In this document: positions 1 to 64,000 of the stretch, in pieces
Layout of the letters: the number at the start of each line of letters is the position of its first letter
Position numbering within the stretch: position 1 is the first letter of the stretch
Program-made: the position numbers and the translations under genes
NCBI GenBank assembly: GCA_041658625.1
Contig: JBAZZW010000002.1
Span: 344,299-408,298 of the forward strand
Reading direction: 5' to 3'
DNA from: Actinomycetota bacterium
GTDB taxonomy: Bacteria; Actinomycetota; JAHEXW01
Length of the DNA stretch: 64,000 nucleotides
Notes under the pieces: model-generated
Database searches by the model: none
What the model was told of the DNA's origin: nothing
Seen by the model: only the letters and a program-made list of their open reading frames with translations

Positions 1-153
1 TTGTGCATTATCAAAGGTAAGTCAAGCTTAACCTAGGCATGACCTGGCTAATTAACAATCAAGACTGGGTAAACACCTAGTGTGAACGGCCTCTAGCCTC
101 GGCTTAAAGGAAAGCGTTTAAGACTAATAAACTAGGCCGCCCCTTCGCAGATT

Positions 154-190
154 TGACCGGGAGCGAGTGAGCGTGATATTTTAAATAAAG
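154..190 (+). promoter_or_regulatory. candidate sigma-A promoter upstream of the metK leader
   Basis: TTGACC followed ~17 nt later by GATATTTT, just 5' of the riboswitch aptamer. Approximate. Confidence 0.3.
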
Positions 191-195
191 CGAAT

Positions 196-306
196 ACGCT
201 ATCCAGAGAGGCGGAGGGACCGAGCCCTGTGAAGCCTCGGCAACCTAGCTCGAAAACGAGCCAAGGTGCCAACTCTCGCCGGTCTATTCCGGGCAGATAG
301 GGAATG
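196..306 (+). promoter_or_regulatory. SAM-I (S-box) riboswitch aptamer
   Basis: ATCCAGAGAGGCGGAGGGAC...GCCCTGTGAAGCC.CGGCAACC...AAGGTGCCAA...GGGCAGATAGG matches the S-box consensus blocks (…TCAAGAGAGGnGGAGGGAcnGGCCC.ATGAAnCC.GGCAACC…GGTGCnAAnnC…GATnAG). It sits directly 5' of metK. Confidence 0.8.
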
Positions 307-317
307 AACTTATCTGA

Positions 318-356
318 ATGCCTGCGAGTAAACCTCGTGGGCATTTGCTTTTGGAA
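318..356 (+). terminator. riboswitch expression-platform attenuator/terminator
   Basis: Hairpin ATGCCTGCGAG/CTCGTGGGCAT (with G-U pairs) followed by TTGCTTTT, between the aptamer and the metK RBS. Confidence 0.5.
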
Positions 357-383
357 GATTGAGAGATTGGAGAAAGGGGAGAC

Positions 384-1580
384 ATGAGGGAGAAACATCT
401 GTTTACATCGGAGTCGGTAACGGAAGGCCATCCGGACAAGATATGCGATCAGATATCCGACGCGATTCTTGACGCGGTTATCGCTGACGATCCGGCTGGC
501 CGGGTGGCTTGCGAAACGTTGGTCACAACGGGCCTCGTGGTCGTGGCCGGCGAGATATCCACGGAGACGTATGTCGATATCCCGAAAGTCGTCAGACAGA
601 CGGTGAAAGATGTCGGCTACACAAGGGCGAAATACGGTTTTGATTATGAAACGTGCGGCGTCGTAACCTCGATCGACGAGCAGTCGCCCGATATCGCCGG
701 CGGGGTCGACCATGCTCTTGAGGAACGTTCGGGCGAGGCCAAAGACGCCGCGTTCGACCAGCTTGGGGCAGGCGACCAGGGTATGATGTTCGGGTACGCG
801 GTCAATGAAACGCCGGAGCTTATGCCGATGCCGATCATGGCCGCGCATAAGCTGGCGATGCGATTGACAGAGGTCAGAAAGGACCATACGCTGCGGTATC
901 TGAGGCCGGACGGCAAGACGCAGGTAACAGTGAGATATGAAGACGGACAGCCAAAACACATCGAAACGGTAATCGTGTCGACCCAGCACGGACCGGACAT
1001 CGACCAGGATCAACTGGCGGCCGATTTGCTGGAGCACGTGGTTAAGCCCGTCCTGCCGGCCTCGATGGTCGATTACGACAAACTAAACCTCTACGTCAAC
1101 CCGAGCGGCTACTTCGTTATCGGGGGACCGCAAGGAGACACCGGCGTGACCGGCAGGAAGATAATCGTCGACACTTACGGCGGATTAGCCCGGCACGGCG
1201 GCGGCTGTTTCTCCGGCAAGGACCCGACAAAGGTGGACCGGACCGGCGCCTACTATGCCCGTTACGCGGCCAAGAACATCGTCGCGGCCGGACTGGCCGA
1301 CAAGTGCGAGATTCAGGTCGCCTACGCCATCGGCAGGGCTCATCCTGTTTCCATTATGGTAGAAACCTTCGGAACGGAAAAAATCGATAACGCGAAAATA
1401 GGAAAATTGATTCGCGAACATTTTGATTTCCGCCCAGCGGCGATTATAGAGAACCTTAACCTGCGCCGGCCGATTTTTAAGAAGACTGCCGCCTATGGAC
1501 ATTTCGGACGCGACGACGCCGATTTTACCTGGGAGAAGACGGATATCGCGCCGGCGCTAGCCAAGGCGGCCGGCGTCTAG
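384..1580 (+). CDS. metK: S-adenosylmethionine synthetase
   Basis: [26 protein letters not shown]-type motifs ([19 protein letters not shown]), length 398 aa. RBS AAAGGGGAG. Confidence 0.97.
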
Positions 1581-1614
1581 CCAACAAACCGGCATTCTAA
1601 TAGAATAATCATTA

Positions 1615-2160
1615 ATGGCGAACACCCTAACGGTTTTTCGGCTAATCTCGGTCCCTGTCTTTTTCGGCCTGCTCGCGTGGTCCAATCCTAGCGCCGATAA
1701 GGTCGCCTTTGCCGTATTCGGGATCGCGGCAATTACCGATTTGTTTGACGGTTATATAGCCAGACGCTTTAAACAGGTAACCGAGTTCGGGCGACTTGTC
1801 GACCCGCTGGCCGACAGGGCCTTGATCGTCACGGCGATTGTCGCGCTTTTTATGCGCGGCGTCATTCCGACATGGGCCTTGGCCGCGTTGCTGCTCAGGG
1901 ACGGCATGATGGTTTTAGGCTATTGGCTGACCAAAGAGCTTAACAAACCCCTGGTTCCGGTTAATCAGATGGGCCGGGTATCGAACTTCTACCTAATGGT
2001 AACCATATTCCTCCTATTGTTTCACTTAAGCTTCAACCCCTTGCTGCTTTTTGTTTGGGCGTTTTACCTGGGCGTCGTCCTTTATATGGTGAGCGGCTTG
2101 GTGTATATTATTCAGGAGGCGACGCTGTTGAATAAAACCGCCAAGGAGACCGATAAATGA
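1615..2160 (+). CDS. pgsA: CDP-alcohol phosphatidyltransferase (CDP-diacylglycerol--glycerol-3-phosphate 3-phosphatidyltransferase-like)
   Basis: CDP-OH_P_transf motif D-x2-DG-x2-AR-x8-G-x3-D-x3-D (DLFDGYIARRF...GRLVDPLADR). Multi-TM. Confidence 0.8.
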   Translation: MANTLTVFRLISVPVFFGLLAWSNPSADKVAFAVFGIAAITDLFDGYIARRFKQVTEFGRLVDPLADRALIVTAIVALFMRGVIPTWALAALLLRDGMMVLGYWLTKELNKPLVPVNQMGRVSNFYLMVTIFLLLFHLSFNPLLLFVWAFYLGVVLYMVSGLVYIIQEATLLNKTAKETDK

Positions 2161-2609
2161 ACTTAAAAGCCAGGATTGCCGAGGACATGAAAACGGCCAT
2201 GAAGGCCGGCGAAAAGCTAAAGGTTTCAACACTCAGACTGACCTCCTCGGCCATGACTTACGCCGAGAAAGACAAGAAACGCGAACTTAACGAAGACGAG
2301 GCCATGGAAGTGGTTGTTCGCGAAGTCAAGAAGCGCCGCGAGGCCGCCACCGAATACGCCAAGGCCGAACGGGAAGATCTAGCCGGCAAGGAGCGAGACG
2401 AGGCTGCGATATTGACCGCCTACCTGCCGGAACAGATGAGCGAGGCCGAAATAAACGAAATCGTAAAACAGGCTATCGAAGACGCCGGCGCGATGGGGCC
2501 GGGCGACCTCGGTAAGGTAATGAGTGTTGTTATCCCCAAAACTAAGGGCCGGGCTGACGGCAAGCTGGTCAACGAGATCGTCCGCCGGCTTCTCGAACAA
2601 GGGGCTTAG
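2157..2609 (+). CDS. GatB/YqeY domain protein
   Basis: YqeY-like 150 aa (…LTSSAMTYAEKDKKRELNEDE…). Start overlaps the pgsA stop (ATGA). Confidence 0.75.
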   Translation: MNLKARIAEDMKTAMKAGEKLKVSTLRLTSSAMTYAEKDKKRELNEDEAMEVVVREVKKRREAATEYAKAEREDLAGKERDEAAILTAYLPEQMSEAEINEIVKQAIEDAGAMGPGDLGKVMSVVIPKTKGRADGKLVNEIVRRLLEQGA

Positions 2610-2658
2610 GATTCTAAAACACAAAGAAACCAAGCTGACAATCCCGTCATATCTGTCC

Positions 2659-3567
2659 ATGGTGGACATTACTGGCCGCGCAGACGAGTGGCTTAAGATT
2701 ATCGAACCCCGATTCAATTGCGTCATATCCGTCAGAGGCAACGAGATTACCATCAGCGGGGACGAAAAAGAGGTAGATTCGGCGGTCAAGCTGTTTGAGG
2801 AAATGATCGCCCTGCTGGAGAAGAAGCGGCCGTTAACGCCCGAGGGGCTGAATGTCGCCATCGACATGGTAAAAAGCGGCGCCGGACGACCCAGCAAGGT
2901 GTTTTCTGATGTGGTGCTGGTCCACCGCGGCAAGACCATCGCGCCCAAAACGCCCGGCCAGAAAGCCTACGTCGACGCTATCCGCAAACACACCATCGTT
3001 TTTGGCATCGGACCGGCCGGAACCGGTAAGACGTATCTGGCCATGGCCCTCGCCGCGTCGGCTCTGGCTAATAAACAATACGGCCGCGTCGTCCTGGTCA
3101 GGCCGGCGGTTGAGGCCGGGGAGAAACTGGGTTATCTGCCGGGGACGCTCTACGAGAAAGTCGACCCTTATCTTAGGCCGCTTTACGACGCGCTATACGA
3201 AATGATGGACCCGGACCACTTCCGTTACCTCATGGAACGGGGGACCATAGAAGTGGCTCCGCTCGCCTACATGAGAGGCCGGACATTGAACGATTCGTTC
3301 ATCGTCTTGGACGAAGCCCAGAACACCAGCCCGGAGCAGATGAAGATGTTCCTGACGCGGCTGGGCTTTGGCAGCAAAGCGGTCGTTACCGGGGACGTCA
3401 CGCAGATCGACCTCCCGCCAGGTCAGGAGTCTGGTTTAACGGTGATCGAGAAGATTCTGACCAACGTGGAAGACGTAGAATTTATCCATCTTGACGCCAA
3501 GGACGTAGTCCGGCATAAGCTGGTCCAGCAAATTGTGGAAGCTTACCGGACGGCGGGATTGTCTTGA
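2659..3567 (+). CDS. phoH: PhoH-family ATPase
   Basis: Walker A GIGPAGTGKTYLA; PhoH signature VLDEAQNT...TGDVTQIDLP. The track ORF begins at 2524 inside yqeY. ATG 2659 (MVDITGRADEWLKIIE) is the plausible start. Confidence 0.85.
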   Translation: MVDITGRADEWLKIIEPRFNCVISVRGNEITISGDEKEVDSAVKLFEEMIALLEKKRPLTPEGLNVAIDMVKSGAGRPSKVFSDVVLVHRGKTIAPKTPGQKAYVDAIRKHTIVFGIGPAGTGKTYLAMALAASALANKQYGRVVLVRPAVEAGEKLGYLPGTLYEKVDPYLRPLYDALYEMMDPDHFRYLMERGTIEVAPLAYMRGRTLNDSFIVLDEAQNTSPEQMKMFLTRLGFGSKAVVTGDVTQIDLPPGQESGLTVIEKILTNVEDVEFIHLDAKDVVRHKLVQQIVEAYRTAGLS

Positions 3568-3588
3568 TTGGAGCGGGGTAGGTAGACC

Positions 3589-5073
3589 ATGGAGAAATCC
3601 GCCGTATCCACACCGAGGCGTCTGCGAGCCAGCCTGGCCAGCAAGGAGATAACATCAAAGCACTGGTTGCTGGCGGCCGGCATGTTTGGCGCGCTGACAG
3701 CGATTCTATCCGTTAACTTATTGCCGCCGGACTATGTGTTTAAAGCCGTCGATGTTAAAGAACTCGCGGGGATCGCCCTGCTGGTTCTGGGAATTATTAC
3801 GATATCCGGCTTGTACCTTTATGACTACCGGCCTTACGCTTTCGCCAGACCATCTCTTTTGCTGCTTTTAGGATTCATGTTCGTAGTCTTTACCGTGATC
3901 GCGAAAGCATTTTCGATCCTGGCGCTGACCAACGCCGCTTACTGGGGATACCTGATACCGGTCGCGTTCATCGCCATGCTGGTTACCATTTTGTTCGATC
4001 CTCACTTGGCGATCATGCTTGTCATTAGCGCGTCGATCATGGTCGGCTACGAAACGCACTACAACTTTTCTTACACGATAACGGCGCTTATGGGCGGGAT
4101 GATAGCGGTCTATTCGACGACAGGAATATCCCAGAGGACGGAATTGGCCAAAGCCGGCGTGGTAACCGGCATCGGCATCGCGTTCTTCGCGATAACCGCC
4201 GGGTTGCTTCAAGACACCACCTCGGCCGCTTTTATAAACGGCATGATCGGGGTGGCCAACGGCGTGTTTTCAGCCGTCCTGGCGCTGGGAACATTGCCGT
4301 TCCTGGAGAGAGAATTCGGCATCTTAACGCCGATGCGCTTACTGGAGCTATCCAACCCCAGTCAACCGCTTCTAAGGCGGCTGATGACTGAGGCGCCAGG
4401 CACTTATAGCCATAGCATAGGCGTCGGTAATTTGGCGGAAGCGGCCGCCGAGGCTATCGGCGCAGACTCGTTGCTGGTCAGGGTAGGCGCCTATTACCAT
4501 GACATCGGTAAGCTGAAAAGACCGTCGTTCTTTGTCGAGAATCAGGCGGAAGAGGAAAGCCGGCACGAGAAAATCAATCCGCAATTGTCATGCCTGGTAA
4601 TCACATCTCATGTCAGGGAAGGCGTGGACATGGCCAGGGGTGAGAGCCTGCCGCAACCGATTATTGATTTAATCGACCAGCATCACGGCAAGAGCATCGT
4701 AACTTTCTTTTTCCACGAAGCCAAGAAGAGGAAGTTGAAAGAAGACGTCTGTGACGACGCTTTCCGGTACCCAGGGGATAAACCGCACAGCCGCGAGGCC
4801 GCGATTTTGATGCTGGCCGATGCCGTGGAAGCCGCGGCTAAAACAATTAAGGATCCGAGCGCGGTAAAATTCGAGACGTTGATCAAGAAGATAATTCAAG
4901 AGAGAATCGACGACCACCAATTGGATGAAAGCGATATGACGCTGGCCGACCTGAGTAAGGTCGCCAAAACGTTTACCCAGATTCTGAGCGGCGTCTACCA
5001 CAAACGCGTCGCCTATCCGGACCTGAAAGATGAAGATATGCCGGCCAAGCATAAAGGCGCGGTCCATGGATGA
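3589..5073 (+). CDS. 7TM receptor with intracellular HD hydrolase (YqfF/PgpH family, c-di-AMP phosphodiesterase-like)
   Basis: N-terminal 7 TM helices followed by an HD domain (HSIGVGNLAEAAA...YYHDIGK...DQHHG). Conserved phoH-yqfF-ybeY order. Confidence 0.85.
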   Translation: MEKSAVSTPRRLRASLASKEITSKHWLLAAGMFGALTAILSVNLLPPDYVFKAVDVKELAGIALLVLGIITISGLYLYDYRPYAFARPSLLLLLGFMFVVFTVIAKAFSILALTNAAYWGYLIPVAFIAMLVTILFDPHLAIMLVISASIMVGYETHYNFSYTITALMGGMIAVYSTTGISQRTELAKAGVVTGIGIAFFAITAGLLQDTTSAAFINGMIGVANGVFSAVLALGTLPFLEREFGILTPMRLLELSNPSQPLLRRLMTEAPGTYSHSIGVGNLAEAAAEAIGADSLLVRVGAYYHDIGKLKRPSFFVENQAEEESRHEKINPQLSCLVITSHVREGVDMARGESLPQPIIDLIDQHHGKSIVTFFFHEAKKRKLKEDVCDDAFRYPGDKPHSREAAILMLADAVEAAAKTIKDPSAVKFETLIKKIIQERIDDHQLDESDMTLADLSKVAKTFTQILSGVYHKRVAYPDLKDEDMPAKHKGAVHG

Positions 5074-5545
5074 GGCTAATCGAAAGTCCGGCGACGTTAC
5101 CATCGCCAATGAGCAAGACTCTGTGGCCGTAGACAACGAGAAAGCCATACTTCTTGCCGAGTATGTCTTATCCGAGGAAAAAGCGTCCGGCCAAGGTGAA
5201 CTGGCGATAACCTTCGTCGTCAAAGACGAGATGGCTTCCCTTAACTCAAGATACAGGCGCCTGGAGGGACCGACCGATGTGCTTTCTTTTTCCCTAAGAA
5301 AAAGCGGGGAGGACGAGTTTGTCTCGCCGGTGCCCTTGATGGGAAACGTCATAATCTGCCCGGAGGTGGCCGCGGCCAACGCGGCTAAAGACGGCCGCAG
5401 CCTCCAAAGCGAAATAGACCAACTGGTGGTTCACGGCATACTCCATATCCTGGACTACGGGCACTCAACGGCAGAGGATGAGGCTAAAATGTTCGAGCGC
5501 CAGGCCGAACTGGTGGACAGGTTCAAAAACGCGGGGCAGCTTTAG
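5066..5545 (+). CDS. ybeY: rRNA maturation endoribonuclease YbeY
   Basis: HGILHILDYGH zinc-binding motif. The track ORF starts at 5030. ATG 5066 (MDEANRK) overlaps the upstream stop and gives 159 aa. Confidence 0.85.
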   Translation: MDEANRKSGDVTIANEQDSVAVDNEKAILLAEYVLSEEKASGQGELAITFVVKDEMASLNSRYRRLEGPTDVLSFSLRKSGEDEFVSPVPLMGNVIICPEVAAANAAKDGRSLQSEIDQLVVHGILHILDYGHSTAEDEAKMFERQAELVDRFKNAGQL

Positions 5546-5905
5546 GTGAAGCACAGGAACGTGTTTGAGAGTTCCGTGACGGCTTTCCAGGGTTTGATGT
5601 TTGCTTTGAGGCATCAAAGAAGCGTCAAAGCCATCGCCGCCATCGCCATTATCGTTACAGCGGTAAGCGCTTTTTTAAAGTTGACGGCCGTCGAGTACAT
5701 GATTCTGACGACCACGATATCCTTGGTTTTCATAACGGAGCTGATCAACTCGGGACTGGAATACGCGATCGACCTTGTGACCGAGGACTATCACGACCTG
5801 GCCAAAGCGGCCAAGGACGTTGCGGCCGCGGCTGTCTTACTGGCCTGCGTCAACGCCGTACTCGTAGGAGCGATCTGGCTAATGGGACGATTGGGGTGGA
5901 TGTAG
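5546..5905 (+). CDS. dgkA: diacylglycerol/undecaprenol kinase family protein
   Basis: 119 aa, 3 TM, DgkA-like (…ELINSGLEYAIDLVT…). Synteny after ybeY as in Bacillus. Confidence 0.75.
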   Translation: MKHRNVFESSVTAFQGLMFALRHQRSVKAIAAIAIIVTAVSAFLKLTAVEYMILTTTISLVFITELINSGLEYAIDLVTEDYHDLAKAAKDVAAAAVLLACVNAVLVGAIWLMGRLGWM

Positions 5906-5906
5906 T

Positions 5907-7190
5907 TTGGCGCCAAGCACGATATTTGGATTAACAAGCTTGTTTTTGTTGCTTGTGTCGGCGGCCTATATGGCTTTAGCCGAGACGGCCATTCTGACAG
6001 TTACCCTTGTACAGGCGAGAAGGATGGAAGAGGAAGGACGCCGGGGAGCGGTCGCCCTGGGAAAGATACTTAAGAAACGCAGCGATTATCTGACTACGAT
6101 CCTTCTCTTAACGCTGGTAACAAATCTCACCGCGACCAGTATAGCCAGTACGCTCGCTTACCGTTCTTTCAAAAGCACGGGCGTCGCTTTGGCGACGGCG
6201 GTAATGACCATAATAATCTTCATCTATTGCGAGGTGGCGCCGAAGACTTACGCCGTCCGTTACGCCGATAAGATGGCCGCGCGCGTCGCCGGTTCGGTCG
6301 TCTTCCTGGGCACCGTTTTCGGCCCGGTTGTGCATCTGCTGGCTCGTATCGCCATTTTATCGATGCGCCTGGTCGGTATACGGGTTAGCGCACCAGGACC
6401 GTATATGACGGAAGAAGAACTTTTGACGGCTGTTGAAATCAGCGAGGAAGAAGGCGTTATCAAGGAAGAGGAGAAACGCCTTATCCATCACATTTTCGAG
6501 TTCGGAGACACCATTGTCCGAGAGGTCATGATGCCAAGGCCGGATATGATTTGCATAGACGAGAACGTTTCCATGGACAAAGCGATCGATACGGTTGTCA
6601 AGGCGGGGCACTCTCGTTTTCCCGTCTTCAAGGATAATGTCGATAACATAGTCGGCATCCTTTACGCCAGAGACCTTTTAGCCATGGTGGCCAAGAAAAC
6701 GACCGGCGGCGCGGTTAAGGACGTAATGCGGCCGGCCATTTTCGTGCCGGAGACGAAGCGGGTCGCCGACCTGCTTAGGGAGATACAGAAAGAGCGGGTG
6801 CACCTGGCGGTCGTTATCGACGAATACGGAAGCACGGCCGGCTTGGTGACGATGGAGGACCTGCTGGAGGAGATCGTAGGTGAGATATACGACGAGTACG
6901 ACGCGGCTATAGCGGAAATCGAGACACTGGCTGAAGGCCGGCTGCGGGTTGACGGCCGGGCGCCGGTCGACGACGTAAGCGATTATTTTCAGGTTAAACT
7001 TGATTATCCGGAAGTGGACACTATCGGAGGTTTGATGCTAGAAATATTCGGGCGTGTGCCCTCGCGGGGCGAAAACATCGAATCTGACGGCCTGGAGTTC
7101 AAAATAGAAAAGGTAGCCGGGAAGCGGGTAAGGACTGTTCTGATTACCAGGGCGGAAGAAACCGATGAAGATATGAAAGGCGAGCGTTAA
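5907..7190 (+). CDS. HlyC/CorC-family transporter (DUF21-CBS pair-CorC_HlyC)
   Basis: N-terminal DUF21 TM domain, two CBS domains, C-terminal CorC/HlyC transporter-associated domain. TTG start. Confidence 0.85.
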   Translation: MAPSTIFGLTSLFLLLVSAAYMALAETAILTVTLVQARRMEEEGRRGAVALGKILKKRSDYLTTILLLTLVTNLTATSIASTLAYRSFKSTGVALATAVMTIIIFIYCEVAPKTYAVRYADKMAARVAGSVVFLGTVFGPVVHLLARIAILSMRLVGIRVSAPGPYMTEEELLTAVEISEEEGVIKEEEKRLIHHIFEFGDTIVREVMMPRPDMICIDENVSMDKAIDTVVKAGHSRFPVFKDNVDNIVGILYARDLLAMVAKKTTGGAVKDVMRPAIFVPETKRVADLLREIQKERVHLAVVIDEYGSTAGLVTMEDLLEEIVGEIYDEYDAAIAEIETLAEGRLRVDGRAPVDDVSDYFQVKLDYPEVDTIGGLMLEIFGRVPSRGENIESDGLEFKIEKVAGKRVRTVLITRAEETDEDMKGER

Positions 7191-8444
7191 GTGGAGATAA
7201 AAGCGCCGAAAGGCACAAAAGACATTTTACCGGCGGAGTCGCGGAAATGGGACAGGTTTTTCGCCGACGTCGAGATGGTTTTTAAGAACTACGGTTACGG
7301 GCGGATCGAAACGCCCGTATTTGAGTCCGAAGGGCTATTCGCCCGGGCGATCGGGGAAAGTACGGACATCGTCAAAAAAGAGATGTACGTTTTTGAGGAC
7401 AAAGGCGGACGCCGACTGGCGCTTCGTCCGGAAGAAACAGCCGGCGTCGTCCGGGCTTTTATCGAACACAAAATGTACACGGGGAACGGTCTGGAAAAGA
7501 TTTACTACAAAGGCCAGATGTTCCGTTACGAGCGGCCGCAAGGCGGGCGGCAGCGGCAATTCTGGCAGATAGGCGTGGAGGCGTTGGGAAGCTCTGACCC
7601 GGCGCTTGACGCCGAGGTTATAGACATGGCCGTGACTTGCCTTGACGCGACCGGCTTGGGCGGATTAGAGCTGAAAATAAACAGCGTCGGCTGCCCGATT
7701 TGCCGCCCCGCTTACACAAAGGCCCTCAAGACGTTCTTGAACGAGAACCAAGAGGAGCTATGCGCCACCTGCCGGGAAAGAACCTCGACTAATCCGTTAA
7801 GGGTTTTTGACTGCAAGAACGAGCAGTGCAGAGCGGCGATAAAAAACGCGCCACTGGTAATCGATCATCTGTGCGAAGACTGCGCGGACAATTTTAATAA
7901 AGTTAAAGCTTACCTTGATACTATGTCCGTGGATTATACAGCTGACCCCCATCTGGTCAGGGGCCTTGACTACTATACAAAAACAACCTTCGAGATAACG
8001 GCGCCGGGATTAGGAGCCCAAAACGCGGTGGCGGCCGGCGGACGTTACGATAACCTAGTAAAATCTTACGGCGGCCCCGATACGCCCGGTTTAGGATTTG
8101 CCATCGGGATTGAACGGGCTTTACTAGCGTTGGGAGACGAGGCGGCCGAGGCGGATGAAGCGCTGGACGCTTATATTATCACGCTGGATGAGGAATCGAA
8201 ACAAGCGGGCCTGGCTTTGGCCAAGACGGCCCGGGCGTCGGGACTCGCGGTGGAGATGGATTTCACGGGGAAGAATATGAAGAAGCAGATGGCCAACGCG
8301 GATAAGTCGGGAGCGAGATACGCTGTAATTATCGGGAGCGACGAACTGTTGACAGGCTCGCTGACCATCCGGGACATGGCCTCAGGCGAACAGAGGGGCG
8401 TCGACGCGGAAGCGATGATCGACGTCCTGTCGGGACATATCTAA
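7191..8444 (+). CDS. hisS: histidyl-tRNA synthetase
   Basis: Class II aaRS motifs (…FRYERPQGGRQRQFWQ…; GGRYD). 417 aa, GTG start. Confidence 0.95.
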   Translation: MEIKAPKGTKDILPAESRKWDRFFADVEMVFKNYGYGRIETPVFESEGLFARAIGESTDIVKKEMYVFEDKGGRRLALRPEETAGVVRAFIEHKMYTGNGLEKIYYKGQMFRYERPQGGRQRQFWQIGVEALGSSDPALDAEVIDMAVTCLDATGLGGLELKINSVGCPICRPAYTKALKTFLNENQEELCATCRERTSTNPLRVFDCKNEQCRAAIKNAPLVIDHLCEDCADNFNKVKAYLDTMSVDYTADPHLVRGLDYYTKTTFEITAPGLGAQNAVAAGGRYDNLVKSYGGPDTPGLGFAIGIERALLALGDEAAEADEALDAYIITLDEESKQAGLALAKTARASGLAVEMDFTGKNMKKQMANADKSGARYAVIIGSDELLTGSLTIRDMASGEQRGVDAEAMIDVLSGHI

Positions 8445-8459
8445 AGGCAAGGAGAAAAG

Positions 8460-10226
8460 GTGTCGCATAAGTACAAAGACATTGGCTGCGGAGAGATTAA
8501 GAGGGAAGACATAGGAAAGACGGTGACCTTGTCCGGCTGGATAGACACCAGACGTGATCACGGCGGCCTCATATTCATGGATTTAAGGGACCGGAGCGGA
8601 GTTGTCCAACTGGTCTTCAACCCTGAACGAGACGCGGCGGTGCACGCGACCGGGGAGTTGCTGCGCGGCGAGTACGTAGTGACGGCGAAGGGAGAGGTCT
8701 CGCCGCGTCCTGAGGAAAACGTGAACCCGAAGTTGCCGACGGGAGAGATCGAGCTAATCGTCGACGAGCTTACAATATTAAGTAAAGCCAAGACGCCGCC
8801 GTTTGAAATAGAGGACGGGATTAACGTCGACGAATCCATCAGGCTTAAGTATCGTTATCTGGATATCCGGCGTCCCGAGGTCGCCGGCGCCTTGCTGCTA
8901 AGAAGCCGGGTCGTGAAGACGATACACAAGTATCTTGATGACAGGGGTTTTATCGAAGTGGAAACCCCGTATCTGACCAAAAGCACGCCGGAGGGCGCGC
9001 GCGATTTTCTGGTGCCCAGCCGGTTAAGCCCCGGTCATTTCTTCGCGTTGCCGCAATCGCCGCAGCTTTTTAAACAGATTTTGATGGTCGCCGGCATGGA
9101 GCGCTATTACCAGCTGGCCAGATGTTTCAGAGACGAAGATCTCAGGGCCGACCGGCAGCCTGAGCACACCCAGATAGACCTGGAAATGTCCTTTGTTACC
9201 AGGGACGATGTTATGGACGTGGCCGAGGGCATGATCAGAGAGATATTCCGCCAAGACATCGGCGTAGACATACCCGACCCGCTGCCGAGGATGACTTACC
9301 GAGAGGCGCTGGAAAATTACGGCACGGACAGGCCGGAGCTAAGGTTCGGATTGACGATCAAGGATCTTACTGGGGTTTTCGCGAGATCAGAATTCAAGGT
9401 GTTCAGCGGGGCGATTGCCGCGGGCGGCAGGATAAAGGGACTTGTCGCGCCGGGAGCGGCCGGATATTCCCGTAAGGACATGGACGAGCTGACGGAGTTC
9501 GTTAAGATCTACGGCGCGAAGGGCCTGGCTTGGGCGGGAGTCGGCGAGGACGGCGTTTTGACGGGGCCGATAGCTAAGTTCATCACGGATAACGAAGCGG
9601 ACGCCGCGAAAGGCGCCCTGGGGGCAAGCCCTAACGATATGATCCTGATGGTCGCGGACAAAGAAGACACCGCCTTGAACGCGATCGGCAACCTGCGTCT
9701 CGAAATCGGCAAAAGGCTCGATTTGATAAAGGAAAGTGACTTCAGACTAACATGGGTCGTTGATTTCCCGCTGGTTCAATGGGACGAAGAAGAAGACCGG
9801 CCGAAGGCTGTCCACCATCCTTTCACCATGCCGACCGTCGATTCCATGGGGCTGCTTGAGGACGACCCGCTGAGCGCCAACGCAGATGCCTATGACCTGG
9901 TTATCAATGGTGTGGAGGTTGGCGGCGGAAGCCTTCGTATCCACGACGCGGACCTGCAGCGGCGGATGTTTAGGCTGTTGAAAATGTCCGATGAAGAAGC
10001 CAGGGATAAATTCGGATTTTTGCTGGAGGCGTTCGAGTACGGGGCGCCGCCGCACGGCGGTTTGGCTTTCGGCCTGGACCGCCTGGTTATGCTTCTGGCC
10101 GGCCAGTCTTCGATCAGAGACGTAATCGCTTTCCCCAAAACACAAACCGGGACCTGTCTGATGACGGGGGCGCCGGACACCGTACAAGACGAGCAGTTGC
10201 GCGATCTGGACATCAAGCTGCGATAA
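8460..10226 (+). CDS. aspS: aspartyl-tRNA synthetase
   Basis: OB-fold N-terminus, QSPQLFKQ, FRDEDLRADRQPEHTQ, GGGSLRIH motifs. 588 aa. Confidence 0.95.
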   Translation: MSHKYKDIGCGEIKREDIGKTVTLSGWIDTRRDHGGLIFMDLRDRSGVVQLVFNPERDAAVHATGELLRGEYVVTAKGEVSPRPEENVNPKLPTGEIELIVDELTILSKAKTPPFEIEDGINVDESIRLKYRYLDIRRPEVAGALLLRSRVVKTIHKYLDDRGFIEVETPYLTKSTPEGARDFLVPSRLSPGHFFALPQSPQLFKQILMVAGMERYYQLARCFRDEDLRADRQPEHTQIDLEMSFVTRDDVMDVAEGMIREIFRQDIGVDIPDPLPRMTYREALENYGTDRPELRFGLTIKDLTGVFARSEFKVFSGAIAAGGRIKGLVAPGAAGYSRKDMDELTEFVKIYGAKGLAWAGVGEDGVLTGPIAKFITDNEADAAKGALGASPNDMILMVADKEDTALNAIGNLRLEIGKRLDLIKESDFRLTWVVDFPLVQWDEEEDRPKAVHHPFTMPTVDSMGLLEDDPLSANADAYDLVINGVEVGGGSLRIHDADLQRRMFRLLKMSDEEARDKFGFLLEAFEYGAPPHGGLAFGLDRLVMLLAGQSSIRDVIAFPKTQTGTCLMTGAPDTVQDEQLRDLDIKLR

Positions 10227-10241
10227 GTCAAAGGGGGCAAC

Positions 10242-10805
10242 ATGGAACAAGTTGTATCGGATGAAAGGGTGCCTAAGATGCCTTTGCTGACCTGGTGGTT
10301 GATTCTTATCGACGGGATATTCGTCACAAATCTGGGCATCTTGCTGCTGGTGTCTCCACAATCTACGTTAACGCTTCTAATTATTTTCCTTGGCGCATAT
10401 TGGTTCGTGACAGGTATTTTTCAGTTTGCCGGGGCTTTTATGCACATAGAACACCGCGTCGCGAACATATTTATGGGTCTCTTGGGTTTAGCCGCCGGCG
10501 CAATCCTCTTAGTAAATCCCTTGATGGGCGACGTTATTATTCCCGGCATGATCGTCATAATCCTGGGAGCGGAGGGCATTTTGATGGGCGCGGCGGCGAT
10601 GTTCCAGGCTTTCAAAGGCGCCGGCGCCGGCCGCTTTATTTTCGGCCTGTTCAGTATGGCCATCGGATTGATACTGCTTCTTAACCAACCGTTCGCCATA
10701 GGCGTTACGGCCTTACCGTTCGCGATTGGCTTATTCGCCCTCTTCATTGGGCCGGCCGTAATCGTAGCGTCTTTCAGGGTTCGCAAAATTCAGCAAGCAT
10801 CCTAG
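10242..10805 (+). CDS. DUF308/HdeD-like membrane protein
   Basis: 187 aa, ~6 TM, repeated G-rich helix pairs. Confidence 0.5.
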   Translation: MEQVVSDERVPKMPLLTWWLILIDGIFVTNLGILLLVSPQSTLTLLIIFLGAYWFVTGIFQFAGAFMHIEHRVANIFMGLLGLAAGAILLVNPLMGDVIIPGMIVIILGAEGILMGAAAMFQAFKGAGAGRFIFGLFSMAIGLILLLNQPFAIGVTALPFAIGLFALFIGPAVIVASFRVRKIQQAS

Positions 10806-10828
10806 GGCTGCCGACTAAGGAGACTACG

Positions 10829-12169
10829 ATGGCGGAGAAGAAATCGGTAAAGAAAAAGTCAAGCGCAAATAAGAAATCAACCCCCACGGCCGCGGTTACC
10901 CCGCCGCGGGCGGAAGCGTCGGCCGCAACCTCGGCAACGGAGAGACACGGCTTCAGACGGTTCTTAGCCGGGACCTGCGTAGCAATCGCCTGCGTCATAA
11001 TCATTTTAAGTATCTACGCGGTCTTCCTGCAGCAAACAATACTCGACACCGAGCGATATACGGCGAACATGCGCGAGATAATCAAGGAACCGGCGGTTAA
11101 GAAAGCGGTCAGCGAATACGCCACCGACGAACTTTTCACGGCGCTCAAGGTTCAGAAAAGAATCAGCGACGTCCTGCCGGAAAAAATCAGGATCGTCGCC
11201 GTTCCCGCTACGACCTGGCTGAAAGGCTTTACCGAGCAGCAAATCGAGGCTCTGATGGAGACCAAACAGTTCCAGGACGTCTGGGTAAGCGTAAACGAAA
11301 CCGCCCATGAGAATATAGTGGCGGTCATCAGAGGCGAGACCAGGCAAGTGAAGATGACTTCCGACGGAACTGTTTACATAGATTTTATGCCTATCGTTAA
11401 GGATCTGGCGCTCAAGCTGACCGAGGACACAAGATTACACAGTCTGGTCAGTAAGATTCCGGAGGGGGCCGTCGGACCGGCCTTAAAAACAGCCTTGTCA
11501 ACCGCTGGGGTCGAACTGCCGGATGATTTCGGCCAGTTGAAAATCATGCAGGCCAAACAGCTGGTCAGGGCACGACAGATTGTCGCGGCGTTGGACGCCG
11601 CGGCGACATGGCTGCCGGTCGCGTCGCTTTTATTCGTCGGCCTGGCCATGGGAATATCGGTCGGGCGGCGGCGGACGGCGATGCAGCTTGGCGCGGGCGT
11701 TACGGCTGCCGCGGTCATCGGTACTTTGCTTTCCCAGATTGCCGTCGAGCAGGCCTTGCTGTCGATAGCCGACGACACGGTCCGGAATATGATGACCACG
11801 ATCGTTGAAATCGAGTTACGAGGACTACCTGAGTTGTTCTTGTACGCCGGTATAGCCGGAGCGGTCATTTGGGCGGTCGCGTTCCTGGCGGGCAAGAGGA
11901 TTTGGATTGAGAAAATGGACGCCTGGTGGAGGTCGAGGATCGGCTACGCGACGCCGGAAGATTTAGCCAAACACCCGCTTATTCGCTGGATCAACTTAAA
12001 CGTCAACATATTAAGGCTGGTTCTAGTTTTCACGGCGGTAATCGTCCTTCTGCTGATTAAAGGCTGGTGGGGCGTTGCCGCCTTCGGCATGATTCTGGCG
12101 GTCGGTGAAGCGAAACTGCGTTACCTGACGGGATGGTACTGGTTCAGCAAACCTGACGCCCGGGCTTGA
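10829..12169 (+). CDS. hypothetical membrane protein
   Basis: 446 aa. K/S/T-rich N-terminus, one N-terminal TM, a soluble middle domain and C-terminal TM bundle. No recognisable family. Confidence 0.5.
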   Translation: MAEKKSVKKKSSANKKSTPTAAVTPPRAEASAATSATERHGFRRFLAGTCVAIACVIIILSIYAVFLQQTILDTERYTANMREIIKEPAVKKAVSEYATDELFTALKVQKRISDVLPEKIRIVAVPATTWLKGFTEQQIEALMETKQFQDVWVSVNETAHENIVAVIRGETRQVKMTSDGTVYIDFMPIVKDLALKLTEDTRLHSLVSKIPEGAVGPALKTALSTAGVELPDDFGQLKIMQAKQLVRARQIVAALDAAATWLPVASLLFVGLAMGISVGRRRTAMQLGAGVTAAAVIGTLLSQIAVEQALLSIADDTVRNMMTTIVEIELRGLPELFLYAGIAGAVIWAVAFLAGKRIWIEKMDAWWRSRIGYATPEDLAKHPLIRWINLNVNILRLVLVFTAVIVLLLIKGWWGVAAFGMILAVGEAKLRYLTGWYWFSKPDARA

Positions 12170-12423
12170 TGGCGGTCCGCCTTTGCACTAACATTACAGG
12201 TAGGCATTAAAATTCTGCCTTGTTCGTGATTTGCGAAGCGTATATTTGAGCCAACACTCAAATACAGGGAGCCGAGTAAGGGGGCACCCACCTGCGTGCG
12301 CACAGGGTTCAATTGCGCGGCGGACACGGCAAGGCGGAACCCTGCTAAATAGGAAATAATATATAAGAAACAAGAAACCCGCTTATGCGAGCCAAAGAAA
12401 CAATTAATAAAAAACCTGAACAG

Positions 12424-12431
12424 GCCGATAA
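12424..12431 (+). promoter_or_regulatory. GCCGATAA motif (sigma-28-type -10 element) in the unexplained intergenic region
   Basis: Exact 8-mer match to the FliA/SigD -10 consensus. The -35 TAAA is only ~12 nt upstream (suboptimal spacing). Coordinates +/- 2. Confidence 0.25.
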
Positions 12432-12498
12432 CCTTAAACATGAAATAATAAACATGGTAAGAACCGTCATCCTGGGCGAGCGGCATTTGCGAGCGCAG

Positions 12499-12518
12499 CC
12501 TGCCTGCCGGCAGGCAGG
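12499..12518. repeat. perfect palindrome CCTGCCTGCC|GGCAGGCAGG (copy 1 of 3)
   Basis: 20-nt perfect inverted repeat; identical cores near 62024-62046 and 62967-62986. Confidence 0.8.
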
Positions 12519-12605
12519 GAACTGAGACGAGGCTATGCATTCGGTCCTAGTCGTGTTTGGTGGAACAGAAACAGTAAGCAATAAACCTTAGGAAGGGAGA
12601 TTAAG

Positions 12606-13199
12606 CTGAAGAGTCGGAGGCTACTAGCGGCAATATCTTTAATCGCCCTGACGGCATTGTTAGCGGCCGGATGCGGCGGCGGAGAAGAGACCACCACCAC
12701 AACCACTAACACGCCCGCCACGTCAACAACAACGCCGACGACGACCACCGGCGGCACCGGCAACTTAAGAAAAGTGCCAACGCCGTCCACTCTCGAGGTC
12801 AAGCCGGTCGAAAAATTCAACGACAAATTCCCGGACGAGTTCGCCGTAAACATTGTATTTACGCCGAACACGGACACCCCGCAGTTCTTTACCGACGCGC
12901 TAAAGAAAAAGATGCCGATGGTAGTGGAATTCTATGGTCAGGTAGATTCGATAAGCTCAAGCATGACGCAAGGTATCTCGGAGTTGCAGTCGAAGTACAG
13001 CGGTAAGGTTTTGTTTATCCTGCTTGACGCGGACAATCCGCAATCATACGGCTCTCTGTCGGCCCAGCTGCCGGTTCAGTATATTCCTCAAATATTTGTC
13101 TTCAACAAAAACTCGACGATAATTCGGAGCTATACCGGTTACGTTGATAAAACTCGCTTAGACCAGGCTCTTTATGACGCCGTCAACCGCGGATACTGA
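12606..13199 (+). CDS. lipoprotein with poly-Thr linker and thioredoxin-like C-terminal domain (no CxxC)
   Basis: The track ORF starts at TTG 12657 (MLAAGC…), which would delete the signal peptide. In-frame upstream codons encode KLKSRRLLAAISLIALTALLAAGC, a classic lipoprotein signal with lipobox LAAGC. Only CTG (12606) or ATT (12600) are available as starts. RBS GGAAGGGAG sits 6 nt before the CTG. Confidence 0.55.
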   Translation: MKSRRLLAAISLIALTALLAAGCGGGEETTTTTTNTPATSTTTPTTTTGGTGNLRKVPTPSTLEVKPVEKFNDKFPDEFAVNIVFTPNTDTPQFFTDALKKKMPMVVEFYGQVDSISSSMTQGISELQSKYSGKVLFILLDADNPQSYGSLSAQLPVQYIPQIFVFNKNSTIIRSYTGYVDKTRLDQALYDAVNRGY

Positions 13200-14514
13200 T
13201 CGGCCGCTCTCACTTCGCATGCGGCCCAGGCGGCTTGAAGACTTCGCCGGGCAGGAAGAAATTGTCGGGCAGGGCACCGTCTTACGTCAGGCAATCCAAG
13301 AAGACACCTTAAGTTCCGCCATTTTTTGGGGTCCCCCGGGCTGCGGCAAAACCACGCTGGCTGAGATAATCGCCGAAATGACGTCGGCGGAATTCGTGAA
13401 AATCAGCGCGGTTACGGCGACCGTCGGCGACGTGAGAAAGGTTATCGCGGCGGCCAGGGAGAGGCAAAAAGCATACGGCCGCCGTACGATCATGCTTCTA
13501 GACGAGGTCCACCGTTTCAACAAGGCTCAGCAGGACACCCTGTTACCGGCCGTTGAGGACGGCACGCTCATCCTTATCGGCACAACGACAGAAAACCCCT
13601 ATTTCGAAGTAAACTCGGCCCTGATATCCAGATCGCGAGTATTCCAGTTAAACGGGCTAAGAGACGGAGACCTTTCAGCCATCCTTAAAAGAGCGCTCAA
13701 GGACAATGAGAACGGCCTGGGGCGGGAGAAAGTCGTTTTGGACAAAGGGGCCGAGGAACACTTGATTAAAACAGCGGCCGGCGACGCAAGATCTCTTTTA
13801 AACGGGTTGGAGACGGCCGCGCTGGCGGCTCGTCCCGACGCGAAGGGGCGGAGACTGATTACCCTGGAAATCGCCGAAGACGCAATGCAGCGACGCGCCC
13901 TTTTGTACGACATGAAGGGCGAAGCTCATTACGATGTAGCCAGCGCGTTTATTAAAAGTATGCGAGGAAGCGACCCGCAAGCGGCTGTATATTGGCTGGC
14001 TGTTATGATTTACGGCGGCGAGGACCCGAAGTTTATCGCGCGCCGGATGATCATTTTCGCCAGCGAGGACGTGGGCAACGCCGACCCGATGGCGCTGGTC
14101 GTGGCGACGGCCACCGCTCAGGCCATGCAGAACGTAGGCTTGCCCGAGGCCCGGATAAATCTGTCGCAGGCGGCCATATATCTGGCGACCGCGCCAAAAA
14201 GCAACGCCTCCTACGCGGCCATAGACGCGGCCTTAAAGGATGTGGCCCAGGGACCTTTATCGCCGCCGCCCAAACACATCAGGAATGCGCCTCACCCGGG
14301 GATGAAAGAACAAGGATACGGCGTGGGGTATAAATATCCCCACAATTATCCCGGCCACGTCGTCGAGCAGGAATACCTGCCGCCGGAGCTGAAGGGACGG
14401 GAATACTACAAGCCGAGTGATTCCGGAGCGGAAGCCCTTATCAAGAAGCGAATGACTGACAACAAGTATGATAAAATCAAAGCACCGGACAAAGGATCCG
14501 GCGGTAAACCTTAA
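13174..14514 (+). CDS. rarA: replication-associated recombination protein A (AAA+ ATPase RarA/MgsA)
   Basis: Walker A GPPGCGKTT, Walker B LLDEVHRFNK, MgsA C-terminal domain. ATG 13219 is an alternative start that avoids overlap. Confidence 0.9.
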   Translation: MTPSTADTDRPLSLRMRPRRLEDFAGQEEIVGQGTVLRQAIQEDTLSSAIFWGPPGCGKTTLAEIIAEMTSAEFVKISAVTATVGDVRKVIAAARERQKAYGRRTIMLLDEVHRFNKAQQDTLLPAVEDGTLILIGTTTENPYFEVNSALISRSRVFQLNGLRDGDLSAILKRALKDNENGLGREKVVLDKGAEEHLIKTAAGDARSLLNGLETAALAARPDAKGRRLITLEIAEDAMQRRALLYDMKGEAHYDVASAFIKSMRGSDPQAAVYWLAVMIYGGEDPKFIARRMIIFASEDVGNADPMALVVATATAQAMQNVGLPEARINLSQAAIYLATAPKSNASYAAIDAALKDVAQGPLSPPPKHIRNAPHPGMKEQGYGVGYKYPHNYPGHVVEQEYLPPELKGREYYKPSDSGAEALIKKRMTDNKYDKIKAPDKGSGGKP

Positions 14515-14532
14515 AGAGGAGGCGAGCGGGAC

Positions 14533-14868
14533 GTGATCTATGTGCAACTGGCAGGCGCGGTGGCGTTGCTGGCGTTGGCTGTCTTGATTTCCGCTTTTGT
14601 TCCGGCGGCTTACCGTTTGAAGAATACCGTCGATTCCCTGGACGACATCCTCGGGAAGCTAAAAACAACAGTTGACGAGGTTAATGCTGAATTGGCTAAG
14701 GTAAACGAAACAACGGAATCCGTCCAGAAGGCCGTGTCCAGGATAGACAAAATCGCCAGCCTGCTTCAGGAAACAGTCTCTTCGCCGCTAATAAAGGTGG
14801 CCGGTTACGGGGCTGGTCTTGGCGGCGTCATTAAATCGTGGCGCGGCGGCTCGCGGAAGGGCAAATAA
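14533..14868 (+). CDS. DUF948-family membrane-anchored coiled-coil protein
   Basis: 111 aa, N-terminal TM then coiled coil. Confidence 0.5.
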   Translation: MIYVQLAGAVALLALAVLISAFVPAAYRLKNTVDSLDDILGKLKTTVDEVNAELAKVNETTESVQKAVSRIDKIASLLQETVSSPLIKVAGYGAGLGGVIKSWRGGSRKGK

Positions 14869-14874
14869 GCAAAG

Positions 14875-15999
14875 GTGGCAGACTTGAAGAACCGGAAGTT
14901 CTTTACGGAACGAACGGTCGAGCGATTCAAGGATACCGCCTTGGTAAGCTGGGCCCTGATCGGATTGATCGGCGTCGGCTACTTGGTCTGGAAAGGCATC
15001 GCCGAAATCAGCTTCATCCTTCGTCCATTCTTCTTCGCTTTGGTTATCGCGTTCATTCTCAAACCGTTTCTGGAATTCCTGGAAAAGCGCGGCCTGAATC
15101 GCACCATAGCTTTGGCCTTGACGTACATATGTTTCTTTACCGTTTTGGGAGTTATCGTGGGATTCCTGATTCCGATAATCAGCAACGAGGTCAGTGACTT
15201 GGTAAAGGCTTTTCCCAAGTACGCGCGGGATATGAGCGACACCTTTGCGTATTACCAGATGAGGCTGGCAGCTTTCCGGCTGCCGGCGCCCGCGGCGAGC
15301 GCCCTTGATTCCGCCTTGACCAACGCGCAGACCTCTACCTATGACGTTTTGAGAAAAGCCCCCAGCTATACCATGAGCTTCCTGTCGCTTATAATGGACT
15401 TTTTTTTATCGCCTTTGATTGCTTTTTTCATTCTTAAGGACAGAGCTTCGATAAGCCGCGGATTCTTCAGAATCGTACCGTCGGCGTGGCGTCCGGAGGC
15501 GATGTATCTTACTTTTCGGATAAACATCGTCATTCAGGGCGTTTTCCGGGTAATGCTGCTTCTGGCGTTGCTGGTTAGCGTGCTGGCGTCAATCGGGCTT
15601 TTCATAACTGGTATCCCGTACGCTCTGCTGCTCGGATTTGTTTGCGGCATCTTTCAGGTTATCCCTTATATTGGCCCCGTTGTCGGCGTCGTGCCGGCGG
15701 TCATCGTTGCCTTCGTTGTTAAAGGCGGTTGGTTCGCCTTAGGCATAGGCATTTATTTCGCGGTGCTGACCCAGGTGGCCAGCCTGATTCTGACGCCGAT
15801 CATGATGAAGGACCGCGTGGGGGTGCCGCCGATACTGGTTATCTTTATTCTGCTGCTGTTCGGCGCCCTCTTCGGTTTCTGGGGCGTCCTGCTGGCCGTA
15901 CCGGCGGCCGCGATCATCAATGAGATCGCGATTTTCGCGCTGATGAAGGACTTCGAGCGCGAAGCGGCGATCAAAGCCGAAGGTATACCGGTCGACTGA
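14875..15999 (+). CDS. AI-2E family transporter (PerM-like)
   Basis: 374 aa, 8 TM, AI-2E/UPF0118 topology. GTG start. Confidence 0.8.
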   Translation: MADLKNRKFFTERTVERFKDTALVSWALIGLIGVGYLVWKGIAEISFILRPFFFALVIAFILKPFLEFLEKRGLNRTIALALTYICFFTVLGVIVGFLIPIISNEVSDLVKAFPKYARDMSDTFAYYQMRLAAFRLPAPAASALDSALTNAQTSTYDVLRKAPSYTMSFLSLIMDFFLSPLIAFFILKDRASISRGFFRIVPSAWRPEAMYLTFRINIVIQGVFRVMLLLALLVSVLASIGLFITGIPYALLLGFVCGIFQVIPYIGPVVGVVPAVIVAFVVKGGWFALGIGIYFAVLTQVASLILTPIMMKDRVGVPPILVIFILLLFGALFGFWGVLLAVPAAAIINEIAIFALMKDFEREAAIKAEGIPVD

Positions 16000-16000
16000 T

Positions 16001-18625
16001 ATGAAAAGCGCCGAAATCAGGTCCAAGTTTCTGGAGTATTTCGCTCGCCTTGACCACACAATCTTGCCCGGCTCCTCGCTGGTGCCTGATGAACCGTCGC
16101 TATTGCTTACGACGGCCGGTATGGTTCAGTTCATCCCGTATCTCCGGGGAGACAAAAAACCCGAGCATGCCCGTATGGCAACCGTCCAGCGATGTCTTCG
16201 CACGACTGACATAGACCATATCGGCCATACGGCCAGACACCTCACGTTTTTCGAGATGTTGGGAAATTTCAGCGTCGGCGATTACTACAAAAAGGAAGCC
16301 ATCCCCTGGGCCTGGGAGTTTGTCACCAAAGAGCTCAAAATCGATTCCGCGAATTTATGGGTCAGCATATTCCTGGATGACGACGAGGCTTTTGACGTTT
16401 GGCATAAGGACGTCGGCTTGCCGGATGAGAGGATAGTCAGGCTGGGTGAGGACGAGAATTTTTGGAGCATGGGTCCGACGGGACCCTGCGGCCCGTGCTC
16501 GGAGATACATTATGATTTCGGCCCGGACAAGGCTTGCGGACCTGATTGCGCGGTCGGTTGCGACTGCGATCGGTTCTTGGAGATTTGGAACCTCGTGTTT
16601 ATGCAGTACGACAGGGACGAAGACGGAGAACTTAAACCACTGCCAAAGAAAAACATCGACACTGGTATGGGTCTGGAGCGCGTGGCCAGCATCCTTCAGG
16701 GCGTCGACAACAATTTTGAATCGGACCTTCTAAAAGCCTTGATCGATAAGATGAGCGAGATCAGCGGCGTGGCATACAAGAGCGGCGAGCGCCAGGACGT
16801 TAGTCTGAAAATAGTCGCCGACCATAGCCGGGCCGTCGCGTTTATAATCAACGACGGCGTCTTGCCTAGCAACGAAGGCCGCGGTTACGTGTTGCGGCGG
16901 CTTCTGCGGAGAGCGGTCAGACACGGCCGCCTTTTGGGTGTGGAGCGGCCGTTTATGAAGGAAATGGCCGGCGCGGTGATCGATCTTATGGGCGGCGATT
17001 ACAAGGACATCGCCAAGAACAGGCATTCGATCGAGGATATTGTCAAGAGTGAAGAGGTCAGGTTCCTGGATACCCTAAAAGCCGGCCTGTCCGTTTTGGA
17101 CGGGTATCTTGATGACGCGGCAGCGGCGGGCGCTGATATGCTGGAAGCAGACAAAACGTTTAAACTCTACGATACTTACGGCTTCCCGTTCGAACTGACT
17201 AAAGAGATTGCCGCCGAGCAGGGCATCGGGGTAGACGAGACCGGATTCGCGGGGTTGATGGACAAACAAAAGGAAACGGCGCGCCAGGCGGTGGGCGAAA
17301 CCAAAGGTAAAGCCGGGGAAGAGGCGCTGGTTGCGCTGGCGGAGGAGTGCGGCCAGACGGAGTTCACCGGCTATGGCAACGCGAGCGCCGAAGCGAAAAT
17401 AAAGGCTATCTTCCGCGAAGGCAAAGAAGTCAAAACGGCCAAAGCGGAAGAAAAGGTGGAAATCATTTTAGATAGAACGCCGTTCTACGCCGAGATGGGC
17501 GGACAAATCGGGGATACGGGTTCGATAAAAACTAAGACCGGCCGGGTGGAAGTGTCCAGCGCTTTTCCGAACAGCGGTTTAACCGTTCATGTAGGAAAGG
17601 TGGCGGAAGGGTCGATCAAAGAGGCCCAGGAGGCCGAGGCCGCTATCGATATGGACCGCCGCCAGGCTGTCAGAAGGAACCATACCGCGACGCACATATT
17701 GCACTGGGCCCTCCGGATGACGTTGGGCGATCACGTCAGACAAGGCGGCAGTTACGTCGACAACAAGAGGCTGCGGTTCGATTTCACCCACGGTAAAGCC
17801 TTGACAAAACAGGAGCTAGACCAGGTCGAAAGGCTGATAAACAAAAAGGTCATCGAGGACAGCCCGGTTAGGGCTTATGCGACGACTTATAAATATGCCA
17901 CCGAAAGCGGCGCTCTGGCGTTTTTTGGCGAGAAGTACGGTAAGCATGTCCGAGTCTTGGAGGTCGGTGACTATTCCCGCGAGCTCTGCGGCGGCACTCA
18001 CGTGGCCAGGTCGGGCGAGATCGGCTTGGTCAAGATCATCAGCGAATCTTCAATCGGCGCCAATTTGCGCCGGATCGAGGCTGTTACCGGGCTGAACACT
18101 CTCGAGCGGGCCAGGGAGTCGGAGGCGCTGCTGCTACAGTTTGAGAACGAGCTAAAGACGGGCCGGGCCGGGATTGCCGGGCGCCTAAGCCACCTTATGC
18201 TGGCGCTGAAGGCCAGTGAGAAAGAGGTGCACCGGTTGAAGTCCAAGTTGGGCAGCGCCGATACGGCCGGTTTATGGGCCGGGGCGGAATCTGTTAACGG
18301 CGTGAAACTTGTTTTTACGATTGTCAAGGATAAGAAGCCGGACGAGTTGCGGGTTATCGCGGACGATATCAGAGGCAGAGGCGAACCGGCCGTGGTCGGT
18401 CTGGCCTCGGAGTCGGACGGCAACGTAGGCCTGATAATAGCGATGACCAAAGACCTGACCGCCAAAGGCTTGGACGCGGGCAAGATCATCCGCGAGGTCG
18501 CGCCGAGAATTGGCGGCGGCGGCGGCGGCCGGCCCGACCTAGCGCAGGCCGGGGGAAGCGAGGCCGGCGGCATGGTCGCGGCTATCGACGCGGCCAGACA
18601 AAAGGTTATCCAGAAGCTTTCATGA
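16001..18625 (+). CDS. alaS: alanyl-tRNA synthetase
   Basis: 874 aa. Class II motifs, HTATHILHWALR editing-domain zinc motif, C-terminal DHHA1 (GGGGGGRPDLAQAGG). Confidence 0.97.
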   Translation: MKSAEIRSKFLEYFARLDHTILPGSSLVPDEPSLLLTTAGMVQFIPYLRGDKKPEHARMATVQRCLRTTDIDHIGHTARHLTFFEMLGNFSVGDYYKKEAIPWAWEFVTKELKIDSANLWVSIFLDDDEAFDVWHKDVGLPDERIVRLGEDENFWSMGPTGPCGPCSEIHYDFGPDKACGPDCAVGCDCDRFLEIWNLVFMQYDRDEDGELKPLPKKNIDTGMGLERVASILQGVDNNFESDLLKALIDKMSEISGVAYKSGERQDVSLKIVADHSRAVAFIINDGVLPSNEGRGYVLRRLLRRAVRHGRLLGVERPFMKEMAGAVIDLMGGDYKDIAKNRHSIEDIVKSEEVRFLDTLKAGLSVLDGYLDDAAAAGADMLEADKTFKLYDTYGFPFELTKEIAAEQGIGVDETGFAGLMDKQKETARQAVGETKGKAGEEALVALAEECGQTEFTGYGNASAEAKIKAIFREGKEVKTAKAEEKVEIILDRTPFYAEMGGQIGDTGSIKTKTGRVEVSSAFPNSGLTVHVGKVAEGSIKEAQEAEAAIDMDRRQAVRRNHTATHILHWALRMTLGDHVRQGGSYVDNKRLRFDFTHGKALTKQELDQVERLINKKVIEDSPVRAYATTYKYATESGALAFFGEKYGKHVRVLEVGDYSRELCGGTHVARSGEIGLVKIISESSIGANLRRIEAVTGLNTLERARESEALLLQFENELKTGRAGIAGRLSHLMLALKASEKEVHRLKSKLGSADTAGLWAGAESVNGVKLVFTIVKDKKPDELRVIADDIRGRGEPAVVGLASESDGNVGLIIAMTKDLTAKGLDAGKIIREVAPRIGGGGGGRPDLAQAGGSEAGGMVAAIDAARQKVIQKLS

Positions 18626-19032
18626 GATTTCTTGGACTAGACATAGGCGGGCGCCGCATAGGCGTGGCCGTTTCCGATCCAGGCGGCATAACCGCTCAAC
18701 CCTTGACCGTAATCATCAGGGAGACCGACGATCAGGCGGTGGCCGACATAGTCAAGTTGGCCGTCGAGTATGAAGCGGAGGAAATAGTCTACGGCGTTCC
18801 TATGGAAGCGGACGGCGACTACGGGAAACAGGCGGAACTAACGCAAGACTTCGCCTATAAATTAAAGGCTGCCGGGTTAAACGTGAAAGGCCATGACGAA
18901 AGGTTCAGCACAGCTGAGGCGGAGAGAGTACTGATAGACCAGGACGTGTCGAGGATGAAAAGACGTGAAGTCGTCGATAAGATAGCGGCCTCGATTATTC
19001 TGCAAGGTTACTTAGACAGGCGGAATGGCTAG
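18622..19032 (+). CDS. ruvX: Holliday junction resolvase-like pre-16S rRNA nuclease YqgF/RuvX
   Basis: LGLDIGGRRIGVAVSD N-terminus. Follows alaS as in Bacillus (yrrK). Confidence 0.9.
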   Translation: MRFLGLDIGGRRIGVAVSDPGGITAQPLTVIIRETDDQAVADIVKLAVEYEAEEIVYGVPMEADGDYGKQAELTQDFAYKLKAAGLNVKGHDERFSTAEAERVLIDQDVSRMKRREVVDKIAASIILQGYLDRRNG

Positions 19033-20044
19033 AAGAGAGATATCAAACAAACGCAACGGATACGGCAAGACGCTGACATCGCTCGCGGCGGTGGCGGTGT
19101 TGCTTATCGTGGTCGTCGGCCTGGTATTCTTATGGCCTCAACCGCATCAGAAAGTAACGGTGACGATAAAACCGGGTTCTTCCAGCGGTGAGATCGCGTC
19201 GGTTATGGCCGGTCAGGGCGTTGTCAGGAACGCGTTCTTGTTTAAGTTATTCATCGGCCGGCAAAACGCCCAGAACAAATTGCAGGCCGGCGATTACGCG
19301 CTGGAAACCGGCATGTCGTTCGCCGAGGCTTTGGCAGCCCTGCTAAAAGGTCCGGCGGTTAGACTTTATAAGGTGACGACGCCGGAAGGCCTGACCATCG
19401 AGCAGACAGCCGAGACTGTAGCCGCTAATTCTCCGATCAAGAAGGACGATTTATTGGCGGCCAACGATAAATCGAAATACAAGTTCGATTTTCTGGACGA
19501 TGTGCCGGAAAACGATTTGGAAGGGTATTTGTTCCCGAAAACCTACACCGTCAGGCAGACGACGACTGCAGAAGATCTGATAAGGACGATGCTCAAACAG
19601 TTCGAAGAGGAGACGGCGATCTTGGATATGAGCTTGGCCGAGAAGAGGGGCATGAAGCTCTTTCAAATTGTCACCATCGCCTCCATCATTGAAAAGGAAG
19701 TTAAGATACCGGAGGAAAGACCGCTGGTAGCGGCGGTTATATATAACAGGCTGGACAAAGATATGTACCTGCAAATCTGCGCGACGGTAGAATACGCTCT
19801 GCCGGAACACAAGGAGTCCCTGTCATATCAAGACCTGGAATACGATTCTCCGTACAATACCTACAAGTATCCGGGCCTGCCGCCCGGACCCATCTGCTCG
19901 CCAGGTATGGCCTCGATGGAAGCGGCCTTGAAGCCGGCTCCGGTCGATTACCTTTATTATGTCCTCACCGGCGAGAACGGCAGTCACACCTTCACCAATA
20001 ACTACGAAGAATTCGCCAAGATAAAAGAAGAAAAAGGACTTTGA
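19025..20044 (+). CDS. mltG: endolytic murein transglycosylase MltG (YceG family)
   Basis: N-terminal TM plus YceG domain (…YNTYKYPGLPPGPICSPG…). Confidence 0.9.
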   Translation: MARREISNKRNGYGKTLTSLAAVAVLLIVVVGLVFLWPQPHQKVTVTIKPGSSSGEIASVMAGQGVVRNAFLFKLFIGRQNAQNKLQAGDYALETGMSFAEALAALLKGPAVRLYKVTTPEGLTIEQTAETVAANSPIKKDDLLAANDKSKYKFDFLDDVPENDLEGYLFPKTYTVRQTTTAEDLIRTMLKQFEEETAILDMSLAEKRGMKLFQIVTIASIIEKEVKIPEERPLVAAVIYNRLDKDMYLQICATVEYALPEHKESLSYQDLEYDSPYNTYKYPGLPPGPICSPGMASMEAALKPAPVDYLYYVLTGENGSHTFTNNYEEFAKIKEEKGL

Positions 20045-20050
20045 TAAGCG

Positions 20051-20533
20051 GTGAGCTTGCTGAGGCCCAACCACAGGTTCCGCGAAGCGACTGAGATTAC
20101 GCCCGAATTCCTGACCGCCAACGATATCACCGGCCTTCTTGTAGACATCGACAACACGATCGTTCCTTGGCGAGGTGAAAATCCGTCGACTGAGATCCAG
20201 GGCTGGATAAAGAGACTGAAACAAGCCGGCGTCGTCCTCACGCTATTAAGTAACGCCGGTGGACGGAGAGCAGCGCGCATGTCGGAGATACTAGACGTGC
20301 CGGTCGTCGCTCCGGCCAAGAAGCCTTTCAGGTCCGGTTACAGGCGCGGGCTGGAGATCTTGGGACTGTCTAAACAGCAAGTCGCGGCCGTTGGCGATCA
20401 GGTTTTCATGGACGTATTCGGCGGCAACCGGTCAGGAGTCAGGACGATTCTCGTGGAGCCGGTAAGCCGTCACGAGTTCTTCGGCACGAGACTTTTAAGG
20501 CAGGCGGAGAAAATCGTAAGAAAACCCCTTTAA
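20051..20533 (+). CDS. YqeG-family HAD phosphatase (HAD-IIIA)
   Basis: LLVDIDNTIV DxD motif, GDQVFMD. Precedes aroE as yqeG does in Bacillus. Confidence 0.7.
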   Translation: MSLLRPNHRFREATEITPEFLTANDITGLLVDIDNTIVPWRGENPSTEIQGWIKRLKQAGVVLTLLSNAGGRRAARMSEILDVPVVAPAKKPFRSGYRRGLEILGLSKQQVAAVGDQVFMDVFGGNRSGVRTILVEPVSRHEFFGTRLLRQAEKIVRKPL

Positions 20534-20552
20534 GGTAAAATCAATTTAGACT

Positions 20553-20578
20553 TAAAGTTTCCTCGCAGTTGCCGATAA
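20553..20578 (+). promoter_or_regulatory. sigma-28 (FliA/SigD)-type promoter upstream of aroE and the pil operon
   Basis: TAAAGTTT-cctcgcagtt-GCCGATAA: both halves are exact matches to the enterobacterial FliA consensus (TAAAGTTT N11 GCCGATAA; Bacillus form TAAA N15 GCCGATAT) with a 10/14-nt spacer. It lies in the 143-nt gap between yqeG-like and aroE. Confidence 0.55.
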
Positions 20579-20676
20579 TATGCATAGGGTAAAATGCAAG
20601 CGTGCGCTTACTTACACGGCGTAGTCTTTGGGCGAAAGACAGGCGGACCGCGCTGCATAAGGAGGAACAGACTAAA

Positions 20677-21516
20677 GTGATTACCGGAACGACAAAAATA
20701 GTCGGTATTATCGGCGACCCGGTTGCCGGGTCGTTGTCTCCGCAAATGCACAACGCCGCTTTCTCCCACGACGGATTGGACTGGGTCTACGCCGCCTGGA
20801 AGGTATCGCAAGATGATCTGGCTGACGCGATCGCGGCGGTTAGGGCTCTAGGCATAGCAGGTTTAAACGTGACGATGCCCCACAAAGGACCGGTCATCAA
20901 GTATTTGGACAGCGTTGACGATGAAGCCTTGGCGATCGGGTCTGTCAACACCATCGTTAATACTCACGGTAGGCTTAAGGGTTACACAACAGACGGAGAG
21001 GGTTTCCGTCTTTCATTAAAAGACGCCGGATATGACCCAACCGGAAAAAAAGCAATCATAATAGGCGCAGGCGGGGCGGCCAGGGCGGTCGCCCGAAAGC
21101 TGGCCGAGAGACGGGCCGCGGTGGTCGACGTCGCCTGCCGGAATCAGGAAAGCGGGCGGAAGCTCGCGGATATCGTAAAGTCGGGCGGCGCGGAATCCAC
21201 TCAATATGACATCAATGAAGAAGCGGCGGCCCCGCTAAAGCGGGCCGATATGATCATAAACGCGACACCATTAGGCAAATACTCTTTAGACGACATAAAA
21301 TTCCTGGCGGACGGGCTCAATCCCGAACAATTCGTGGCCGACTTGAGCACCGTTCCTCCGCTCAGCGCATTCCTCGTCGCCGCCCAAGAACGAGGCTGCA
21401 CCGTCATGGGCGGTTTGGGCATGCTCGTCCGTCAGGGATCTTTATCTTATAAGCTGTGGACCGGCCTGGACGCGCCCTTGGACGTCATGCGCCGGGCGGT
21501 CGGTGAGGAAAAATGA
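20677..21516 (+). CDS. aroE: shikimate dehydrogenase
   Basis: IGDPVAGSLSP…NVTMPHK…GAGGAARA motifs. GTG 20677 after AAGGAGGA is the likely start (the track ORF begins at 20602). Confidence 0.9.
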   Translation: MITGTTKIVGIIGDPVAGSLSPQMHNAAFSHDGLDWVYAAWKVSQDDLADAIAAVRALGIAGLNVTMPHKGPVIKYLDSVDDEALAIGSVNTIVNTHGRLKGYTTDGEGFRLSLKDAGYDPTGKKAIIIGAGGAARAVARKLAERRAAVVDVACRNQESGRKLADIVKSGGAESTQYDINEEAAAPLKRADMIINATPLGKYSLDDIKFLADGLNPEQFVADLSTVPPLSAFLVAAQERGCTVMGGLGMLVRQGSLSYKLWTGLDAPLDVMRRAVGEEK

Positions 21517-23189
21517 GAGAAGGAAGGAAACAGCTCGGCGACCTGTTGGTCGAACGTGGCAAAATTACAGCCGAACAACTTGACGAGGCCTTGACCCGCC
21601 AGCGCGCCAATGGGGAACCGCTGGGGCAGATGCTGGTCGACTCCGGTTACATAACGGAAACGGACCTATTAAAGATGCTGGCCGAGCAGCTGGGGCTAGA
21701 TTTTGTCGACCTTACCGAATATAAGATCGACCTGTCGGCGGTCGCTATGCTGCCGCATAACGTCGCTAAGAAGAACCTGGTCCTGCCGGTGGGTTTCGAG
21801 GAGAACAAGCTGGTCGTAGCAACGGCCGACCCTACCAACGTGTTTATCTTCGACGACTTGAGGATTATGACTGGATTTGAGATAAAACCGGTTGTCGCCT
21901 CCAAGGAAGACCTTATCGGAGCGACCGAGCGTTTTGCCCAGAGCGAAGACGTTCTTGAGGAAGCGTCCAAGGGAGAGGAGACTTTTTCCGAAGCGCAGAC
22001 GGCGGCCAAGGAAGCGGAAGAAGCGGCCGAGGAAGCGCCGATCGTCAAGCTGGTTAACCTGATAATTAACCAGGCGGTCGAGGAACGGGCGTCGGATATT
22101 CATATAGAACCCCAGGAAGACGACATGAGGATCAGATATAGGGTGGACGGTGTTTTACACGAAGTCATGCGGAGTCCCAAGAAGATTCAAGCCGGTCTTA
22201 TATCAAGACTGAAGATCATGGCCGACATGAATATTGCCGAACGCCGGGTACCGCAAGACGGCCGGATCGGTCTGGTCGTCGGCGACCGCGCGGTTGATTT
22301 CCGGGTGGCCAGCCTGCCCAGCGTCTACGGAGAACAGATGGTTTTACGTATCCTGGAGAAGGAAAGCATCATGCTGGACCTGGAGGATCTGGGATTCTTC
22401 CCGGAAACGCTCGAGGTATTTCGCAAGGCCGTCGGCAAACCTTACGGAACGGTGCTGGTCACCGGTCCAACCGGCTCGGGCAAATCAACGACTCTATACG
22501 CCACTTTAAACGTCCTCAACGTGCCGGAGAAAAATATTATGACTATCGAGGACCCCGTTGAGTACCGCCTGTCGGGCATTAGCCAGATGCAGGTCAACCT
22601 GAAGGCGGGGATGACCTTCGCGGCCGGCTTAAGAGCGGTCTTGCGCGGCGACCCGGATTGCCTGCTCGTCGGCGAGATCCGGGACAGAGAGACCGCGCTG
22701 ATCGCCATAGAAAGCGCCTTAACCGGACATCTCGTTCTCTCGACGCTTCACACAAATGACGCTCCGTCAGCGGTGACCAGGCTAATTGAGATGGGCGTGG
22801 AACCGTTTCTGATAGCCTCGGCCTTGGATTGCGTGTTGGCCCAGCGGCTGGCCCGGCGTTTGTGTAAGTACTGCAAAGAAAAGCACGTTTTGACGGGCAA
22901 AGAGGTAAAGAACCTCGGTTTTCCCGCGGATGAAACTAAGAAATACGAGTTTTACAAACCGATCGGCTGTACCCGCTGCAACAACACCGGATATAAAGGC
23001 CGGATGGGCGTTCACGAGGTAATGTTAATGACGCCGACTGTCGGGGAGCTCGCCGTTAAGAAAGCGAGCTCGGATGAGCTTATGAGAAATGCTATCAAGG
23101 AAGGCATGAATACCCTGCGGCAAGACGGCTTCAACAAAGCTCTGGCTGGCATGACGTCGTTAGAAGAGGTTATTAGGGTGGTCGCTTAA
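21513..23189 (+). CDS. pilB: type IV pilus assembly ATPase PilB/GspE (copy 1) with N-terminal tandem MshEN motifs
   Basis: Walker A GPTGSGKST, Asp/His boxes, tetracysteine CKYC…CTRC. N-terminus KQLGDLLVERGKITAEQLDEALTRQ and PLGQMLVDSGYITETDLLKMLAEQ match the 24-residue MshEN c-di-GMP-binding motif. Confidence 0.9.
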   Translation: MREGRKQLGDLLVERGKITAEQLDEALTRQRANGEPLGQMLVDSGYITETDLLKMLAEQLGLDFVDLTEYKIDLSAVAMLPHNVAKKNLVLPVGFEENKLVVATADPTNVFIFDDLRIMTGFEIKPVVASKEDLIGATERFAQSEDVLEEASKGEETFSEAQTAAKEAEEAAEEAPIVKLVNLIINQAVEERASDIHIEPQEDDMRIRYRVDGVLHEVMRSPKKIQAGLISRLKIMADMNIAERRVPQDGRIGLVVGDRAVDFRVASLPSVYGEQMVLRILEKESIMLDLEDLGFFPETLEVFRKAVGKPYGTVLVTGPTGSGKSTTLYATLNVLNVPEKNIMTIEDPVEYRLSGISQMQVNLKAGMTFAAGLRAVLRGDPDCLLVGEIRDRETALIAIESALTGHLVLSTLHTNDAPSAVTRLIEMGVEPFLIASALDCVLAQRLARRLCKYCKEKHVLTGKEVKNLGFPADETKKYEFYKPIGCTRCNNTGYKGRMGVHEVMLMTPTVGELAVKKASSDELMRNAIKEGMNTLRQDGFNKALAGMTSLEEVIRVVA

Positions 23190-24869
23190 ATGAAGGAAAG
23201 CCGGAAACAATTGGGCGACTTGCTGGTCGCTCAAGGCGTAATCAAACAGGAGCAGTTGGACGAGGCCCTGAAGACGCAGAAGGAGAGCGGGGAGCCGCTC
23301 GGCCGCGTCTTGGTTAAGAGAGGGCTCGTCACCGAGGCCGACCTGTTAAGAATTCTGGCCAACCAGCTCGGTTTGGACTACGTTGACCTGAACGAATACA
23401 AGATCGATTTAAGCGCGGTGTCGCTGATTCCGGAAAGAATAGCCAAGAAAAATGTAGTCTTACCGATAGGATTCGAGGACGACAAGTTGATTGTGGCCGT
23501 AGCGAATCCGACGGACGTCTTTATTTTTGATGACCTAAGGATGATGACGGGATTCGAGGTCCGGCCGGTGGTCAGCACAAAAGAAGATATTCTGGCTTCA
23601 ATCAGTCGGTACGCCAGGGCGGACCAGCTGGTCGGCGAGGGGCTTGACGAGTTAACTCGCGAGGTGGCCGGCGAAGCCGAGGAAGAGGAATCTATCGCCG
23701 CGGCGATAGACGAAGCGCCGATCGTGAAACTGGCCAACTTGATTATCAACCAGGCCATAAACGATAGAGCCTCGGATATTCATATCGAACCGCAGGAGAA
23801 GGACGTTCGCGTCCGTTACCGCATAGACGGCGTTTTACACGAGATCATGACGCCGCCGAAGAGAGTTCAAGCCGGGTTGATTTCCCGCATCAAAATCATG
23901 TCGGACCTTAACATCGCGGAAAATCGCGTGCCGCAAGACGGCCGCATCGGCCTGAACGTTGCCGGGCGGGCTGTCGACTTACGGGTGGCGACGCTGCCGA
24001 CGGTTTACGGGGAAAAGATCGTCATGCGTATTCTGGAAAAGGAAAGCATCATGATCGACCTCAAAGACCTTGGTTTTTTACCTGACACCCTGGAGAGATA
24101 CCAGAGATCGTTTAAGAAACCGTACGGAGCCATCCTTATAACAGGACCGACCGGTTCCGGCAAAACGACGTCGCTGTACGCGGCGCTGAACGTGCTTAAC
24201 ACGATAGAGAAGAAGATCATTACGGTCGAGGACCCCGTGGAATACAAACTACCAGGCGTCATCCAGGTTCAAATCAACGCCAGGGTCGGCCTGACGTTCG
24301 CGGCCGCCCTAAGGTCTATATTACGCAACGACCCCGATATTGTAATGATCGGTGAGATACGGGATAGGGAGACAGCCCTGATCTCCGTTGAAAGCGCGCT
24401 GACGGGCCACCTGGTTTTAGCCACCCTGCATACCAATGACGCGCCGCAAGCCTTGACCAGGCTGACCGAGATGGGTATAGAACCATTCTTGTCAGCCTCG
24501 GCCGTCGATTGCGTCGTCGCTCAGCGATTGGCAAGAAAGCTCTGCAAATCCTGCAAAGAAGCTTATACGCCGGACGAGGAATCACTAAAGGCGGCGGGCT
24601 TTCCGTTCGAAAAAGGAGAGAAGCTGACATTTTATAAGGCGGTCGGTTGCGGAAAATGTAAGGGGAGCGGATACAAAGGGCGATTGGGGATTTATGAAGT
24701 AATGCTGGTCAGTGAGACGATTGAAAAGCTGTCGGTGGAACGGGCTTCGTCCGACGAAATCGGGCGACAGGCTGTCATAGAAGGCATGAGCACGTTGAAA
24801 GACGACGGTTATGAGAAAGTCAGGCAGGGGACGACAAGCTTGGAAGAGGTTCTGAGGGTCGTCGCGTAA
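23190..24869 (+). CDS. pilB: type IV pilus assembly ATPase PilB/GspE (copy 2, tandem paralog)
   Basis: 559 aa, collinear with copy 1 (~65% identity by eye). Walker A GPTGSGKTT, tetracysteine CKSC…CGKC, intact MshEN motifs (KQLGDLLVAQGVIKQEQLDEALKTQ). Confidence 0.9.
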   Translation: MKESRKQLGDLLVAQGVIKQEQLDEALKTQKESGEPLGRVLVKRGLVTEADLLRILANQLGLDYVDLNEYKIDLSAVSLIPERIAKKNVVLPIGFEDDKLIVAVANPTDVFIFDDLRMMTGFEVRPVVSTKEDILASISRYARADQLVGEGLDELTREVAGEAEEEESIAAAIDEAPIVKLANLIINQAINDRASDIHIEPQEKDVRVRYRIDGVLHEIMTPPKRVQAGLISRIKIMSDLNIAENRVPQDGRIGLNVAGRAVDLRVATLPTVYGEKIVMRILEKESIMIDLKDLGFLPDTLERYQRSFKKPYGAILITGPTGSGKTTSLYAALNVLNTIEKKIITVEDPVEYKLPGVIQVQINARVGLTFAAALRSILRNDPDIVMIGEIRDRETALISVESALTGHLVLATLHTNDAPQALTRLTEMGIEPFLSASAVDCVVAQRLARKLCKSCKEAYTPDEESLKAAGFPFEKGEKLTFYKAVGCGKCKGSGYKGRLGIYEVMLVSETIEKLSVERASSDEIGRQAVIEGMSTLKDDGYEKVRQGTTSLEEVLRVVA

Positions 24870-24914
24870 AAAGAAAACAAATTAGCGTTATCATATATAG
24901 CGACAGGAGGATTA

Positions 24915-25970
24915 ATGCCGAAAATCGAAGAGTTGATGGAAACAGTCATGGCCAAGGACGCCTCCGACCTTCACCTCACGGCGGGTATCCCGCCAACCCT
25001 TCGGATCCATGGGAAGTTGGAACACATGGACAAACCCATCTTGGAACACGAAGACGTTATGGCTCTAGTCTACGAGATTCTCAACGACAGCCAGAGACGT
25101 CGTTTGGAGGCGGACCGCGAACTGGATTTGTCGTATGCTTACGAAGACAAGGCCCGATTCAGAATCAATGTTTACTGGCAGCGCGGCAACTTGGCCGCGG
25201 CGCTCCGTCTGATTCCGCCGGCGGTAAAGTCCCCGCGCGATCTGGGGTTGCCGCCGATCGTGGAGATGCTGGCCGCGAAACCTCGAGGTTTTATCTTGGT
25301 GACCGGGCCGACGGGCTGCGGCAAGTCGACCACGTTGGCGGCGATGATCAATATCATCAACCGGACCAGAAGCGAACACGTCCTGACCATTGAGGATCCG
25401 ATCGAGTTTATGCACAAACACGATAAGAGCATGGTCAATCAGCGGGAGGTTGGCGCCGATACCCATTCATTTTCCAGCGCGTTACGCCATGTACTTAGGC
25501 AGGACCCGGACGTTATTCTGGTCGGCGAGATGCGCGACCTGGAGACGATCTCCATCGCGCTGACGGCCGCGGAAACCGGCCACTTGGTTTTCGCCACCTT
25601 GCACACGCAGGACGCGCCTCAAAGCATCGAGCGTGTTATCGATGTTTTCCCGTCTCAACAGCAGCACCAGATTCGGATTCAGCTGGCCAGCACGCTGCAG
25701 GCGATTCTGGCCCAGCAATTGATTCCGGCCAAAGGAGGCGGCGAGAGAAAAGTCGCCGTCGAGGTCATGATGGCCACGCCGGCTATCAGAAACATGATCA
25801 GGGACGATAAGACACATCAGATAATCTCGGCCATGCAGGCGGGTTACAGCACAGGCATGCAGACCATGGATCAGGCGCTGGCAGCCCTCGTTAAAACGAA
25901 TCAGGTCACGTACGACGACGCTATGCAAAGGGCAATCGACCCTGACGTTTTCAAGAGACTGGTCGGGTAG
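24915..25970 (+). CDS. pilT: twitching-motility retraction ATPase PilT
   Basis: 351 aa with no N-terminal extension. GPTGCGKSTT, AIRNMIRD-type PilT signature. Confidence 0.9.
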   Translation: MPKIEELMETVMAKDASDLHLTAGIPPTLRIHGKLEHMDKPILEHEDVMALVYEILNDSQRRRLEADRELDLSYAYEDKARFRINVYWQRGNLAAALRLIPPAVKSPRDLGLPPIVEMLAAKPRGFILVTGPTGCGKSTTLAAMINIINRTRSEHVLTIEDPIEFMHKHDKSMVNQREVGADTHSFSSALRHVLRQDPDVILVGEMRDLETISIALTAAETGHLVFATLHTQDAPQSIERVIDVFPSQQQHQIRIQLASTLQAILAQQLIPAKGGGERKVAVEVMMATPAIRNMIRDDKTHQIISAMQAGYSTGMQTMDQALAALVKTNQVTYDDAMQRAIDPDVFKRLVG

Positions 25971-25980
25971 GTGGGAATAA

Positions 25981-27201
25981 ATGGCGACAACATTCGCGTA
26001 TAAGGGTCGCGACGCATCCGGGAAAACGATTTCCGGAACGCTGGAGGGAGATAACGAGACTCAGGTGGCGGAGAGCCTTCGCCGGATGGGTTACTTGGTT
26101 AACTCCATAACTGCCGAAAAGGGCGGCCTGCAGATGCAAATCGGCGGGGGCTCCAAGCGGAGGAAAAGGGTTAAGAGCGGCGAGCTGGTCGTATTCACGC
26201 GACAGTTCGCGACGATGATCAACGCGGGTTTGCCGTTAGCCCGCTGTCTGGGGGTAATGTCGCAGCAGTCGCCTAATCCGGGAATGGCCGCGACCATCGA
26301 AGACGTGCTGCACGACGTCGAAGGCGGTTTGGCGCTGTCGAACGCCATGGCCAAGCACCCCAAGGTTTTCAACACGCTTTACGTAAGCATGGTCAAAGCG
26401 GGTGAAACCGGCGGTATATTGGACGAGGTCCTAACCAATGTCGCCGAGAACCTGGAGAAGAACGAAGAGATTAAAAGCAAGATAAAATCGGCCATGGCTT
26501 ACCCGGTGTTGATGTTCATCATGTCGATCGTCCTGGTCATTGTCATGTTGGTGTTTATCGTACCGGTCTTTACGGGGATGTTCGCGCAGCTAGGCGGGGA
26601 GCTGCCGCTGCCGACGCAGATACTTGTTAACTTAAGCGCTCTAATCAGTTCAACCTGGTGGTTCGGCATCCCGTTGACCATCCTGGCGATTTACGGAATC
26701 AGGAAATCTTTAAGCATCCCGGCGGTCAGGTTCAAATGGGACACCGTTAAACTGAGGATTCCCATCGTCGGTCCGGTTGTCAAACAACAGTCGGTGTCGA
26801 GGTTCGCGAGAACACTGGGGACCTTATCCAGCGCCGGCGTACCGATCCTAGAGGCGCTGGACGTTGTGGAGAATACCGTCGGAAACGCTTTGATTTCATC
26901 AGAAGTGGCCAAGATAGCGCTGGGGGTAAAAGAGGGACAGACGATTGCCCAGCCCCTCGGTAAGATAAAGGTCTTTCCGCCTATGGTCGTGCAAATGGTC
27001 GCCGTTGGAGAAGAATCGGGCGCCATGGACACGATGCTTATCAAAGTGGCTGAGTTTTACGACAAGGAGGTTGCGACGACCATCGAAGGGCTATCGTCGA
27101 TTCTCGAGCCGGTCATGCTTATCGGCGTAGGTTTGGTTATCGGCGGCATCCTGATATCTCTATACCTGCCGATGTTCAAACTGGCCAGTTTGATTAAATA
27201 A
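25981..27201 (+). CDS. pilC: type IV pilus platform protein PilC/GspF
   Basis: 406 aa. Two T2SSF repeats, 3-4 TM. Confidence 0.9.
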   Translation: MATTFAYKGRDASGKTISGTLEGDNETQVAESLRRMGYLVNSITAEKGGLQMQIGGGSKRRKRVKSGELVVFTRQFATMINAGLPLARCLGVMSQQSPNPGMAATIEDVLHDVEGGLALSNAMAKHPKVFNTLYVSMVKAGETGGILDEVLTNVAENLEKNEEIKSKIKSAMAYPVLMFIMSIVLVIVMLVFIVPVFTGMFAQLGGELPLPTQILVNLSALISSTWWFGIPLTILAIYGIRKSLSIPAVRFKWDTVKLRIPIVGPVVKQQSVSRFARTLGTLSSAGVPILEALDVVENTVGNALISSEVAKIALGVKEGQTIAQPLGKIKVFPPMVVQMVAVGEESGAMDTMLIKVAEFYDKEVATTIEGLSSILEPVMLIGVGLVIGGILISLYLPMFKLASLIK

Positions 27202-27311
27202 GAAAATTATCAAATAAACAAATAATTCTAAAGTCGACAGGCGCCGCGTCCGACAATCAATAGGAAAGAAAGATACAGGTTTATTAAGGCATATGGAGGG
27301 AGGTGACTCAA

Positions 27312-27743
27312 ATGCTAACGAAAATCCGCAAGATGTCAAGGCGGGAAGAGGGCTTCACTCTGATCGAACTCATGGTCGTTATTCTTATCATAGGTATCCT
27401 CATGGCTATCGCCATCCCGTCTTTCATCGCTGTACGCAACAGAGGTTATGCGTCAACCGCGAAGGCGATCCGTTCAACAGCTGTCAAGACAATGGAGTTG
27501 TACGGAGTCGACAACAGCGGCGACTATTCTGGAGCGACGGCCCTCGCCTTAGGCGCGTTGGAGAAGAGCATTCCTTTCCTGAATGCGGCTCCCGCCGCCG
27601 GTGATTTCAAATCGGCCGGTATGTCCGGATTAGCCGCTGACGCGTACACCATCACGGTTAACGGCCGTGACGGAAACACTTACACGGCAGTCAAGGCTGC
27701 CGGCCTGGCTGTTGTCTATAACACGAACGGCGTACCTGAATAG
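27312..27743 (+). CDS. pilA: type IV major pilin (prepilin, class III signal peptide)
   Basis: MLTKIRKMSRREEG|FTLIELMVVILIIGIL: prepilin cleavage/N-methylation motif G|FTLIE plus a hydrophobic helix. ATG 27312 is preferred over track GTG 27303 because of GGAGGGAGG RBS spacing. Confidence 0.85.
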   Translation: MLTKIRKMSRREEGFTLIELMVVILIIGILMAIAIPSFIAVRNRGYASTAKAIRSTAVKTMELYGVDNSGDYSGATALALGALEKSIPFLNAAPAAGDFKSAGMSGLAADAYTITVNGRDGNTYTAVKAAGLAVVYNTNGVPE

Positions 27744-27769
27744 ACACAAGCCGGCGCAAGAACAGAACT

Positions 27770-27812
27770 TAAAAAAAGAGGCGGCGCGGAAAAAACCGCG
27801 CCGCCTCTTTAG
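27770..27812. terminator. strong GC-rich hairpin terminator after pilA (bidirectional character)
   Basis: aaaaaaa-GAGGCGGCGCGG-aaaaaa-CCGCGCCGCCTC-ttt: 12-bp perfect stem. A-tract 5' and T-run 3'. Confidence 0.7.
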
Positions 27813-27914
27813 CTAAGCGGCGAAGGCGGCAGGCAGGCACGTGGTGAACCGAACCAACGGCGTGAACGAATAGAGCGGAAATATGCTTATAGGCTTATTT
27901 CTGTAAAGCCGGAT

Positions 27915-27922
27915 GCCGATAA
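27915..27922 (+). promoter_or_regulatory. GCCGATAA motif upstream of the minor-pilin genes
   Basis: Exact FliA -10-like 8-mer, 9 nt before the GTG of the FN3 pilin-like gene. No properly spaced TAAA -35. Confidence 0.25.
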
Positions 27923-27930
27923 TAGACTAG

Positions 27931-29019
27931 GTGAACACGATGAACCGTTTGAACAGCATACGCAATAATGAATCGGGTTTTACGTTAACCGAGATCATGG
28001 CCGCCTCGGCCATCATTACAATAGGCATTCTAGGTATTATGATCGTGTTCAACTCCACCTTAAACACGCAAACAAACACAAAGGTCAGAACCCTGGCGAC
28101 GAATATCGCGACCGAGAAAGTGGAAGCCGCCAGGACGATCGCGTACGATACGCTGACGCAAGAATACCTGGCGGCCAATCTCGGAACGACCGCCACAAAA
28201 GGCGGCGTAACGTTTACTATTACATATACTGTGGCGTTTGTTGACGATCCTTCGGACGGCACTGGCACAGGCGATTTAAATCCTAACGATTTTAAAAATG
28301 TGCAGATTACCGTGGCTTGGACGAACCCTCAGCCTTCGTCCTCGGTCGTTATAGATACATTGATTAATAAGAACCCGGTCGCGCCGGCTAGCGCCAGCAC
28401 CGACACGACCGCGCCGGTTTGGCCTAACGCGGGTGTAGGCGTTCTGTCCGGGCGCGCGGAACAGACAACGCCAGGGCTGGGTATGTATATCCAATGGTCG
28501 CCAAACTGGGCCACGGACGCCAACGGCGTCGTCGGCTATCTAATATACCGCCAGCCGCCGGACGACACGAGCTACATGCTTATCGCTACGGTTGCACCGA
28601 GCGTGGGTTGGTTCCTGGACAATTATTATACGGCGGGTGGCTCGTACAATTTTTATGTCAAGGCCTTCGACGGCGCGGGCAATTTGAGCGGACCGTGTAA
28701 TATTGTGACGATTGTCGGTCCGGCGGATACGATTGCGCCCAGTATCCCCCTCAATGTAACCGGACAGGCTACCAGCCCGACGACGGGGACATTAAGCTGG
28801 TCGTTGGCAACGGACAACTCGGGCGTGGTCGATCACTACAACATATACAGAACGCATTCAGGCAATCCTTTCGGGAACACGCCTTATACGTCGAAAAGTT
28901 CCCCGCCGTTTAACGATACCGGACTTAGCACAGGCATTACTTACCAGTATTATATTGCGGCCGTCGATCCGACCGGCAATGAGGGCGGCAAGTCCACAAC
29001 CGTATCAATAACTCCCTAG
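27931..29019 (+). CDS. pilin-like protein with N-terminal prepilin signal and two fibronectin-III-like domains
   Basis: MNTMNRLNSIRNNESG|FTLTEIMAASAIITIGILGIM prepilin N-terminus. C-terminal repeats (…WSPNWATDANGVVGYLIYRQ…YVKAFDGAGNLSGP… and …LSWSLATDNSGVVDHYNIYRT…YQYYIAAVDPTGNEGG…) look like FN3 folds. Confidence 0.7.
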   Translation: MNTMNRLNSIRNNESGFTLTEIMAASAIITIGILGIMIVFNSTLNTQTNTKVRTLATNIATEKVEAARTIAYDTLTQEYLAANLGTTATKGGVTFTITYTVAFVDDPSDGTGTGDLNPNDFKNVQITVAWTNPQPSSSVVIDTLINKNPVAPASASTDTTAPVWPNAGVGVLSGRAEQTTPGLGMYIQWSPNWATDANGVVGYLIYRQPPDDTSYMLIATVAPSVGWFLDNYYTAGGSYNFYVKAFDGAGNLSGPCNIVTIVGPADTIAPSIPLNVTGQATSPTTGTLSWSLATDNSGVVDHYNIYRTHSGNPFGNTPYTSKSSPPFNDTGLSTGITYQYYIAAVDPTGNEGGKSTTVSITP

Positions 29020-29032
29020 CGGGGAGGGTCCA

Positions 29033-29665
29033 ATGACATTCGGCAACAAGCACATCGGGAAAGCATATCGAGGAAAAGGACAAGCCGGTTACACGCTTCC
29101 GGAAGTGCTGGTTTCCGCGATCATCGGCGTGCTTCTCCTAACGGCCGTGTTCGGGATATTGCAGTCGGTGATGAGCAGTTATTACGTGCAAAACGCACAA
29201 GCCGAGGCGCAAGCCGAGGCGCAGTTCACGATGATGAGACTTGTCAAGGAAATCAGGCAAGCGGAGAAGCCGCTATTGGCTATATCCATAAATCCGGGCA
29301 GCGTTGAAACGCTGGCTTTTAAAGCGGATTTAAACAATGACGGAACGTCTGAAGCGATCCTTTACTCATATAACGGATACTTGCATAAGATTGTCAAACA
29401 AGTAAATACAACCGGAGTATATGATTTTACCGCTTCGCCGCAAGAGACGATAGCCTCGAATATCCGGAACAATTACAGCCAAACGCTCTTTACTTTTTAT
29501 GGAACCAGCCTGACAACGCCGCTTGATCCGACTAATCCGAGCGCCGATATTATTAATAAAACAAAACTAATAAAGATCAGAGTGGTAATCGACAAGGATG
29601 TGGCAAAACCGCCGGCGCCTATAGACTTGACGTCGGAAATCAAGCTACGCAATTTTGGCTACTAG
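29033..29665 (+). CDS. minor pilin / pseudopilin (PilW-like, prepilin N-terminus)
   Basis: …GKGQAG|YTLPEVLVSAIIGVLLLTAV class III signal motif. 210 aa. RBS GGGGAGGG. Confidence 0.65.
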   Translation: MTFGNKHIGKAYRGKGQAGYTLPEVLVSAIIGVLLLTAVFGILQSVMSSYYVQNAQAEAQAEAQFTMMRLVKEIRQAEKPLLAISINPGSVETLAFKADLNNDGTSEAILYSYNGYLHKIVKQVNTTGVYDFTASPQETIASNIRNNYSQTLFTFYGTSLTTPLDPTNPSADIINKTKLIKIRVVIDKDVAKPPAPIDLTSEIKLRNFGY

Positions 29666-29679
29666 ACTGGTGGTTTAAG

Positions 29680-31074
29680 ATGACACGCAAGAGAATTTTC
29701 AGTTTTGACGAGAAAGGTTCGGCCTTAATAGCGGCCATAGGCGTCATGATGGTACTGGACCTTTTCGCGGTCGCGGTGCTGGCCATTTCGGCAAGCCAAA
29801 TGACGTTGGCTACAACCGAAAGAAAGACAAACCAGGCATTCAATGTCGCCGAAGCGGGCTTTAACAATGCACTCTGGAAGATCGACAATATCGCCAACTA
29901 TGCTCCGGCTGAAAGCGCGCCTGATTACGGCTCCGTGTCAGGCGGCGATTATAAAATCGTCGTTACCGATGTCACAGGTACGACGAACCAGAAGAGGGTG
30001 GAAGTCACCGGCTACGTTCCGAATAGGTATCACTCCAATCCCGGAAGGCGAAAGATAGTGGCCATGGTTGAGGTGGCACCGAAGGTCTTAAGCTATGGCA
30101 TGTACGCATTTTCCTGGATCGACATCCAGGGGGCGACCGCCAGAACATATCTGGCGCCGCTGGATTATCGCGCCTCCGACGCCAAAGGCGGAGACATGGG
30201 CTCCAACTTTGATATCTTTTTCAACGACGCGGCCATAAGGTTGAATGAAAGAGGAACCCAGCAGGGCGAGCAAAATACTTATGACGCGCTTTTCGGCGTT
30301 CCGGCGGTGCCGATGGGAGATCTTATAACGGCGGGACCGACGGCCGAGGTCCACGCGGTAAATACGGTGGTAAATACGATCCAGGAGCTAAACGCCAAGT
30401 GCCAGTACGTCAAGATGGCCAGCATAAAACACATGAACCAGCCGATCACCTTCCCGACTTTGAATTTCGAGGGCGCCGGCGGCTACAGAGAAATGGCCCA
30501 GAACAACTTTACGAACGGTACAAAATATTGGGCGACCGAGCATTCCGGGTATTTCACCAAAGCGGATTTTACCGCCTTGTTCTCCGGCCGGAACAACGTC
30601 GAGCTGACGGGTATGATTTTTATCGACGGCGAAGTTGACCTTCCCAACAACAAGAACCTGACCATTACCAACGGCGGGCTGGTCATCAAGGACGATCCCA
30701 ATGACCCCAGTCAGGCGCTGTCGCTCGCCAATCGAGCGTCGCTTATAGTCAGACACTCGTCCGAAGCGAGCAAGGTCTTTCCCGGCTTGATCGTCTTCAC
30801 GACCGTGGGGAGCACGGCGTCCGTCGTTGATAGGGGAACGATGGAGATTGAAGGACTAGTATACTCAGAGAGAACTTATAGCGAATCCAACTCGACAGTG
30901 CGCATTAAAGGAGCCCTGCTGGCCAGCGGTACTTCTGCGGCGGCCAGTATAGTTAACATGAATGCCAGCATTATCATCCAGTATGACCCGAACGTCACGA
31001 ACATGTTAGGCTTAAAAACATTCGGCGACGTATTCGTAAAAAAGGTGACGAGCTGGCGCGAGGTTACGCCATAG
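29680..31074 (+). CDS. PilX-like pilus assembly protein (PilX N-terminal domain) with large C-terminal domain
   Basis: N-terminus GSALIAAIGVMMVLDLFAVAVLAISASQMTLATTERKTNQAFNVAEAGFNNALWKI matches the PilX_N family signature. 464 aa. Confidence 0.65.
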   Translation: MTRKRIFSFDEKGSALIAAIGVMMVLDLFAVAVLAISASQMTLATTERKTNQAFNVAEAGFNNALWKIDNIANYAPAESAPDYGSVSGGDYKIVVTDVTGTTNQKRVEVTGYVPNRYHSNPGRRKIVAMVEVAPKVLSYGMYAFSWIDIQGATARTYLAPLDYRASDAKGGDMGSNFDIFFNDAAIRLNERGTQQGEQNTYDALFGVPAVPMGDLITAGPTAEVHAVNTVVNTIQELNAKCQYVKMASIKHMNQPITFPTLNFEGAGGYREMAQNNFTNGTKYWATEHSGYFTKADFTALFSGRNNVELTGMIFIDGEVDLPNNKNLTITNGGLVIKDDPNDPSQALSLANRASLIVRHSSEASKVFPGLIVFTTVGSTASVVDRGTMEIEGLVYSERTYSESNSTVRIKGALLASGTSAAASIVNMNASIIIQYDPNVTNMLGLKTFGDVFVKKVTSWREVTP

Positions 31075-31171
31075 CGGCAACGCACCGTCCATTCCAATAC
31101 ACGGCCCAACCTCCTATAACAGTCCGCTATAATGATATAATTCTTTAGGCGTCAACAAATGGGAGGTAAGC

Positions 31172-31513
31172 ATGGCAGATTGTATCTTTTGCCTGATTGC
31201 AGGCGGTGAAATACCAGCCGATATTATTTTTAAAGGGGTAAACGTTATCGCTTTCAGAGACATCCAGCCGATGGCCCCGACGCATGTTGTTATCATTCCA
31301 AAAAAACACATCAACCCAATGGAGGATCTGTCCGAGTCGGATATAGCAGTTATCCCGGAAATCTATATGGCGGCGCGAGCGATAGCTGCCGGAGAGGGGA
31401 TAGCGGAGAGCGGTTACCGTTTGCTTACCAACCACGGGCCGGACGCGGGCCAGGAAGTCGAACACCTTCATTTCCATCTTCTGGGCGGCCGCCGGCTGGG
31501 CGGTATTTGTTAA
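31172..31513 (+). CDS. HIT-family (Hint-like) nucleotide hydrolase
   Basis: Histidine triad EHLHFHLLGG; 113 aa. Confidence 0.85.
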   Translation: MADCIFCLIAGGEIPADIIFKGVNVIAFRDIQPMAPTHVVIIPKKHINPMEDLSESDIAVIPEIYMAARAIAAGEGIAESGYRLLTNHGPDAGQEVEHLHFHLLGGRRLGGIC

Positions 31514-31536
31514 CATGGATAAGGGATAGCTAGCCC

Positions 31537-34029
31537 ATGAAAGCGGTCATCATGGCCGGCGGAGAAGGCACCCGCTTACGGCCGCTCACCAGCAACCAAC
31601 CTAAACCCATGGTACCGGTATTGAACAAGCCGGTCATGGAGTATATTATCGAACTTCTTAAGAAACATGGCGTGACGGATATCGTCGCGACGCTGCAGTT
31701 TCTGCCTGCCATCATCAGGAACTATTTCGGCGACGGCAAAGACCTGGGCGTGGATCTTGCTTATAGCACCGAAGAAACGCCTCTAGGCACGGCAGGCAGC
31801 GTTAAGAAAGTCGAGGACTATCTCGACGAAACCTTCATTGTCATCTCGGGCGACGCGGTCACCAATGTCGATCTGACGGAAGCCGTCGCTTTCCACAAGG
31901 CCAACAAATCGGTCGCCACGTTGATATTGAAAAGCGTTGAGAATCCGCTCCAGTTCGGCGTGGTTATCACCGACGAAAGCGGCCGAATCCAAAGGTTTGT
32001 GGAGAAACCGAATTGGAGCCAGGTCTTCAGCGACACAGTCAACACAGGCATATACATCCTGGAGCCGAATGTCCTGAAGATGATTCCCGCCAATAAACCT
32101 TTCGACTTCAGCAAGGATCTGTTTCCGAAACTCTTAAAGGCCAAGAAGAGGATGTTCGGCTATGTTACCGAAGCTTACTGGCAGGACATCGGGAGCATAG
32201 AGCAATATATGCAGGTCCACCACGACATCCTCAAGCGGGAGACGGGCATCGAGCCGGAAGGGTTCAAGATCGGGCGCAGTATATGGGTCAACGGAGGAGC
32301 CAAGGTCGATCCTCTGGCTAAGATGAGGGGGCCGATCGTCATCGGCCGGAACGCAAAGGTTGAAGCGGGCGCCCGTCTAAATCCATACACGGTTATCGGC
32401 AATAACACGGTCGTCAAAGCCGGCTCTCTGGTCAGCCGGTCGGTAGTTTGGGAGAACTGCTATATCGGAGCGGGGGCCGAGCTTAGGGGCTGCACGATCG
32501 GCCGAACCTGCGATATTAAGAATAACGCCAGACTGGGGGAGGGCGTAGCCGTCGGTGACAACTGCACCATCGGCGAAAACGCCGTCATCAGCCCGAATGT
32601 GAGGATCTACCCGTTCAAAACGGTCGAAGCGGGGGCCGGCATCAGCAGCTCGATCATCTGGGAAACCAGGGGATTCAGGACTTTGTTCGGCCGGCAGGGA
32701 ATAGCGGGCTTAATCAATATCGACATCACGCCAAGGCTGGCGATGCGGATCGCCGTGTCGTATGGCACTGCTTTGCCCGCCGGGGCGACGGTCGCGGTCA
32801 GCTGCGACAACATCAGAGCCTGTGAAATCATGAAGAACAGCATTATCGCCGGTTTGAATTCAACCGGCGTTAACGTCTGGGACATGGATAACGGGCCTTC
32901 GGGAGCTAATCGCTACGCGATTATTGGCGACCATCTGGCCGGAGGCGTCGACATCCGCCTGATGCACGACGACATCCAGTCCGTGGAGATGGATTTCTTC
33001 GACTCCAACGGCATCAACATAGGCGAAGACATGCAAAGCGCCATTGAGAAATACTTTTACCGGGGCGATTTCAGACGGGCTTTTTACGATGAAATGGGCG
33101 AGGTTATCTTCCCTGTTCGGGCGACAGAAACCTATATCAACAACATTTTAGAACATGCTGACCTGGGCTTAATCGGGAGATCAAGACTTAAACTAGTCGT
33201 GGATTACGGATTTGGCCGGGGCATAAAAGTCGGACCGGACATCCTGGCCAGGCTAGGGCTGGCCGTCATCTCGCTAAACGGCATTCCCGGCAGCGATCGG
33301 TCGGCCATGACTAAAGACGACATGGAGAGGGCTTTGCGGCAGGTATCGACCAGCGTCCGCGCCTTAAAGGCCGATCTAGGCGTATTGATTGACGGGCCGA
33401 GCGAACGAATCACCCTGGTGGACGAGAAGGGTCAGCGCATAAACCATTCGGTTGCCCTAATGATGATGCTTAAGATGGTCTGCGCTAAAGCGAAACAGGG
33501 GACCGTAGTTTTGCCGATGAGCGTGACTCAAATAGCAGACGATATCGTCGCGGTAAGCGGATGCGATGTTAAAAGGGTCGGCATCAGCTCGGCGGCGCTA
33601 ATGGAAGCCGCTCTGGAAGAACACGCGATTTTTGCCGGCGCCGAAGGCGGAGGCTATATATTTCCGGAGATTGTTCCCGCCTATGCCGCCTTACCAAGCT
33701 TGGTAAAGTTGCTGGAAATTATGGCCGGATCCAAGAAACCGCTCAGCCAGCTGGCCGGATCTGTTCCCAGGTATCACGTGCTGCACCGGACAGAGGTATG
33801 CGCCTGGGATCGCAAAGGCTACGTCATGCGGCAGTTAATCGATTCGATCAAAGGGAAGAAGGTCGAGCTGATAGACGGCATAAAGGTTTATAGTCCCCGC
33901 GGTTGGGCGTTGATGCTGCCGGATCCCGTCGACCCGGTCTGCCACATCTACGTGGAAGGCGACACCGAGCAGCGCGCGGAGGCGCTAGCCGCTAAATACG
34001 CCGCGTTGATCAGAAAATTCAGGTCTTGA
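31537..34029 (+). CDS. fusion protein: sugar-1-phosphate nucleotidyltransferase + left-handed beta-helix + phosphomannomutase/phosphoglucomutase-like domains
   Basis: N-terminus MKAVIMAGGEGTRLRPLT (NTP-transferase G-x-G-T-R-L), hexapeptide-repeat middle, C-terminal alpha-D-phosphohexomutase-like region. 830 aa. Confidence 0.8.
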   Translation: MKAVIMAGGEGTRLRPLTSNQPKPMVPVLNKPVMEYIIELLKKHGVTDIVATLQFLPAIIRNYFGDGKDLGVDLAYSTEETPLGTAGSVKKVEDYLDETFIVISGDAVTNVDLTEAVAFHKANKSVATLILKSVENPLQFGVVITDESGRIQRFVEKPNWSQVFSDTVNTGIYILEPNVLKMIPANKPFDFSKDLFPKLLKAKKRMFGYVTEAYWQDIGSIEQYMQVHHDILKRETGIEPEGFKIGRSIWVNGGAKVDPLAKMRGPIVIGRNAKVEAGARLNPYTVIGNNTVVKAGSLVSRSVVWENCYIGAGAELRGCTIGRTCDIKNNARLGEGVAVGDNCTIGENAVISPNVRIYPFKTVEAGAGISSSIIWETRGFRTLFGRQGIAGLINIDITPRLAMRIAVSYGTALPAGATVAVSCDNIRACEIMKNSIIAGLNSTGVNVWDMDNGPSGANRYAIIGDHLAGGVDIRLMHDDIQSVEMDFFDSNGINIGEDMQSAIEKYFYRGDFRRAFYDEMGEVIFPVRATETYINNILEHADLGLIGRSRLKLVVDYGFGRGIKVGPDILARLGLAVISLNGIPGSDRSAMTKDDMERALRQVSTSVRALKADLGVLIDGPSERITLVDEKGQRINHSVALMMMLKMVCAKAKQGTVVLPMSVTQIADDIVAVSGCDVKRVGISSAALMEAALEEHAIFAGAEGGGYIFPEIVPAYAALPSLVKLLEIMAGSKKPLSQLAGSVPRYHVLHRTEVCAWDRKGYVMRQLIDSIKGKKVELIDGIKVYSPRGWALMLPDPVDPVCHIYVEGDTEQRAEALAAKYAALIRKFRS

Positions 34030-34035
34030 GAACAG

Positions 34036-35439
34036 ATGATTAAATTCGGCACCGACGGCTGGCGCGATGTTGTCGCCGACGGTTTCACTATTACAAATCT
34101 GAGGCTGGTTACGCGCGGCATATCGGCTTATATAAAGACAAGCGCCGTCGAGCCGCGGCTGGTCGTCGGGTACGACTGCCGGTTCATGGGACGGGAGTTC
34201 GCCGCCGCCGTGGCGGATGAAATGTCGGTCAACGGCGTCAGCGTGATACTCGGTAACGAGGCTTATCCCACGCCAACCGTCGCTTATTCGGCGAAAGCGC
34301 TCGGAGCAGACGGGGCGATTATGCTTACGGCCAGTCATAATCCCTATTATTACAACGGACTTAAGTTCATTCCCGAGTACGCCGGACCGGCGACGGAGGA
34401 GATTACCACCGCCATAGAGGAGGCGATAACTTCAGTCGAGGGCCGCGCCAACCTCGAAGCAAGCGGCCGCCAGGCCACCGCGTCGATAGAGAATAAAGAT
34501 TTAAGCACTGATTATATGAAGGCCTTGGTCGACTACCTGGACATTGACACGATTGCCGGGAGCGGATTAAAGACCGCCATAGATCCTTATCACGGGTCAG
34601 GGCGCAGGCTGATGCCGGAGCTCGCCCGGACGGCCGGATTGGACGCCACGGTCATCAGAGACAATGAAGATCCGCTCTTCGGGGACACCATGCCTGATCC
34701 GTCAGAGAAAAACCTGGGCGAGCTGAGAGAGCTTGTGGTCGGCAAGAAACTGGATGTCGGCCTGGCGCTGGACGGCGACGCCGACCGTTTTGGGATAATC
34801 GCCGACGACGGGTCATACCTGACACCGAACCAGGTGGTCGCGTTGCTCCTCGGGCACATGGTAAGAAACCGGGGCGCGGCCGGAATCGTCGTCAGGACCG
34901 TAGCGACGACGCATCTGCTAGACGCCATGTCGGCCAAGATGGGGCTAAAGATTGTGGAAACCCCTGTAGGATTCAAGCACGTTGGACTGTTGATGAGAGA
35001 GGAGAAGGTGATAATCGGCGGGGAAGAGAGCGGGGGCTTAAGCGTGCTCGGACATATTCCCGAAAAGGACGGCTTGCTGGCGGACATGCTTGTCGTCGAG
35101 ATGATAGCTAAAGAATCAAAACCGCTGTCAACCATCTGGAAAGACCTGGTTGACGAGTTCGGACACTACTATAACGAAAGGCTGGATATACCATATCCGT
35201 CCGATAAGATAAAAATACTTTTTGATTCTTTGAAGGATAAGACGCCGGACAAAATCGGCGGCCTGAAAGTAGAGAGGATTGAGACAATCGACGGCGTCAA
35301 ATTGATCTTAGCCGGTAACGCTTGGCTGCTGATACGACCTTCCGGCACAGAGCCGCTTGTCAGAGCATACATAGAAACCAAGTCAGCCGGCGACATGCAA
35401 GCGCTGAAAACCGCGGCCAGGGAATTGTTATCGGCATGA
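34036..35439 (+). CDS. phosphomannomutase/phosphoglucomutase (alpha-D-phosphohexomutase)
   Basis: Active-site TASHNP, Mg loop DGDADR, sugar-binding GEESGG. 467 aa. Confidence 0.88.
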   Translation: MIKFGTDGWRDVVADGFTITNLRLVTRGISAYIKTSAVEPRLVVGYDCRFMGREFAAAVADEMSVNGVSVILGNEAYPTPTVAYSAKALGADGAIMLTASHNPYYYNGLKFIPEYAGPATEEITTAIEEAITSVEGRANLEASGRQATASIENKDLSTDYMKALVDYLDIDTIAGSGLKTAIDPYHGSGRRLMPELARTAGLDATVIRDNEDPLFGDTMPDPSEKNLGELRELVVGKKLDVGLALDGDADRFGIIADDGSYLTPNQVVALLLGHMVRNRGAAGIVVRTVATTHLLDAMSAKMGLKIVETPVGFKHVGLLMREEKVIIGGEESGGLSVLGHIPEKDGLLADMLVVEMIAKESKPLSTIWKDLVDEFGHYYNERLDIPYPSDKIKILFDSLKDKTPDKIGGLKVERIETIDGVKLILAGNAWLLIRPSGTEPLVRAYIETKSAGDMQALKTAARELLSA

Positions 35440-37301
35440 TAGAAAGAAGAAGACCCAGGGAAAGAAGTTTCAGACGGTCCATGTCCCGCCTGTTTTTACT
35501 TATAATCGTTCTATTCGCTTTTATTATCCATTCATCGGCCTTGTTCGCCGTCGCCGATTACGCGTTTAACCGGGGAAGGATCCACTACGGCGTAAGCATC
35601 TACACCCAGAACGTCTCCCAATCGACCAGGGCGGAAGCAAAAAGCGCTATCTCAGCCAAGGCTAAGAAAGCGGCCGCGAAAAACCTAAGGGTAGAAGACG
35701 CCAACGGAAGCTGGCCGGTCGAGGTGTTGTTCTTGAAGCCTGCTCCGGACATCGAAGACGCGGTGAATGAAGCTTATCTGGCCGGTCGACAGGGAGGCTT
35801 TTTGCCGATGCTCGTGGATCGCGCGCGGCTATATCTAAAACCAAGAACTATCCAAATCACCTCAAAGGTAAACGAGGAATATGTCAAACTGACGACGGCG
35901 AAGATAGCTGGATTCATAGACAAGCCGGCCCAGGACGCGACGGTAGAAATTTCAGGCGAGACCGCTACGGTCAGGTCGGCTAAAAACGGGTGGGAGGTCA
36001 AACAAGCCTCGTTGCGGACTGAAATAATAACGCACGCCGCTGACTTTTCGTCGCGTACCATAAGCGTCCCCCAGGGCGTCGCCAAGGTAAAAGTGCATGA
36101 CGCAGACGCCGGTAAAGCCCGTTTAATAGCCCTGAAAATGATGAAGGAACCGATTGAATACACGATAAACAACAAGGAATATGTTATTGACCCGGCGAAG
36201 ATCGGCACGCTGATAGAGTTCTTGCCGGTCAGAAAGAAAATCAGGAAAGCCGGCAAAACCTCATACGAAACTGTTTTGACCGCGACAATGACCAAGAACA
36301 GACTTGAGCAGTACTTCATCCCCCTCAAGGACGAGTTCGAGGTCAGGCCCGTTAACGCGAGATTTGAAGCGGCCGAGGGTGTTGTTGACATCGTTCCGGG
36401 AATCAACGGTCTGGTCATAGACATGGATTCTGCCGTTAAGGATATCAACAAGCTGGCCCTGGAGCCGCCGCCCAGAAAAGCGACGCTTAAGATGAAAAAC
36501 GTCGAGCCGGAGTTGTCGACGGCCAAGGCGCAAAGCATGGGCATCAAGGAACGGGTGTCGGTACATACCGAAAACTTCGAATTCACGCCTAACAGGTCTC
36601 AGAATATCGGGACTTTGGCAGAGGCATTAGATGGAATGCTGGTGGCGCCCGGGCAGGTTTGGAGTATCAACGAAGCGACCGGGCCGAGGACGGCGGCCAA
36701 AGGATATACGGAAGCGCCGGTCATAGTAAACGGCCAATTGTCTCCCGACATCGGGGGCGGCATCTGCAACGTCTCCACGACCATTTTTAACACGGTATTC
36801 TTCGGCGGATATGAAGCCGTCGACCGCTACCCGCACGAGTTTTATATCAGCCACTATCCGGACGGACGGGACGCCAGCATCTATTACGACGGGGGCATGG
36901 ACTTTAAGTTCAAGAACGATAGTCCTTACTTCATCCTAATAAAAACGGACCACACGAACTCGTCGGTTACGGTCGCCTTCTACAGTACGAATATGGGTAC
37001 CGACGTATCCTATTCCGATACCGGCTTCACAAATATAGTGCCCTATGGGATAGTCTATAAAGACGATCCGACCGTGCCCACGGGGTATGAAAAAGACGCC
37101 GATATGGGCTATGGTGTCGACGGCCGCGATATATCGGTTTTCAGGACCGTCAAACGAGGCGGCAATATATACAGGGAAGACAAGTTTATCAGCCATTACG
37201 AGCCCAAGCAAAGGATCGTTTTAAAGGGCACCGGGCCCGCTTTGCCGCCCGGCACGCCGCCACCTGCCGATTTAAGACCTTTGGGGCAGACACCTAGATA
37301 A
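35436..37301 (+). CDS. VanW-family protein with N-terminal TM anchor
   Basis: C-terminal GGGICNVSTTIFNTVFFGGYEAVDRYPHEFYISHY is a VanW-domain signature. ATG 35436 (MIERRRPRERS) overlaps the upstream stop (ATGA). The track ORF begins at 35322. Confidence 0.8.
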   Translation: MIERRRPRERSFRRSMSRLFLLIIVLFAFIIHSSALFAVADYAFNRGRIHYGVSIYTQNVSQSTRAEAKSAISAKAKKAAAKNLRVEDANGSWPVEVLFLKPAPDIEDAVNEAYLAGRQGGFLPMLVDRARLYLKPRTIQITSKVNEEYVKLTTAKIAGFIDKPAQDATVEISGETATVRSAKNGWEVKQASLRTEIITHAADFSSRTISVPQGVAKVKVHDADAGKARLIALKMMKEPIEYTINNKEYVIDPAKIGTLIEFLPVRKKIRKAGKTSYETVLTATMTKNRLEQYFIPLKDEFEVRPVNARFEAAEGVVDIVPGINGLVIDMDSAVKDINKLALEPPPRKATLKMKNVEPELSTAKAQSMGIKERVSVHTENFEFTPNRSQNIGTLAEALDGMLVAPGQVWSINEATGPRTAAKGYTEAPVIVNGQLSPDIGGGICNVSTTIFNTVFFGGYEAVDRYPHEFYISHYPDGRDASIYYDGGMDFKFKNDSPYFILIKTDHTNSSVTVAFYSTNMGTDVSYSDTGFTNIVPYGIVYKDDPTVPTGYEKDADMGYGVDGRDISVFRTVKRGGNIYREDKFISHYEPKQRIVLKGTGPALPPGTPPPADLRPLGQTPR

Positions 37302-37317
37302 ACCGAAAGGCGAGTCG

Positions 37318-38484
37318 ATGTTTCAGGAAGCCAAAAGGATAAAGCCGATCGGGAGCGGTATTTTCGCGGAAATAGCAGCCGTCAAAGCGGCCACCGAAGC
37401 GAAAGGCCTGTCCGTGATCGACTTGGGAATCGGCAGCCCGGATCTGCCTCCCCCGGCGCATGTCATAGAGAGACTCCGGGATGAATTATCAGTCAGAGAA
37501 AACTACGATTACGGAAGCTCGGATGGCCTACAAGAGTTCAGGGACGCAGCCGCTGCCTGGTATTCTGCCAGATTCGGCGTCGACCTAGACCCGAACGGGG
37601 AAGTTTTAACGCTGATGGGCTCCCACGACGGTTTGGCCCACGTGCCCTTGACCGTTCTCAACCCAGGCGATACTGCGCTGATTCCCGATCCGCATTATCC
37701 CGTATACCAGGTCGGCGCGATTCTGGCGGAAGCGGATATCGCGCCTATGCGCCTACGGGAGGAGAACGGTTTCTTGCCCGACCTGAACGCGATTGACGGA
37801 AAAACCGCGGATCGGGCAAAACTTATGGTCCTGAATTATCCGAACAACCCCACCGCGGCTGTCGCCGATTTATCGTTTCTTGAGGAAGCGGTAGCCTTTG
37901 CCAAAAAGCACGACATAGTCCTGGTCCACGACGCCGCTTATTCGGAACTGGCGCTGGACGGGACAAAGCCGCCGAGTTTGCTTCAGGTCGAAGGGGCCAA
38001 GGATATCGCCATAGAATTTCACTCCGTCTCCAAAACCTATAATATCGCCGGCTGCCGGCTGGGATTCGTTGTCGGAAACAGGCGAGTCGTCGGCGCGCTT
38101 GCTCGTCTTAAAAGCAACTTCGATTACGGGGTTTTCAAGGCGATACAGAAAGCAGGTGTAGCGGCGCTGCTCGGGCCTCAGGATATCATAGATAAAAACA
38201 TTGCTGAATACAGGTCGCGCAGCCAGGTGTTCATTGAAGGGGTGGCGGAAAGCGGCTGGCGGATCGAGCCATCGCGGGCGACGATGTTCTTATGGACCCG
38301 GGTTCCCGAGGGCATAATGTCGCTGGACTTTGTATTGACGATGATAAGAGAGGCAGGCGTGGCGGCGATCCCAGGAAACGCGTTCGGTGAATTCGGCGAA
38401 GGGTATGTCCGTCTTGCAATGGTTACGACAATTGATAGACTTAAGGAAGCCGCGAAGCGCATCAACGAGGCGCGGATAATCTGA
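37318..38484 (+). CDS. class I/II PLP-dependent aminotransferase (AspC/LL-DAP-aminotransferase-like)
   Basis: 388 aa. SVSKTYNIAGCRLG (PLP-lysine region), NPNNPTAAV. Confidence 0.85.
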   Translation: MFQEAKRIKPIGSGIFAEIAAVKAATEAKGLSVIDLGIGSPDLPPPAHVIERLRDELSVRENYDYGSSDGLQEFRDAAAAWYSARFGVDLDPNGEVLTLMGSHDGLAHVPLTVLNPGDTALIPDPHYPVYQVGAILAEADIAPMRLREENGFLPDLNAIDGKTADRAKLMVLNYPNNPTAAVADLSFLEEAVAFAKKHDIVLVHDAAYSELALDGTKPPSLLQVEGAKDIAIEFHSVSKTYNIAGCRLGFVVGNRRVVGALARLKSNFDYGVFKAIQKAGVAALLGPQDIIDKNIAEYRSRSQVFIEGVAESGWRIEPSRATMFLWTRVPEGIMSLDFVLTMIREAGVAAIPGNAFGEFGEGYVRLAMVTTIDRLKEAAKRINEARII

Positions 38485-38520
38485 CAAGGTCGATTAAGCT
38501 TAAAGGACGGCGAAGGAATC

Positions 38521-39582
38521 ATGATCGAAAGGGGAACCGTCGCTAAGTACGAAGACGGAGAGATCATCTTCAACGAGAACGATTACGGCCGGGAAATGTA
38601 CGTCATCGAGACAGGCAAGGTCAAGATATTTAGAATCCGAAACAAAAGGGAAATCGTCTTGGCTACCCTGAAGAAGGGCGACTTTTTCGGCGAGATGGCT
38701 TTGTTTTCCGGTCTGTCAAGGTCGGCGTCTGTTCAAGCCATCGGCAACTGCCGCTTGAGAAGTGTTAACCGCATCGACCTGAAGAAGATCGTCGACGAAC
38801 CTGTCATCTGGCGGATTTTGCAGGAGATGAGCCAGAGGATCCGGGAGTTTGACGATAAGATGGAAGATCTTCTGATAGAGGATGAGCTCAGAAAGGTCAT
38901 CCAGCTTTTCCGCAGATATGTCGCGCCTCAGGTCGTAGATGAGATTCTAAAAACCTCAGGTACTGAAACTTTGGACCTAATGGGAGAATTGCGGGAAGTC
39001 ACCGTGTTATTCGCCGATATTAGAAACTTTACGTCGATTGCCGAGAAGATGCAGCCGCACGAGGTCGTTGAGTTATTGAACACATATTTGGGCGAGATGA
39101 CGCACGTGGTGTTCCGTTACGACGGCACGGTCGACAAATATATAGGCGACGCAATTATGGCGGTTTTCAACGCGCCGATGAAGCAGAAAGATCACGCCCG
39201 ACTGGCGGTAACGGCGGCGATGCATATCCAGGAAGCCGTGACGCGACTGCAGAAAGACAATCCGAACATATCGGTGGGGATAGGCATCAACACTGGCTCC
39301 GCGATTTTAGGCAATGTTGGCACAGAGCTGCACCTTGACTATACGGTTATAGGCGACGCGGTTAATATTGCCAGCCGGCTTTGCCGAGACGCAAAGGCCG
39401 GCGAGCTGTTGATAAGCCACTCTACATACGTGCAGATAAAAGAATATGTCACAGCTAACTGTCTGGACAGCAGGATGTTTAAAGGCAAGACGGAACCCGT
39501 GAAAGTCTACAACGTAAAGAACATGATAGAGGACGTCAAAGCGCCAAGGAAAACGGAAGGGAGCGTTTATGTCACCGGATAG
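38521..39582 (+). CDS. class III adenylyl cyclase with N-terminal cyclic-nucleotide-binding (CNB) domain
   Basis: N-terminal CNB (GDFFGEMALFSGLSRSASVQA). C-terminal CHD has metal Asps (VLFADIRNFT, KYIGDAIM), adenine-specifying K (DKYIGD) and D (LDYTVIGD), and transition-state N/R (GDAVNIASRL). Confidence 0.8.
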   Translation: MIERGTVAKYEDGEIIFNENDYGREMYVIETGKVKIFRIRNKREIVLATLKKGDFFGEMALFSGLSRSASVQAIGNCRLRSVNRIDLKKIVDEPVIWRILQEMSQRIREFDDKMEDLLIEDELRKVIQLFRRYVAPQVVDEILKTSGTETLDLMGELREVTVLFADIRNFTSIAEKMQPHEVVELLNTYLGEMTHVVFRYDGTVDKYIGDAIMAVFNAPMKQKDHARLAVTAAMHIQEAVTRLQKDNPNISVGIGINTGSAILGNVGTELHLDYTVIGDAVNIASRLCRDAKAGELLISHSTYVQIKEYVTANCLDSRMFKGKTEPVKVYNVKNMIEDVKAPRKTEGSVYVTG

Positions 39583-39991
39583 GGGTACGGTCAAGAAATA
39601 TGCGGACAAACAGGTCATATTCGAAGAAGGCGACCGAGGAGACAGGATGTACGTTGTCGTGTCCGGCTATGTGAGGATCTACCGGACGCGGGGCGGAAAG
39701 AACATTGATTACGGGATTATCGGACCCGGGGAATTTTTCGGAGAAATGGCGATGTTCGCCGAACACAAGCGGAGCGCGTCCGCGCAAGCCAAAGGCTTGA
39801 CCGAGCTGTCGGTCATCGACGTAGACAATTTTTTAGGCAGAGTCAGGGACCCGCTGGTTCTTAACGTAATCAAGAAGCTTTCTGAAAGAATAAGGGAAAT
39901 CGACGACCGCATCGAAGGTTTGATAATGCAGGATCAGGTCCGGAAGGAACATTTAAGCAACCTTATCACCCACAGTAGAAGGATCTACTAA
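39569..39991 (+). CDS. stand-alone cyclic-nucleotide-binding domain protein (no DNA-binding HTH)
   Basis: 140 aa. GEFFGEMAMFAEHKRSASAQA CNB signature. Overlaps the cyclase gene by 14 nt (operon). Confidence 0.75.
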   Translation: MSPDRGTVKKYADKQVIFEEGDRGDRMYVVVSGYVRIYRTRGGKNIDYGIIGPGEFFGEMAMFAEHKRSASAQAKGLTELSVIDVDNFLGRVRDPLVLNVIKKLSERIREIDDRIEGLIMQDQVRKEHLSNLITHSRRIY

Positions 39992-40005
39992 AACCGGCGC
40001 GGTTT

Positions 40006-40734
40006 ATGGGAGTCGTTGAACTTTTCTACGGGCTGGTCCTCGCACACTTCATCGCCGACTACATGCAACCGGCCGCTTTGGTCGAGTGGACGAAAAGAAC
40101 AGGCCGCGGCCTATACGTTCATGTAGGAGTCTATACCGTATTGACGGCTGTCGTCTTATACGGTTACGGCGGCAATCTTTGGATCCCCGTGCTCATCGTA
40201 ATGTCGTTAACTCATTTTCTGTTCGACAAGCTCAAATATTCGCTAGGCGATCAGACTGCCGGTCATTATCTATGGTCTTTCCTGCTCGATCAAGCCTTAC
40301 ATGGTCTGGTCATTATCGCGGCGACCGCATACCTTGCAGCAGCGACGGCGGGGCAGATCGATTTTCCGCCCTTTATCCGGTTAACCGCTCCTTACGTACG
40401 CGCGCTGATCGGCACGACCTGCGTAATCGGAGCCGGCTTTGGCGGATCGATCCTCGTCTTCGAGGCTTTGCGAACTTTTGCGCCGGCTGATGACGGGAAG
40501 ATAATCACGTTCAGAGACCGGTTGCCGGGAATTTTGGAAAGATCGGCCGCCGGGATTTTCCTTTTTCTGACGCCCCTGCTTTGGCTAACTCCGCTAGCGC
40601 TTGGATTTTCGTTGGCCAGAAGCTTCTTTAACCGGAAGGATGTCGGCAATAGACGGGCGATGGTGGAATTCATTGCCGGCCTGGTTGGCTTTGGCATGGC
40701 CGCGGCATTGTATTATGGTAGGTATCTGGTTTAA
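40006..40734 (+). CDS. DUF3307-like polytopic membrane protein
   Basis: 242 aa, ~6 TM. N-terminal LAHFIADYMQ motif. Confidence 0.45.
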   Translation: MGVVELFYGLVLAHFIADYMQPAALVEWTKRTGRGLYVHVGVYTVLTAVVLYGYGGNLWIPVLIVMSLTHFLFDKLKYSLGDQTAGHYLWSFLLDQALHGLVIIAATAYLAAATAGQIDFPPFIRLTAPYVRALIGTTCVIGAGFGGSILVFEALRTFAPADDGKIITFRDRLPGILERSAAGIFLFLTPLLWLTPLALGFSLARSFFNRKDVGNRRAMVEFIAGLVGFGMAAALYYGRYLV

Positions 40735-40742
40735 GGAGAAGA

Positions 40743-41153
40743 ATGATCCCTATTGTCTCGGTTATCGGATATGACAAAGAAGCGAAGACGGCAGCCGTGA
40801 CGGCGCTGGTCAAGGAGATGACAGGCCGAGGATATCGCGTCGGTACGATAAAACATCACGTGCATAACGACTTCGAGATCGACGTGCCGGGCAAGGCGAG
40901 CCATAAGCACAGAGAAGCCGGCGCTTCCGAAGTCGCCATTGCCTCTCCGACCATGCTGGCCTATATAAGAACCCATGCTTCAGATCCCATGCTGGTCGAC
41001 GTGGCGGCGATGTTTTCGCCGGACATCGATATCATAATCACGGAAGGTTACGCGGCCGCGGATACGTATAAGGTCGAGTCGCCGGTGAAAAATGTTGAGG
41101 CCGCGGCCGACGCGATAGAAAAGGAATTCCTGAAAGACAAGGACGGCGGTTAA
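40743..41153 (+). CDS. mobB: molybdopterin-guanine dinucleotide biosynthesis adapter MobB
   Basis: P-loop-like IVSVIGYDKEAKTA…VGTIKHH. 136 aa. Confidence 0.8.
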   Translation: MIPIVSVIGYDKEAKTAAVTALVKEMTGRGYRVGTIKHHVHNDFEIDVPGKASHKHREAGASEVAIASPTMLAYIRTHASDPMLVDVAAMFSPDIDIIITEGYAAADTYKVESPVKNVEAAADAIEKEFLKDKDGG

Positions 41154-41155
41154 AG

Positions 41156-41584
41156 ATGCCTTTTAAGGCAGGGTCAAAGGAAATCGATTTTTCGACAGGT
41201 GGAAACGACGAGGTTGTCGACTTGACCGGCGGTGTTGCCAAAGCTGTTGCTGAGTTCGGCCTGAAAGAGGGAACGGTAACGGTCTTTGCCGTCGGCTCGA
41301 CGGCGGCTATAACGACGCTTGAATTCGAGCCCGGTCTGGAAGCCGATATCAAGGTGTTCCTACGGGATATCGCGCCGGCCGGAGACTGGCGTCACAACGC
41401 GACCTGGGGCGATGGGAACGGGCATAGCCATATAAGGGCCAGCCTTATCGGACCATCGGTCACAATCCCGGTTACAGAAGGAAAGCTCGCGCTCGGAACA
41501 TGGCAGCAAGTGGTCTGCATAGACAACGACATAAGAGGAAGGTCGCGAAGGGTGATCCTGCAAATGACGGGCGAGACAACCTGA
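41156..41584 (+). CDS. yjbQ: YjbQ/UPF0047 family protein (secondary thiamine-phosphate synthase-like)
   Basis: 142 aa. UPF0047 fold motifs (…TLEFEPGLEADIKVFL…HIRASLIGPSVTIPV…). Confidence 0.8.
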   Translation: MPFKAGSKEIDFSTGGNDEVVDLTGGVAKAVAEFGLKEGTVTVFAVGSTAAITTLEFEPGLEADIKVFLRDIAPAGDWRHNATWGDGNGHSHIRASLIGPSVTIPVTEGKLALGTWQQVVCIDNDIRGRSRRVILQMTGETT

Positions 41585-41606
41585 ACAACAAAGGAAGGGG
41601 GCAAAC

Positions 41607-42089
41607 ATAAAGATAAGGCACCTGGCCGCCGCTTCACTTTTTGCCGCGGGGCTGATTCTGCTGACGGCGGGTTGTTCGAACCGCCCGGAACTGGAACTGA
41701 ATTATAGAAACTCTTTTAAGAAGATTTGGGACAAAGCGATGTCCGATACGGAAGCGGCCAGGAAGAAAATCGACCAGGCCTACGCTGCCGGTGACATAAA
41801 AGAGGCGTCCGACGAGTACAAAAAGCTTGGTTTGACCTACGTCAAAGCCCGGGAAGATACGCGGCGCTTGAAGGAACCGGCAGGATACTCAAAAATCCAG
41901 CAGCTCGTTATCAGCTATTTCAACGAAGGGGCCAGCTATTATACGACGACGGCCCGCGTTATCGAGGACAGCGGCGGCAATTATGATTCGGAACAGGAAG
42001 CGGACCTAAAGGCTCAAGAAAAGAAATGGAACGAAGCCGCCGAGAATCTTGCCAAGGCGCTTAAGGCGAAGAAGATACAGGTCAAGTAG
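41607..42089 (+). CDS. lipoprotein (Lys-rich coiled-coil); signal peptide only with non-canonical start
   Basis: The track ORF starts at ATG 41739. In-frame upstream codons encode (I)KIRHLAAASLFAAGLILLTAGCSN, with lipobox LTAGC. No ATG/GTG/TTG is available; ATA 41607 sits 5 nt after RBS AAGGAAGGGGG. Confidence 0.45.
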   Translation: MKIRHLAAASLFAAGLILLTAGCSNRPELELNYRNSFKKIWDKAMSDTEAARKKIDQAYAAGDIKEASDEYKKLGLTYVKAREDTRRLKEPAGYSKIQQLVISYFNEGASYYTTTARVIEDSGGNYDSEQEADLKAQEKKWNEAAENLAKALKAKKIQVK

Positions 42090-42091
42090 CG

Positions 42092-42382
42092 CTACAGACC
42101 GGTCGGGTCCGAGGCGTACAGTTCGATATAGCCGCACTTGCGGCAGACATAGACGTTGATCTGGGAGCGGCGCTTAGGGTTGATGTAGAAAGTCTTATGA
42201 GGGCCTACAAGCAGGTTGTGCCCGAAATCAGCTTGGATGAAGTTAAGGATCTCGAAACTCGCCTCGATCATGGGGCCGCCGCACTTGTCACAACGTTTGT
42301 CGCCATTGTCCTTGTTGACGCCTTCCTCGATTTCCTCCATTATCTGGGCTTCTTGCTCGGCGAACTTGTCATTATCAGCCAT
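42092..42382 (-). CDS. small zinc-ribbon protein (hypothetical)
   Basis: 96 aa. CDKCGG…CRKCGY (C-x2-C…C-x2-C). Overlaps the mobA start by 8 nt. Confidence 0.55.
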   Translation of the reverse strand: MADNDKFAEQEAQIMEEIEEGVNKDNGDKRCDKCGGPMIEASFEILNFIQADFGHNLLVGPHKTFYINPKRRSQINVYVCRKCGYIELYASDPTGL

Positions 42383-42986
42383 TTAACCCTCCGCGTTCAC
42401 GTAGAATCCGGCCGGCTTCGTCCATATTCTCGGGCGTATTGACGTTAAAAAACGACAGACCGCCGCCGGCGAACTTATTTATAGTATCGTCATCGATATA
42501 TTGTACCCTGATCTTATCGAAAATAGAGGAGATGCGAAAGAGGCCGTCGTTTAACGAAGAGTCGATTGCGGGCACACAGGCTTTTGAATAAACAGCGTTT
42601 ACCGTGTGCTCGCGCCCTTCGTAGCGGGGAACAAGAGCGTCGACATTGGCGTCAGCGGCGGTCTTAAGCATGTATTCCACCAGACCGGTATCTATGAACG
42701 GAGAATCACAGGGGGCGACGATGCTATATCGGTCCGGAGCGGCCTTCAAACCCGCGTACAAGCCTCCCAGCGGTCCCAAACCCGGCACTTCGTCAGTTAC
42801 TATGGTGAACCTTCCGTCATGATCAACAAAACGTTCGGCCGAGTCCGCGACTACTATGAGGTTACCGGCCACCGGAGCAAGGGCTTCGACGACATAGTCA
42901 ATAAGAGGTTTATCGTTGAGTTTCTCGAAAGCCTTGTCGCGTCCGAAACGACGGCTTCGTCCGCCCGCAAGTATCAATCCCGCCAA
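42375..42986 (-). CDS. mobA: molybdenum cofactor guanylyltransferase MobA
   Basis: LILAGGRSRRFGRDKAFE N-terminal signature. 203 aa. Confidence 0.85.
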   Translation of the reverse strand: MAGLILAGGRSRRFGRDKAFEKLNDKPLIDYVVEALAPVAGNLIVVADSAERFVDHDGRFTIVTDEVPGLGPLGGLYAGLKAAPDRYSIVAPCDSPFIDTGLVEYMLKTAADANVDALVPRYEGREHTVNAVYSKACVPAIDSSLNDGLFRISSIFDKIRVQYIDDDTINKFAGGGLSFFNVNTPENMDEAGRILRERGGLNG

Positions 42987-43087
42987 CAGCGCCGCGCCTC
43001 CTTTGCTTGAACGAGAGGATTATATCACTATTCGACTAGGGTATTTGTGGTAGAATTACAGGTATCAAATGTTACGGAGGGAAATGG

Positions 43088-43426
43088 ATGTTCGGCCTTG
43101 GCATGCCCGAGATTATCGTCATATTGCTTGTCGCTCTGGTTATTTTCGGACCGGATAAATTGCCGGAAATGGCCCGCGGAATAGGCAAGGGCATTCAGGA
43201 GTTTAGAAACCTGACAATGGGTGTCGAGAAACAAATGAAGGACGAGTTTGAAGCGATAATCAAGGAAGGCGAGGAGCCTCCAAAAACCGTCGCGGCCAAA
43301 CCGGAACCGGCTGAAACGAAACCGGAAACCGCTGAAACAAAAACCGAAACGCCGGCCCAAGAAGAAAAAGCTGACGCCGAGACCGAGGCGGCTTCAGAGG
43401 ACGGGCCGGAAGAAAAGAAGAATTGA
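43088..43426 (+). CDS. tatA: twin-arginine translocase subunit TatA/E
   Basis: LLVALVIFGPDKLPEMARGIGKGIQEFR TatA signature. Acidic repetitive tail. Confidence 0.85.
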   Translation: MFGLGMPEIIVILLVALVIFGPDKLPEMARGIGKGIQEFRNLTMGVEKQMKDEFEAIIKEGEEPPKTVAAKPEPAETKPETAETKTETPAQEEKADAETEAASEDGPEEKKN

Positions 43427-43483
43427 CATAGGACGGAAATCCGTTCGCGAATAAGAGATTCAAACGGGAGCTGCTATGAATCA

Positions 43484-43575
43484 AGCAAGCGGGGCGGCTG
43501 AGAGGACGCGGACGCGTCGACCGTTAACACCTGATCCGGGTAATGCCGGCGGAGGAAACTCAAAAGCTAATCGAG
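43484..43575 (+). promoter_or_regulatory. TPP (THI-box) riboswitch
   Basis: GGGGCGGCTGAGAGG…ACCTGATCCGGGTAATGCCGGCGGAGGAAA matches the THI element (CUGAGA … ACCUGAUCUGGAUAAUGCCAGCGNAGGGA). Sits 5' of thiM. Confidence 0.8.
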
Positions 43576-43615
43576 AGGCTTAACCGACGCCGGTGGAGTC
43601 TCTTTTTTATTTTTA
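43576..43615 (+). terminator. probable TPP riboswitch expression-platform terminator
   Basis: GC-rich segment CGACGCCGGTGGAGTCTC followed by TTTTTTATTTTT. Stem pairing is imperfect. Confidence 0.4.
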
Positions 43616-43646
43616 AAACAGGGAAACGGGATTAAGGAGGAAACGT

Positions 43647-44450
43647 ATGAATTGGGGAGTTAAGGCTGCAGATTTGATGGTAGCGGTAAGGGAGAAGAAA
43701 CCACTGGTTCACCACATCACCAACTTTGTCGTCATGAACGAAACTGCCAATATCACGCTGGCCTGCGGCGCGCTGCCGGTTATGGCCCACGCCAAGGAAG
43801 AGGCGGCTGAGATGGCAGGCCAGGCCTCGGTTTTGGTACTCAATATCGGAACGCTTTGGCCTGACGAAGTCGAGGCGATGAAGTTGGCCGGACATCGGGC
43901 GAACGAACGCGGCATTCCAGTTGTGTTGGATCCGGTCGGGGCGGGCGCGACCGCCTACCGGACGCGCGTCTCGCGAGAACTGCTGGACGAACTTAAGATA
44001 AGCCTGGTTAGAGGCAATGTCGCTGAGATAGGTGTTTTGGCCGGGCTGGACGCTGAGATCGCAGGAGTAGAAGCAGCCGGCGGGCCGGGCGGAGAGAAGG
44101 AAGCGGCCGTCGCTTTCGTCGGTAAATACGGCTGCGCGGCGGCGGTCACCGGACCGGTAGACGTCGTCGCGGCGCCAGGAATCGTCCTGGTGATCGCCAA
44201 CGGACATAAAATGATGGGGACTGTTACCGGAACGGGCTGCATGGCGACAACCGTCCTCGCGGCTTTCGCCGCGGTTAATGATAATATGGCGGAAGCGGCG
44301 GCGGCGGGATTGGCAGTCTACGGGCTGGCCGGTCAAATAGCCGCCGGCGAGGCCAAAGGGCCGGGGACGTTTCACGTGCTCCTGTACGACGCCATGGCCA
44401 ACCTGACTGAAGATGAGATAAGGGCTGGAGCAAAAATAGATGAGATCTGA
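43647..44450 (+). CDS. thiM: hydroxyethylthiazole kinase
   Basis: HHITNFVVMNETAN…VTGTGC motifs. 267 aa. Confidence 0.9.
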   Translation: MNWGVKAADLMVAVREKKPLVHHITNFVVMNETANITLACGALPVMAHAKEEAAEMAGQASVLVLNIGTLWPDEVEAMKLAGHRANERGIPVVLDPVGAGATAYRTRVSRELLDELKISLVRGNVAEIGVLAGLDAEIAGVEAAGGPGGEKEAAVAFVGKYGCAAAVTGPVDVVAAPGIVLVIANGHKMMGTVTGTGCMATTVLAAFAAVNDNMAEAAAAGLAVYGLAGQIAAGEAKGPGTFHVLLYDAMANLTEDEIRAGAKIDEI

Positions 44451-45090
44451 GAAGAAAAGCATCGACTGCAGCCTGTGCGCGATCACAGTCGATAACCCCA
44501 CACTTGGGAGGTCGCACAACGACATAGCAGTAGCGGCTATTCGCGGCGGCGCGACGATGATCCAGTTCCGCGATAAGACCATGGACGATGCTATATTCGA
44601 GAAAGAGGCTGAGAGAGTCGGCGATATCGCTAAGGACGCGGGCGTTTTGTTTATCGTTAACGACCGGGTAGATATAGCCAAACGGTGTGGTGCCGACGGA
44701 GTCCACGTCGGCCGGGAGGATACCGACATCGTTGCGGCCAGGACGGCCTTAGGACTGGACGCGATCATAGGAGTGTCAGTTTCCGGCCGGGAAGAAGCGT
44801 TGGCGGCTGAGGCGGCGGGGGCGGACTATCTGGGCGCGGGACCAGTTTTCGAGACTGGCAGCAAGGACGACGCGGGCCGGCCGATTGGACTGGAAGAAAT
44901 GGCGGAGATTTGCCGGTCGGTGATCTTGCCGGTAATCGCGATCGGAGGAATCACAATGGCCAACGCGGCCGATGTTATGGCCGCCGGGGCGGCCGGCATA
45001 GCGGTTATCGCGGCTATCGCCGAAGCCCCGGACATGACGCTGGCCGCCAACGATTTAAGAGGATGTGTTGAACGCAATGTCGCTTCTTGA
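44440..45090 (+). CDS. thiE: thiamine-phosphate synthase
   Basis: TIM-barrel ThiE (…IQFRDK…FIVNDRVDIA…IAIGGI…). 216 aa. Confidence 0.9.
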   Translation: MRSEKKSIDCSLCAITVDNPTLGRSHNDIAVAAIRGGATMIQFRDKTMDDAIFEKEAERVGDIAKDAGVLFIVNDRVDIAKRCGADGVHVGREDTDIVAARTALGLDAIIGVSVSGREEALAAEAAGADYLGAGPVFETGSKDDAGRPIGLEEMAEICRSVILPVIAIGGITMANAADVMAAGAAGIAVIAAIAEAPDMTLAANDLRGCVERNVAS

Positions 45091-46381
45091 CGATTTGAGA
45101 AACGGAATAACGAGGCAGGAAACCGCCGACGTCGCGGCGATTGAGAATATAGACGAAAGCCGGCTGGTTGAGGATGTATTAAGCGGACACACGGTTATTA
45201 TCAAGAGCGCGGCCAGGCCGGATCAGATTCCTTTGGGCGTAGGCGTAAGGCTTAGGACAAAGGTGAATGCCAACATAGGCACCTCAGACACCTTTCGTTC
45301 CGCGGACGAGGAGATGCTTAAGTTAGACGCCGCCGTTAGCGCCGGAGCCGACGCCGTCATGGACTTGTCTACTGGCGGGGACATCTACGGCATACTCGGA
45401 GCGATTATTAAACGTTCCCCGGTTGTTGTGGGGACGGTGCCCGTTTACGGCGCGGCCGTGGCCGCGATCGACAAGCGGGGGAGCATAGTCGATATGACGA
45501 GCGGCGATTTATTCGCCGCCGTCGAGAAACACTGCCGGATGGGGGCGGATTTCATCACCGTCCACTGCGGCACAAACCGGGAGTCGGTCGGGGCTCTGGC
45601 CAAAGACAGACGCGTAACGGATGTCGTCAGCCGGGGAGGCGCCTTGTTGACCGGCTGGATTCTTCATAACGACTGCGAGAATCCGCTCTTTGAGGAATAT
45701 GATCGTTTGCTGGAAATCGCCCGGAAATACGACACGGTTCTCAGCTTAGGCGACGGTATGCGGCCCGGCTGCATAGCGGACGCGACGGACACCGCCCAGC
45801 TGACGGAGCTTAGGATTCTTGGAGAACTGGCCGCGAGAGCCAGGCAAGCGGGCGTGCAGGCGATGATCGAAGGACCGGGACACATTCCGTTGGACCAGGT
45901 AGAGATGAACGTGCGACTGGAAAAGGAATACTGCGACGGGGCGCCGTTTTACGTGTTGGGTCCGCTGGTCACCGACATAGCGCCGGGATATGATGAGCTG
46001 ACGGCCGGCATAGGCGGCGCCATCGCGGCGGCCGCCGGGGCGGATTTTCTTTGCTACGTGACGCCGAGAGAACATTTGGGCCTGCCGGATATTAACGATG
46101 TGCACAGGGGCGTTATCGCTTCAAGAATAGCCGCCCACGCCGGGGATGTTGTGAAAGGCGTTCCAGGTGCGGCGGAATGGGATTTGAATATGGCCAAAGC
46201 CAGGAAGGCGTTGGACTGGGAAGCGCAGATCGCTCTGGCGATTGACCCGGAACGCGCGTCGGCCATGAGGGCGGAGCGCGGCCGGATCGAAGGCGAGGCC
46301 TGTTCCATGTGCGGACGCTTATGCGCGATGAAAGTCGTCGGTGAATACCTGGGCAGCCCTGTTTCCGAAGGATGTTCGTAG
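45065..46381 (+). CDS. thiC: phosphomethylpyrimidine synthase (radical SAM)
   Basis: C-terminal CSMCGRLCAM (C-x2-C-x4-C) ThiC cluster motif. 438 aa. Confidence 0.92.
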   Translation: MLNAMSLLDDLRNGITRQETADVAAIENIDESRLVEDVLSGHTVIIKSAARPDQIPLGVGVRLRTKVNANIGTSDTFRSADEEMLKLDAAVSAGADAVMDLSTGGDIYGILGAIIKRSPVVVGTVPVYGAAVAAIDKRGSIVDMTSGDLFAAVEKHCRMGADFITVHCGTNRESVGALAKDRRVTDVVSRGGALLTGWILHNDCENPLFEEYDRLLEIARKYDTVLSLGDGMRPGCIADATDTAQLTELRILGELAARARQAGVQAMIEGPGHIPLDQVEMNVRLEKEYCDGAPFYVLGPLVTDIAPGYDELTAGIGGAIAAAAGADFLCYVTPREHLGLPDINDVHRGVIASRIAAHAGDVVKGVPGAAEWDLNMAKARKALDWEAQIALAIDPERASAMRAERGRIEGEACSMCGRLCAMKVVGEYLGSPVSEGCS

Positions 46382-46399
46382 ATCAAGCCGGAGCGGCGT

Positions 46400-47428
46400 A
46401 TGAAGATTGACGACATAGGCGAATTCGGCTTAATCGAACAAATAGCGGAGCTCGTCAAAAAGGAGCAGAAAAAGAACGCTCGCGTCAGCGTGGGTATCGG
46501 CGACGACACGGCCGTTGTCGCCCCGCCCGACGCCGACCGGATGCTTTTAACAACCGACACGATGGTGGAAAACGTTCACTTTAACAGGGCATACGTCCGA
46601 GGCGAGGACATCGGATATAAGGCCATGGCGACAAATATAAGCGATATCGCAGCCATGGGAGGCCGGCCTGACTACGCGACGGTAACGCTCGGATTACCGA
46701 GGGACACGGAAGTTGAGTTCATCAAGGACATCTATCGCGGCCTTTTGGATTGTGGCCAAGAGTACGGGGCGACCATCGTCGGCGGGGATTTAACCAAAGC
46801 CAACAAGATTTTTATAACCGTCAGTCTTACCGGCCACGCTGGCACGGATTATGTAAAACTAAGATCTTATGCCGAACCGGGCGATGTAGTGATGGTAACG
46901 GGCGCTTTGGGCGGCGCCGGGGCGGCCTTAAAAGGTCTTAAGGCCGGCGCACGACCAGGCCGGGGGATGCCCAAGTCTCTTTTCCTGCGATTTGCCCGAC
47001 CAACGCCCAGACTTGCCGAAGGTCTGACTGCGGCCAAAGAAGGGGCCGGCGCGATGCAGGATATTAGCGACGGATTGCTGGCCGACCTAAAGCATATCTG
47101 CCAGGCCAGCGGGCATGGGGCAAAGATACGGCTAAACTCTATTCCTGTCTTTCCGGAAGCCAGCCGCTTACCGGGATTGTCAAAAGCCAGCGCTTTGCGG
47201 CTGGCTTTAACCGGAGGGGAAGACTACGAGCTGATTATTACGGCCAACCCGGCCCAAGCAAACATAATTAAAGCCAAAGTTGAGGTTGAGACTAACACGC
47301 AGGTCTCATTTATCGGAGAGATTACGGAAGCCGGCGGCGGGGTTGAGATGATAGACGAGGAGGGACGGGCCGTTGTCCAAAGAAGGACAGGTTATGACCA
47401 CTTTACAGGAGGAAGCATCCGAGAATAA
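46400..47428 (+). CDS. thiL: thiamine-monophosphate kinase
   Basis: AIR-synthase-related N and C domains (VSVGIGDDTAVV). 342 aa. Confidence 0.85.
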   Translation: MKIDDIGEFGLIEQIAELVKKEQKKNARVSVGIGDDTAVVAPPDADRMLLTTDTMVENVHFNRAYVRGEDIGYKAMATNISDIAAMGGRPDYATVTLGLPRDTEVEFIKDIYRGLLDCGQEYGATIVGGDLTKANKIFITVSLTGHAGTDYVKLRSYAEPGDVVMVTGALGGAGAALKGLKAGARPGRGMPKSLFLRFARPTPRLAEGLTAAKEGAGAMQDISDGLLADLKHICQASGHGAKIRLNSIPVFPEASRLPGLSKASALRLALTGGEDYELIITANPAQANIIKAKVEVETNTQVSFIGEITEAGGGVEMIDEEGRAVVQRRTGYDHFTGGSIRE

Positions 47429-48209
47429 AACGCCCCTGGTGATCGTCGCGGGCGGCCTGGATCCCAGCGGGGGAGCCGGCCTGGCCGTAGACATAGGCGC
47501 CGTCCACGCTTCCGGAGCGATAGCTTTGCCTATCGCGACCTGCCTGACAGCCCAAAGCGCCGCTACAGCCTACGCCGTCTATCCCGTCGATCCGGAGATA
47601 GTCGGCTTGCAGCTTGAAGCCCTTTTTAAGGACAGCCGTCCTTCGATCATAAAGACCGGCCTTATTCAATCGTCGGCCATGGCCAAGCTCCTGGTCGAGT
47701 TTACCCGTCAGCATAACCTAAAACTTATTGCAGACCCGGTCATAAAAAGCACCTCGGGTTTGTTGATGGCCGGAGAAGGGGCCCCCGAATTCATGAGCAA
47801 TATTCTAGTTCCCGCGGCTTATCTGGTAACTCCAAATGCCAAGGAAGCGGAGATCCTGACAGGATTGAAAGTCAATGACGCGGCTGGAGCGAAATCGGCC
47901 GCGAAGAAGCTGGTCGAGTCGGGCGCGGCTAACGCGCTGGTTACCGGCGGACATATAAATTCCGATGGCGATATTTCCGCTGACTACTTGTATAATGGAT
48001 TTGATTTTGTCGAATTCAAAGCCAAACGGGAATCCGGCGGAGAAACGCGAGGGACCGGTTGTATGCTGGCGTCAGCTATCGCCGGTCGCTTGGCCGGCGG
48101 AGAGGATTTGGAGGAAGCAATAACCGAGTCAAAGACCTTCGTATCGGAAAGAATCGTCAAGGCAGCAAATATTGCGGGAACACGTGTGGCGACATTTGGC
48201 GGGGCTTAA
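47394..48209 (+). CDS. thiD: hydroxymethylpyrimidine/phosphomethylpyrimidine kinase
   Basis: VIVAGGLDPSGGAGLAVD…TGCMLASAIA. ATG 47394 is the likely start (the track ORF begins at 47373). Confidence 0.85.
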   Translation: MTTLQEEASENKTPLVIVAGGLDPSGGAGLAVDIGAVHASGAIALPIATCLTAQSAATAYAVYPVDPEIVGLQLEALFKDSRPSIIKTGLIQSSAMAKLLVEFTRQHNLKLIADPVIKSTSGLLMAGEGAPEFMSNILVPAAYLVTPNAKEAEILTGLKVNDAAGAKSAAKKLVESGAANALVTGGHINSDGDISADYLYNGFDFVEFKAKRESGGETRGTGCMLASAIAGRLAGGEDLEEAITESKTFVSERIVKAANIAGTRVATFGGA

Positions 48210-48233
48210 GAAAGGGTAAGGGATAAGAATAAG

Positions 48234-48947
48234 TTGGCTAACAAAAGAGACAAAGCGCTCTTGGAGCTGCAGGAAATTGACTCAACACTGGATAGGCTGA
48301 AGAAAGATCTGGAAACAATGCCGGAGAAGCAGGAACTGGCCGAGATAGAGTCTCAGCTTCAGGCGTCGCGGGATGAACTGGCCGAAGCCGAAAAATCGGT
48401 AGTGGATGTCGAACACAGCCAGAAAAAACGGGAAGACGAGTCGACGCGCTTCGAAGACAAAATAAAGAATGAAGAGAAAAAACTGTACGCGGGGACGGTA
48501 ACGAATCCGAAGGAGCTTATGTCGCTACAACAGGAGATAAAGGTCTTGTCGGACGAGAAGGACACAGTCGACACGGAGTACTTGATCGGCCTTGACGAGT
48601 TGTCGGAAGCCCAAGGCCTGGAAGCCGGGTTGAAAAACGATTTACGCGACAGGGAAGAAAAAGCCAAAACACTGGCCGAAACAATCAGTAAGAAAAGCCG
48701 CGAGCTCAAGGAAGCTATTGCCGGCTTAGCGGAAAAAAGAGATGCTGCGCTAAAAGACATTGATGAAATGACGCTGAAGACATACGAGCAGATGAGAGTC
48801 AAGGGTCACGGGAAAGCAGTCGCGATCGCGGCGGAAGGGGTTTGCGGGGGCTGCAACCTTGAGAACTCGGAAGACAGCGGACACGGTCCCAGCGGCGGTC
48901 CAGTAAGGCGGTGCGAATATTGCCACAGAATACTGATTTCGAAATAA
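48234..48947 (+). CDS. COG1579 zinc-ribbon/coiled-coil protein (Rv2229c-like)
   Basis: Long coiled coil then C4 zinc ribbon CGGCNL…CEYCHRIL. Sits immediately upstream of the RNase H gene, as in the mycobacterial Rv2229c-Rv2228c pair. Confidence 0.8.
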   Translation: MANKRDKALLELQEIDSTLDRLKKDLETMPEKQELAEIESQLQASRDELAEAEKSVVDVEHSQKKREDESTRFEDKIKNEEKKLYAGTVTNPKELMSLQQEIKVLSDEKDTVDTEYLIGLDELSEAQGLEAGLKNDLRDREEKAKTLAETISKKSRELKEAIAGLAEKRDAALKDIDEMTLKTYEQMRVKGHGKAVAIAAEGVCGGCNLENSEDSGHGPSGGPVRRCEYCHRILISK

Positions 48948-50170
48948 CCTTATTCGTTGACGGCGGCTCCCGCGGCAATCCGGGACCGGCGGCCATCGGC
49001 GCCATAATCAAAAAGGACGGCTCTGAAATAGAACGGATTTCCGAGTACATTGGCGAGACCACAAACAACCTGGCGGAATACAGCGCGCTGGTAGCAGGCT
49101 TGCGGCGGGCGGCTATGCATAACGCGGGCTCGATTCACGTTAAAGCCGACAGCGAGCTTATGGTCAACCAGTTGCTGGGAAAATTCAAGGTCAAGAATGC
49201 CGCCATTAAGCCGCTGTATGAAGAAGCAGTTGCCATCCTTAAGAAATTCGATAATGTGGGTATCGAAAGAATCCCCCGGGAGAAGAACGGCGAAGCCGAC
49301 GCTCTGGTTAACGAGGCCCTTGACGCGCGTACCGGCAAGAAGAAAAAGCCTAAACCGGGCAAAGGCGGGCTGGTAGGATTCTTGTCGGATTTCGGAACCG
49401 GAGACGCTTGGGCGGCGGTCGTCAAAGGCGTTATGAAAAAGGCCAATCCGTCGGTTGAGATAATCGACATCAGCCACGATGTACCCGCCTATAATATCCG
49501 TAAAGGAGCTTTTGTTCTGGAAACCGCCGTTGAACATATCCCGGCCGCGGTGTTTCTAGCGGTTGTCGACCCGGAAGTCGGCGGGCAAAGGAGATGCCTG
49601 ATTATAAGCACGACTTCGGGCACATATTTGGTCGGACCGGACAACGGCTTGCTGATGCCGGCCGCCGGCAGACTGGGCGGCACGGTGGAGGCTTACGCGA
49701 TATCGGTCCCTAAAGGAACAGAAAAGAGTGTGTCGGAAACCTTTCACGCCCGGGATGTTTTCGGTCCCGCGGCGGCGCGGCTGGCCGACGGAGTTCTACC
49801 TTCGGAACTTGGCGAGGAGATCGACCGGTCCGGATTAATTGCGGCGCCGTACGGACGGACGGATGTCGTCGACGGCGTGATTAATGCCGAGATCATTGAC
49901 GTTGACCGCTACGGCACGCTGCGTCTGAACATACGAAGGAGTGAAGCCGAACCGGCGGGATATACAATCGATAGATCGGTTACAATCGTTTTTGACGACG
50001 GCAAAACGACTCTAAAGGTAGTCAGGACTTTCCGCGATGTCGAGCAGGGCCGCGCCATGCTGCTCTATGATTCCTCCGATTACTTATGCGTTTCCGTAAA
50101 CGGGGCGCACGCCGGATTAGCCTTTGGCCTCAACGCCGGCGACCGACTGACCCTTAAGCTAACTGGCTAA
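48911..50170 (+). CDS. fusion protein: Rv2228c-type RNase H domain + DUF62 (SAM hydroxide adenosyltransferase/SalL-FlA-like) domain
   Basis: N-terminus ITLFVDGGSRGNPGPAAIGAII…TNNLAEYSAL…KADSELMV…NGEADALVNEALD (DEDD catalytic residues). C-terminus GFLSDFGTGDAWAAVVKGVM…IIDISHDVPAYNIRKGAFVL…VVDPEVGGQRR…VGPDNGLL matches the DUF62 signature. Confidence 0.8.
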   Translation: MRILPQNTDFEITLFVDGGSRGNPGPAAIGAIIKKDGSEIERISEYIGETTNNLAEYSALVAGLRRAAMHNAGSIHVKADSELMVNQLLGKFKVKNAAIKPLYEEAVAILKKFDNVGIERIPREKNGEADALVNEALDARTGKKKKPKPGKGGLVGFLSDFGTGDAWAAVVKGVMKKANPSVEIIDISHDVPAYNIRKGAFVLETAVEHIPAAVFLAVVDPEVGGQRRCLIISTTSGTYLVGPDNGLLMPAAGRLGGTVEAYAISVPKGTEKSVSETFHARDVFGPAAARLADGVLPSELGEEIDRSGLIAAPYGRTDVVDGVINAEIIDVDRYGTLRLNIRRSEAEPAGYTIDRSVTIVFDDGKTTLKVVRTFRDVEQGRAMLLYDSSDYLCVSVNGAHAGLAFGLNAGDRLTLKLTG

Positions 50171-50175
50171 GAAAG

Positions 50176-51066
50176 ATGGAAGAGGATCTGGCCCGATACC
50201 TTGGTTACCTAGAAAGCCAGAACCGGTATTCTCCGCACACGATAGACGCCTTCGGACGCGACGTAAAAACCTTTCTGGAGTTCTTGTCACGCTCGGGAAA
50301 GACGGATTTAGGGGCTGTCGATTACCGCTTTCTTAGAAGATATCTCGCCTATTGCGACACGTTAAAGCTCTCCAAAAATACCGTCAAAAGACGTCTTTCC
50401 GCTATCAGATCGTTTCTGTCTTTTCTCTGCAGCGAAGGCCGGTTGGAGGCCAACGCGGCTATGTTGGTAGGTTTCCCCAAGGCGCCGAAAACCTTGCCTA
50501 GGGTTCTAAGCCGGGACGAGGTCGTCAAGATGATCGAGGAGCCCGGGCCCAACCTCAAAAGGTCCTTGCGCGACCGGGCGGTACTGGAACTTCTTTACGC
50601 GACCGGCCTCCGAGTCAGCGAACTCGCGTCGCTTAATGTAAGGGATTTGAATCCGGAGACAAAGGAACTACGCGTCAAGGGAAAAGGAGATAAGGAACGG
50701 ATCGTTTTCTATACCGCGGTCGCCTCGCAAGCCCTGGCCGATTATGTGGCTATTGCGCGGACCAAAGACGCGGTAACGGAACCGCCTCCGGAAGCTTTGT
50801 TCATAAACAACCGAGGCGGCCGCCTGTCGGTGAGAAGCCTTCAGTATGTCGTCGAAGCGGCGGCCGGAAGAAGCCGGCTGGGACGGCGGGCCAGCCCGCA
50901 TATGCTCAGGCATTCTTTCGCCACGCATCTGCTGGAGGAGGGCGCCGATTTGAGGACCATCCAGGAGCTTTTGGGGCACGCCGACCTGGCGACAACGCAG
51001 ATTTACACGCATCTTGATAAACGGCGCCTTAAAAACGTCTACCGGCAAGCTCACCCGCGACCCTAA
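50176..51066 (+). CDS. xerC: tyrosine site-specific recombinase XerC/XerD family
   Basis: R…HxxR…Y catalytic set (HMLRHSFATHLL, LGHADLATTQIYTH). 296 aa. Confidence 0.9.
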   Translation: MEEDLARYLGYLESQNRYSPHTIDAFGRDVKTFLEFLSRSGKTDLGAVDYRFLRRYLAYCDTLKLSKNTVKRRLSAIRSFLSFLCSEGRLEANAAMLVGFPKAPKTLPRVLSRDEVVKMIEEPGPNLKRSLRDRAVLELLYATGLRVSELASLNVRDLNPETKELRVKGKGDKERIVFYTAVASQALADYVAIARTKDAVTEPPPEALFINNRGGRLSVRSLQYVVEAAAGRSRLGRRASPHMLRHSFATHLLEEGADLRTIQELLGHADLATTQIYTHLDKRRLKNVYRQAHPRP

Positions 51067-51085
51067 GTTGTAGTATTCTTTATTC

Positions 51086-51895
51086 ATGAATCGAATAGAG
51101 GCGAAACCGCAACAGGACAAGGAAAAGACACAAGAGCAGAACGAGATTCAGGAGGTCTGGCGGCAATACAAAGAAACGGCGGCGCCGGAGCTTCGCGACA
51201 GGTTGATTCTGCATTATGCGCCGCTCGTGAAATACGTTGCCGGCCGCATCTATGTTAGAGTCCCCCCAAACGTCGACCACGGAGATCTGGTAAGCTGCGG
51301 CGTCTTTGGTTTAATCGACGCCATCGAGAAATTCGACTTATCAAAGAACATTAAGTTCGAAACCTACGCCATCGCCCGAGTCAAAGGCGCCATCATCGAT
51401 GAACTTCGGTCCCTGGATTGGATTCCCCGCTCGATTCGCTTTAAAGCCAAAGAGCTGGAGAAGACCTACGTGGAACTCGAGGGACGCCTGAAAAGGACAC
51501 CGACGGACGAGGAAGTCTGCCGGGAACTCGGAATATCCAAGGATAAGCTCCATGAAACCATTAGTCAGATCGGCAACACGGCCGTAGTAGCCCTGGACGA
51601 CACCTTTACTGTCGGCAAGGATATGGACGGGCGCGTCGGCTTAATCGACATTATTGAAGACGAGACCAGCGCCGAACCGGCCGCGACCTTTGAGGTCGAG
51701 GAGATGAAGACGCTGCTCGCGCAGTCTATCGACCGCCTGCCGGAGCGGGAAAAGACCGTTATCGCGCTTTACTACTACGAAGGCCTAACATTGAAGGAGA
51801 TCGGCGAGGTTCTGGGGGTAACGGAATCACGCGTCTCGCAGATGCACACGAAGGCCATTCTGCAGCTAAAAGCAAAGCTGAAGCAGTATATTTAA
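51086..51895 (+). CDS. sigD: FliA/SigD (sigma-28)-family RNA polymerase sigma factor
   Basis: Collinear similarity to Bacillus SigD over regions 2-4 (LILHYAPLVKYVAGRI…GVFGLIDAIEKFDLSKNIKFETYAIARVKGAIIDELR…IALYYYEGLTLKEIGEVLGVTESRVSQMHTKA). Confidence 0.85.
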   Translation: MNRIEAKPQQDKEKTQEQNEIQEVWRQYKETAAPELRDRLILHYAPLVKYVAGRIYVRVPPNVDHGDLVSCGVFGLIDAIEKFDLSKNIKFETYAIARVKGAIIDELRSLDWIPRSIRFKAKELEKTYVELEGRLKRTPTDEEVCRELGISKDKLHETISQIGNTAVVALDDTFTVGKDMDGRVGLIDIIEDETSAEPAATFEVEEMKTLLAQSIDRLPEREKTVIALYYYEGLTLKEIGEVLGVTESRVSQMHTKAILQLKAKLKQYI

Positions 51896-51933
51896 TTTGA
51901 ACGGGTAAAAATATCTGTGATAAACTAGACGTT

Positions 51934-51966
51934 GCGTCTCTAAGGAAGAGACGCGCGTATTTTTTT
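51934..51966 (+). terminator. rho-independent terminator after sigD
   Basis: GCGTCTCT-aagga-AGAGACGC followed by GCGTATTTTTTT. Confidence 0.75.
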
Positions 51967-51991
51967 GCAAAAAAAGGGGGTGAGACAAGAA

Positions 51992-52855
51992 TTGGCAATT
52001 ATCTCGATGAAGAGCCTTTTAGAAGCGGGCGTACATTTCGGTCATCAGACAAGACGCTGGAATCCCAAGATGAAGAAGTACATCTACACCGAACGCAACG
52101 GAATCCACATTATCGACCTGGAACAATCGCTCGACTTCATTGATAAGGCCTACGGATTCGTTAAGGATGTGTCGACGAAAGGCGGGATGGTGCTGTTCGT
52201 GGGGACCAAGAAACAGGCCCAGGAAGGCATCAGGGAACAGGCCGACCGGTGTGATATGCCGTATGTGAACCAGCGCTGGTTGGGCGGTACGCTGACCAAT
52301 TTCGTCACCATTAAGGAGCGGTTGCGCCGACTGGAAGAGCTCGAAAAGAAAGACGAGAGCGACGACTGGGGAGGCCTGCCCAAAAAGACCATCCTGCAAC
52401 TAAAGCGCGAAAAGGAAAAGCTGGCCATCAGTTTAGGCGGTTTACGCAGGATGAATAAGCTGCCGGACATTATGTTCGTCATAGATGGCCGCAAAGAAGC
52501 CCTCGCCATAAAGGAGGGCCGGAAACTGGGAACGCCCATTATCGGGCTGATAGACACGAACAGCGATCCGGACGATGTGGACTACATCATCCCGGGCAAT
52601 GACGACGCTATCCGCTCGGTCAACCTGATCGCCAGGGTAATAGCCGACGCCGTCATGGAAGGCAAAGCGGGCTCCCAGGCGGTAAAGGACGCCGAGGCGG
52701 CCGCGGCGGAAACAGCCGCCGCAGAAGCTCCAACAAGCGAGCCAGCCTCTGCCGAGCCAGCCTCTGCCGAGGCTCCATCCTCGGCCAAGGATCCCGCCGC
52801 CGCTGAAGCTCCGGCGGGCAGGACGGCTGGTAAACCGGCTGTGGAAACAAAATAA
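51992..52855 (+). CDS. rpsB: 30S ribosomal protein S2 with low-complexity Ala/Glu/Pro C-terminal tail
   Basis: (M)[29 protein letters not shown] 51992 after RBS AAAAAGGGGGTGA. The track ORF starts at TTG 51965. Confidence 0.95.
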
Positions 52856-52874
52856 ACGAAAGGAAGAGAAGAAC

Positions 52875-53408
52875 TTGGCATCAGTAGATGAAATCAAGAA
52901 CCTTCGCGAAGTTACCGGCGCCGGCGTCATGGACTGCAAACGGGCGCTGACCGAATGCGGCGGTGACGCTGCCAAGGCGGCTGATTTCCTAAGGGAGAAA
53001 GGCCTCTTGAAAGCGGCCGATAAAAGCGAGAGAACGGCCAACGAAGGCCTGGTCGAGCCCTACATTCACGGGGGAGGCCGGCTGGGGGTCCTGGTCGAGA
53101 TAAACTGCGAGACGGACTTCGTCGCCAGAAATGAAGCGTTCAAGCAGTTCGCTCACAACGTCGCCATGCATATCGCGGCGGCCGCGCCGGATTACGTTAA
53201 GGAAGACGATGTGCCCAAGGAAATCCTGAAGGGCATGTCCGACGCCGAGGCGAAGGATTATCTTAAGGAAAAAGTCCTTTTGAACCAAGGCTTTGTCAGG
53301 GATGAGTCGATGACTATCGGTCAATTGCTGACCGACCTGGCCTCAAAGACCGGAGAGAATGTTGTCATCAGACGATTCGCTCGTTTCGGCCTGGGCGAGG
53401 AAGGATAA
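52875..53408 (+). CDS. tsf: elongation factor Ts (short form)
   Basis: N-terminal UBA-like [22 protein letters not shown]; TDFVARNE. 177 aa. Confidence 0.9.
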
Positions 53409-53411
53409 CAG

Positions 53412-54128
53412 ATGCCGGAACCGGTATATAAACGGGTTCTGTTAAAGCTGAGCGGAGAATCGTTGGCCGACCCCGACTCCGGAACCGGCTTGTGCTACGA
53501 AATAATCGGCGCCATCGCCGAACAGATTAAAGCCGTCCACGATGAAGGTGTGGAAATAGCCATCGTCGTGGGCGGCGGTAACATTTTTCGGGGCGCTCCG
53601 GCCGAGAAACATGGTATCGAGCGGGCGACCGGAGACTATATGGGTATGGTGGCGACGGTAATCAACGCGCTGGCCATGCAGAACGCGCTGGAGCAGCACG
53701 GCGTTTTCACCCGCGTCCAATCGGCCATCTCCATGCAGGAGGTCGCCGAACCCTATATCAGGCGGCGGGCTGTCAGGCACCTTGAGAAAGGCCGAGTCGT
53801 CATCTTCGCGGCCGGCACCGGCAACCCGTACTTCACAACGGACACGGCCGCTTCGCTTAGGGCTTTGGAGGTCGAGGCGGACGCGATTATAAAAGCCACT
53901 CGCGTCGACGGCGTTTACGACTCAGACCCGGAAACCAATCCGTCGGCGAAGCTGTTTGACTCTTTGTCATACATGGACGTAATAAACCGCGATTTAAAGG
54001 TGATGGACGCAACGTCAATCACACTTTGCCGGGACAACAGCCTGCCCATAATCGTCTTCAACATCACCGAACCCGCCAATATCAAGAAAGTCATCCTGGG
54101 GGAGAAAATCGGTACTATCGTTTCCTAG
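53412..54128 (+). CDS. pyrH: UMP kinase
   Basis: VLLKLSGE…GGGNIFRG…[10 protein letters not shown] motifs. Confidence 0.95.
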
Positions 54129-54148
54129 AACCAACTCAAGGAGGGACA

Positions 54149-54715
54149 ATGGACCAGTTCAGCGGCAAAATCGAGGTTGACGCCGAGCACCGGATGAAAA
54201 AAGCGATCCAGGTTTTGAGAGACGAGTTCATGACCGTCCGTACAGGCAGGGCGTCGACTGCTTTGCTAGACAGGCTAATGGTGGAATATTACGGCGCCGA
54301 AGCGCCGCTTATCCAGCTGGCGACCGTATCCGCGCCGGAACCGCGGCTTCTTGTAGTGCATCCGTTCGACAAAACGTCCATCCCGGCCATTGAGAAAGCC
54401 ATTCAACAGTCGGACTTGGGGATAACCCCCGGCAACGACGGCAACGTAGTGCATCTGCCTATTCCTCCGCTAAACGAAGAGCGCCGCAAAGACCTGATTA
54501 AAGTAGTCAAAACGATGGCCGAGGAAAGCCGGGTTGCCATCAGAAACGTCAGACGCGACGCCAACGAACATCTGAAGTCTCTCAAGAAGGACAAGAAAGT
54601 TTCCGAGGACGATGAACGTCGGGCTGAGGAAGAAACGCAGAGACTAACCGACAAATACATTAAAGAAATCGACGAGATGCTTAAGAATAAGGAGCAGGAG
54701 ATATTGGAGGTGTAG
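54149..54715 (+). CDS. frr: ribosome recycling factor
   Basis: …VRTGRAS…LD.I.VEYYG… ATG 54149 after GGAGGGA. The track ORF begins at 54026 inside pyrH. Confidence 0.95.
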   Translation: MDQFSGKIEVDAEHRMKKAIQVLRDEFMTVRTGRASTALLDRLMVEYYGAEAPLIQLATVSAPEPRLLVVHPFDKTSIPAIEKAIQQSDLGITPGNDGNVVHLPIPPLNEERRKDLIKVVKTMAEESRVAIRNVRRDANEHLKSLKKDKKVSEDDERRAEEETQRLTDKYIKEIDEMLKNKEQEILEV

Positions 54716-54737
54716 CGCGGGCCTCCGGTATATTGAT

Positions 54738-55520
54738 ATGAAAAAGACAACAGGTCTTCGCGCGGACGGTTCCGGCGAAGACCTATTTCTAGGAAAAATA
54801 GATAGGGCTAGAGTCCCGGCGCATGTCGCCATCATCATGGACGGCAACGGCCGCTGGGCCAAGAAACGCGCATTGCCGCGCATCGCAGGTCACAGGGCTG
54901 GCGTCAAATCGGTAAAGAGAGCGCTTGAAGCCGCCCGGAACTTGGGGGTCGATTACCTTACCCTGTACGCTTTCTCGCTGGAGAACTGGCGCCGGCCGGA
55001 GGATGAAGTCAGCGGGCTGATGAAGCTTTTGGTCGAAACGATCAAGGGCGAGCTGAAAGAACTGAACGATCAAGGCATAAGGTTAAAAGCCTTGGGCAGA
55101 TGGCGCGAGTTGCCGCCAGAGATTGTCGCGGAGATTGAAAAGTCGTTGGACTTGACGGCGGGCAACACAAAAGGCAACCTGGTCCTGGCGGTCAACTACG
55201 GCGGCCGCGCGGAGATCGTCGACGCCGCCAAGCGCTTGGCGGCCGAGGCCTCCTCGGGCGCGATAAATCCTGAGGATATCGACGAGGATGTTTTCGCTGC
55301 CAGATTATATGACCCCGAAATCCCGGATCCGGATTTGTTCATAAGAACCAGCGGGGAGATGCGCGTCAGCAACTTTCTATTATGGGAAATCGCCTACACG
55401 GAAATGTGGGTTACGCCGGTTTTATGGCCTGATTTCGACAAGAGAGACTTTTACGAGGCGGTCTACGAGTATCAAAAGCGTTCCAGGCGGTTCGGCGGCC
55501 TGGACCCTGAGGCAGGTTAA
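54738..55520 (+). CDS. uppS: undecaprenyl pyrophosphate synthase (cis-prenyltransferase)
   Basis: HVAIIMDGNGRWA…RTSGEMRVSNFLLWE. Confidence 0.93.
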   Translation: MKKTTGLRADGSGEDLFLGKIDRARVPAHVAIIMDGNGRWAKKRALPRIAGHRAGVKSVKRALEAARNLGVDYLTLYAFSLENWRRPEDEVSGLMKLLVETIKGELKELNDQGIRLKALGRWRELPPEIVAEIEKSLDLTAGNTKGNLVLAVNYGGRAEIVDAAKRLAAEASSGAINPEDIDEDVFAARLYDPEIPDPDLFIRTSGEMRVSNFLLWEIAYTEMWVTPVLWPDFDKRDFYEAVYEYQKRSRRFGGLDPEAG

Positions 55521-55522
55521 AC

Positions 55523-56305
55523 ATGCTGTGGGTTAGGATTGTCAGCGGACTTATCGGGGCTCCGATTCTGGTCGGCTTGATATGGCTGGGGTACTGGCCG
55601 TTCGCGGTGGCGGTTATCGCTTTATCTCTGATTGCGTTGCTGGAATACTACGCGCCGTGGCCGAACAAAAACATATTTCCGGTGACCTGGCTGGGCGTCT
55701 TGTTTGGTCTCACTTTTCCGGTTATGGTGGCGGCGGGTTTCCGTCAATTGATTATGGTTTTCATGGCGGCGCTGGTCGCCTCTGTCTTGATATGGCAGAT
55801 ATTTACGGCCCGCCGGGCGCGCGCCGGTCTTGACGCGGGTGTAACAGTCTTGGGATCGCTCTATGCGGGGCTTTTCCCAAGTTTTCTGATCTTGACCTAC
55901 CGTCTGGGATCCGGCCGGGACATTATCCTGGCCGCGGTCGTCTGCGTCTGGGCTTGCGATATGGCCGCGTTCTTTATCGGTAAGGCCATCGGAAGACACA
56001 AATTAGCGCCGGAAATCAGCCCCCAGAAAACGATTGAGGGAGCGGTGGCCGGCGCGGTCGCGGCGCTGTCGACTGGCGTTTTCTTTTCGGTTATTGGTTG
56101 GCTGAGCTGGCCCAAGGGCATTTCGCTGGGAATTACCGTAGCCGTCATCGCGCAGCTGGGAGACTTGGTCGCCTCGATGCTTAAGAGGGAAGTGGGCATT
56201 AAGGATTTCGGCCGCATCATCCCCGGTCACGGAGGAGTTTTAGACAGATTCGACGGTTTGTTTTTCGCCGCCCCGTTTATTTACATTTTGTTCTACCTGT
56301 ATTAG
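55523..56305 (+). CDS. cdsA: phosphatidate cytidylyltransferase
   Basis: Polytopic. C-terminal DLVASMLKREVGIKDFGRIIPGHGGVLDRFD signature. Confidence 0.9.
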   Translation: MLWVRIVSGLIGAPILVGLIWLGYWPFAVAVIALSLIALLEYYAPWPNKNIFPVTWLGVLFGLTFPVMVAAGFRQLIMVFMAALVASVLIWQIFTARRARAGLDAGVTVLGSLYAGLFPSFLILTYRLGSGRDIILAAVVCVWACDMAAFFIGKAIGRHKLAPEISPQKTIEGAVAGAVAALSTGVFFSVIGWLSWPKGISLGITVAVIAQLGDLVASMLKREVGIKDFGRIIPGHGGVLDRFDGLFFAAPFIYILFYLY

Positions 56306-56317
56306 GAGACCGTATTT

Positions 56318-57436
56318 ATGGAAAATATCGTAATCCTCGGCTCGACCGGCTCCATCGGCCGCCAAGCGCTGGACGTGATAGCCGCTTACCCCGACGAATA
56401 CAATGTTGTCGGGTTGTCGGCATTCTCAAACGCGGTTCTTTTAAAAGAGCAGGCAGCGGCCTTACCCGGCAACCCGAAGACCGCGCTGGCTTCAGGCATC
56501 GGCCTTGAAGGCATCCTGGAGCTGTGCCGTCTGAAAGAAGCCGACACGGTCATAAACGCCCTGGTTGGTTCAGCTGGCTTACGGCCGACTCTAGAATCCC
56601 TTAAAGCGGGCAAGCGCCTGCTTCTGTCAAACAAGGAGAGCCTGGTGGCGGGAGGTGAGCTTGTGATGAGGGCGGCCAGAGCTGCCGGCTGCGACATAAT
56701 CCCGATCGATTCGGAGCATTCGGCCATCTTCCAGTGCCTGACGGGTGAAAACATGTCCGAAGTCAAAAGGATTATTATAACCGCGTCCGGCGGACCGTTT
56801 CGCGGCCGGACGCGCGCGCAGTTGCTGAATGTGACTGTGGAAGACGCGCTGGCGCATCCCCGCTGGACCATGGGCCCGAAGATTACAATCGACTCAGCGA
56901 CCTTGATGAATAAGGGGCTTGAGGTCATCGAGGCGCATTTCCTGTTCGGCCTGCCGTACGAGCAGATCGACGTGGTTGTTCACCCGCAGAGCATTGTCCA
57001 TTCTTTGGTCGAGTTCGTCGACGGCAGCGTGCTGTCGCAACTGGGTCCGACCGATATGAGGTTGCCGATCCAATACGCGTTGACCTATCCTACCCGGCGT
57101 CCGACGCCGGCGGGCTTCATCGACCTGATACACCTTGGCAAGCTGACGTTTGAGGCCGCCGATAGAAAGACATTTCCGTGTCTGGAATACGGCTATGAGG
57201 CGGGGCGGCGGGGCGGCACCTACCCGGCCGCCGTCAACGCGGCTAACGAGGAAGCCGTGACGGCCTTCCTGAAAGCGGATATCGGGTTATCCGACATCCC
57301 GGCCGTTATCGAAGAGATTTTGGAAAGCCACACCGGCCAAGCCGCCGACTCTATAGAGGCCATCGAAAACGCGGAGAAGTCGGCTCGCGCCGGCGCTTTG
57401 GCCTATATCAATACGGTCACGGAGGGCTGGTCTTAA
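56318..57436 (+). CDS. dxr: 1-deoxy-D-xylulose 5-phosphate reductoisomerase
   Basis: ILGSTGSIGRQALDV NADPH motif; SEHSAIFQC; LANKESLV. Confidence 0.95.
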   Translation: MENIVILGSTGSIGRQALDVIAAYPDEYNVVGLSAFSNAVLLKEQAAALPGNPKTALASGIGLEGILELCRLKEADTVINALVGSAGLRPTLESLKAGKRLLLSNKESLVAGGELVMRAARAAGCDIIPIDSEHSAIFQCLTGENMSEVKRIIITASGGPFRGRTRAQLLNVTVEDALAHPRWTMGPKITIDSATLMNKGLEVIEAHFLFGLPYEQIDVVVHPQSIVHSLVEFVDGSVLSQLGPTDMRLPIQYALTYPTRRPTPAGFIDLIHLGKLTFEAADRKTFPCLEYGYEAGRRGGTYPAAVNAANEEAVTAFLKADIGLSDIPAVIEEILESHTGQAADSIEAIENAEKSARAGALAYINTVTEGWS

Positions 57437-57437
57437 C

Positions 57438-58481
57438 GTGTGGTATATTCTGCTAGGAATCCTGGTCATCAGCATAATTGTGATTGTTCATGAGTTCGGA
57501 CATTTCGGATTCGCCAAGCTGTTCGGCATTCCGGTAGATGTTTTTTGTCTGGGCTACGGCAAACCGATCATCAAGAAAAAGATCGGCGGCACCGTCTATG
57601 GCGTCGGGCCGATACCGTTTGGCGGCTACGTTAAAATCCCAGGTCTGGACCCGCGGGAGAAGGAAATGCTCCCCCCGGAAGAAGCTGAGAAGTTTTTTCT
57701 ATACCCATACTGGAAGCGCGTCCTGATGGTGACGGGCGGGCCGGTCGCCAATACGATTCTGGCCTTCCTGGTCTATGTGGTTATCTTCATGGTCGGCGTC
57801 CCTGGCGTAACGACGACCATAGATAGCGTAGAAGCCAAATCCCCGGCGGCCAAAGCGGGTATAAAAGCCGGCGACAAGATTGTGGCGATTAACGGCGCCA
57901 GTGTTACGACATGGCAGCGGGCGGTCGAGAAACTACAGGGCGCCAAGGGCGATACGGTTAAAGTCACCGTCGTGCGAGATGGCAAGAAAATTACCTTAAC
58001 CAGCGGTTTCGGCACAAAGGACGGCGCCCGCTATATCGGCATCGTCGCCAAGAGGACTACCTATAACATCGGTATGGGTTTCTTTCCGGCAGTTCAAGCT
58101 GCTTTCATATGGGTAGCCACGTTGTTCTACGAGATATTTAGAAGCCTTGTCCTGCTGCTGATGGGAAGGTTGCCGTTCCGGCCGATGAGTCCTGTCGGCA
58201 TCGTACAGGTAACGAGCCAAGCCGCCCAACACGGCTATATAATCTTCCTGAATTTCGTGGCCTTTATAAACGTCGCGATCGGAGCGACAAATCTGATACC
58301 GATTTTCCCGTTGGACGGGGCGAGGGCCCTGCTATGGACGGTCGAGCGGGTGATAAGACGGCAGCTTTCCAACCGCGCGGTTTACGCTTACCAGTTCACC
58401 GGCGTCGGCCTGCTGCTCTTGGCCACTATTTGGGCTCTTTATCTTGATATTTTTAAGGCCATACCCGATCCGTTTAAGTAG
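57438..58481 (+). CDS. rseP: RIP site-2 metalloprotease RseP/YluC family
   Basis: HEFGHF zinc motif, PDZ domain, LDG motif (NLIPIFPLDG). Confidence 0.9.
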   Translation: MWYILLGILVISIIVIVHEFGHFGFAKLFGIPVDVFCLGYGKPIIKKKIGGTVYGVGPIPFGGYVKIPGLDPREKEMLPPEEAEKFFLYPYWKRVLMVTGGPVANTILAFLVYVVIFMVGVPGVTTTIDSVEAKSPAAKAGIKAGDKIVAINGASVTTWQRAVEKLQGAKGDTVKVTVVRDGKKITLTSGFGTKDGARYIGIVAKRTTYNIGMGFFPAVQAAFIWVATLFYEIFRSLVLLLMGRLPFRPMSPVGIVQVTSQAAQHGYIIFLNFVAFINVAIGATNLIPIFPLDGARALLWTVERVIRRQLSNRAVYAYQFTGVGLLLLATIWALYLDIFKAIPDPFK

Positions 58482-58595
58482 ACTGAAGTGAAAATGGAAG
58501 TGAGTTTTGGGGTGATTGTTGAAGTGAAGATAGATGCTCTTTTTCACTAACATCACTCCGAAATTAACCTAGGTCACTAGAAAAAGGTCAATCTT

Positions 58596-59681
58596 TTGAA
58601 CATTGTCAGATTGAAGACTCGACAAATCAATATCGGCGGTGTAACGGTCGGCGGCAACGCCCCTGTCCGCGTTCAATCCATGACCAACACCAAGACCGCC
58701 GACGTCGAGAAAACGCTCAAGCAGATCAAACGGTTGGAGAAAGCGGGCTGCGAGTTGATCCGCGTTTCGGTGCCTGACGAACAATCGGGCAACGCGATTA
58801 AGGACATAAAGCCCGACATGAAGGTTCCGCTTATCGCCGACGTTCATTTCGACTGGCGGATGGCCATACTGGCCATGCAAAACGGCGCGGACTGCGTCCG
58901 GATAAATCCCGGCAACATGCGAGACCAGGATATATCGGCGGTGGCCGCGGAGGCTAAGAAACTCGACAAAGCCATGCGCGTCGGCGTCAACGCCGGCTCA
59001 ATCAGGGAAGACATCCTTAAGAAACACGGCCACCCGACGCCGGAGGCTCTAGTGGAAAGCGCGGTCGCCGCGTCCGCCGTTCTGGAGAAGGCCGGCTTTA
59101 ACGAGTTCAAGATATCCGTCAAAGCCAGCTCGCCGACCTCGACCATTGACGCCTATCGGCTGCTATCGAAGCAATCCGAATACCCGCTTCACATCGGCGT
59201 AAGCGAGGCCGGTCCTTTTGTCTCCGGGACTGTCAAATCGTCGGTAGGTTTGGGAATTCTCCTCTCTGAAGGCATCGGGGACACAATGCGTGTTTCCTTG
59301 ACGGCCGATCCCGTGGACGAGGTGTTTATCGCCAGGGAGATCTTGTCGTCGCTGGGTTTGATTAAGAAACTAGACATTATCTCCTGCCCGACCTGCGCCC
59401 GGACAAGTTTTGACTTAATCGAACTGGTCAGGGACGTCGAGGAAGAGCTTGGCAAGGGCGATTATCCGCCTATCACGGTGGCCATAATGGGATGCGTTGT
59501 GAACGGACCGGGCGAAGCCAGGGAAGCAGATATAGGCCTGGCGGCGGGTAAGGGCAAGGGAGCGATTTTTAAGAACGGTGAGGTAGTTCGCACGGTCAAT
59601 GAAGACGATTACCTCGACGAATTAATGCGCGAGATAGATATAATAAAGCGGGATTATAAAGAAAACGACTGGCAACACTAA
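58596..59681 (+). CDS. ispG: 4-hydroxy-3-methylbut-2-enyl diphosphate synthase
   Basis: VRVQSMTNT…CPTCAR…GCVVNGPGE 4Fe-4S cysteines. TTG start. Confidence 0.95.
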   Translation: MNIVRLKTRQINIGGVTVGGNAPVRVQSMTNTKTADVEKTLKQIKRLEKAGCELIRVSVPDEQSGNAIKDIKPDMKVPLIADVHFDWRMAILAMQNGADCVRINPGNMRDQDISAVAAEAKKLDKAMRVGVNAGSIREDILKKHGHPTPEALVESAVAASAVLEKAGFNEFKISVKASSPTSTIDAYRLLSKQSEYPLHIGVSEAGPFVSGTVKSSVGLGILLSEGIGDTMRVSLTADPVDEVFIAREILSSLGLIKKLDIISCPTCARTSFDLIELVRDVEEELGKGDYPPITVAIMGCVVNGPGEAREADIGLAAGKGKGAIFKNGEVVRTVNEDDYLDELMREIDIIKRDYKENDWQH

Positions 59682-59745
59682 AGATTTCCTCTCCCCTACG
59701 GGGAGAGGATTAAGGTGAGGGGACCAAGCCCCACAAGGAGCGCAT

Positions 59746-61197
59746 GTGACCGATCTAACTATAGATGAGAAGATGCCCGAGAAGCTGACCAAGAAGAGTC
59801 AGAATATGTCCCGCTGGTACACAGACGTCATCAGGATGGCTAAACTGGCCGACTATGCGCCCGTCAAGGGCTGTATGGTTATCATGCCGTACGGTTTCGC
59901 TCTGTGGGAGAACGTCAGGGACGCGCTGGACAGCCGCATCAAGGAAACCGGCCACGTAAACGCGTATTTCCCGCTCCTCATTCCGGAGAGTCTCCTCCAA
60001 AAAGAGGCCGAGCACGTGGAAGGCTTTGCGCCGGAGGTCGCCTGGGTGACGGTCGGGGGCGGGGAAGTGCTGGAAGAGCGCCTGGCCATCAGACCGACCA
60101 GCGAAGCTATTATATGCTCAATGTACAGCAAATGGATCAGGAGCTACCGCGACCTGCCGGTCCTAATCAATCAGTGGGCCAATATCCTTCGTTGGGAGAA
60201 GGTCACGCGGCTATTCCTGAGGACAACGGAGTTTCTCTGGCAAGAAGGGCACACTGTGCACGCTACGGCCGAAGAGGCCGAAGCCGAGGCTTTGAAAATG
60301 CTCGACGTCTACCGGGAGTTTGCCGAGAACGTCCTGGCCATGCCGGTACTGGTCGGCCTCAAATCGGAATCGGAGAAATTCGCCGGCGCGTCAACGACCT
60401 ACGCAATAGAGGCTTTGATGAGCGACGGGAAGGCTTTGCAGGCCGGCACCTCGCACGACCTGGGCCAGCATTTCGCCAAGGCCTTTGATATCAAGTTCCT
60501 GGACAAGGACGAAACCGAGAAGTTCGGCTGGCAAACGTCATGGGGCGTATCAACGCGGTTGATCGGAGGATTGGTCATGACGCACGGCGACGACGCGGGC
60601 TTGATCATGCCGCCTCGCATCGCGCCCGTCCAAGCTGTAATCGTGCCGATATGGGACGACACCAACAAAGAGGCGGTCGGGGCGGTCGCCAACGCTTTAA
60701 AGGACGCGCTGAGTAAGAAGTTTCGTGTAGAAGCGGACCTTCGCGACGAGTACAGACCGGGCTGGAAATTCAATGAACACGAGCTTCGCGGTGTACCTCT
60801 GCGAATTGAAATCGGTCCCAAAGACATAGAGAAAGACCAGGTTGTAGTGGTTAGACGGGACACCAAAGAAAAGATATTCATACCTCAGGCACAACTTGAA
60901 TGTGAGGTTGAGCGTTTACTGGAGGAAATCCAGCAATCTCTATACGCAAAGGCCTTAATATTCCAGAAGGAGAATACATTCAAAGTAAAAACGCTGGACG
61001 AGATGAAGAACGTGATGCGACAAACGCGCGGATTCATGGACGCGCACTGGTGTGAGTGTCCCGAGTGCGAGGATAAGGTCAAAGCAGAAACCAAAGCGAC
61101 CATACGGGTGCTGCCGTTCAACGAAGAGCAGACGGATGGAAAGTGCGCAGTCTGCGGAAAACCGGGAAGGCGAGCAATCTTTGCCCAAGCATATTAA
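59746..61197 (+). CDS. proS: prolyl-tRNA synthetase (archaeal/eukaryote-like short form)
   Basis: 483 aa. Class II motifs 1-3, C-terminal zinc motif CAVCGKPG…. Confidence 0.93.
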   Translation: MTDLTIDEKMPEKLTKKSQNMSRWYTDVIRMAKLADYAPVKGCMVIMPYGFALWENVRDALDSRIKETGHVNAYFPLLIPESLLQKEAEHVEGFAPEVAWVTVGGGEVLEERLAIRPTSEAIICSMYSKWIRSYRDLPVLINQWANILRWEKVTRLFLRTTEFLWQEGHTVHATAEEAEAEALKMLDVYREFAENVLAMPVLVGLKSESEKFAGASTTYAIEALMSDGKALQAGTSHDLGQHFAKAFDIKFLDKDETEKFGWQTSWGVSTRLIGGLVMTHGDDAGLIMPPRIAPVQAVIVPIWDDTNKEAVGAVANALKDALSKKFRVEADLRDEYRPGWKFNEHELRGVPLRIEIGPKDIEKDQVVVVRRDTKEKIFIPQAQLECEVERLLEEIQQSLYAKALIFQKENTFKVKTLDEMKNVMRQTRGFMDAHWCECPECEDKVKAETKATIRVLPFNEEQTDGKCAVCGKPGRRAIFAQAY

Positions 61198-61206
61198 GCT
61201 CAAGAT

Positions 61207-61302
61207 AAATAGACTCGCATGCTGCTCGCGATCTACCATCGTTAGTGCTTTGGGGTCAGGCCCTTTCTTCTTAAGTGATAGGGCCTGACCCCATGTTTCA
61301 AG
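61207..61302 (+). repeat. ~95-nt direct repeat with 12-bp-stem hairpin (copy A, 3' of proS)
   Basis: AAATAGACTCGCATGC…CTACCATCGTT…GGGGTCAGGCCC-(17 nt)-GGGCCTGACCCC-ATGTTTCAAG. Near-identical copy at 62008-62122. Confidence 0.85.
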
Positions 61303-61316
61303 AAAAGCATTGGTTT

Positions 61317-61324
61317 GCCGATAA
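61317..61324 (+). promoter_or_regulatory. GCCGATAA motif upstream of the GT2 gene
   Basis: Exact 8-mer 27 nt before ATG 61351. Confidence 0.25.
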
Positions 61325-61350
61325 ACCCTTCGATAAAGGATAATCAGAGC

Positions 61351-61998
61351 ATGAAAGTAATCGTGATCATTCCGGCATATAACGAAGCGGAGAGGATCGG
61401 AGCCGTCATCGGCGCCGCTAAGGCCTGCCGGGAGGTTGACGATATCCTGGTAGTTGATGACGGAAGCAAGGATGATACCGTAGAGGCGGCCAAGGAATAC
61501 GGCGTAAACGTACTGGCTTTGTCTCACAACATAGGCAAAGGCGGGGCAATGTGGTCCGCGATCATGGCCACGGACGCTGACGTGGTCGTTTTTATAGACG
61601 CCGACCTGCAGGGATTACGCCCCAAACACCTAGCGGCATTGATCCGGCCGATGCGGGAAGACGAAACCCTGGACATGACGGCCGGCCGTTTTACAGGCGG
61701 CCGCATGGCAACCGACATGTCGCAGAAGTTCATGCCCAGCATAAACAGCCAGCGTGCCATCAAACGATCTCTCTTGCTGAAGGTCCCCGACTTTAGTAAA
61801 TCCAGGTTCGGCGTTGAAACAATTATTAATGAATATATCAAGAAAAACGGGGCCAACGTCCTGGAAGTGCAGCTGGCGGGCGTTTCTCATGTTATGAAAG
61901 AAGAGAAAGACGGCCTTGTCAAAGGCGCTTCTGAACGCGCGAAAATGTACGGAGACATAATTAAGTCAAAGGTCAAGAAACAAGAACCTAAGAAATAG
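61351..61998 (+). CDS. family 2 glycosyltransferase (Dpm1/GpgS-like)
   Basis: MKVIVIIPAYNEAERI…VVDDGSKDDT…FIDADLQ (DxD). ATG 61351 after AAAGGA. The track ORF begins at 61315. Confidence 0.8.
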   Translation: MKVIVIIPAYNEAERIGAVIGAAKACREVDDILVVDDGSKDDTVEAAKEYGVNVLALSHNIGKGGAMWSAIMATDADVVVFIDADLQGLRPKHLAALIRPMREDETLDMTAGRFTGGRMATDMSQKFMPSINSQRAIKRSLLLKVPDFSKSRFGVETIINEYIKKNGANVLEVQLAGVSHVMKEEKDGLVKGASERAKMYGDIIKSKVKKQEPKK

Positions 61999-62007
61999 TA
62001 GGGAAAG

Positions 62008-62122
62008 AAATAGACTCGCATGCAGCCTGCCTGCCGCAGGCAGGCTCGCGGCCTACCATCGTTTTTGCTTTGGGGTCAGGCCCTTTCTTCATAAGCGACA
62101 GGGCCTGACCCCGTGTTTCAAG
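62008..62122 (+). repeat. direct repeat copy B (3' of GT2) carrying an inserted 23-nt palindrome
   Basis: Same module as 61207-61302, but with AGCCTGCCTGC-C-GCAGGCAGGCT inserted between GCATGC and CGCG. Confidence 0.85.
62024..62046. repeat. palindrome AGCCTGCCTGCcGCAGGCAGGCT (copy 2 of 3)
   Basis: Perfect 11-1-11 inverted repeat sharing the CCTGCCTGCC…GGCAGGCAGG core with 12499 and 62967. Confidence 0.8.
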
Positions 62123-62331
62123 TCGCAACGCCTTCGCGAACAATGCTCTCCGCTCGTGCGTGATTTGTCTGCATGCACGATATTATAAGTGCTAATTTTT
62201 CCCCCTGGGGGAGAGGAAGGAAACCCAGGGTCGAGGCTCCCGCCCGCCCTCAGTCGAGACTCGCACAACATGGGCGCTCGGCCATACTATTTAAAGACTA
62301 TTTACCGAATATAACTTATAGGATATAATTA

Positions 62332-62670
62332 GTGAAGAAGTGGAAGATTGAGTACTACACAACTGAAGCAGGGCATGTACCGGTTCGTGATTTCATCGAC
62401 GACATGCCAATAAAAGCGAAAGCCAAAACCTTTCACACGTTCGTTCTTATCGAAGAATACGGGCCGTTAGTCGGAGAACCGCACGTCAAGTATCTTGAGA
62501 AGGGTCTGTGGGAGATCCGGATTAGCGCGCTCGAGGGCATTTACAGACTAATGTTCACAACAGTAAAAGGGAAGATTATTATTCTGCTTCATGGATTTCA
62601 AAAGAAATCTCAAAAAACGCCTTTAGGTGAATTAAGGACCGCGAGAGCTAGGTTGCGGGAGGTCAAATGA
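62332..62670 (+). CDS. higB: type II toxin, RelE/ParE superfamily (HigB-like; Gp49/DUF891 family)
   Basis: 112 aa: …GLWEIRISALEGIYRLMFTTVKGKIIILLHGFQKKSQKTP… Toxin-first order with a downstream XRE antitoxin. Confidence 0.8.
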   Translation: MKKWKIEYYTTEAGHVPVRDFIDDMPIKAKAKTFHTFVLIEEYGPLVGEPHVKYLEKGLWEIRISALEGIYRLMFTTVKGKIIILLHGFQKKSQKTPLGELRTARARLREVK

Positions 62671-62945
62671 AAAACTACACGTGGGAAGAACATAAGAAAG
62701 AATTGCTAAAGGATCCCGAATTCTGCCGCGACCTAGAGGCGTGCGAACCGGAATTTGCCTTAGCGCGCGAAATAATTAAAGGTAGGATACAGGCAAGTCT
62801 TACACAGTCGGAATTGGCCAAGAAAGCGGAAACCAGCCAGGTCGTGATATCCCGCCTCGAAAATGGGCGAATGAATCCATCGGTTAACCTGCTCAAACGG
62901 GTTGCCAAAGGTCTCGGCAAACATATCTCAATCTCTTTTAAATAG
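62667..62945 (+). CDS. higA: HTH-XRE family antitoxin (HigA-like)
   Basis: 92 aa: …LTQSELAKKAETSQVVISRLENGRMNPSVNLLKRVAKGLG. 4-nt overlap with the toxin gene. Confidence 0.8.
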   Translation: MKNYTWEEHKKELLKDPEFCRDLEACEPEFALAREIIKGRIQASLTQSELAKKAETSQVVISRLENGRMNPSVNLLKRVAKGLGKHISISFK

Positions 62946-62960
62946 ACGCAACATTGTATT

Positions 62961-63002
62961 CCTCTCCCTGCCTGCCGGCAGGCAGGCCTCGAGAGGGAGA
63001 GG
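62961..63002. repeat. extended hairpin containing the palindrome core (copy 3 of 3)
   Basis: CCTCTCCCT-GCCTGCCGGCAGGCAGG-cctcgag-AGGGAGAGG, immediately 3' of higA after the AAATAGAC motif. Confidence 0.8.
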
Positions 63003-63019
63003 GTAGGGTGAGGGTGAAA

Positions 63020-64000
63020 ATGCGTAAGTTTTTCACGGTCATATTCTTTCTTCTGTTTACTTTACTATTTACCTTCGTTCTGCTGCTTGGCGAACTGAAG
63101 TTCTACGTCCTGACGCCAGCTTTCATCAAAGACCCGATGCGGGAGACGCAAGTCTACAGTAAACTTGTCAAGAATGCCGACGCCTTGACAAGCATCATGC
63201 AAGGCCAGGACCCGGCGATTGAGCAGGGGATCGCACAGATGCCGGAGGCGGCGCAGAAACTATCACAGGCAATGCTGAAATCGGTGGATGAGAAGTGGAT
63301 GGAGAGGGAAGCGGAAAAGGGAATTGACGCGCTTTACGCATACGCGACGACTGACCAGCCGGACGTAAAGATAAGCCTCGACCTGAAAGACTTTAAGACC
63401 AGGTTGCGCAAGAATCTCTACACATACATGCTGGAAGAATATAACAAGTTGCCGGAAGTACCGTTGGAGCAATTCGATCAGCAGATGGCGCAGAAACCAG
63501 GCCAGTTTCCAACCACGCGGCCGGCCGGCTTCACTCTTGAGCAGACTCTAGCCAAAACCGGCCTGAATCCTTTGGACGAGATTATGAAGAACATCCCGGA
63601 CAAGTACGACTCCAGCTTTACTGATAAAAACCAACCCGAAGCTATGGAGGGCCTGGCAGGATTCAAGCAAGTGAAGACCGTGCTTAACGCCCTGAGCATT
63701 ATTTTCTGGGTTTTGCTGGGGGTAATTATCGTCTTCCTCCTACTGTTCGCCAAGCTAACCAGTAGAACACTGTTGGAATTCTTGATGCGTCTAGGCATCT
63801 TCTTATCCGCGGCGCTGGTTCCATTCTTAACATTTGCCATCCTGTGGTATGTGACGACAAACATATTCCTGGTTGAAGGACTGGCTCGCCTAGATTTCCC
63901 GTCGCTGGTGGTCAAGCAGATCGTTGAACCGTTGGCAGCGTACACAGTCGGCCGGGTGTTCATACATCTGTTGGCCTGGTCCGGCGCAATGTCGGTGGTT
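63020..64000 (+). CDS. hypothetical membrane protein (5' partial within window; runs off the end)
   Basis: ATG 63020 after G-rich RBS. MRKFFTVIFFLLFTLLFTFVLLLG N-terminal TM, then C-terminal TMs. No stop before 64000. Confidence 0.5.
   Translation, partial: MRKFFTVIFFLLFTLLFTFVLLLGELKFYVLTPAFIKDPMRETQVYSKLVKNADALTSIMQGQDPAIEQGIAQMPEAAQKLSQAMLKSVDEKWMEREAEKGIDALYAYATTDQPDVKISLDLKDFKTRLRKNLYTYMLEEYNKLPEVPLEQFDQQMAQKPGQFPTTRPAGFTLEQTLAKTGLNPLDEIMKNIPDKYDSSFTDKNQPEAMEGLAGFKQVKTVLNALSIIFWVLLGVIIVFLLLFAKLTSRTLLEFLMRLGIFLSAALVPFLTFAILWYVTTNIFLVEGLARLDFPSLVVKQIVEPLAAYTVGRVFIHLLAWSGAMSVV

Follow-up and report, generated by a model that had tools for sequence, protein, structure and literature searches.

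A predicted WhiG-type sigma-28 promoter heads an aroE-type IV pilus operon in an uncultured actinobacterium

In Rubrobacter radiotolerans and R. xylanophilus, type IV pili are under the control of the WhiG-(RsiG)2-(c-di-GMP)2 switch (Schumacher, Gallagher et al., PNAS 2021, PMC8325347). R. radiotolerans has 12 promoters of the TAAA/GCCGATAA type that were validated by mapped transcription starts, three of them inside the pilus cluster, where three promoters serve three units and nine genes. WhiG regulons, divided between a WhiG1 and a WhiG2 clade, have also been predicted for named taxa from 673 of their reference genomes (Denis et al., bioRxiv 2026, PMC12871210); they follow a WhiG2 consensus of T(A/C)AA-N16-nCCGA and include pil genes as predicted targets in Cellulomonadaceae, Jonesiaceae, Sanguibacteraceae, Cryptosporangiaceae and Rubrobacteraceae. 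In Actinoplanes, according to a 2019 study as cited in PMC8325347, sigma-28-family sigma factors direct pil transcription; in that account the organism is flagellated, has several FliA/WhiG paralogues and no RsiG, and expresses its pili together with flagella in zoospores. Outside the phylum, the group-3 sigma factor SigF of cyanobacteria drives pilA1 (Asayama and Imamura 2008, PMC2532724) and is required for pilin transcription and motility in a non-flagellated organism, although SigF belongs to another sigma subfamily and reads another promoter motif, so that it serves as an analogy only. The rewiring of WhiG to pili is already documented in Actinomycetota, and the case described here is a new example rather than a new principle.

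We analysed a 64,000-nt stretch of DNA (the window) from the metagenome-assembled genome (MAG) of an actinobacterium in an uncultured lineage outside Rubrobacteria. A sequence-only reading of the window had framed the repurposing of a flagellar sigma factor for pili as novel and Firmicute-like, a framing that falls away as the organism is an actinobacterium and WhiG control of pili has been published for that phylum. Like Rubrobacter, the window encodes an actinobacterial WhiG and carries predicted TAAA/GCCGATAA-type promoters, several of them inside the pilus cluster; whereas the Rubrobacter system was shown experimentally, the present one is predicted from sequence. It differs further in that the first promoter precedes aroE, a shikimate-pathway gene that heads the operon, and in that its spacer is N14, as opposed to the N16 reported as the WhiG2 consensus.

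This first promoter lies on the + strand in a 143-nt gap between yqeG (20051–20533, encoding a YqeG-type HAD phosphatase) and aroE. Its predicted –35 element, TAAAGTTT at 20553–20560, matches the extended –35 consensus of sigma-28 at 8/8 positions (PMC2859248), and 10 nt further on the –10 element, GCCGATAA at 20571–20578, does the same (8/8, with the invariant CGA core), making this the sole site in the window with 16/16 bases over both octamers. The sequence-only reading had called it a consensus sigma-28 promoter, which is right for both octamers and wrong for the spacer: the enterobacterial consensus is TAAAGTTT-n11-GCCGATAA, or TAAA-N15 (PMC2859248), so that the n10 spacer found here (TAAA-N14) is 1 nt shorter than in E. 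coli and 2 nt shorter than the N16 of WhiG2. The site is co-oriented with the operon, and its –10 element stands 98 nt from the aroE start codon, within the distance of up to about 200 bp used for such promoters; this start is the GTG at 20677, not at 20678 as first read. From the usual distance of about 7–8 nt between a –10 element and the first transcribed base we would place the transcription start near 20586, which predicts a 5′ leader of ∼91 nt (20586–20676) with a ribosome binding site, AGGAGG, at 20660–20665. A riboswitch or structured leader in this gap was ruled out, as there is no Rfam match (E ≤ 5) and fold energies are no better than those of shuffled sequences (z = 0.58 for the window and –0.99 for the relative L006, neither significant). 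The class III flagellar promoters that FliA/SigD reads in Enterobacteria and Bacillus (PMC2859248) share the identical octamers and the same sigma family but have n11 where this site has n10, and they serve flagellin, motor and chemotaxis genes where this one precedes shikimate and pilus genes, with neither FlgM nor flagellar genes nearby. The site at 20553–20578 is very probably a real promoter that is read by a flagellar-type sigma factor, WhiG, and switches on the type IV pilus genes. We assign a probability of about 0.75 to the more specific reading that it is recognised by RNA polymerase carrying the window-encoded WhiG and that the pil cluster is WhiG-driven.

If the match were due to chance it would have no promoter function, a reading that we disfavour and regard as highly improbable. 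It draws on the off-consensus spacer and on the shorter, 12-base form of the motif (TAAA plus GCCGATAA), which turns up in 9/100 shuffled windows; TAAA-N13-16-GCCGATAA occurs once on both strands of the window against 0.09 expected. The 16-base form, TAAAGTTT-N9-12-GCCGATAA, likewise occurs once but was never produced in 100 shuffles (0.00). Intergenic DNA makes up 6% of the window, and the real site lies there, on the strand of the genes and suitably spaced from a start codon. Conservation of the site in relatives, sister promoters in the same pil cluster and a cognate sigma factor encoded in the window, all described below, also stand against chance. The –10 octamer alone is enriched as well: GCCGATAA is present 13 times where 3.4 copies are expected. 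Nine of the 13 are inside coding sequence; the remaining four (12424, 20571, 27915 and 61317) are intergenic and all on the + strand, which is the gene strand, and compare with 0.10 expected in the 3565 nt of intergenic DNA, a count that was reached in 0/2000 shuffles; intergenic DNA of the window holds zero copies on the – strand. Intergenic sites with at most one mismatch number three against 0.067 expected (0/2000 shuffles), with none on the – strand. The observation of the sequence-only reading that the copies at 12424, 27915 and 61317 are intergenic, on the + strand and directed toward genes stands, but all three are without a consensus –35 element.

The closest relatives of the window are Actinomycetota MAGs that share the gene order alaS-ruvX-mltG-yqeG-aroE-pilB, and in four of them (L005, L006, L007 and L015) yqeG, aroE and pilB are still adjacent in this order. 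The orthologous gap of L005 and L006 carries TAAAGTAT-N11-GCCGATAC, equal to N15 counted from TAAA, with TAAAGT retained, and that of L015 carries TCAAACTT-N12-GACGATAA, equal to N16. The main motif is therefore retained in the close relatives L005 and L006 and in part in L015, while sequence upstream of the –35 element is unalignable. L005 and L006 are nearly identical here and count as roughly one independent observation, and the footprint is blurred further by a leader that is itself ∼65% conserved in them; in L007, whose PilB is 66% identical and whose synteny is shared, the 88-nt gap has no recognisable motif. Beyond these relatives, other Actinomycetota carry independent sigma-28 motifs linked to pil genes. 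Two Solirubrobacterales MAGs (L031 and L032) have TCAA-N16-GCCGATAA ∼95 nt before pilB, L075 and L078 have TCAAGTCG-N12-GCCGATGA before a pilT paralogue, and L013 has TAAAAATT-N10-ACCGATAA, again N14, before the gene that follows pilC (115 aa, pilin-sized by length alone). In a metagenome scan with AroE for further copies of the gap, no homologue exceeded 44% identity apart from one truncated fragment at 48%, hardly any was linked to pilB, and the motif matches among them lay in coding sequence or before unrelated genes.

While these comparisons favour a functional site, the sigma-28 motif could still be minor, weak or vestigial, with the aroE-pil genes transcribed mainly by read-through from alaS-ruvX-mltG-yqeG or from a sigma-A promoter in the gap, for which TTGCCG-N15-TAAAAT with its –10 at 20590–20595 is an example. 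Our scan of the gap between yqeG and aroE found no terminator-like site on the + strand, so that upstream read-through could supply transcription, and yqeG reaches into the –35 element with its stop codon in L005 and L006. The short N14 spacer, against a consensus of N15 or N16, points the same way: the sigma-28 holoenzyme reportedly works best with n11-12 spacing (work by Yu et al. from 2006), and for this reason the main promoter may be weak. Moreover, the TAAAAT hexamer lies only 12 nt downstream of the sigma-28 –10 element, and aroE, given its housekeeping role, would not be expected to need an alternative sigma factor. However, the same scan found no sigma-70-like promoter in the gap, where TTGCCG and TAAAAT are 15 nt apart, and TAAAAT is not kept as a –10 element in L005 and L006 (CTAAAT / TAAATG) while the sigma-28 elements are. 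The N14 spacer, for its part, recurs at the site downstream of pilC in L013, and a WhiG promoter and read-through are not mutually exclusive. We therefore consider it unlikely that read-through or sigma-A accounts for most of the transcription, and retain the WhiG promoter as the preferred reading.

Starting near 20586, the WhiG promoter would yield a polycistronic aroE-pilB1-pilB2-pilT-pilC mRNA, with WhiG region 4 predicted to read TAAAGTTT and regions 2/3 to read GCCGATAA. The first gene, aroE (20677–21516), encodes shikimate dehydrogenase (Pfam Shikimate_dh_N, SDH_C and Shikimate_DH), and its stop codon overlaps the start of pilB1 (21513–23189), the pilus extension ATPase. This is followed by a second extension ATPase paralogue, pilB2 (23190–24869); each of the two matches Pfam T2SSE at 473 bits together with MshEN, and the tandem pair is kept in L006 and L015. 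The retraction ATPase gene pilT (24915–25970; Pfam T2SSE, 351 aa) and the platform protein gene pilC (25981–27201; two copies of Pfam T2SSF) complete the unit, and all of these genes are on the + strand.

A second sigma-28-like promoter precedes the major pilin gene pilA and had been missed by the sequence-only reading. It spans 27229–27256 on the + strand and reads TAAAGTCG-N12-TCCGACAA (TAAA-N16-TCCGA). When the window is aligned with L006 and L015, no blocks upstream of the ribosome binding site are invariant except CTAAAGT and TCCGA, which keep the same spacing in all three genomes even though the spacer sequences have diverged. On this alignment it is a clean three-genome footprint and the best-conserved second promoter, and, lying less than 200 bp from the start codon, it also satisfies the published rule for WhiG2 sites, T(A/C)AA-N16-nCCGA (PMC12871210). 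For pilA itself (27312–27743, + strand; Pfam N_methyl and NCBIfam pilin models) the ATG at 27312 is preferred as it aligns in the three genomes, and a GTG at 27303 is also in frame. Immediately 3′ of pilA, terminator prediction marks a GC-rich hairpin of 15 bp (27775–27810, no strand assigned) whose T-run is scored on the – strand only, the U-tract on the + strand being short; it is probably the terminator of the pilA transcript. The second promoter may thus boost pilA on a transcript that would end at this hairpin.

Further downstream, an exact GCCGATAA –10 element without a consensus –35 (27915–27922, + strand) stands before the gene of an FN3-domain pilin, 8 nt ahead of its GTG at 27931 and 17 nt ahead of its ATG at 27940. 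The –35 region is TTAT or TATT; ATGCCGATA is invariant between the window and L015, and a –35 element, TAAAGTTA (N17), exists in L015 only. This tentative element may serve the minor-pilin unit (27940–31074, + strand), which is defined by N_methyl and fn3 matches and by weak PilV, ComGF and GspJ-like matches. The unit consists of the FN3-domain PilV-like pilin (to 29019), a second prepilin-type protein (29033–29665) and a 464-aa protein of unknown family (29680–31074), and its gene order is also found in L015. The pilus cluster therefore holds several WhiG-type elements, at 20553 (0 mismatches), 27229 (footprint) and 27915 (–10 only). If all three are used, the entire cluster would form a WhiG regulon of three transcription units, comparable to that of R. 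radiotolerans, except that the window has one strong promoter, one conserved variant and one –10-only element.

The predicted reader of these promoters, whiG, is encoded 30 kb downstream of the main site, at 51086–51895 on the + strand, where the sequence-only reading had placed a SigD/FliA-family sigma factor. The family is borne out and can be narrowed: the protein passes the NCBIfam WhiG equivalog (374.9 bits, cutoff 343), matches TIGR02479 FliA_WhiG (278.5 bits), scores 312 bits against the structure of Streptomyces venezuelae WhiG (6PFJ_A) compared with ∼160 bits against FliA structures, and aligns to S. venezuelae WhiG without gaps at 59% identity. By these matches it is a WhiG orthologue. 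A WhiG 95% identical to it is encoded on contig JBFOMW010000007.1 of GCA_040960625.1, a candidate genome of the same lineage. The contacts that characterise the WhiG2 clade are K57, G61 and R62 for c-di-GMP and T235, L236, Y239, E240 and L242 for RsiG (PMC12871210). The alignment to 6PFJ_A shows that the window protein keeps K57, G61, R62, L236, Y239, E240 and L242 (S. venezuelae numbering) and the block PLVKYVAGR, the sole change among the listed contacts being T235 to A. These residues suggest a WhiG2-like protein, an assignment made from this alignment.

The gene lies between xerC and rpsB in the window and in two relatives (L085 and L087), with no flagellar genes within 10 kb of it in any of the three. 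Pfam likewise identified no flagellar or chemotaxis genes among the ∼60 window genes scanned, as the sequence-only reading had stated. With aroE and pil genes downstream of the promoter and the sigma gene flanked by xerC and rpsB, the locus does not qualify as a flagellar regulon. The wider order xerC-whiG-rpsB-tsf-pyrH-frr matches the arrangement in Bacillus subtilis, where sigD closes the fla/che operon, a likeness that would fit a sigma factor left behind after loss of the flagellar genes. The same gene order had prompted a reading of the protein as a Firmicute SigD, which was dropped because three lines of evidence point to Actinomycetota: the relatives of PilB, the WhiG equivalog and the structure of WhiG from Streptomyces.

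It is conceivable that transcription does start from this promoter, but through a second flagellar-type sigma-28 paralogue (WhiG1/FliA) from another part of the genome, acting in place of the window sigma or alongside it. The host would then be flagellated and co-regulate its pili with flagella as in Actinoplanes zoospores, and no repurposing of the sigma factor away from flagella would have taken place. The 64 kb covered here leave room for such a gene, the WhiG1 and WhiG2 consensus motifs overlap extensively (PMC12871210), and the conserved –10 of the pilA promoters (TCCGAA / TCCGAC) resembles the –10 reported for WhiG1, GCCGAACT (PMC12871210). There is also the precedent of FliA-family sigma factors serving both pili and flagella in Actinoplanes, as related in PMC8325347. 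Against this, the window sigma keeps the WhiG2-specific contact residues for c-di-GMP and RsiG, and the –35 element here is TAAA and not the CTCA of WhiG1. Its xerC-whiG-rpsB locus, free of flagellar genes in the window and two relatives, is also unlike that of WhiG1, as 62% of WhiG1 genes lie in or adjoin a flagellar cluster (PMC12871210). Compared with Actinoplanes, the window has no flagellar genes and its sigma factor is WhiG2-like. A paralogue as the reader thus seems quite improbable to us, and the window-encoded WhiG remains the preferred candidate.

Retention of the c-di-GMP and RsiG contact residues, taken with the precedents of Streptomyces and Rubrobacter, makes it probable that the anti-sigma factor RsiG, armed by c-di-GMP, gates WhiG activity here. 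The window lacks the RsiG motif E(X)3S(X)2R(X)3Q(X)3D in each of its six frames, even when the motif is loosened, and a search by motif in 120+ loci returned nothing but one spurious ORF in an Armatimonadota locus, which leaves the gating step as an inference. In Streptomyces, rsiG is not known to be linked to whiG. The window thus shares with Rubrobacter a sigma locus without flagellar genes and a WhiG with retained contacts to c-di-GMP and RsiG, but differs in that no rsiG was found in the available sequence and that no DGC/PDE genes with WhiG promoters occur in the window, where GGDEF/EAL genes are absent. The 19-nt gap between xerC and whiG holds no motif; this lack of any sign of autoregulation is a difference from the regulons of Denis et al. 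(PMC12871210).

Elsewhere in the window the candidates are weak. TCAA-N15-GCCGATAA (61298–61324, + strand, one mismatch) precedes a GT2 glycosyltransferase gene (ATG 61351), but this site is not conserved in L085, where proS overlaps the GT2 gene, or in L087, and it overlaps an equally good sigma-70-like TTGCCG-18-GATAAT that would yield a leaderless mRNA. It was accordingly downgraded. TTAA-N16-GCCGATAA (12404–12431, + strand) has a poor –35 (TTAA or TAAT) and lies 60 nt past 6S RNA, followed about 175 nt later by the gene of a thioredoxin-like lipoprotein. The proposal that a flagellar sigma factor was repurposed for pilus and surface genes is therefore supported for the pilus, given a WhiG orthologue and a conserved promoter, while its surface-gene part is weak (61317 and 12424).

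The locus agrees with the regulons predicted by Denis et al. (PMC12871210) in its WhiG2-type features and pil targets, and the pilA site at 27229 fits their rule; it differs in coming from an uncultured MAG lineage and not from named taxa, and a search fixed at N16 would detect neither the main site at 20553 nor the sites of L005 and L006, which have N15. As the spacers of pil-linked sites range from N14 to N17, motif searches with fixed spacing under-call WhiG regulons, and the pilA promoters in addition carry a conserved TCCGA(A/C) variant of the –10 element. A bolder and rather doubtful extension is that WhiG in this lineage, having lost both flagella and RsiG, has the entire pil cluster headed by aroE as its main regulon, with promoters of relaxed or shortened spacer (N14-N17). 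If true, pilus control would have been the default of WhiG2 early in the phylum, over flagella or sporulation, and the fixed-N16 rule of published predictions would systematically miss pil operon promoters. The existing picture is unchanged by our analysis, whose value is that of a useful annotation. With the promoters predicted here, WhiG control of type IV pili would reach beyond the cultured Rubrobacter and Actinoplanes into an uncultured actinobacterial lineage for which metagenomes are the sole source, and the analysis adds weight to the published view that a flagellar-family sigma factor is re-used for pili in non-flagellated Actinomycetota.

From sequence evidence we put at about three in four the probability that the site at 20553-20578 is a promoter dependent on WhiG, from which one of the WhiG-type transcription units in the pilus cluster (up to three in all) would be read. 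It lies in a 143-nt gap between a YqeG-family HAD phosphatase gene (20051-20533, TIGR01668) and aroE, whose GTG start at 20677 is preceded by AGGAGG at 20660-20665. Both motif halves noted in an earlier sequence-only reading are present in the plus-strand candidate acTTAAAGTTTcctcgcagttGCCGATAAtatgcat, the −35 element TAAAGTTT at 20553-20560 and the −10 element GCCGATAA at 20571-20578, each a sequence match. On the same strand follow pilB1 (21513-23189, overlapping the aroE stop), pilB2 (23190-24869), pilT (24915-25970), pilC (25981-27201) and pilA (27312-27743), then a 15-bp GC hairpin (27775-27810) and the genes for an FN3-domain prepilin (27940-29019), a second prepilin-type protein (29033-29665) and a 464-aa protein without a family match (29680-31074). 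The tandem PilB extension-ATPase paralogues (21513-24869) are ~63% identical to each other and are kept as a pair in the pil loci of close relatives (L006, 8001-11366; L015, 8001-11362), with a single PilB in the relative L007. Directly downstream of the cluster lie a gene for an 830-aa fusion of nucleotidyl transferase, hexapeptide-repeat and phosphoglucomutase/phosphomannomutase domains (31537-34029) and a separate PGM/PMM gene (34036-35439).

The gene at 51086-51895, which the same reading had assigned to the SigD/FliA family, scores as WhiG, the actinobacterial member of that family, with 374.9 bits for the NCBIfam equivalog 'RNA polymerase sigma factor WhiG' (cutoff 343) and 278.5 bits for the FliA_WhiG subfamily. 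Against structures it reaches 312 bits with S. venezuelae WhiG (6PFJ_A) and about 160 bits with FliA; its alignment with S. venezuelae WhiG is gap-free over 245 residues at 59% identity. Most residues given in a 2026 preprint (PMC12871210) as diagnostic of the WhiG2 clade, regulated by the anti-sigma factor RsiG, are retained: the c-di-GMP contacts K57, G61 and R62 are kept as PLVKYVAGR, as are the RsiG contacts L236, Y239, E240 and L242, with T235 replaced by A. A search of the window and of every fetched locus gave no RsiG motif, and c-di-GMP enzyme genes (GGDEF or EAL) were not found in the window. The sole nucleotide second-messenger enzyme there is an adenylate/guanylate cyclase with a cNMP-binding domain, and the next gene encodes a stand-alone cNMP-binding protein (38521-39991).

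The host is an uncultured actinobacterium, not a Firmicute. By PilB, the GTDB species representatives nearest to it (84%, 84%, 74% and 66% identity) are MAGs that all carry the label Actinomycetota, Actinomycetes or Actinobacteria and share with it the order alaS-ruvX-mltG-yqeG-aroE-pilB, and the WhiG homologues carrying names come from Actinomycetota. The whiG gene is flanked by a XerC-type recombinase gene and rpsB-tsf-pyrH-frr-uppS-cdsA-dxr-rseP-ispG-proS, an order also found in two relatives, L085 (95% WhiG identity) and L087 (DeMMO3_18 MAG, on one contig with pil locus L015). In Bacillus subtilis the fla/che operon, with sigD as its last gene, occupies this position, and by analogy whiG fits a sigma factor left over after flagellar gene loss. 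As had been stated earlier, no flagellar genes lie within the 64-kb window, and chemotaxis genes are likewise missing from it. At 48234-50170 a gene for a CT398/CdsZ-like zinc-ribbon coiled-coil protein precedes an unusual RNase H and SAM hydroxide adenosyltransferase (SAM_HAT_N/C) fusion, a pair kept in L085 and L087 immediately 5′ of xerC-whiG.

On both strands of the window TAAA-N13-16-GCCGATAA matches once versus 0.09 expected, with at least one match in 9 of 100 shuffles, and the 16-base form of the motif has 0 matches in 100 shuffles. The 8-mer GCCGATAA alone occurs 13 times in the window versus 3.4 expected; nine copies lie in coding sequence (for example ATTATCGGC of the AroE N-terminus, 20708, minus strand), an excess that is explicable since the shuffle ignores codon and peptide constraints. 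Intergenic DNA (3565 nt) was taken as the informative test of the 8-mer excess, and here four exact copies stand versus 0.10 expected (0/2000 shuffles); all four are on the gene strand, and the opposite strand has none. Full-motif sites in intergenic DNA number three with at most one mismatch (0.067 expected; 0/2000 shuffles) and five with at most two (0.8 expected; 4/2000 shuffles). As these strand-specific counts exceed those of the shuffles, the motif and the intergenic recurrence of the 8-mer pointed out in the sequence-only reading are real. Isolated 8-mer matches need context, as the L015 locus illustrates at 14235-14262, where, between two pilA copies, a GCCGATAA scored as motif forms the loop of a hairpin terminator (GGCGGCC-gataa-GGGCCGCC-TTTT).

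In the orthologous yqeG-aroE gap, relatives L005 and L006 carry TAAAGTAT-N11-GCCGATAC, with canonical spacing and one mismatch at the last base of the −10, and L015 carries TCAAACTT-N12-GACGATAA; L007, despite the same synteny, has no motif in its 88-nt gap. The gap alignment keeps TAAAGT and GCCGATA and is lost upstream of the −35, a footprint whose weight is limited by a downstream leader that is also moderately conserved and by the near-identity of L005 and L006 across the gap. Near the predicted 5′ end of this aroE leader a small hairpin (20593-20612; about 7044-7065 in L006) takes the forms AAUGCAAGC-GUGC-GCUUAC and AAUGCAAGU-AUAA-ACUUACAUU, with one compensatory C-G to U-A change (two independent sequences; overall fold not significant); the leader matches no Rfam family and folds no better than shuffles.

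The spacer of the flagged site is n10 (nt between the octamers), and of the internal evidence it is this shortness that weighs most against a strong promoter. Reportedly (Yu et al. 2006), n10 spacing may give less transcription than n11/12. The enterobacterial consensus is TAAAGTTT-n11-GCCGATAA (PMC2859248), and the WhiG2 consensus with which regulons were predicted, T(A/C)AA-N16-GCCGA, corresponds to n12 (PMC12871210), so that the published WhiG2 pipeline would miss the site because of its spacer. Since the pil-linked sites collected here have spacers of n10 to n13, some spacer tolerance seems likely. If the gap were instead served by a sigma-A promoter, the sequence to consider is TAAAAT at 20590-20595 with TTGCCG 15 nt upstream, a poor candidate without conservation in L005 and L006, and a sigma-70 scan of the gap gave no match. 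A scan for plus-strand terminator-like sites after yqeG found none, and basal aroE expression probably comes from yqeG read-through.

WhiG-type promoters may also serve other pilus genes. With up to two mismatches tolerated, the rule used for Rubrobacter, the motif scan of the window returned five intergenic sites, all on the plus strand (12404, 20553, 27229, 27895 and 61298). The site at 27229-27256, TAAAGTCG-N12-TCCGACAA, absent from the earlier list, is a second sigma-28-like promoter candidate ~55 nt ahead of the pilA start codon and, judged by alignment, is the cleanest footprint of this analysis: when the pilC-pilA gap is aligned for the window, L006 and L015, only four blocks are invariant (CTAAAGT, TCCGA, the RBS and the ATG), and the TAAA-N16 distance is identical in all three with diverged spacer sequences. 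It conforms to the published WhiG2 rule T(A/C)AA-N16-nCCGA. The minor-pilin unit, beyond the pilA hairpin, would need a promoter of its own, and an exact GCCGATAA at 27915 is positioned ahead of it. At this site the window and L015 have ATGCCGATA unchanged, TAAAGTTA lies upstream (N17) in L015 only, leaving the window site without a −35, and a start at the usual distance would be about 27930, beside GTG 27931; the element is plausible but unproven as a minor-pilin promoter. Among other Actinomycetota, two Solirubrobacterales MAGs (L031, L032) carry TCAAGCAT-N12-GCCGATAA ~95 nt before pilB, a pilT paralogue in L075 and L078 is preceded by TCAAGTCG-N12-GCCGATGA, whose spacers have diverged, and the low-GC MAG L013 carries TAAAAATT-N10-ACCGATAA before a 115-aa ORF of pilin size that follows pilC.

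The sequence-only reading had proposed a flagellar sigma factor repurposed for pilus and surface genes. WhiG and the conserved pil sites support the pilus part; the extension to surface genes is unsupported beyond the 8-mer statistics, as the two sites outside the cluster are weaker. The plus-strand candidate TCAA-N15-GCCGATAA at 61298, before a GT2 glycosyltransferase gene, is missing in L085 (proS overlaps the GT2 gene, leaving no gap) and in the L087 gap, and overlaps a sigma-70-like TTGCCG-18-GATAAT whose predicted start falls exactly on ATG 61351, which would give a leaderless mRNA. The plus-strand candidate at 12404, whose −35 is TTAA or TAAT, lies between 6S RNA (12209-12344; Rfam 55 bits) and the gene for a thioredoxin-like lipoprotein. 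After proS a 12-bp hairpin (GGGGTCAGGCCC...GGGCCTGACCCC) precedes the overlapping sigma-28-like and sigma-70-like candidates (61253-61353), and further on a Gp49/HigB-like toxin gene (62332-62670) is followed by 807 nt without an ORF of at least 100 aa (62332-63477). The leader of the lipoprotein gene (12497-12606), downstream of 6S RNA, holds the perfect 20-nt palindrome CCTGCCTGCCGGCAGGCAGG, and the only RBS-supported start of this gene is CTG (12606) or ATT (12600). Other structured RNAs are a SAM riboswitch (196-303) before metK (384-1580) and a TPP riboswitch (43454-43575) before a thiamine block of hydroxyethylthiazole kinase, TMP synthase, ThiC, an AIR-synthase-like protein and HMP-P kinase.

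In a search of R. radiotolerans with the same consensus, Schumacher, Gallagher and colleagues validated 12 promoters by 5′-triphosphate end capture. Five of these precede DGC/PDE genes, and three belong to the type IV pilus cluster, where they serve nine genes in three units; the authors concluded that pilus production in Rubrobacter is controlled by the (RsiG)2-(c-di-GMP)2-WhiG switch (PMC8325347). Predictions for R. xylanophilus are similar, and in Actinoplanes WhiG-like sigmas serve zoospore pili and flagella (PMC8325347). In the 2026 preprint actinobacterial WhiG falls into two clades, WhiG1 linked to the flagellum and WhiG2 linked to RsiG, and pilus genes are predicted WhiG targets in several families (PMC12871210). 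Cyanobacterial pilA1, driven by SigF (PMC2532724), is an analogy from outside the phylum. Taken on sequence grounds, the repurposed-sigma hypothesis appears essentially right as to pili and its interpretation overall partly supported, and the principle is already established, since the Rubrobacter, Actinoplanes and phylum-wide WhiG-pilus work precedes it. New are the lineage, the position of aroE at the head of the operon, the short spacer at the flagged site and the conserved TCCGA(A/C) −10 variant at pilA.

Follow-up and report, generated by a model that had tools for sequence, protein, structure and literature searches.

To our knowledge, the extension motor of described type IV pilus systems is one homohexameric PilB per machine. 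The single-copy type IVa PilBs compared here were those of Geobacter metallireducens and Geobacter sulfurreducens (5TSG/5TSH/5ZFR), Myxococcus xanthus and Chloracidobacterium thermophilum, each encoded by one pilB per pilus operon, and the N-domain of the last (CtPilB) is documented to bind c-di-GMP (PMC6957770). In Vibrio cholerae MshE, which serves the MSHA pilus, the MshEN domain (5HTL) holds a 53-residue module of the form 24+5+24 with conserved key Leu, Gly and Gln residues (PMC5013675). The extension ATPase PilF of Thermus thermophilus carries its c-di-GMP-sensing GSPII/MshEN domain three-fold in one polypeptide. Two system-specific ATPase duplications, PilB/PilT and PilT/PilU, are recognised for the type IV filament superfamily in the passages cited from PMC6668835 and PMC6762196, where PilT and PilU are described as tandem paralogues, each homohexameric. 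Moreover, the genomes of C. perfringens (PilB1/PilB2), Nanosynbacter (PilB1/PilB2) and Haloferax (PilB1-C1/PilB3-C3) encode two or more assembly ATPases, each with its own PilC and usually at a separate locus. C. perfringens PilB2 binds c-di-GMP according to a statement in PMC6958937 that cites Hendrick 2017.

The pilB1–pilB2 pair described here belongs to an uncultivated Actinomycetota lineage known from metagenomes only and was located in a 64-kb window, i.e., the whole stretch of DNA that was analysed. The arrangement is unusual, yet it is made wholly of known, individually ordinary parts. The gene order was aroE-pilB1-pilB2-pilT-pilC-pilA-minor pilins. The shikimate dehydrogenase gene aroE (20602..21516, + strand; Pfam Shikimate_dh_N/SDH_C), which precedes pilB in all related loci, overlapped the start of pilB1 through its stop (ATGA). 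pilB1 (B1, 558 aa) and pilB2 (B2, 559 aa), each matching T2SSE and TIGR02538, occupied 21513..23189 and 23190..24869 on the + strand with a gap of 0 nt, the TAA of B1 being followed at once by the ATG of B2 (TAA|ATG). The pair was followed directly by pilT for a single retraction ATPase (24915..25970, +; 351 aa; TIGR01420 487.6 bits, cut-off 319), pilC for a single platform protein (25981..27201, +; 406 aa; Pfam T2SSF x2; NCBIfam PilC/GspF models), one prepilin gene and two or three pilin-like genes. The two pilB genes abut, with 0–11 nt between them in the core lineages; co-transcription and translational coupling are therefore almost certain for them and for pilT, pilC and the pilin set. Unlike in the single-copy systems, a single pilT and a single pilC here follow two pilB paralogues, and unlike in the multi-PilB organisms, the two share one PilC and one operon. 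The pair resembles PilT/PilU in that two paralogous motors, hexameric and from one superfamily, are encoded next to each other and serve one pilus machine; however, PilT/PilU act in retraction and are widespread in Proteobacteria, whereas B1 and B2 are of the extension type and come from one small actinobacterial lineage. PilF is likewise an extension ATPase with multiplied sensor modules and a strong sequence match, but here the whole gene was duplicated, which places two sensors on two motors.

B1 and B2 aligned over their full length with 62% identity, 82% positives and one gap (BLASTP). The T2SSE domain (PF00437) scored 473.2 bits in each, and MshEN (PF05157) scored 73.5 bits in B1 and 76.7 bits in B2. 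TIGR02538 was the top-scoring family, with 659.5 bits for B1 and 667.9 bits for B2, both just below its equivalog cut-off of 675.65; the GspE model TIGR02533 scored lower (609 and 618 bits, respectively). The N-terminal GSPII/MshEN domain lay ahead of N2D and aligned to the Geobacter and Myxococcus PilBs, MshE and PilF. As in the single-copy PilBs, N1D/MshEN, a linker, N2D and a CTD with a Zn site were present, with the same catalytic residues and a full-length identity of ~50%, and these PilBs also gave the best sequence and fold matches. The best PDB sequence match of B1 was Geobacter PilB (4.9e-168). The AF2 model of B1 (mean pLDDT 76.6) gave its best Foldseek matches with Geobacter PilB 5zfr and 5tsh (E ~1e-48, target-normalised TM 0.75–0.78). 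Walker A was GPTGSGKS in B1 (residues 318–325; 22464..22487, +) and GPTGSGKT in B2 (residues 319–326). The Asp box of B1 was TIEDPVE (344–350), its Walker B was DPDCLLVGEIRD (380–391), and its His box spanned 404–415; EDPVE, DPDxxxxGEIRD and TGHLVLxTLHTN were present in both proteins, and in both the Walker B was atypical and followed by the catalytic Glu. Arginine fingers were found in both as the arginines of QDGR, D(F/L)RV and (V/I)(L/M)RIL. The tetracysteine Zn site is specific to the PilB/GspE clade and is missing from PilT. Its cysteines lay in CKYC (451–454) and CTRC (486–489) of B1 and in CKSC (452–455) and CGKC (487–490) of B2. The arginines named above are the equivalents of R257, R271 and R286 of G. 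metallireducens PilB (PMC5424180). All the catalytic motifs were intact in the window pair and in 19 B1 and 15 B2 orthologues. Sequence matches, and for B1 the fold match as well, identify both proteins as type IVa pilus extension ATPases of the PilB type with complete catalytic motifs.

An MshE-type c-di-GMP module of 53 residues was found at residues 7–59 of both B1 (21531..21689, +; NF053729 73.8 bits, cut-off 38) and B2 (23208..23366, +; 71.0 bits, same cut-off). The 24-residue motifs occupied 7–30 and 36–59, separated by a 5-residue spacer, as in MshE. Motif I, spacer and motif II were QLGDLLVERGKITAEQLDEALTRQ, RANGE and PLGQMLVDSGYITETDLLKMLAEQ in B1, and QLGDLLVAQGVIKQEQLDEALKTQ, KESGE and PLGRVLVKRGLVTEADLLRILANQ in B2. 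The binding motif was detected by NCBIfam NF053729, and the Pfam MshEN match spanned residues 60–146 (the C-subdomain). The match to MshE 5htl had E=3e-22 for B1 and E=1.8e-23 for B2. The key ligand-contacting positions Leu2, Gly3, Gly10, Leu17, Leu21 and Gln24 were present in all four window motifs and were kept across both clades, with the exception of motif II Gly10, which was Lys in a B1 sub-lineage of the L012 type. In the B1 model, residues 7–59 formed a four-helix bundle (helices 8–14, 20–33, 37–43 and 49–59; pLDDT 75–83). Each PilB thus carries one predicted c-di-GMP site, formed by the two 24-residue motifs together.

The first position of the motifs departed from the known pattern. 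The consensus has Arg there, its extended form adds Lys/Leu, and the tested set was R/K/L (PMC11731258); a relaxed search motif allows [RKPN] (PMC5013675). In both B1 and B2, motif I opened with Gln7, preceded by Lys6, and motif II with Pro36, unlike the Arg/Lys at the start of motif I in the single-copy PilBs and the Arg/Arg of MshE. Gln7 falls outside both sets, and Pro36 is allowed by the relaxed motif. Motif II of the PilF GSPII-C domain likewise has Pro at position 1 (PMC5013675, PMC11731258), and a first residue other than Arg is tolerated in the PilF motifs (PMC11731258). Motif I of B1 also had Lys at hydrophobic position 11, another difference from MshE. Because of the Gln at position 1 and Lys11 of B1, c-di-GMP binding by the two proteins is predicted rather than certain. 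Earlier alterations of Arg9, Asp12 and Gln32 in MshE seemingly changed affinity no more than fivefold (PMC5013675), and the non-consensus position 1 would lower certainty on affinity rather than on binding itself. In Nocardioides-type PilBs the c-di-GMP motif was degenerate, and therefore its retention in B1 and B2 was not automatic; predicted MshEN-type control of pili has been maintained in this monoderm actinobacterial lineage.

Much of this agreed with the initial annotation, which had described two adjacent, collinear, full-length PilB paralogues with intact Walker A, Asp/His boxes and tetracysteine Zn motifs, followed by a single PilT; the reading frames were recovered exactly, and no copy carried the inactivating substitutions for which a check had been proposed. 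The peptides it had quoted were LGDLLVERGKITAEQLDEALTRQ (B1 residues 8–30) and LGQMLVDSGYITETDLLKMLAEQ (B1 residues 37–59). Its two 24-residue MshEN motifs per PilB were present in both proteins, but together they make one site, not two.

The tandem pair was present in at least five other assemblies and was seen directly in L002, L003, L012, L082 and L083. The alignment and phylogeny that had been proposed as a check placed the B1 and B2 orthologues in two sister clades (bootstrap 99 for the joint clade, 100 for core B1 and 88 for B2). The sister group L084 had a single pilB with identical synteny, a single pilB occurred in the same context in ~75 other loci, and L004 had one B2-type gene alone in that context. 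Both copies were kept in every complete core-lineage locus, and the B1–B2 order was fixed in all lineages seen. An assembly artefact was excluded, since assemblies made independently in different studies contain the pair and its copies share only 40–74% nucleotide identity. Both copies were under strong purifying selection (dN 0.10–0.25, dS saturated, pS ~0.75), no gene-conversion tracts between B1 and B2 were found, and divergence from single-copy relatives was symmetric overall (BLOSUM mean 2.96 vs 2.97). Because of the sister clades, the purifying selection, the lack of gene conversion, the symmetric divergence and the c-di-GMP motif in both copies, the pilB pair is identified on comparative sequence grounds as an ancient, lineage-specific, conserved in-situ duplication.

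Regionally, divergence was mildly complementary. B2 was more derived near Walker A, with R245 changed to T/N and GPSGCGKT as Walker A in most B2 orthologues; the more derived regions of B1 were 501–520 and the Zn subdomain, and B1 also carried K275Q. N2D was the most conserved domain between the paralogues (77% identity), and the inter-subunit catalytic residues were identical. Both features favour cross-compatibility, and nothing in the two sequences indicates avoidance of co-assembly; these points speak against separate homohexamers. Only four sites were fixed and different between the full B1 and B2 clades, all conservative (D106N, I225V, T313A, L385M), and therefore no sequence basis for any specialisation was visible. 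Sub-functionalisation, as suggested initially, would agree with three observations: the two copies have long been kept together, purifying selection acts on both, and their regional divergence is mildly complementary. Of its proposed forms, differential c-di-GMP gating lacked sequence support, as the motif persists in both clades and its NF053729 scores are equal (68–80 bits across five lineages of each paralogue, cut-off 38), and the locus, with its single pilC and single major pilin, gives no support to different pilins for the two motors.

The explanation preferred, with a likelihood a little short of even, is that pilB was duplicated in place and that both copies work as c-di-GMP-controlled, separate specialised homohexamers on one platform. 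The duplication would have occurred in the lineage ancestor inside an aroE-pilB-pilT-pilC-pilins operon, and both copies would since have been kept as functional extension ATPases. By analogy with MshE, C. perfringens PilB2, Thermus PilF and Chloracidobacterium PilB, c-di-GMP on residues 7–59 of each PilB may favour the extension-competent state. In the least certain step, B1 and B2 homohexamers would dock alternately on the same PilC/PilM platform, specialised for different regimes, e.g., of c-di-GMP affinity, load, speed or partner binding. The pair would then be the counterpart, on the extension side, to the PilT/PilU retraction pair. Two deeply conserved extension ATPases on one platform would offer a natural system for motor exchange at PilC/PilM, with the practical limit that the host organisms are uncultivated.

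These two specialised homohexamers are preferred over a mixed hexamer, in which B1 and B2 from one mRNA would form a single ring, e.g., an alternating one, each being insufficient individually. This alternative appears somewhat unlikely. The adjoining genes in fixed order, the retention of both copies in every complete core-lineage locus, the strong conservation of N2D and of the inter-subunit catalytic residues, and the complementary derived changes would all suit it, and duplicated homo-oligomers tend to cross-assemble by default when co-expressed. However, we know of no heteromeric motor in the PilB, GspE and PilT families, and PilT and PilU assemble into rings of their own; moreover, L004 evidently manages with its single B2-type gene, and every residue for working alone is kept in each copy. 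A heteromeric extension ring with B1 and B2 as obligate partners, e.g., alternating 3+3, is regarded as unlikely. If true, the PilB/GspE/PilT secretion-ATPase superfamily would gain its first heterohexameric motor, and a single ring would combine two sorts of c-di-GMP sensor with two slightly different active sites (canonical GPTGSGKS vs the GPSGCGKT of most B2 orthologues). The pair would also address whether the ring ATPase of this family can turn heteromeric after duplication.

A role for one copy outside this pilus, i.e., in a second filament or pilin set encoded elsewhere or mainly in c-di-GMP-dependent signalling, is improbable. The documented multi-PilB organisms all have their own system for each PilB (PMC11623550, PMC6491452, PMC6958937), and M. 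xanthus PilB signals in exopolysaccharide regulation (PMC5544727). No diguanylate cyclase, pilM or pilD was found within the window, which counts against the preferred explanation; pilM and pilD are encoded elsewhere in the genome, and therefore further pil genes lie beyond it. L012 had two pilA-like genes. Nevertheless, pilB1 and pilB2 lie in one operon that has just one pilC, located downstream of both; none of the related loci showed a further pilC or pilin cluster, and the full catalytic motifs of both proteins argue against a pure sensor. Plain redundancy or dosage, or an artefact of assembly, is very improbable. The shared architecture and motifs and the very few fixed differences would suit redundancy, but merely redundant copies would not normally survive intact while diverging to 62% identity, and the orthologues of B1 and of B2 are separately conserved.

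The downstream part of the cluster began with the candidate major prepilin gene (27303..27743, +), whose translation had an N_methyl motif and the leader ...MSRREEG|FTLIELMVV. A GC-rich 15-bp hairpin, terminator- or attenuator-like, lay directly 3' of it (27775..27810). A 362-aa pilin-like protein (27931..29019, +), which has a prepilin motif at its N-terminus and a fibronectin type III region at its C-terminus, was also kept in L083 and L012, and a minor pilin-like protein of 210 aa with an N_methyl motif (29033..29665, +) was kept in relatives. The next gene (29680..31074, +) encoded a conserved 464-aa protein with a hydrophobic N-terminal segment and no family match, which shared 62% identity with its L083 homologue in the same position.

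As judged from motifs and substitution patterns, the window encodes two complete PilB motors under constraint, each with an MshE-type sensor, together with a single platform gene and a single retraction motor. The motor genes were located on the forward strand at 21513–23189 (pilB1, encoding B1, 558 aa) and 23190–24869 (pilB2, encoding B2, 559 aa), and the tandem pair described in the initial annotation was reproduced exactly, in coordinates, protein lengths and collinearity, by the open reading frames and a full-length alignment. The TAA stop of pilB1 abutted the ATG of pilB2 with no gap, and the preceding gene, for shikimate dehydrogenase, had its stop codon overlapping the pilB1 start in an ATGA. 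B1 and B2 shared 62% identity and 82% similarity over their full length, with one 1-residue gap. Both matched Pfam T2SSE (473 bits) and MshEN. The top NCBIfam family for both was TIGR02538, the type IV-A PilB equivalog (659.5 bits for B1 and 667.9 bits for B2, just under the cut-off of 675.65), and the GspE model scored below it in each case. Among solved structures, full-length B1 matched full-length Geobacter PilB (E about 1e-165 to 1e-168), as well as Thermus PilF and Myxococcus PilB; the closest fold to its AlphaFold2 model (mean pLDDT 76.6) was also Geobacter PilB. Taken singly, B1 and B2 are unremarkable additions to the PilB family.

The possibility that one copy carries inactivating substitutions, raised in the initial annotation, was checked motif by motif, and every defining motif was found in both proteins. 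Walker A read GPTGSGKS in B1 and GPTGSGKT in B2, the Asp box TIEDPVE and TVEDPVE, the atypical Walker B with the catalytic Glu DPDCLLVGEIRD and DPDIVMIGEIRD, and the His box TGHLVLSTLHTN and TGHLVLATLHTN, respectively. The Cys pairs were CKYC and CTRC in B1 and CKSC and CGKC in B2. Three arginines equivalent to R257, R271 and R286 of G. metallireducens PilB, whose functional roles have been described (PMC5424180), were present in both. Moreover, the catalytic motifs of B1 and B2 were complete over 34 orthologues, which ruled out a pseudogene or an inactivated copy.

The c-di-GMP module was compared with that of MshE, in which one c-di-GMP is bound by a 53-residue module of two 24-residue motifs and a 5-residue spacer (Wang et al., PMC5013675). 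This layout was reproduced exactly in B1 and B2, with motif I at residues 7–30 and motif II at residues 36–59. The two MshEN motifs noted earlier in each protein were both located, but jointly they make up a single c-di-GMP site rather than two separate ones; the Pfam "MshEN" match spanned residues 60–146 only. The dedicated NCBIfam model NF053729 scored 73.8 bits for B1 and 71.0 bits for B2 (cut-off 38), and the isolated N-domains matched the MshE structure 5HTL with E values of 3e-22 and 2e-23, respectively. In B1 and B2 alike, motif I opened with Gln7, with Lys6 just before it; this Gln is allowed neither by [RKPN], the relaxed search motif of PMC5013675, nor by the R/K/L consensus in its extended form (PMC11731258). 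B1 also had Lys at hydrophobic position 11 of motif I. The Pro that opens motif II in B1 and B2 is shared with the GSPII-C domain of PilF, a c-di-GMP binder with an affinity of about 500 nM (PMC11731258). Binding of c-di-GMP by B1 and B2 is a well-founded prediction, which concerns binding and not affinity. Motif loss in one paralogue only was not found in five lineages of each type, where the NF053729 ranges overlapped (68.4–80.4 bits for B1 and 68.1–78.8 bits for B2), and individual motif positions had slightly more departures in B1 than in B2. By these scores, the module is kept equally well in the B1 and B2 clades.

The age of the duplication was examined in related loci, which in the species-representative genome collection were uncultivated Actinomycetota MAGs; the exact protein was also present on a 277 kb ENA metagenome contig. 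Among 80 re-annotated loci, adjacent pilB–pilB genes occurred only in L002, L003 and L012, the closest relatives (74–86% identity per copy), and the rest had one pilB. The tandem pair was confirmed in two further assemblies from the protein-database search, L083 and the deeper-branching L082, in which 65 nt separate the two genes. Among the database protein matches, P0001/P0023, P0010/P0027 and P0012/P0032 came from contigs of equal length within each couple, which suggests further B1/B2 pairs; P0001, a 96%-identical protein, lies on an 850-kb contig. In distance-based trees (neighbour-joining, Kimura correction, 549 columns, 100 bootstraps), B1-type and B2-type sequences formed two sister clades with a joint bootstrap of 99; the values were 100 for the core B1 clade, 68 for the inclusive B1 clade and 88 for the B2 clade. 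As sister to the two clades together, the trees placed a single-copy group, whose representative L084 had the same synteny (aroE-pilB-pilT-pilC). Therefore, the duplication occurred in place and is older than the split of these lineages. L004 carried one B2-type gene in the same context, which points to loss of B1 or to a long-branch artefact, two cases that neighbour-joining with Kimura correction cannot separate. A recent duplication was ruled out by the clean orthologue clades, and an assembly artefact or strain collapse by the recurrence of the pair across independent assemblies and a paralogue nucleotide identity of only 40–74%.

This identity range held along the entire gene, and no gene-conversion tract was found in sliding-window comparisons of the paralogues, which ruled out recent gene conversion. 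Between orthologues, dN was 0.10–0.25 and synonymous differences were saturated (pS about 0.75); both copies are thus under strong purifying selection, and the saturation of dS precludes a dN/dS figure. One fast-evolving copy was not found, the mean BLOSUM62 score per site against single-copy relatives being 2.96 for B1 and 2.97 for B2. Of 221 positions invariant in those relatives, 10 were changed in the consensus of core B1 and 13 in that of core B2. Strong type-II functional divergence was not found between the full clades, in which four sites were fixed and different, all conservatively. Identity by domain was highest in N2D (77%), and the linker at residues 146–175 was essentially unconserved (13%). 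Regional divergence was mildly complementary. In B1, the more derived parts were the Zn-binding subdomain and residues 501–520, and K275Q was present. B2 was more derived near Walker A, which read GPSGCGKT or GPAGCGKT in most orthologues (P0020, P0021, P0024, P0027–30, P0032, P0035 and L012 9659–11362 underlie these and the following Arg variants); GPSGCGKT still conforms to GxxGxGKT. R245 was replaced by T or N in B2, and in most core B2 proteins Thr, Asn or Ala stood in place of the first Arg of AERRVPQDGR, a residue that was otherwise invariant. The B2 of the window had the canonical GPTGSGKT, yet Asn at this first-Arg position.

Two specialised homohexamers that would alternate on one PilC/PilM platform were the preferred reading, held tentatively and at slightly under even odds. 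To our knowledge, all motors of the PilB/PilT superfamily are homomeric, which counted for homohexamers. PilT/PilU, tandem paralogous motors on one pilus, provide a direct precedent (PMC6668835, PMC6762196). By analogy with characterized families, c-di-GMP at residues 7–59 would favour extension, as in MshE (PMC5013675), PilF (PMC11731258), CtPilB (PMC6957770) and C. perfringens PilB2 (PMC6958937). The main rival was a mixed ring of B1 and B2 subunits, to which the translational coupling of the genes, their strict co-retention and the conservation of N2D and the inter-subunit catalytic residues all point; it was considered unlikely, though a serious contender. That one copy serves another filament or a signalling role was judged improbable, and mere redundancy of B1 and B2 very improbable.

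The unusual point is the arrangement, not the individual proteins. Recognised motor duplications comprise PilB/PilT and PilT/PilU only, rarer ones being merely speculated (Denise et al., PMC6668835), and the multi-PilB organisms found in the literature differ in having a separate PilC for each PilB (PMC11623550, PMC6491452, PMC6958937). Full-text literature searches found no tandem pilB–pilB with one common pilC. The tandem pair is a clean, conserved and testable oddity, built of familiar parts in uncultivated organisms. Nocardioides-type loci often had an extra pilT-like gene upstream instead of a second pilB. This pilT'-pilB-pilT-pilC order, of Nocardioides/Kribbella type, was observed in L011, L014–L016, L018–L020, L023, L030, L032, L033, L035, L036, L039, L072 and L075, and is a different route to an expanded motor set in the same phylum. 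The c-di-GMP module of Nocardioides-type PilBs was degenerate, and three aligned Nocardioides/Kribbella-type proteins (L014, L018 and L033) had an N-terminus without the LG...Q pattern. Of the 80 fetched loci, only one other had more than one PilB: L038, an Armatimonadota MAG with two non-adjacent PilB-like genes about 6 kb apart on one contig (104–1930 and 7977–9686).

The gene order was alaS-ruvX-mltG-HAD phosphatase-aroE-pilB1-pilB2-pilT-pilC, followed by a prepilin gene (...EEG/FTLIE), a GC-rich hairpin, two pilin-like genes and a 464-aa gene; pilT, pilC and the major pilin candidate each occurred once. L012 had two adjoining pilA-like genes (13800–14207 and 14383–14814) where the window has one. 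The hairpin (27775–27810) is a perfect 15-bp stem immediately 3' of the major pilin gene, with A-runs on its upstream side and a short run of T, and it resembles a terminator or attenuator between pilA and the minor pilin genes. The first pilin-like protein, a 362-aa modular pilin (27931–29019, forward strand), combined a prepilin-type N-terminus with a fibronectin type III region in its C-terminal part, and L083 and L012 had a conserved counterpart in the equivalent place; the 210-aa pilin-like protein came next. The 464-aa protein (29680–31074, forward strand), last of the pilin block, had a hydrophobic N-terminal segment and matched no Pfam or NCBIfam family. Its identity was 62% in L083 and 56% in L012, with weak similarity in L084, and it may belong to the pilus as a tip or priming component.

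Downstream of this gene, the window encoded a HIT protein, an 830-aa nucleotidyltransferase–phosphomutase fusion and a phosphomutase (31172–35439). In L083 (17087–19665), a short ORF and then pilM (PilM_2/FtsA) were downstream of the 481-aa gene. No GGDEF genes, pilM or pilD were found in the 64-kb window by tblastn and motif scan; with pilM and pilD both missing, this genome seems to have a divided pil cluster. Two forward-strand genes lie some 8 kb beyond the pilus genes: one (38521–39582) joins a cNMP-binding domain to an adenylate/guanylate cyclase domain, and the next (39569–39991) encodes a stand-alone cNMP-binding protein; a cyclic-mononucleotide link between these genes and the pilus is possible. 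An Rfam scan of the window found no c-di-GMP riboswitch and matched only a SAM riboswitch (196–303), a 6S RNA (12209–12344) and a TPP riboswitch (43454–43575), all on the forward strand. Since the TPP riboswitch precedes thiM (43647–44450), thiE (44440–45090) and thiC (45065–46381), the long opposite-strand ORF at 43632–44768 is probably not a gene.

Follow-up and report, generated by a model that had tools for sequence, protein, structure and literature searches.

A probable modular I-class minor pilin with two C-terminal fibronectin type III domains in a type IV pilus locus of an uncultured Actinomycetota bacterium

The gene at 27940-29019 (+ strand) of the 64-kb window (the whole stretch of DNA that was analysed) very probably encodes a modular I-class minor pilin with two fibronectin type III (FN3) domains. 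N_methyl and fn3 domains were found on one polypeptide, which makes the product a modular pilin as defined by Raynaud et al. (2021). That a prepilin-type protein carries two FN3 domains on a pilin scaffold, as a preliminary description of this DNA had proposed, was borne out by Pfam, by the AlphaFold (AF2) model and by Foldseek, and none of the pattern is due to chance. The fuller statement, in which the FN3 pair also acts as an effector displayed on the pilus, is considered moderately probable. The source organism, an uncultured member of the Actinomycetota, is known only as a MAG.

Open reading frame analysis gave an ORF at 27931-29019 on the + strand, 362 aa if read from GTG. This GTG, given as the start codon in the preliminary description, falls within the ribosome binding site, so the start was placed 9 nt downstream; translation almost certainly begins at the ATG at 27940, so that the gene covers 27940-29019 and its product has 359 aa. 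The public protein MFA5867637.1, identical in sequence, begins MNRLNS, as do all orthologues, and is labeled by NCBI only as "fibronectin type III domain-containing protein". The gene order was aroE, pilB, pilB, pilT, pilC, major pilin, hairpin, FN3 pilin, J-like pilin, K-like pilin, with the following features:

21513-23189 and 23190-24869, + strand: two tandem PilB-type assembly ATPases, each with an MshEN N-domain and T2SSE (Pfam T2SSE E=5.6e-142 each)
24915-25970, + strand: PilT-type retraction ATPase, 351 aa (T2SSE domain; 77% identity to the L001 orthologue)
25981-27201, + strand: PilC platform protein (Pfam T2SSF in two stretches, E=1.2e-65)
27312-27743, + strand: major pilin, 143 aa, leader MLTKIRKMSRREEG followed by FTLIELM, NCBI MFA5867636.1 (N_methyl 37.2 bits)
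27775-27810, + strand: 15-bp GC-rich hairpin 3' of the major pilin gene (z=-4.95)
27913-27921, + strand: ATGCCGATA motif upstream of the FN3-pilin gene (invariant in an alignment of 5 loci)
27929-27934, + strand: ribosome binding site AGGTGA, containing the GTG at 27931 and lying 5 nt 5' of the ATG at 27940
27940-27978, + strand: class III (prepilin) leader MNRLNSIRNNESG, 13 residues, ending at the G-1 cleavage site (profile matches and alignment)
27979-28371, + strand: mature pilin module, probable PilV/GspI/ComGE ("I") class, beginning F+1...E+5 (AF2 model and profiles)
28372-28401, + strand: Pro/Ala/Ser-rich linker, residues 148-157 (AF2 pLDDT <50 for residues 148-155)
28402-28722, + strand: FN3 domain 1, residues about 158-264 (seven AF2 strands; Foldseek tandem FN3 matches)
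28723-29019, + strand: FN3 domain 2, residues about 265-362, and stop codon (Pfam fn3; AF2 pLDDT about 90-96)
29033-29665, + strand: J-class (PilW/GspJ/ComGF-like) minor pilin, GQAG followed by YTLPE, Glu5 conserved (ComGF E=4.8e-5, GspJ E=1.7e-4, N_methyl 21.1 bits)
29680-31074, + strand: K-class (PilX/GspK-like) large minor pilin, EKG followed by SALIA (PilX_N E=8.8e-3, DUF7305 E=1e-3)

The class III prepilin N-terminus named in the preliminary description was upheld, as both Pfam N_methyl (25.5 bits, cutoff 21.2) and TIGR02532 (18.9, cutoff 16.3) matched above their cutoffs. At the junction of leader MNRLNSIRNNESG and mature sequence FTLTEIMAASAIITIGILGIMIV, G-1, F+1 and E+5 are followed by a hydrophobic stretch, and these three residues were invariant in all 14 family members with a complete N-terminus. 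The region C-terminal to the leader had been read as about 300 aa of FN3 sequence; the FN3 part was corrected to about 205 aa, and the preceding ~130 residues were assigned to a pilin module, probably of the PilV/GspI/ComGE class. Single-sequence AlphaFold of the protein gave a pLDDT of 43 and was unusable; a model from a 15-sequence alignment (pLDDT 80.2, pTM 0.51) was used instead. In this model residues 19-68 of the protein form the long alpha1, and the pilin module further has one short helix and a sheet of four strands (87-146; strands 87-90, 93-104, 121-130 and 137-146, pLDDT about 80-90), so that the predicted structure shows the pilin lollipop fold of a long alpha1 on an antiparallel beta-sheet. 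The module also carries a conserved acidic loop, VDDPSDGTGTGDLNPNDFK. The linker between the pilin head and FN3 domain 1 is predicted to be flexible.

A weak direct match to the PilV profile TIGR02523 over the whole module (residues 15-142; 27 bits, E=5e-6, below the curated cutoff of 52.2), together with the profile matches of its relatives, points to the I class. GspI matched at 19.1 bits (E=1.4e-3), also below the curated family cutoff. A profile of the pilin module retrieved 1,021 representatives at E<=1e-10, and among the best 97 of these PilV was matched by 67 (best E=1e-12), ComGE by 38, GspI by 12, GspH by 8 and GspJ by 5. When profiles built from the pilin module and from the J-like and K-like proteins were searched against PDB sequences, they gave either no match or weak ones confined to N-terminal pilin helices. 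Members of this very large carrier family are as a rule modular, with a median length of ~480 aa against ~140 aa for the module itself. C-terminal beta-sandwich modules in the best 97 relatives included CarboxypepD_reg (30/97), fn3 (15/97), Big_1 (11/97) and SpaA (9/97), and FN3-like domains were present in 47 of the best 148 family representatives, mostly at the extreme C-terminus. This domain swapping is a "carrier plus effector" pattern.

Pfam reported fn3 for FN3 domain 2 (residues 273-358, 35.4 bits, cutoff 25). FN3 domain 1 was not reported by Pfam alone, and is supported by its similarity to the second repeat (34% identity, E=1e-7), by the AF2 model and by Foldseek. Structure prediction had been put forward earlier as the check on the FN3 folds, and it returned two seven-stranded FN3 sandwiches, not a model devoid of them. 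In a Foldseek comparison with the PDB they matched solved tandem FN3 structures from contactins, titin and integrin beta4 (E 4e-11 to 1e-8, probability 1.00), and residues 154-361 aligned with the part of the CbhB model that holds tandem FN3 domains (E=3e-18). The W...YxIYR...YxYxVxAxD motifs quoted in the preliminary description were present in both repeats. Within the protein, conservation peaks in FN3 domain 1 (63% mean pairwise identity, 25 of 107 columns invariant) and is lowest in FN3 domain 2 (48%) and in alpha1; nothing lies C-terminal to FN3 domain 2. A reading of the pair as a carbohydrate-binding module was rejected: the matches of the domains were confined to generic FN3 regions in extracellular multidomain proteins, with no lectin or CBM family among them, and the FN3 pilin contains neither a ligand-binding site nor a lectin motif nor any known carbohydrate-binding module.

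Close full-length relatives were few, forming 15 sequence clusters, and all three named sources were Actinomycetota MAGs. A scan of GTDB species representatives yielded one full-length relative (locus L001), the remaining loci being FN3-only matches in unrelated proteins. Gene order was the same in all five related loci that were compared, and the order of major pilin(s), hairpin, FN3 pilin, J-like pilin (Glu5) and K-like pilin (no Glu5) was kept in L001, L081, L082 and L083; L079 and L080 had the same order and are copies from the same genome. In L001, L081 and L082 pilB, pilB, pilT, pilC and the major pilin gene again lie immediately upstream, and in L001 and L083 PilM, PilN and PilO come after the K-like gene. 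Every locus examined had a J-like protein of ~205 aa with Glu5 followed by a K-like protein of ~470 aa with G followed by SALIA and without Glu5, so that the FN3 pilin, J-like and K-like genes form a conserved module. The two pilin-like genes noted earlier downstream of the FN3 pilin, as PilW-like and PilX_N proteins, were found at the positions described, with ComGF, GspJ and PilX_N matches that are weak and all below curated family cutoffs. NCBI names the J-like product a prepilin-type N-terminal cleavage/methylation domain protein and the K-like product a pilus assembly PilX N-terminal domain-containing protein. The K-like protein lacks Glu5 in every orthologue and has a DUF7305-like C-terminal region of ~300 aa (L001 orthologue, DUF7305 E=1.4e-5); it is the most conserved of the three minor pilins, with 70% mean column identity and 58% identity to L001, versus 48% and 45% for the other two. 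The major pilin partially matched PilA, GspG and ComGC models. In the 64-kb window, Pfam analysis of most large ORFs and tblastn with L001 proteins detected no PilD (A24 prepilin peptidase), PilM, PilN, PilO, PilQ or aroC, and no comEA, comEC or secretin-type genes; no H-class pilin was found in the window.

The FN3 pilin gene is a new example of a design catalogued in 2021. The combination of IPR012902 with IPR003961 (FN3) was listed by Raynaud et al. (2021, PNAS, PMC8179133) for 12 InterPro proteins (Dataset S1) with "no clear function", and FN3 is among the 15 most frequent extra modules of modular pilins in that study. Given this listing and the FN3-like domains on 47/148 relatives, the earlier view that the architecture is absent from described minor pilins was overstated. 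The present protein resembles the modular pilins of Raynaud et al. in that a short linker joins its prepilin/pilin module to a type of domain with no specific tie to pilus biology. It differs from their FN3 entry, a database count, in its two FN3 copies, its probable I-class carrier and the I-J-K order in Actinomycetota MAGs. No FN3-bearing pilin with experimental characterisation turned up in literature searches.

A precedent is Streptococcus sanguinis, where two modular pilins, PilB with a vWA module and PilC with a lectin module, serve as adhesins within a tip complex that also contains the GspI-like PilA (PMC8179133, PMC9934059). Both systems are those of a monoderm type IV pilus with PilT, effector modules on pilin modules and one subunit without Glu5; the proposal that three minor pilins cap the S. 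sanguinis filament is a further likeness to the FN3-pilin locus. The GspI-like PilA, the I-like subunit of this one characterised monoderm system, is small, non-modular and without Glu5, its non-modular state being a point against the whole reading, and the S. sanguinis modules sit on PilB and PilC. Here, in contrast, the module is on the probable I-class subunit, which keeps Glu5, and it is the large PilX-like protein that lacks Glu5. Between the two systems no similarity in sequence was detected.

PilV, GspI and ComGE are the "I" subunit of the H-I-J-K minor pilin set, as in the GspIJK complex (Korotkov and Hol 2008, as cited in PMC9934059). Like them, the FN3 pilin has a small head behind a long alpha1 and a gene immediately upstream of J-like and K-like genes, and their profiles (TIGR02523, TIGR01707, NF041013) were matched directly and through relatives. 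Unlike them, it scores below the equivalog cutoffs, has ~205 extra C-terminal residues and the acidic loop DDPxDGxGxxDxxPxDYK, and has no H-class partner in the window. By architecture, it can also be compared with the type IVb minor pilins CofB of ETEC and TcpB of Vibrio cholerae, whose C-terminal beta-rich domains at the tip engage a partner (PMC8179133). These likewise have a pilin module, a linker and then beta-sandwich or beta-repeat domains, but belong to diderm type IVb systems, form trimers and have extra domains that are not FN3.

From the architecture, family relationships and gene order, processing, tip location, binding and a ligand can be proposed for the FN3 pilin. A prepilin peptidase encoded outside the window would cut after Gly-1 and methylate Phe+1. 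Within the membrane, a pair formed by the I-class module and the J-like pilin (29033-29665) would be joined by the K-like pilin (29680-31074), which lacks Glu5, and the resulting I-J-K complex would prime filament assembly on PilC, powered by the PilB ATPases. Since pili grow from tip to base, the priming complex would end at the pilus tip, with the FN3 pair projecting on its linker. FN3 domains are usually 3.5-4 nm long, so the pair would span roughly 7-8 nm. Because nothing lies C-terminal to FN3 domain 2, the pair itself would be the displayed effector. Its target would most likely be a surface, a polymer or a partner protein, and retraction driven by PilT would then pull on whatever has been bound. 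The conserved proximal FN3 domain 1 may dock on the tip complex and the variable distal FN3 domain 2 may be the exposed contact surface. A role as pilus-tip adhesin is plausible in view of the architecture and by analogy with the S. sanguinis precedent.

It is conceivable, if somewhat unlikely, that the FN3 pair is structural and not adhesive, packing on the K-like or J-like pilin as a building or stabilising part of a composite tip, or serving as a rigid extension, with binding left to the C-terminal domain of the K-like protein. The conservation of FN3 domain 1 would fit a fixed protein-protein interface, and the K-like protein, the best conserved of the three, has its own large DUF7305-matching region. 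FN3 domains of bacterial enzymes, including glycoside hydrolases, are commonly linkers or spacers, and the best model match here was the FN3 linker region of CbhB. However, FN3 domain 2 ends the protein, so the pair spaces no further domain; the predicted flexibility of the linker and the pTM of 0.51 suggest no fixed arrangement, and the varied beta-sandwich modules of the relatives fit interchangeable effectors better.

Two other explanations concern the appendage and the carrier. The operon might build a short Com or type II secretion pseudopilus for DNA uptake or protein export, with the FN3 pilin just part of the priming complex; the best weak matches of the minor pilins are to ComGE, ComGF, GspI and GspJ models, and an H-class pilin and PilM, PilN and PilO are absent from the window. 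This is quite improbable given a PilT retraction ATPase and two PilB paralogues in the operon, PilM, PilN and PilO after the equivalent module in L001 and L083, a 143-aa major pilin that also matches PilA models, and comEA, comEC and secretin-type genes not found in the window. That the product is a membrane-anchored surface protein, neither processed nor polymerised, whose N-terminal helix is a signal anchor for two FN3 domains would agree with its NCBI annotation and with the lack of a prepilin peptidase gene in the window. Such a protein is very improbable here: G-1, F+1 and E+5 are invariant family-wide, the entire 130-residue module is probably homologous to PilV/ComGE-class pilins, and in all loci compared the gene invariably sits after that of the major pilin and before those of the J/K-like pilins.

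With the modular pilin reading preferred, the locus offers a clean, conserved case of paired FN3 domains grafted on a probable I-class subunit of the putative priming complex. Modular pilins with grafted effector domains partly explain the functional variety of simple pilus filaments. To our knowledge, the only modules of modular pilins studied in depth are vWA and lectin, both from one streptococcus. Literature searches on Actinomycetota minor pilins of PilT-type pili found no study. The locus is a reasonable candidate for testing the role of FN3 on pili and leaves current concepts unchanged. In textbook systems the role of tip effector falls to J or K pilins or to PilY1. It would be a bolder and, in our judgment, unlikely generalisation that the I-class nucleator pilin is the main carrier of tip effector modules in a very large, mostly unstudied bacterial group, with the recurrent C-terminal FN3 as a specific binding or adaptor domain. 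The size of the carrier family, the length of its members and the frequency of C-terminal FN3-like domains among them are compatible with such a generalisation. If true, the FN3 ligand could be, for example, a polysaccharide, a mineral surface or a secreted partner, and subsurface Actinomycetota would have a new way of attaching by their pili.

The position of the FN3-pilin gene after the major pilin and its terminator-like hairpin, noted at the outset, was confirmed (15-bp hairpin, 27775-27810), and a strong hairpin occupies the equivalent position in L001, L081, L082 and L083. On the + strand its U-tail is just UUU, the long T-run lying on the opposite side, and the terminator scan flagged it only on the - strand. 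It is likely a + strand terminator or attenuator, a designation kept for its strength and conserved position and not for a canonical U-tail. The ATGCCGATA motif between the hairpin and the FN3-pilin gene is a candidate -10-like promoter or regulatory element, and TGCCGATAA(T) recurs 5' of aroE (window 20570; L082 2708) as well as 5' of pilM in L001.

An ORF on the forward strand (27931-29019), claimed as the FN3-pilin gene in the preliminary description, encodes 362 aa if read from GTG, and residues are numbered here on this ORF. The ORF is retained and its start revised: translation very probably begins at ATG 27940, giving 359 aa, because the GTG falls within a ribosome-binding site (AGGTGA) located 5 nt before this ATG and because MNRLNS is the N-terminus of all orthologues and of an identical public protein (MFA5867637.1, 'MAG: fibronectin type III domain-containing protein [Actinomycetota bacterium]', 611,753-bp contig). 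Judged by its sequence, the protein starts with a class III (prepilin) signal, as had been proposed; it matches Pfam N_methyl (25.5 bits, cutoff 21.2) and TIGR02532 (18.9, cutoff 16.3), and Gly-1, Phe+1 and Glu+5 are unchanged in all 14 family members whose N-terminus is complete.

The two FN3-like repeats described earlier were recovered by Pfam fn3 at residues 273-358 (35.4 bits, threshold 25), by alignment of residues 154-361 with the tandem FN3 region of a CbhB exoglucanase model (E=3e-18), and by comparison of the FN3 halves with each other (34% identity, E=1e-7). AlphaFold prediction from the single sequence was unusable (pLDDT 43); with a 15-sequence family alignment as input, pLDDT was 80.2. 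In the resulting model, a long helix (residues 19-68), a short helix (77-84) and four antiparallel strands (87-146) form a small pilin head, followed by a low-confidence linker (148-155) and the Ig/FN3-like folds sought, predicted as two seven-stranded sandwiches (~160-262 and ~270-360, pLDDT about 85-96). The first domain, FN3-1, is the best conserved region (mean pairwise identity 63%, 25 of 107 positions invariant), and FN3-2 and the alpha1 helix are the least conserved (48%). From the contrast between the two domains we infer that FN3-1 is proximal and under structural constraint, possibly docked on the tip complex, and FN3-2 distal and exposed. Outside the pilins, the FN3 pair is most closely related to FN3 repeats in large multidomain proteins of the extracellular space, some of which carry chitodextrinase or YD-repeat protein annotations; the module thus originates from a general extracellular pool, and these relatives point to no specific ligand.

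The pilin module matched PilV (TIGR02523) over its full length (residues 15-142, E=5e-6, sub-threshold) and GspI more weakly. When 1.84 billion representative proteins were searched with a profile built on residues 1-147 of 11 orthologues, 14,372 matches reached E<=1e-3 and 1,021 reached E<=1e-10, with nearly the whole module covered in most of the matches listed. Among the best 97 hits, PilV was matched by 67, ComGE by 38, GspI by 12, GspH by only 8 and GspJ by only 5. PilV, GspI and ComGE occupy a single ('I') position in the conserved H-I-J-K minor-pilin set (PMC9934059), so on these matches the module is likely best placed in the I class. None of the curated equivalog cutoffs was passed by the module, and PilV/GspI/ComGE membership is likely, short of proof by curated thresholds or fold comparison. 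The 97 distant family members share a nearly invariant acidic loop, DDPxDGxGxxDxxPxDYK, with VxVSW after it; in the window protein this loop, VDDPSDGTGTGDLNPNDFK (28225-28300, residues about 99-123; lower AF2 confidence, about 65-72), could form a putative metal (Ca2+) site.

The gene is embedded in a pilus cluster on the forward strand, with the following features:

upstream genes, +: alaS, yceG, HAD-family hydrolase gene, aroE
machinery genes, +: pilB, pilB, pilT, pilC
21513-24869, +: the two PilB-type ATPase paralogues in tandem; MshEN-type domain at the N-terminus of both
27312-27743, +: major pilin
27775-27810: GC-rich hairpin, perfect 15-bp stem, 31 nt past the major-pilin stop codon (z=-4.95)
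29033-29665, +: J-like pilin, 210 aa, Glu5 present; weak ComGF, GspJ and HpsC matches
29680-31074, +: K-like protein, 464 aa, G|SALIA without Glu5; weak PilX_N and DUF7305 matches
after the K-like gene, +: HIT-family gene

MshEN domains are known to bind c-di-GMP elsewhere. The two pilin-like genes reported after the FN3 pilin are present, and are named by NCBI 'prepilin-type N-terminal cleavage/methylation domain-containing protein' (J-like) and 'pilus assembly PilX N-terminal domain-containing protein' (K-like). Six related loci have the same succession of major pilin(s), FN3 pilin, J-like and K-like genes: L001 (an Actinomycetota MAG from the Deep Mine Microbial Observatory; 48% identity), L081, L082 and L083 (proteins 43-61% identical to the query), and L079 and L080, copies from the same organism as the window. 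The tandem PilB pair is also kept in L001 and L082, and a second major-pilin paralogue lies between hairpin and FN3 pilin in L001 and L081. Presence or absence of Glu5 is a hallmark separating J from K subunits, and across orthologues the residue is always found in the J-like and never in the K-like protein. Of the three minor pilins, the K-like protein shows the strongest conservation (mean column identity 70%, 4 orthologues). Its C-terminal region of ~300 aa has a sub-threshold DUF7305 match and no sequence relative found in the PDB; short repeats rich in I/V-x-G/N suggest a beta-helix-like fold.

In L001 and L083 the K-like gene is directly followed by pilM, pilN and pilO, and in L001 then by aroC. 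In the 64-kb window, pilM, pilN, pilO, pilD (prepilin peptidase), pilQ (secretin) and aroC (chorismate synthase) were not found by Pfam scans covering most large ORFs or by tblastn with L001 proteins as queries; the HIT-family gene and sugar-nucleotide genes stand in place of pilM/pilN/pilO, and the cluster is therefore split or rearranged in this genome. A monoderm-type machine fits with no secretin in the window. Directly downstream of the cluster (31537-35439) are an 830-aa nucleotidyl-transferase (NTP_transferase/hexapeptide)-phosphoglucomutase/phosphomannomutase fusion and, after it, a second PGM/PMM gene that stands alone.

The major-pilin terminator reported previously is upheld as a strong, position-conserved hairpin and not as a canonical terminator: by sequence it is not a textbook intrinsic terminator, since its sole tail on the + strand is UUU and the pattern scan marks the - strand. 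An equally strong hairpin (z -5.0 to -7.4) lies 3' of the first pilin gene in four of four other loci (L001 about 7336-7367; L081 about 4047-4076; L082 about 9897-9940; L083 about 678-709). Its position is conserved across the five loci and its sequence is not, which supports a putative terminator or attenuator between abundant major-pilin and minor-pilin transcripts. Between hairpin and FN3-pilin start, 17-35 nt upstream of the start codon, all five diverged loci carry the 9-nt motif ATGCCGATA unchanged, the surrounding spacers being otherwise unconserved. TGCCGATAA(T) precedes aroE, which heads the pilus operon, in the window and L082, and also precedes pilM in L001; TTGCCGATAAT or TTTGCCGATAA occurs upstream of aroE (window, L082), pilM (L001) and a GT2 glycosyltransferase gene (window). 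The motif sites are:

window: 27913-27921 (ATGCCGATA), 20569-20579, 61315-61325
L001: 7963-7971, 11393-11402
L081: 4580-4588
L082: 2707-2717, 9973-9981
L083: 749-757

The ATGCCGATA element looks like a candidate -10-like promoter or regulatory site; if promoter-like, it would give the minor-pilin genes a separate transcription start.

At 90% identity, the close full-length relatives fall into 15 clusters (among 5.8 billion), with one in just one of 185,579 species-representative genomes, and the named-organism sources are Actinomycetota MAGs (3 of 3). In the pilin-module family, the median protein length is about 480 aa for the best 148 representatives, the module itself taking up about 140 aa. 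Extra domains in the best 97 hits include CarboxypepD_reg (30), Pfam fn3 (15), Big_1 (11) and SpaA (9), with RGI_lyase, Big_7 and additional domains of beta-sandwich or beta-helix type in others; HMMs made from the FN3 domains of the FN3-pilin family detected at least one FN3-like domain in 47 of the 148, mostly at the extreme C-terminus. Close relatives are few, yet by these searches the design is not itself a rare one. Modular pilins were defined (>1,200 proteins, 264 architectures) by Raynaud et al. 2021, who placed IPR003961 (FN3) within the 15 commonest additional modules 'with no clear function' and in Dataset S1 gave 12 IPR012902-IPR003961 and 66 IPR012902-PF13620 proteins (PMC8179133). 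The window protein is both a modular pilin so defined and an FN3 protein. The claim that its architecture lies outside the commonly described minor pilins is accordingly overstated: the FN3-bearing modular minor pilin is an already catalogued kind, of which this protein is a new, uncharacterised example, literature searches having found no paper characterising an FN3-bearing pilin. Otherwise the original finding is real and essentially correctly read; its interest is mainly as a clean test case and in revealing the size of the modular I-class family.

Domain architecture, homology of the module to I-class pilins and conserved I-J-K order beside a PilB/PilT/PilC machine are established, and tip-adhesin function is our hypothesis. 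Type IV filaments have an H-I-J-K priming complex and grow tip to base (reviewed in PMC9934059). By extension, the prepilin would be cut after Gly-1, the I-class module would pair with the J-like and Glu5-less K-like pilins and prime assembly, and the complex would reach the pilus tip, where the FN3 pair would be shown on a flexible linker. Because FN3-2 closes the polypeptide, the pair is not a spacer for another domain and would itself be what is displayed. The arrangement may be likened to the S. sanguinis modular pilins, in which an effector grafted on a pilin is presented by a three-pilin tip complex. The effector there is vWA or lectin rather than two FN3 domains, the I-like subunit (PilA) is bare whereas here the I-class subunit is the carrier, and Glu5 is missing from the I-like subunit rather than from the PilX-like protein.

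That the FN3 pair is purely structural, making up a composite tip together with the strongly conserved K-like protein, is unlikely, though it is the strongest competitor to adhesive display. A Com- or secretion-type pseudopilus in place of an adhesive pilus is improbable, as PilT is present, which argues for a retractile pilus, and PilM, PilN and PilO genes occur in the relatives. An unprocessed, membrane-anchored FN3 protein is very improbable given the invariant cleavage motif, the pilin-module homology and the fixed operon position.

Elsewhere in the window, a 446-aa ORF amid housekeeping genes (10829-12169) has no Pfam match at E<=1e-4, and a 419-aa ORF (48911-50170) combines an RNase H/RVT_3-like domain and a SAM hydroxide adenosyltransferase (SAM_HAT_N plus SAM_HAT_C) in an unusual fusion.
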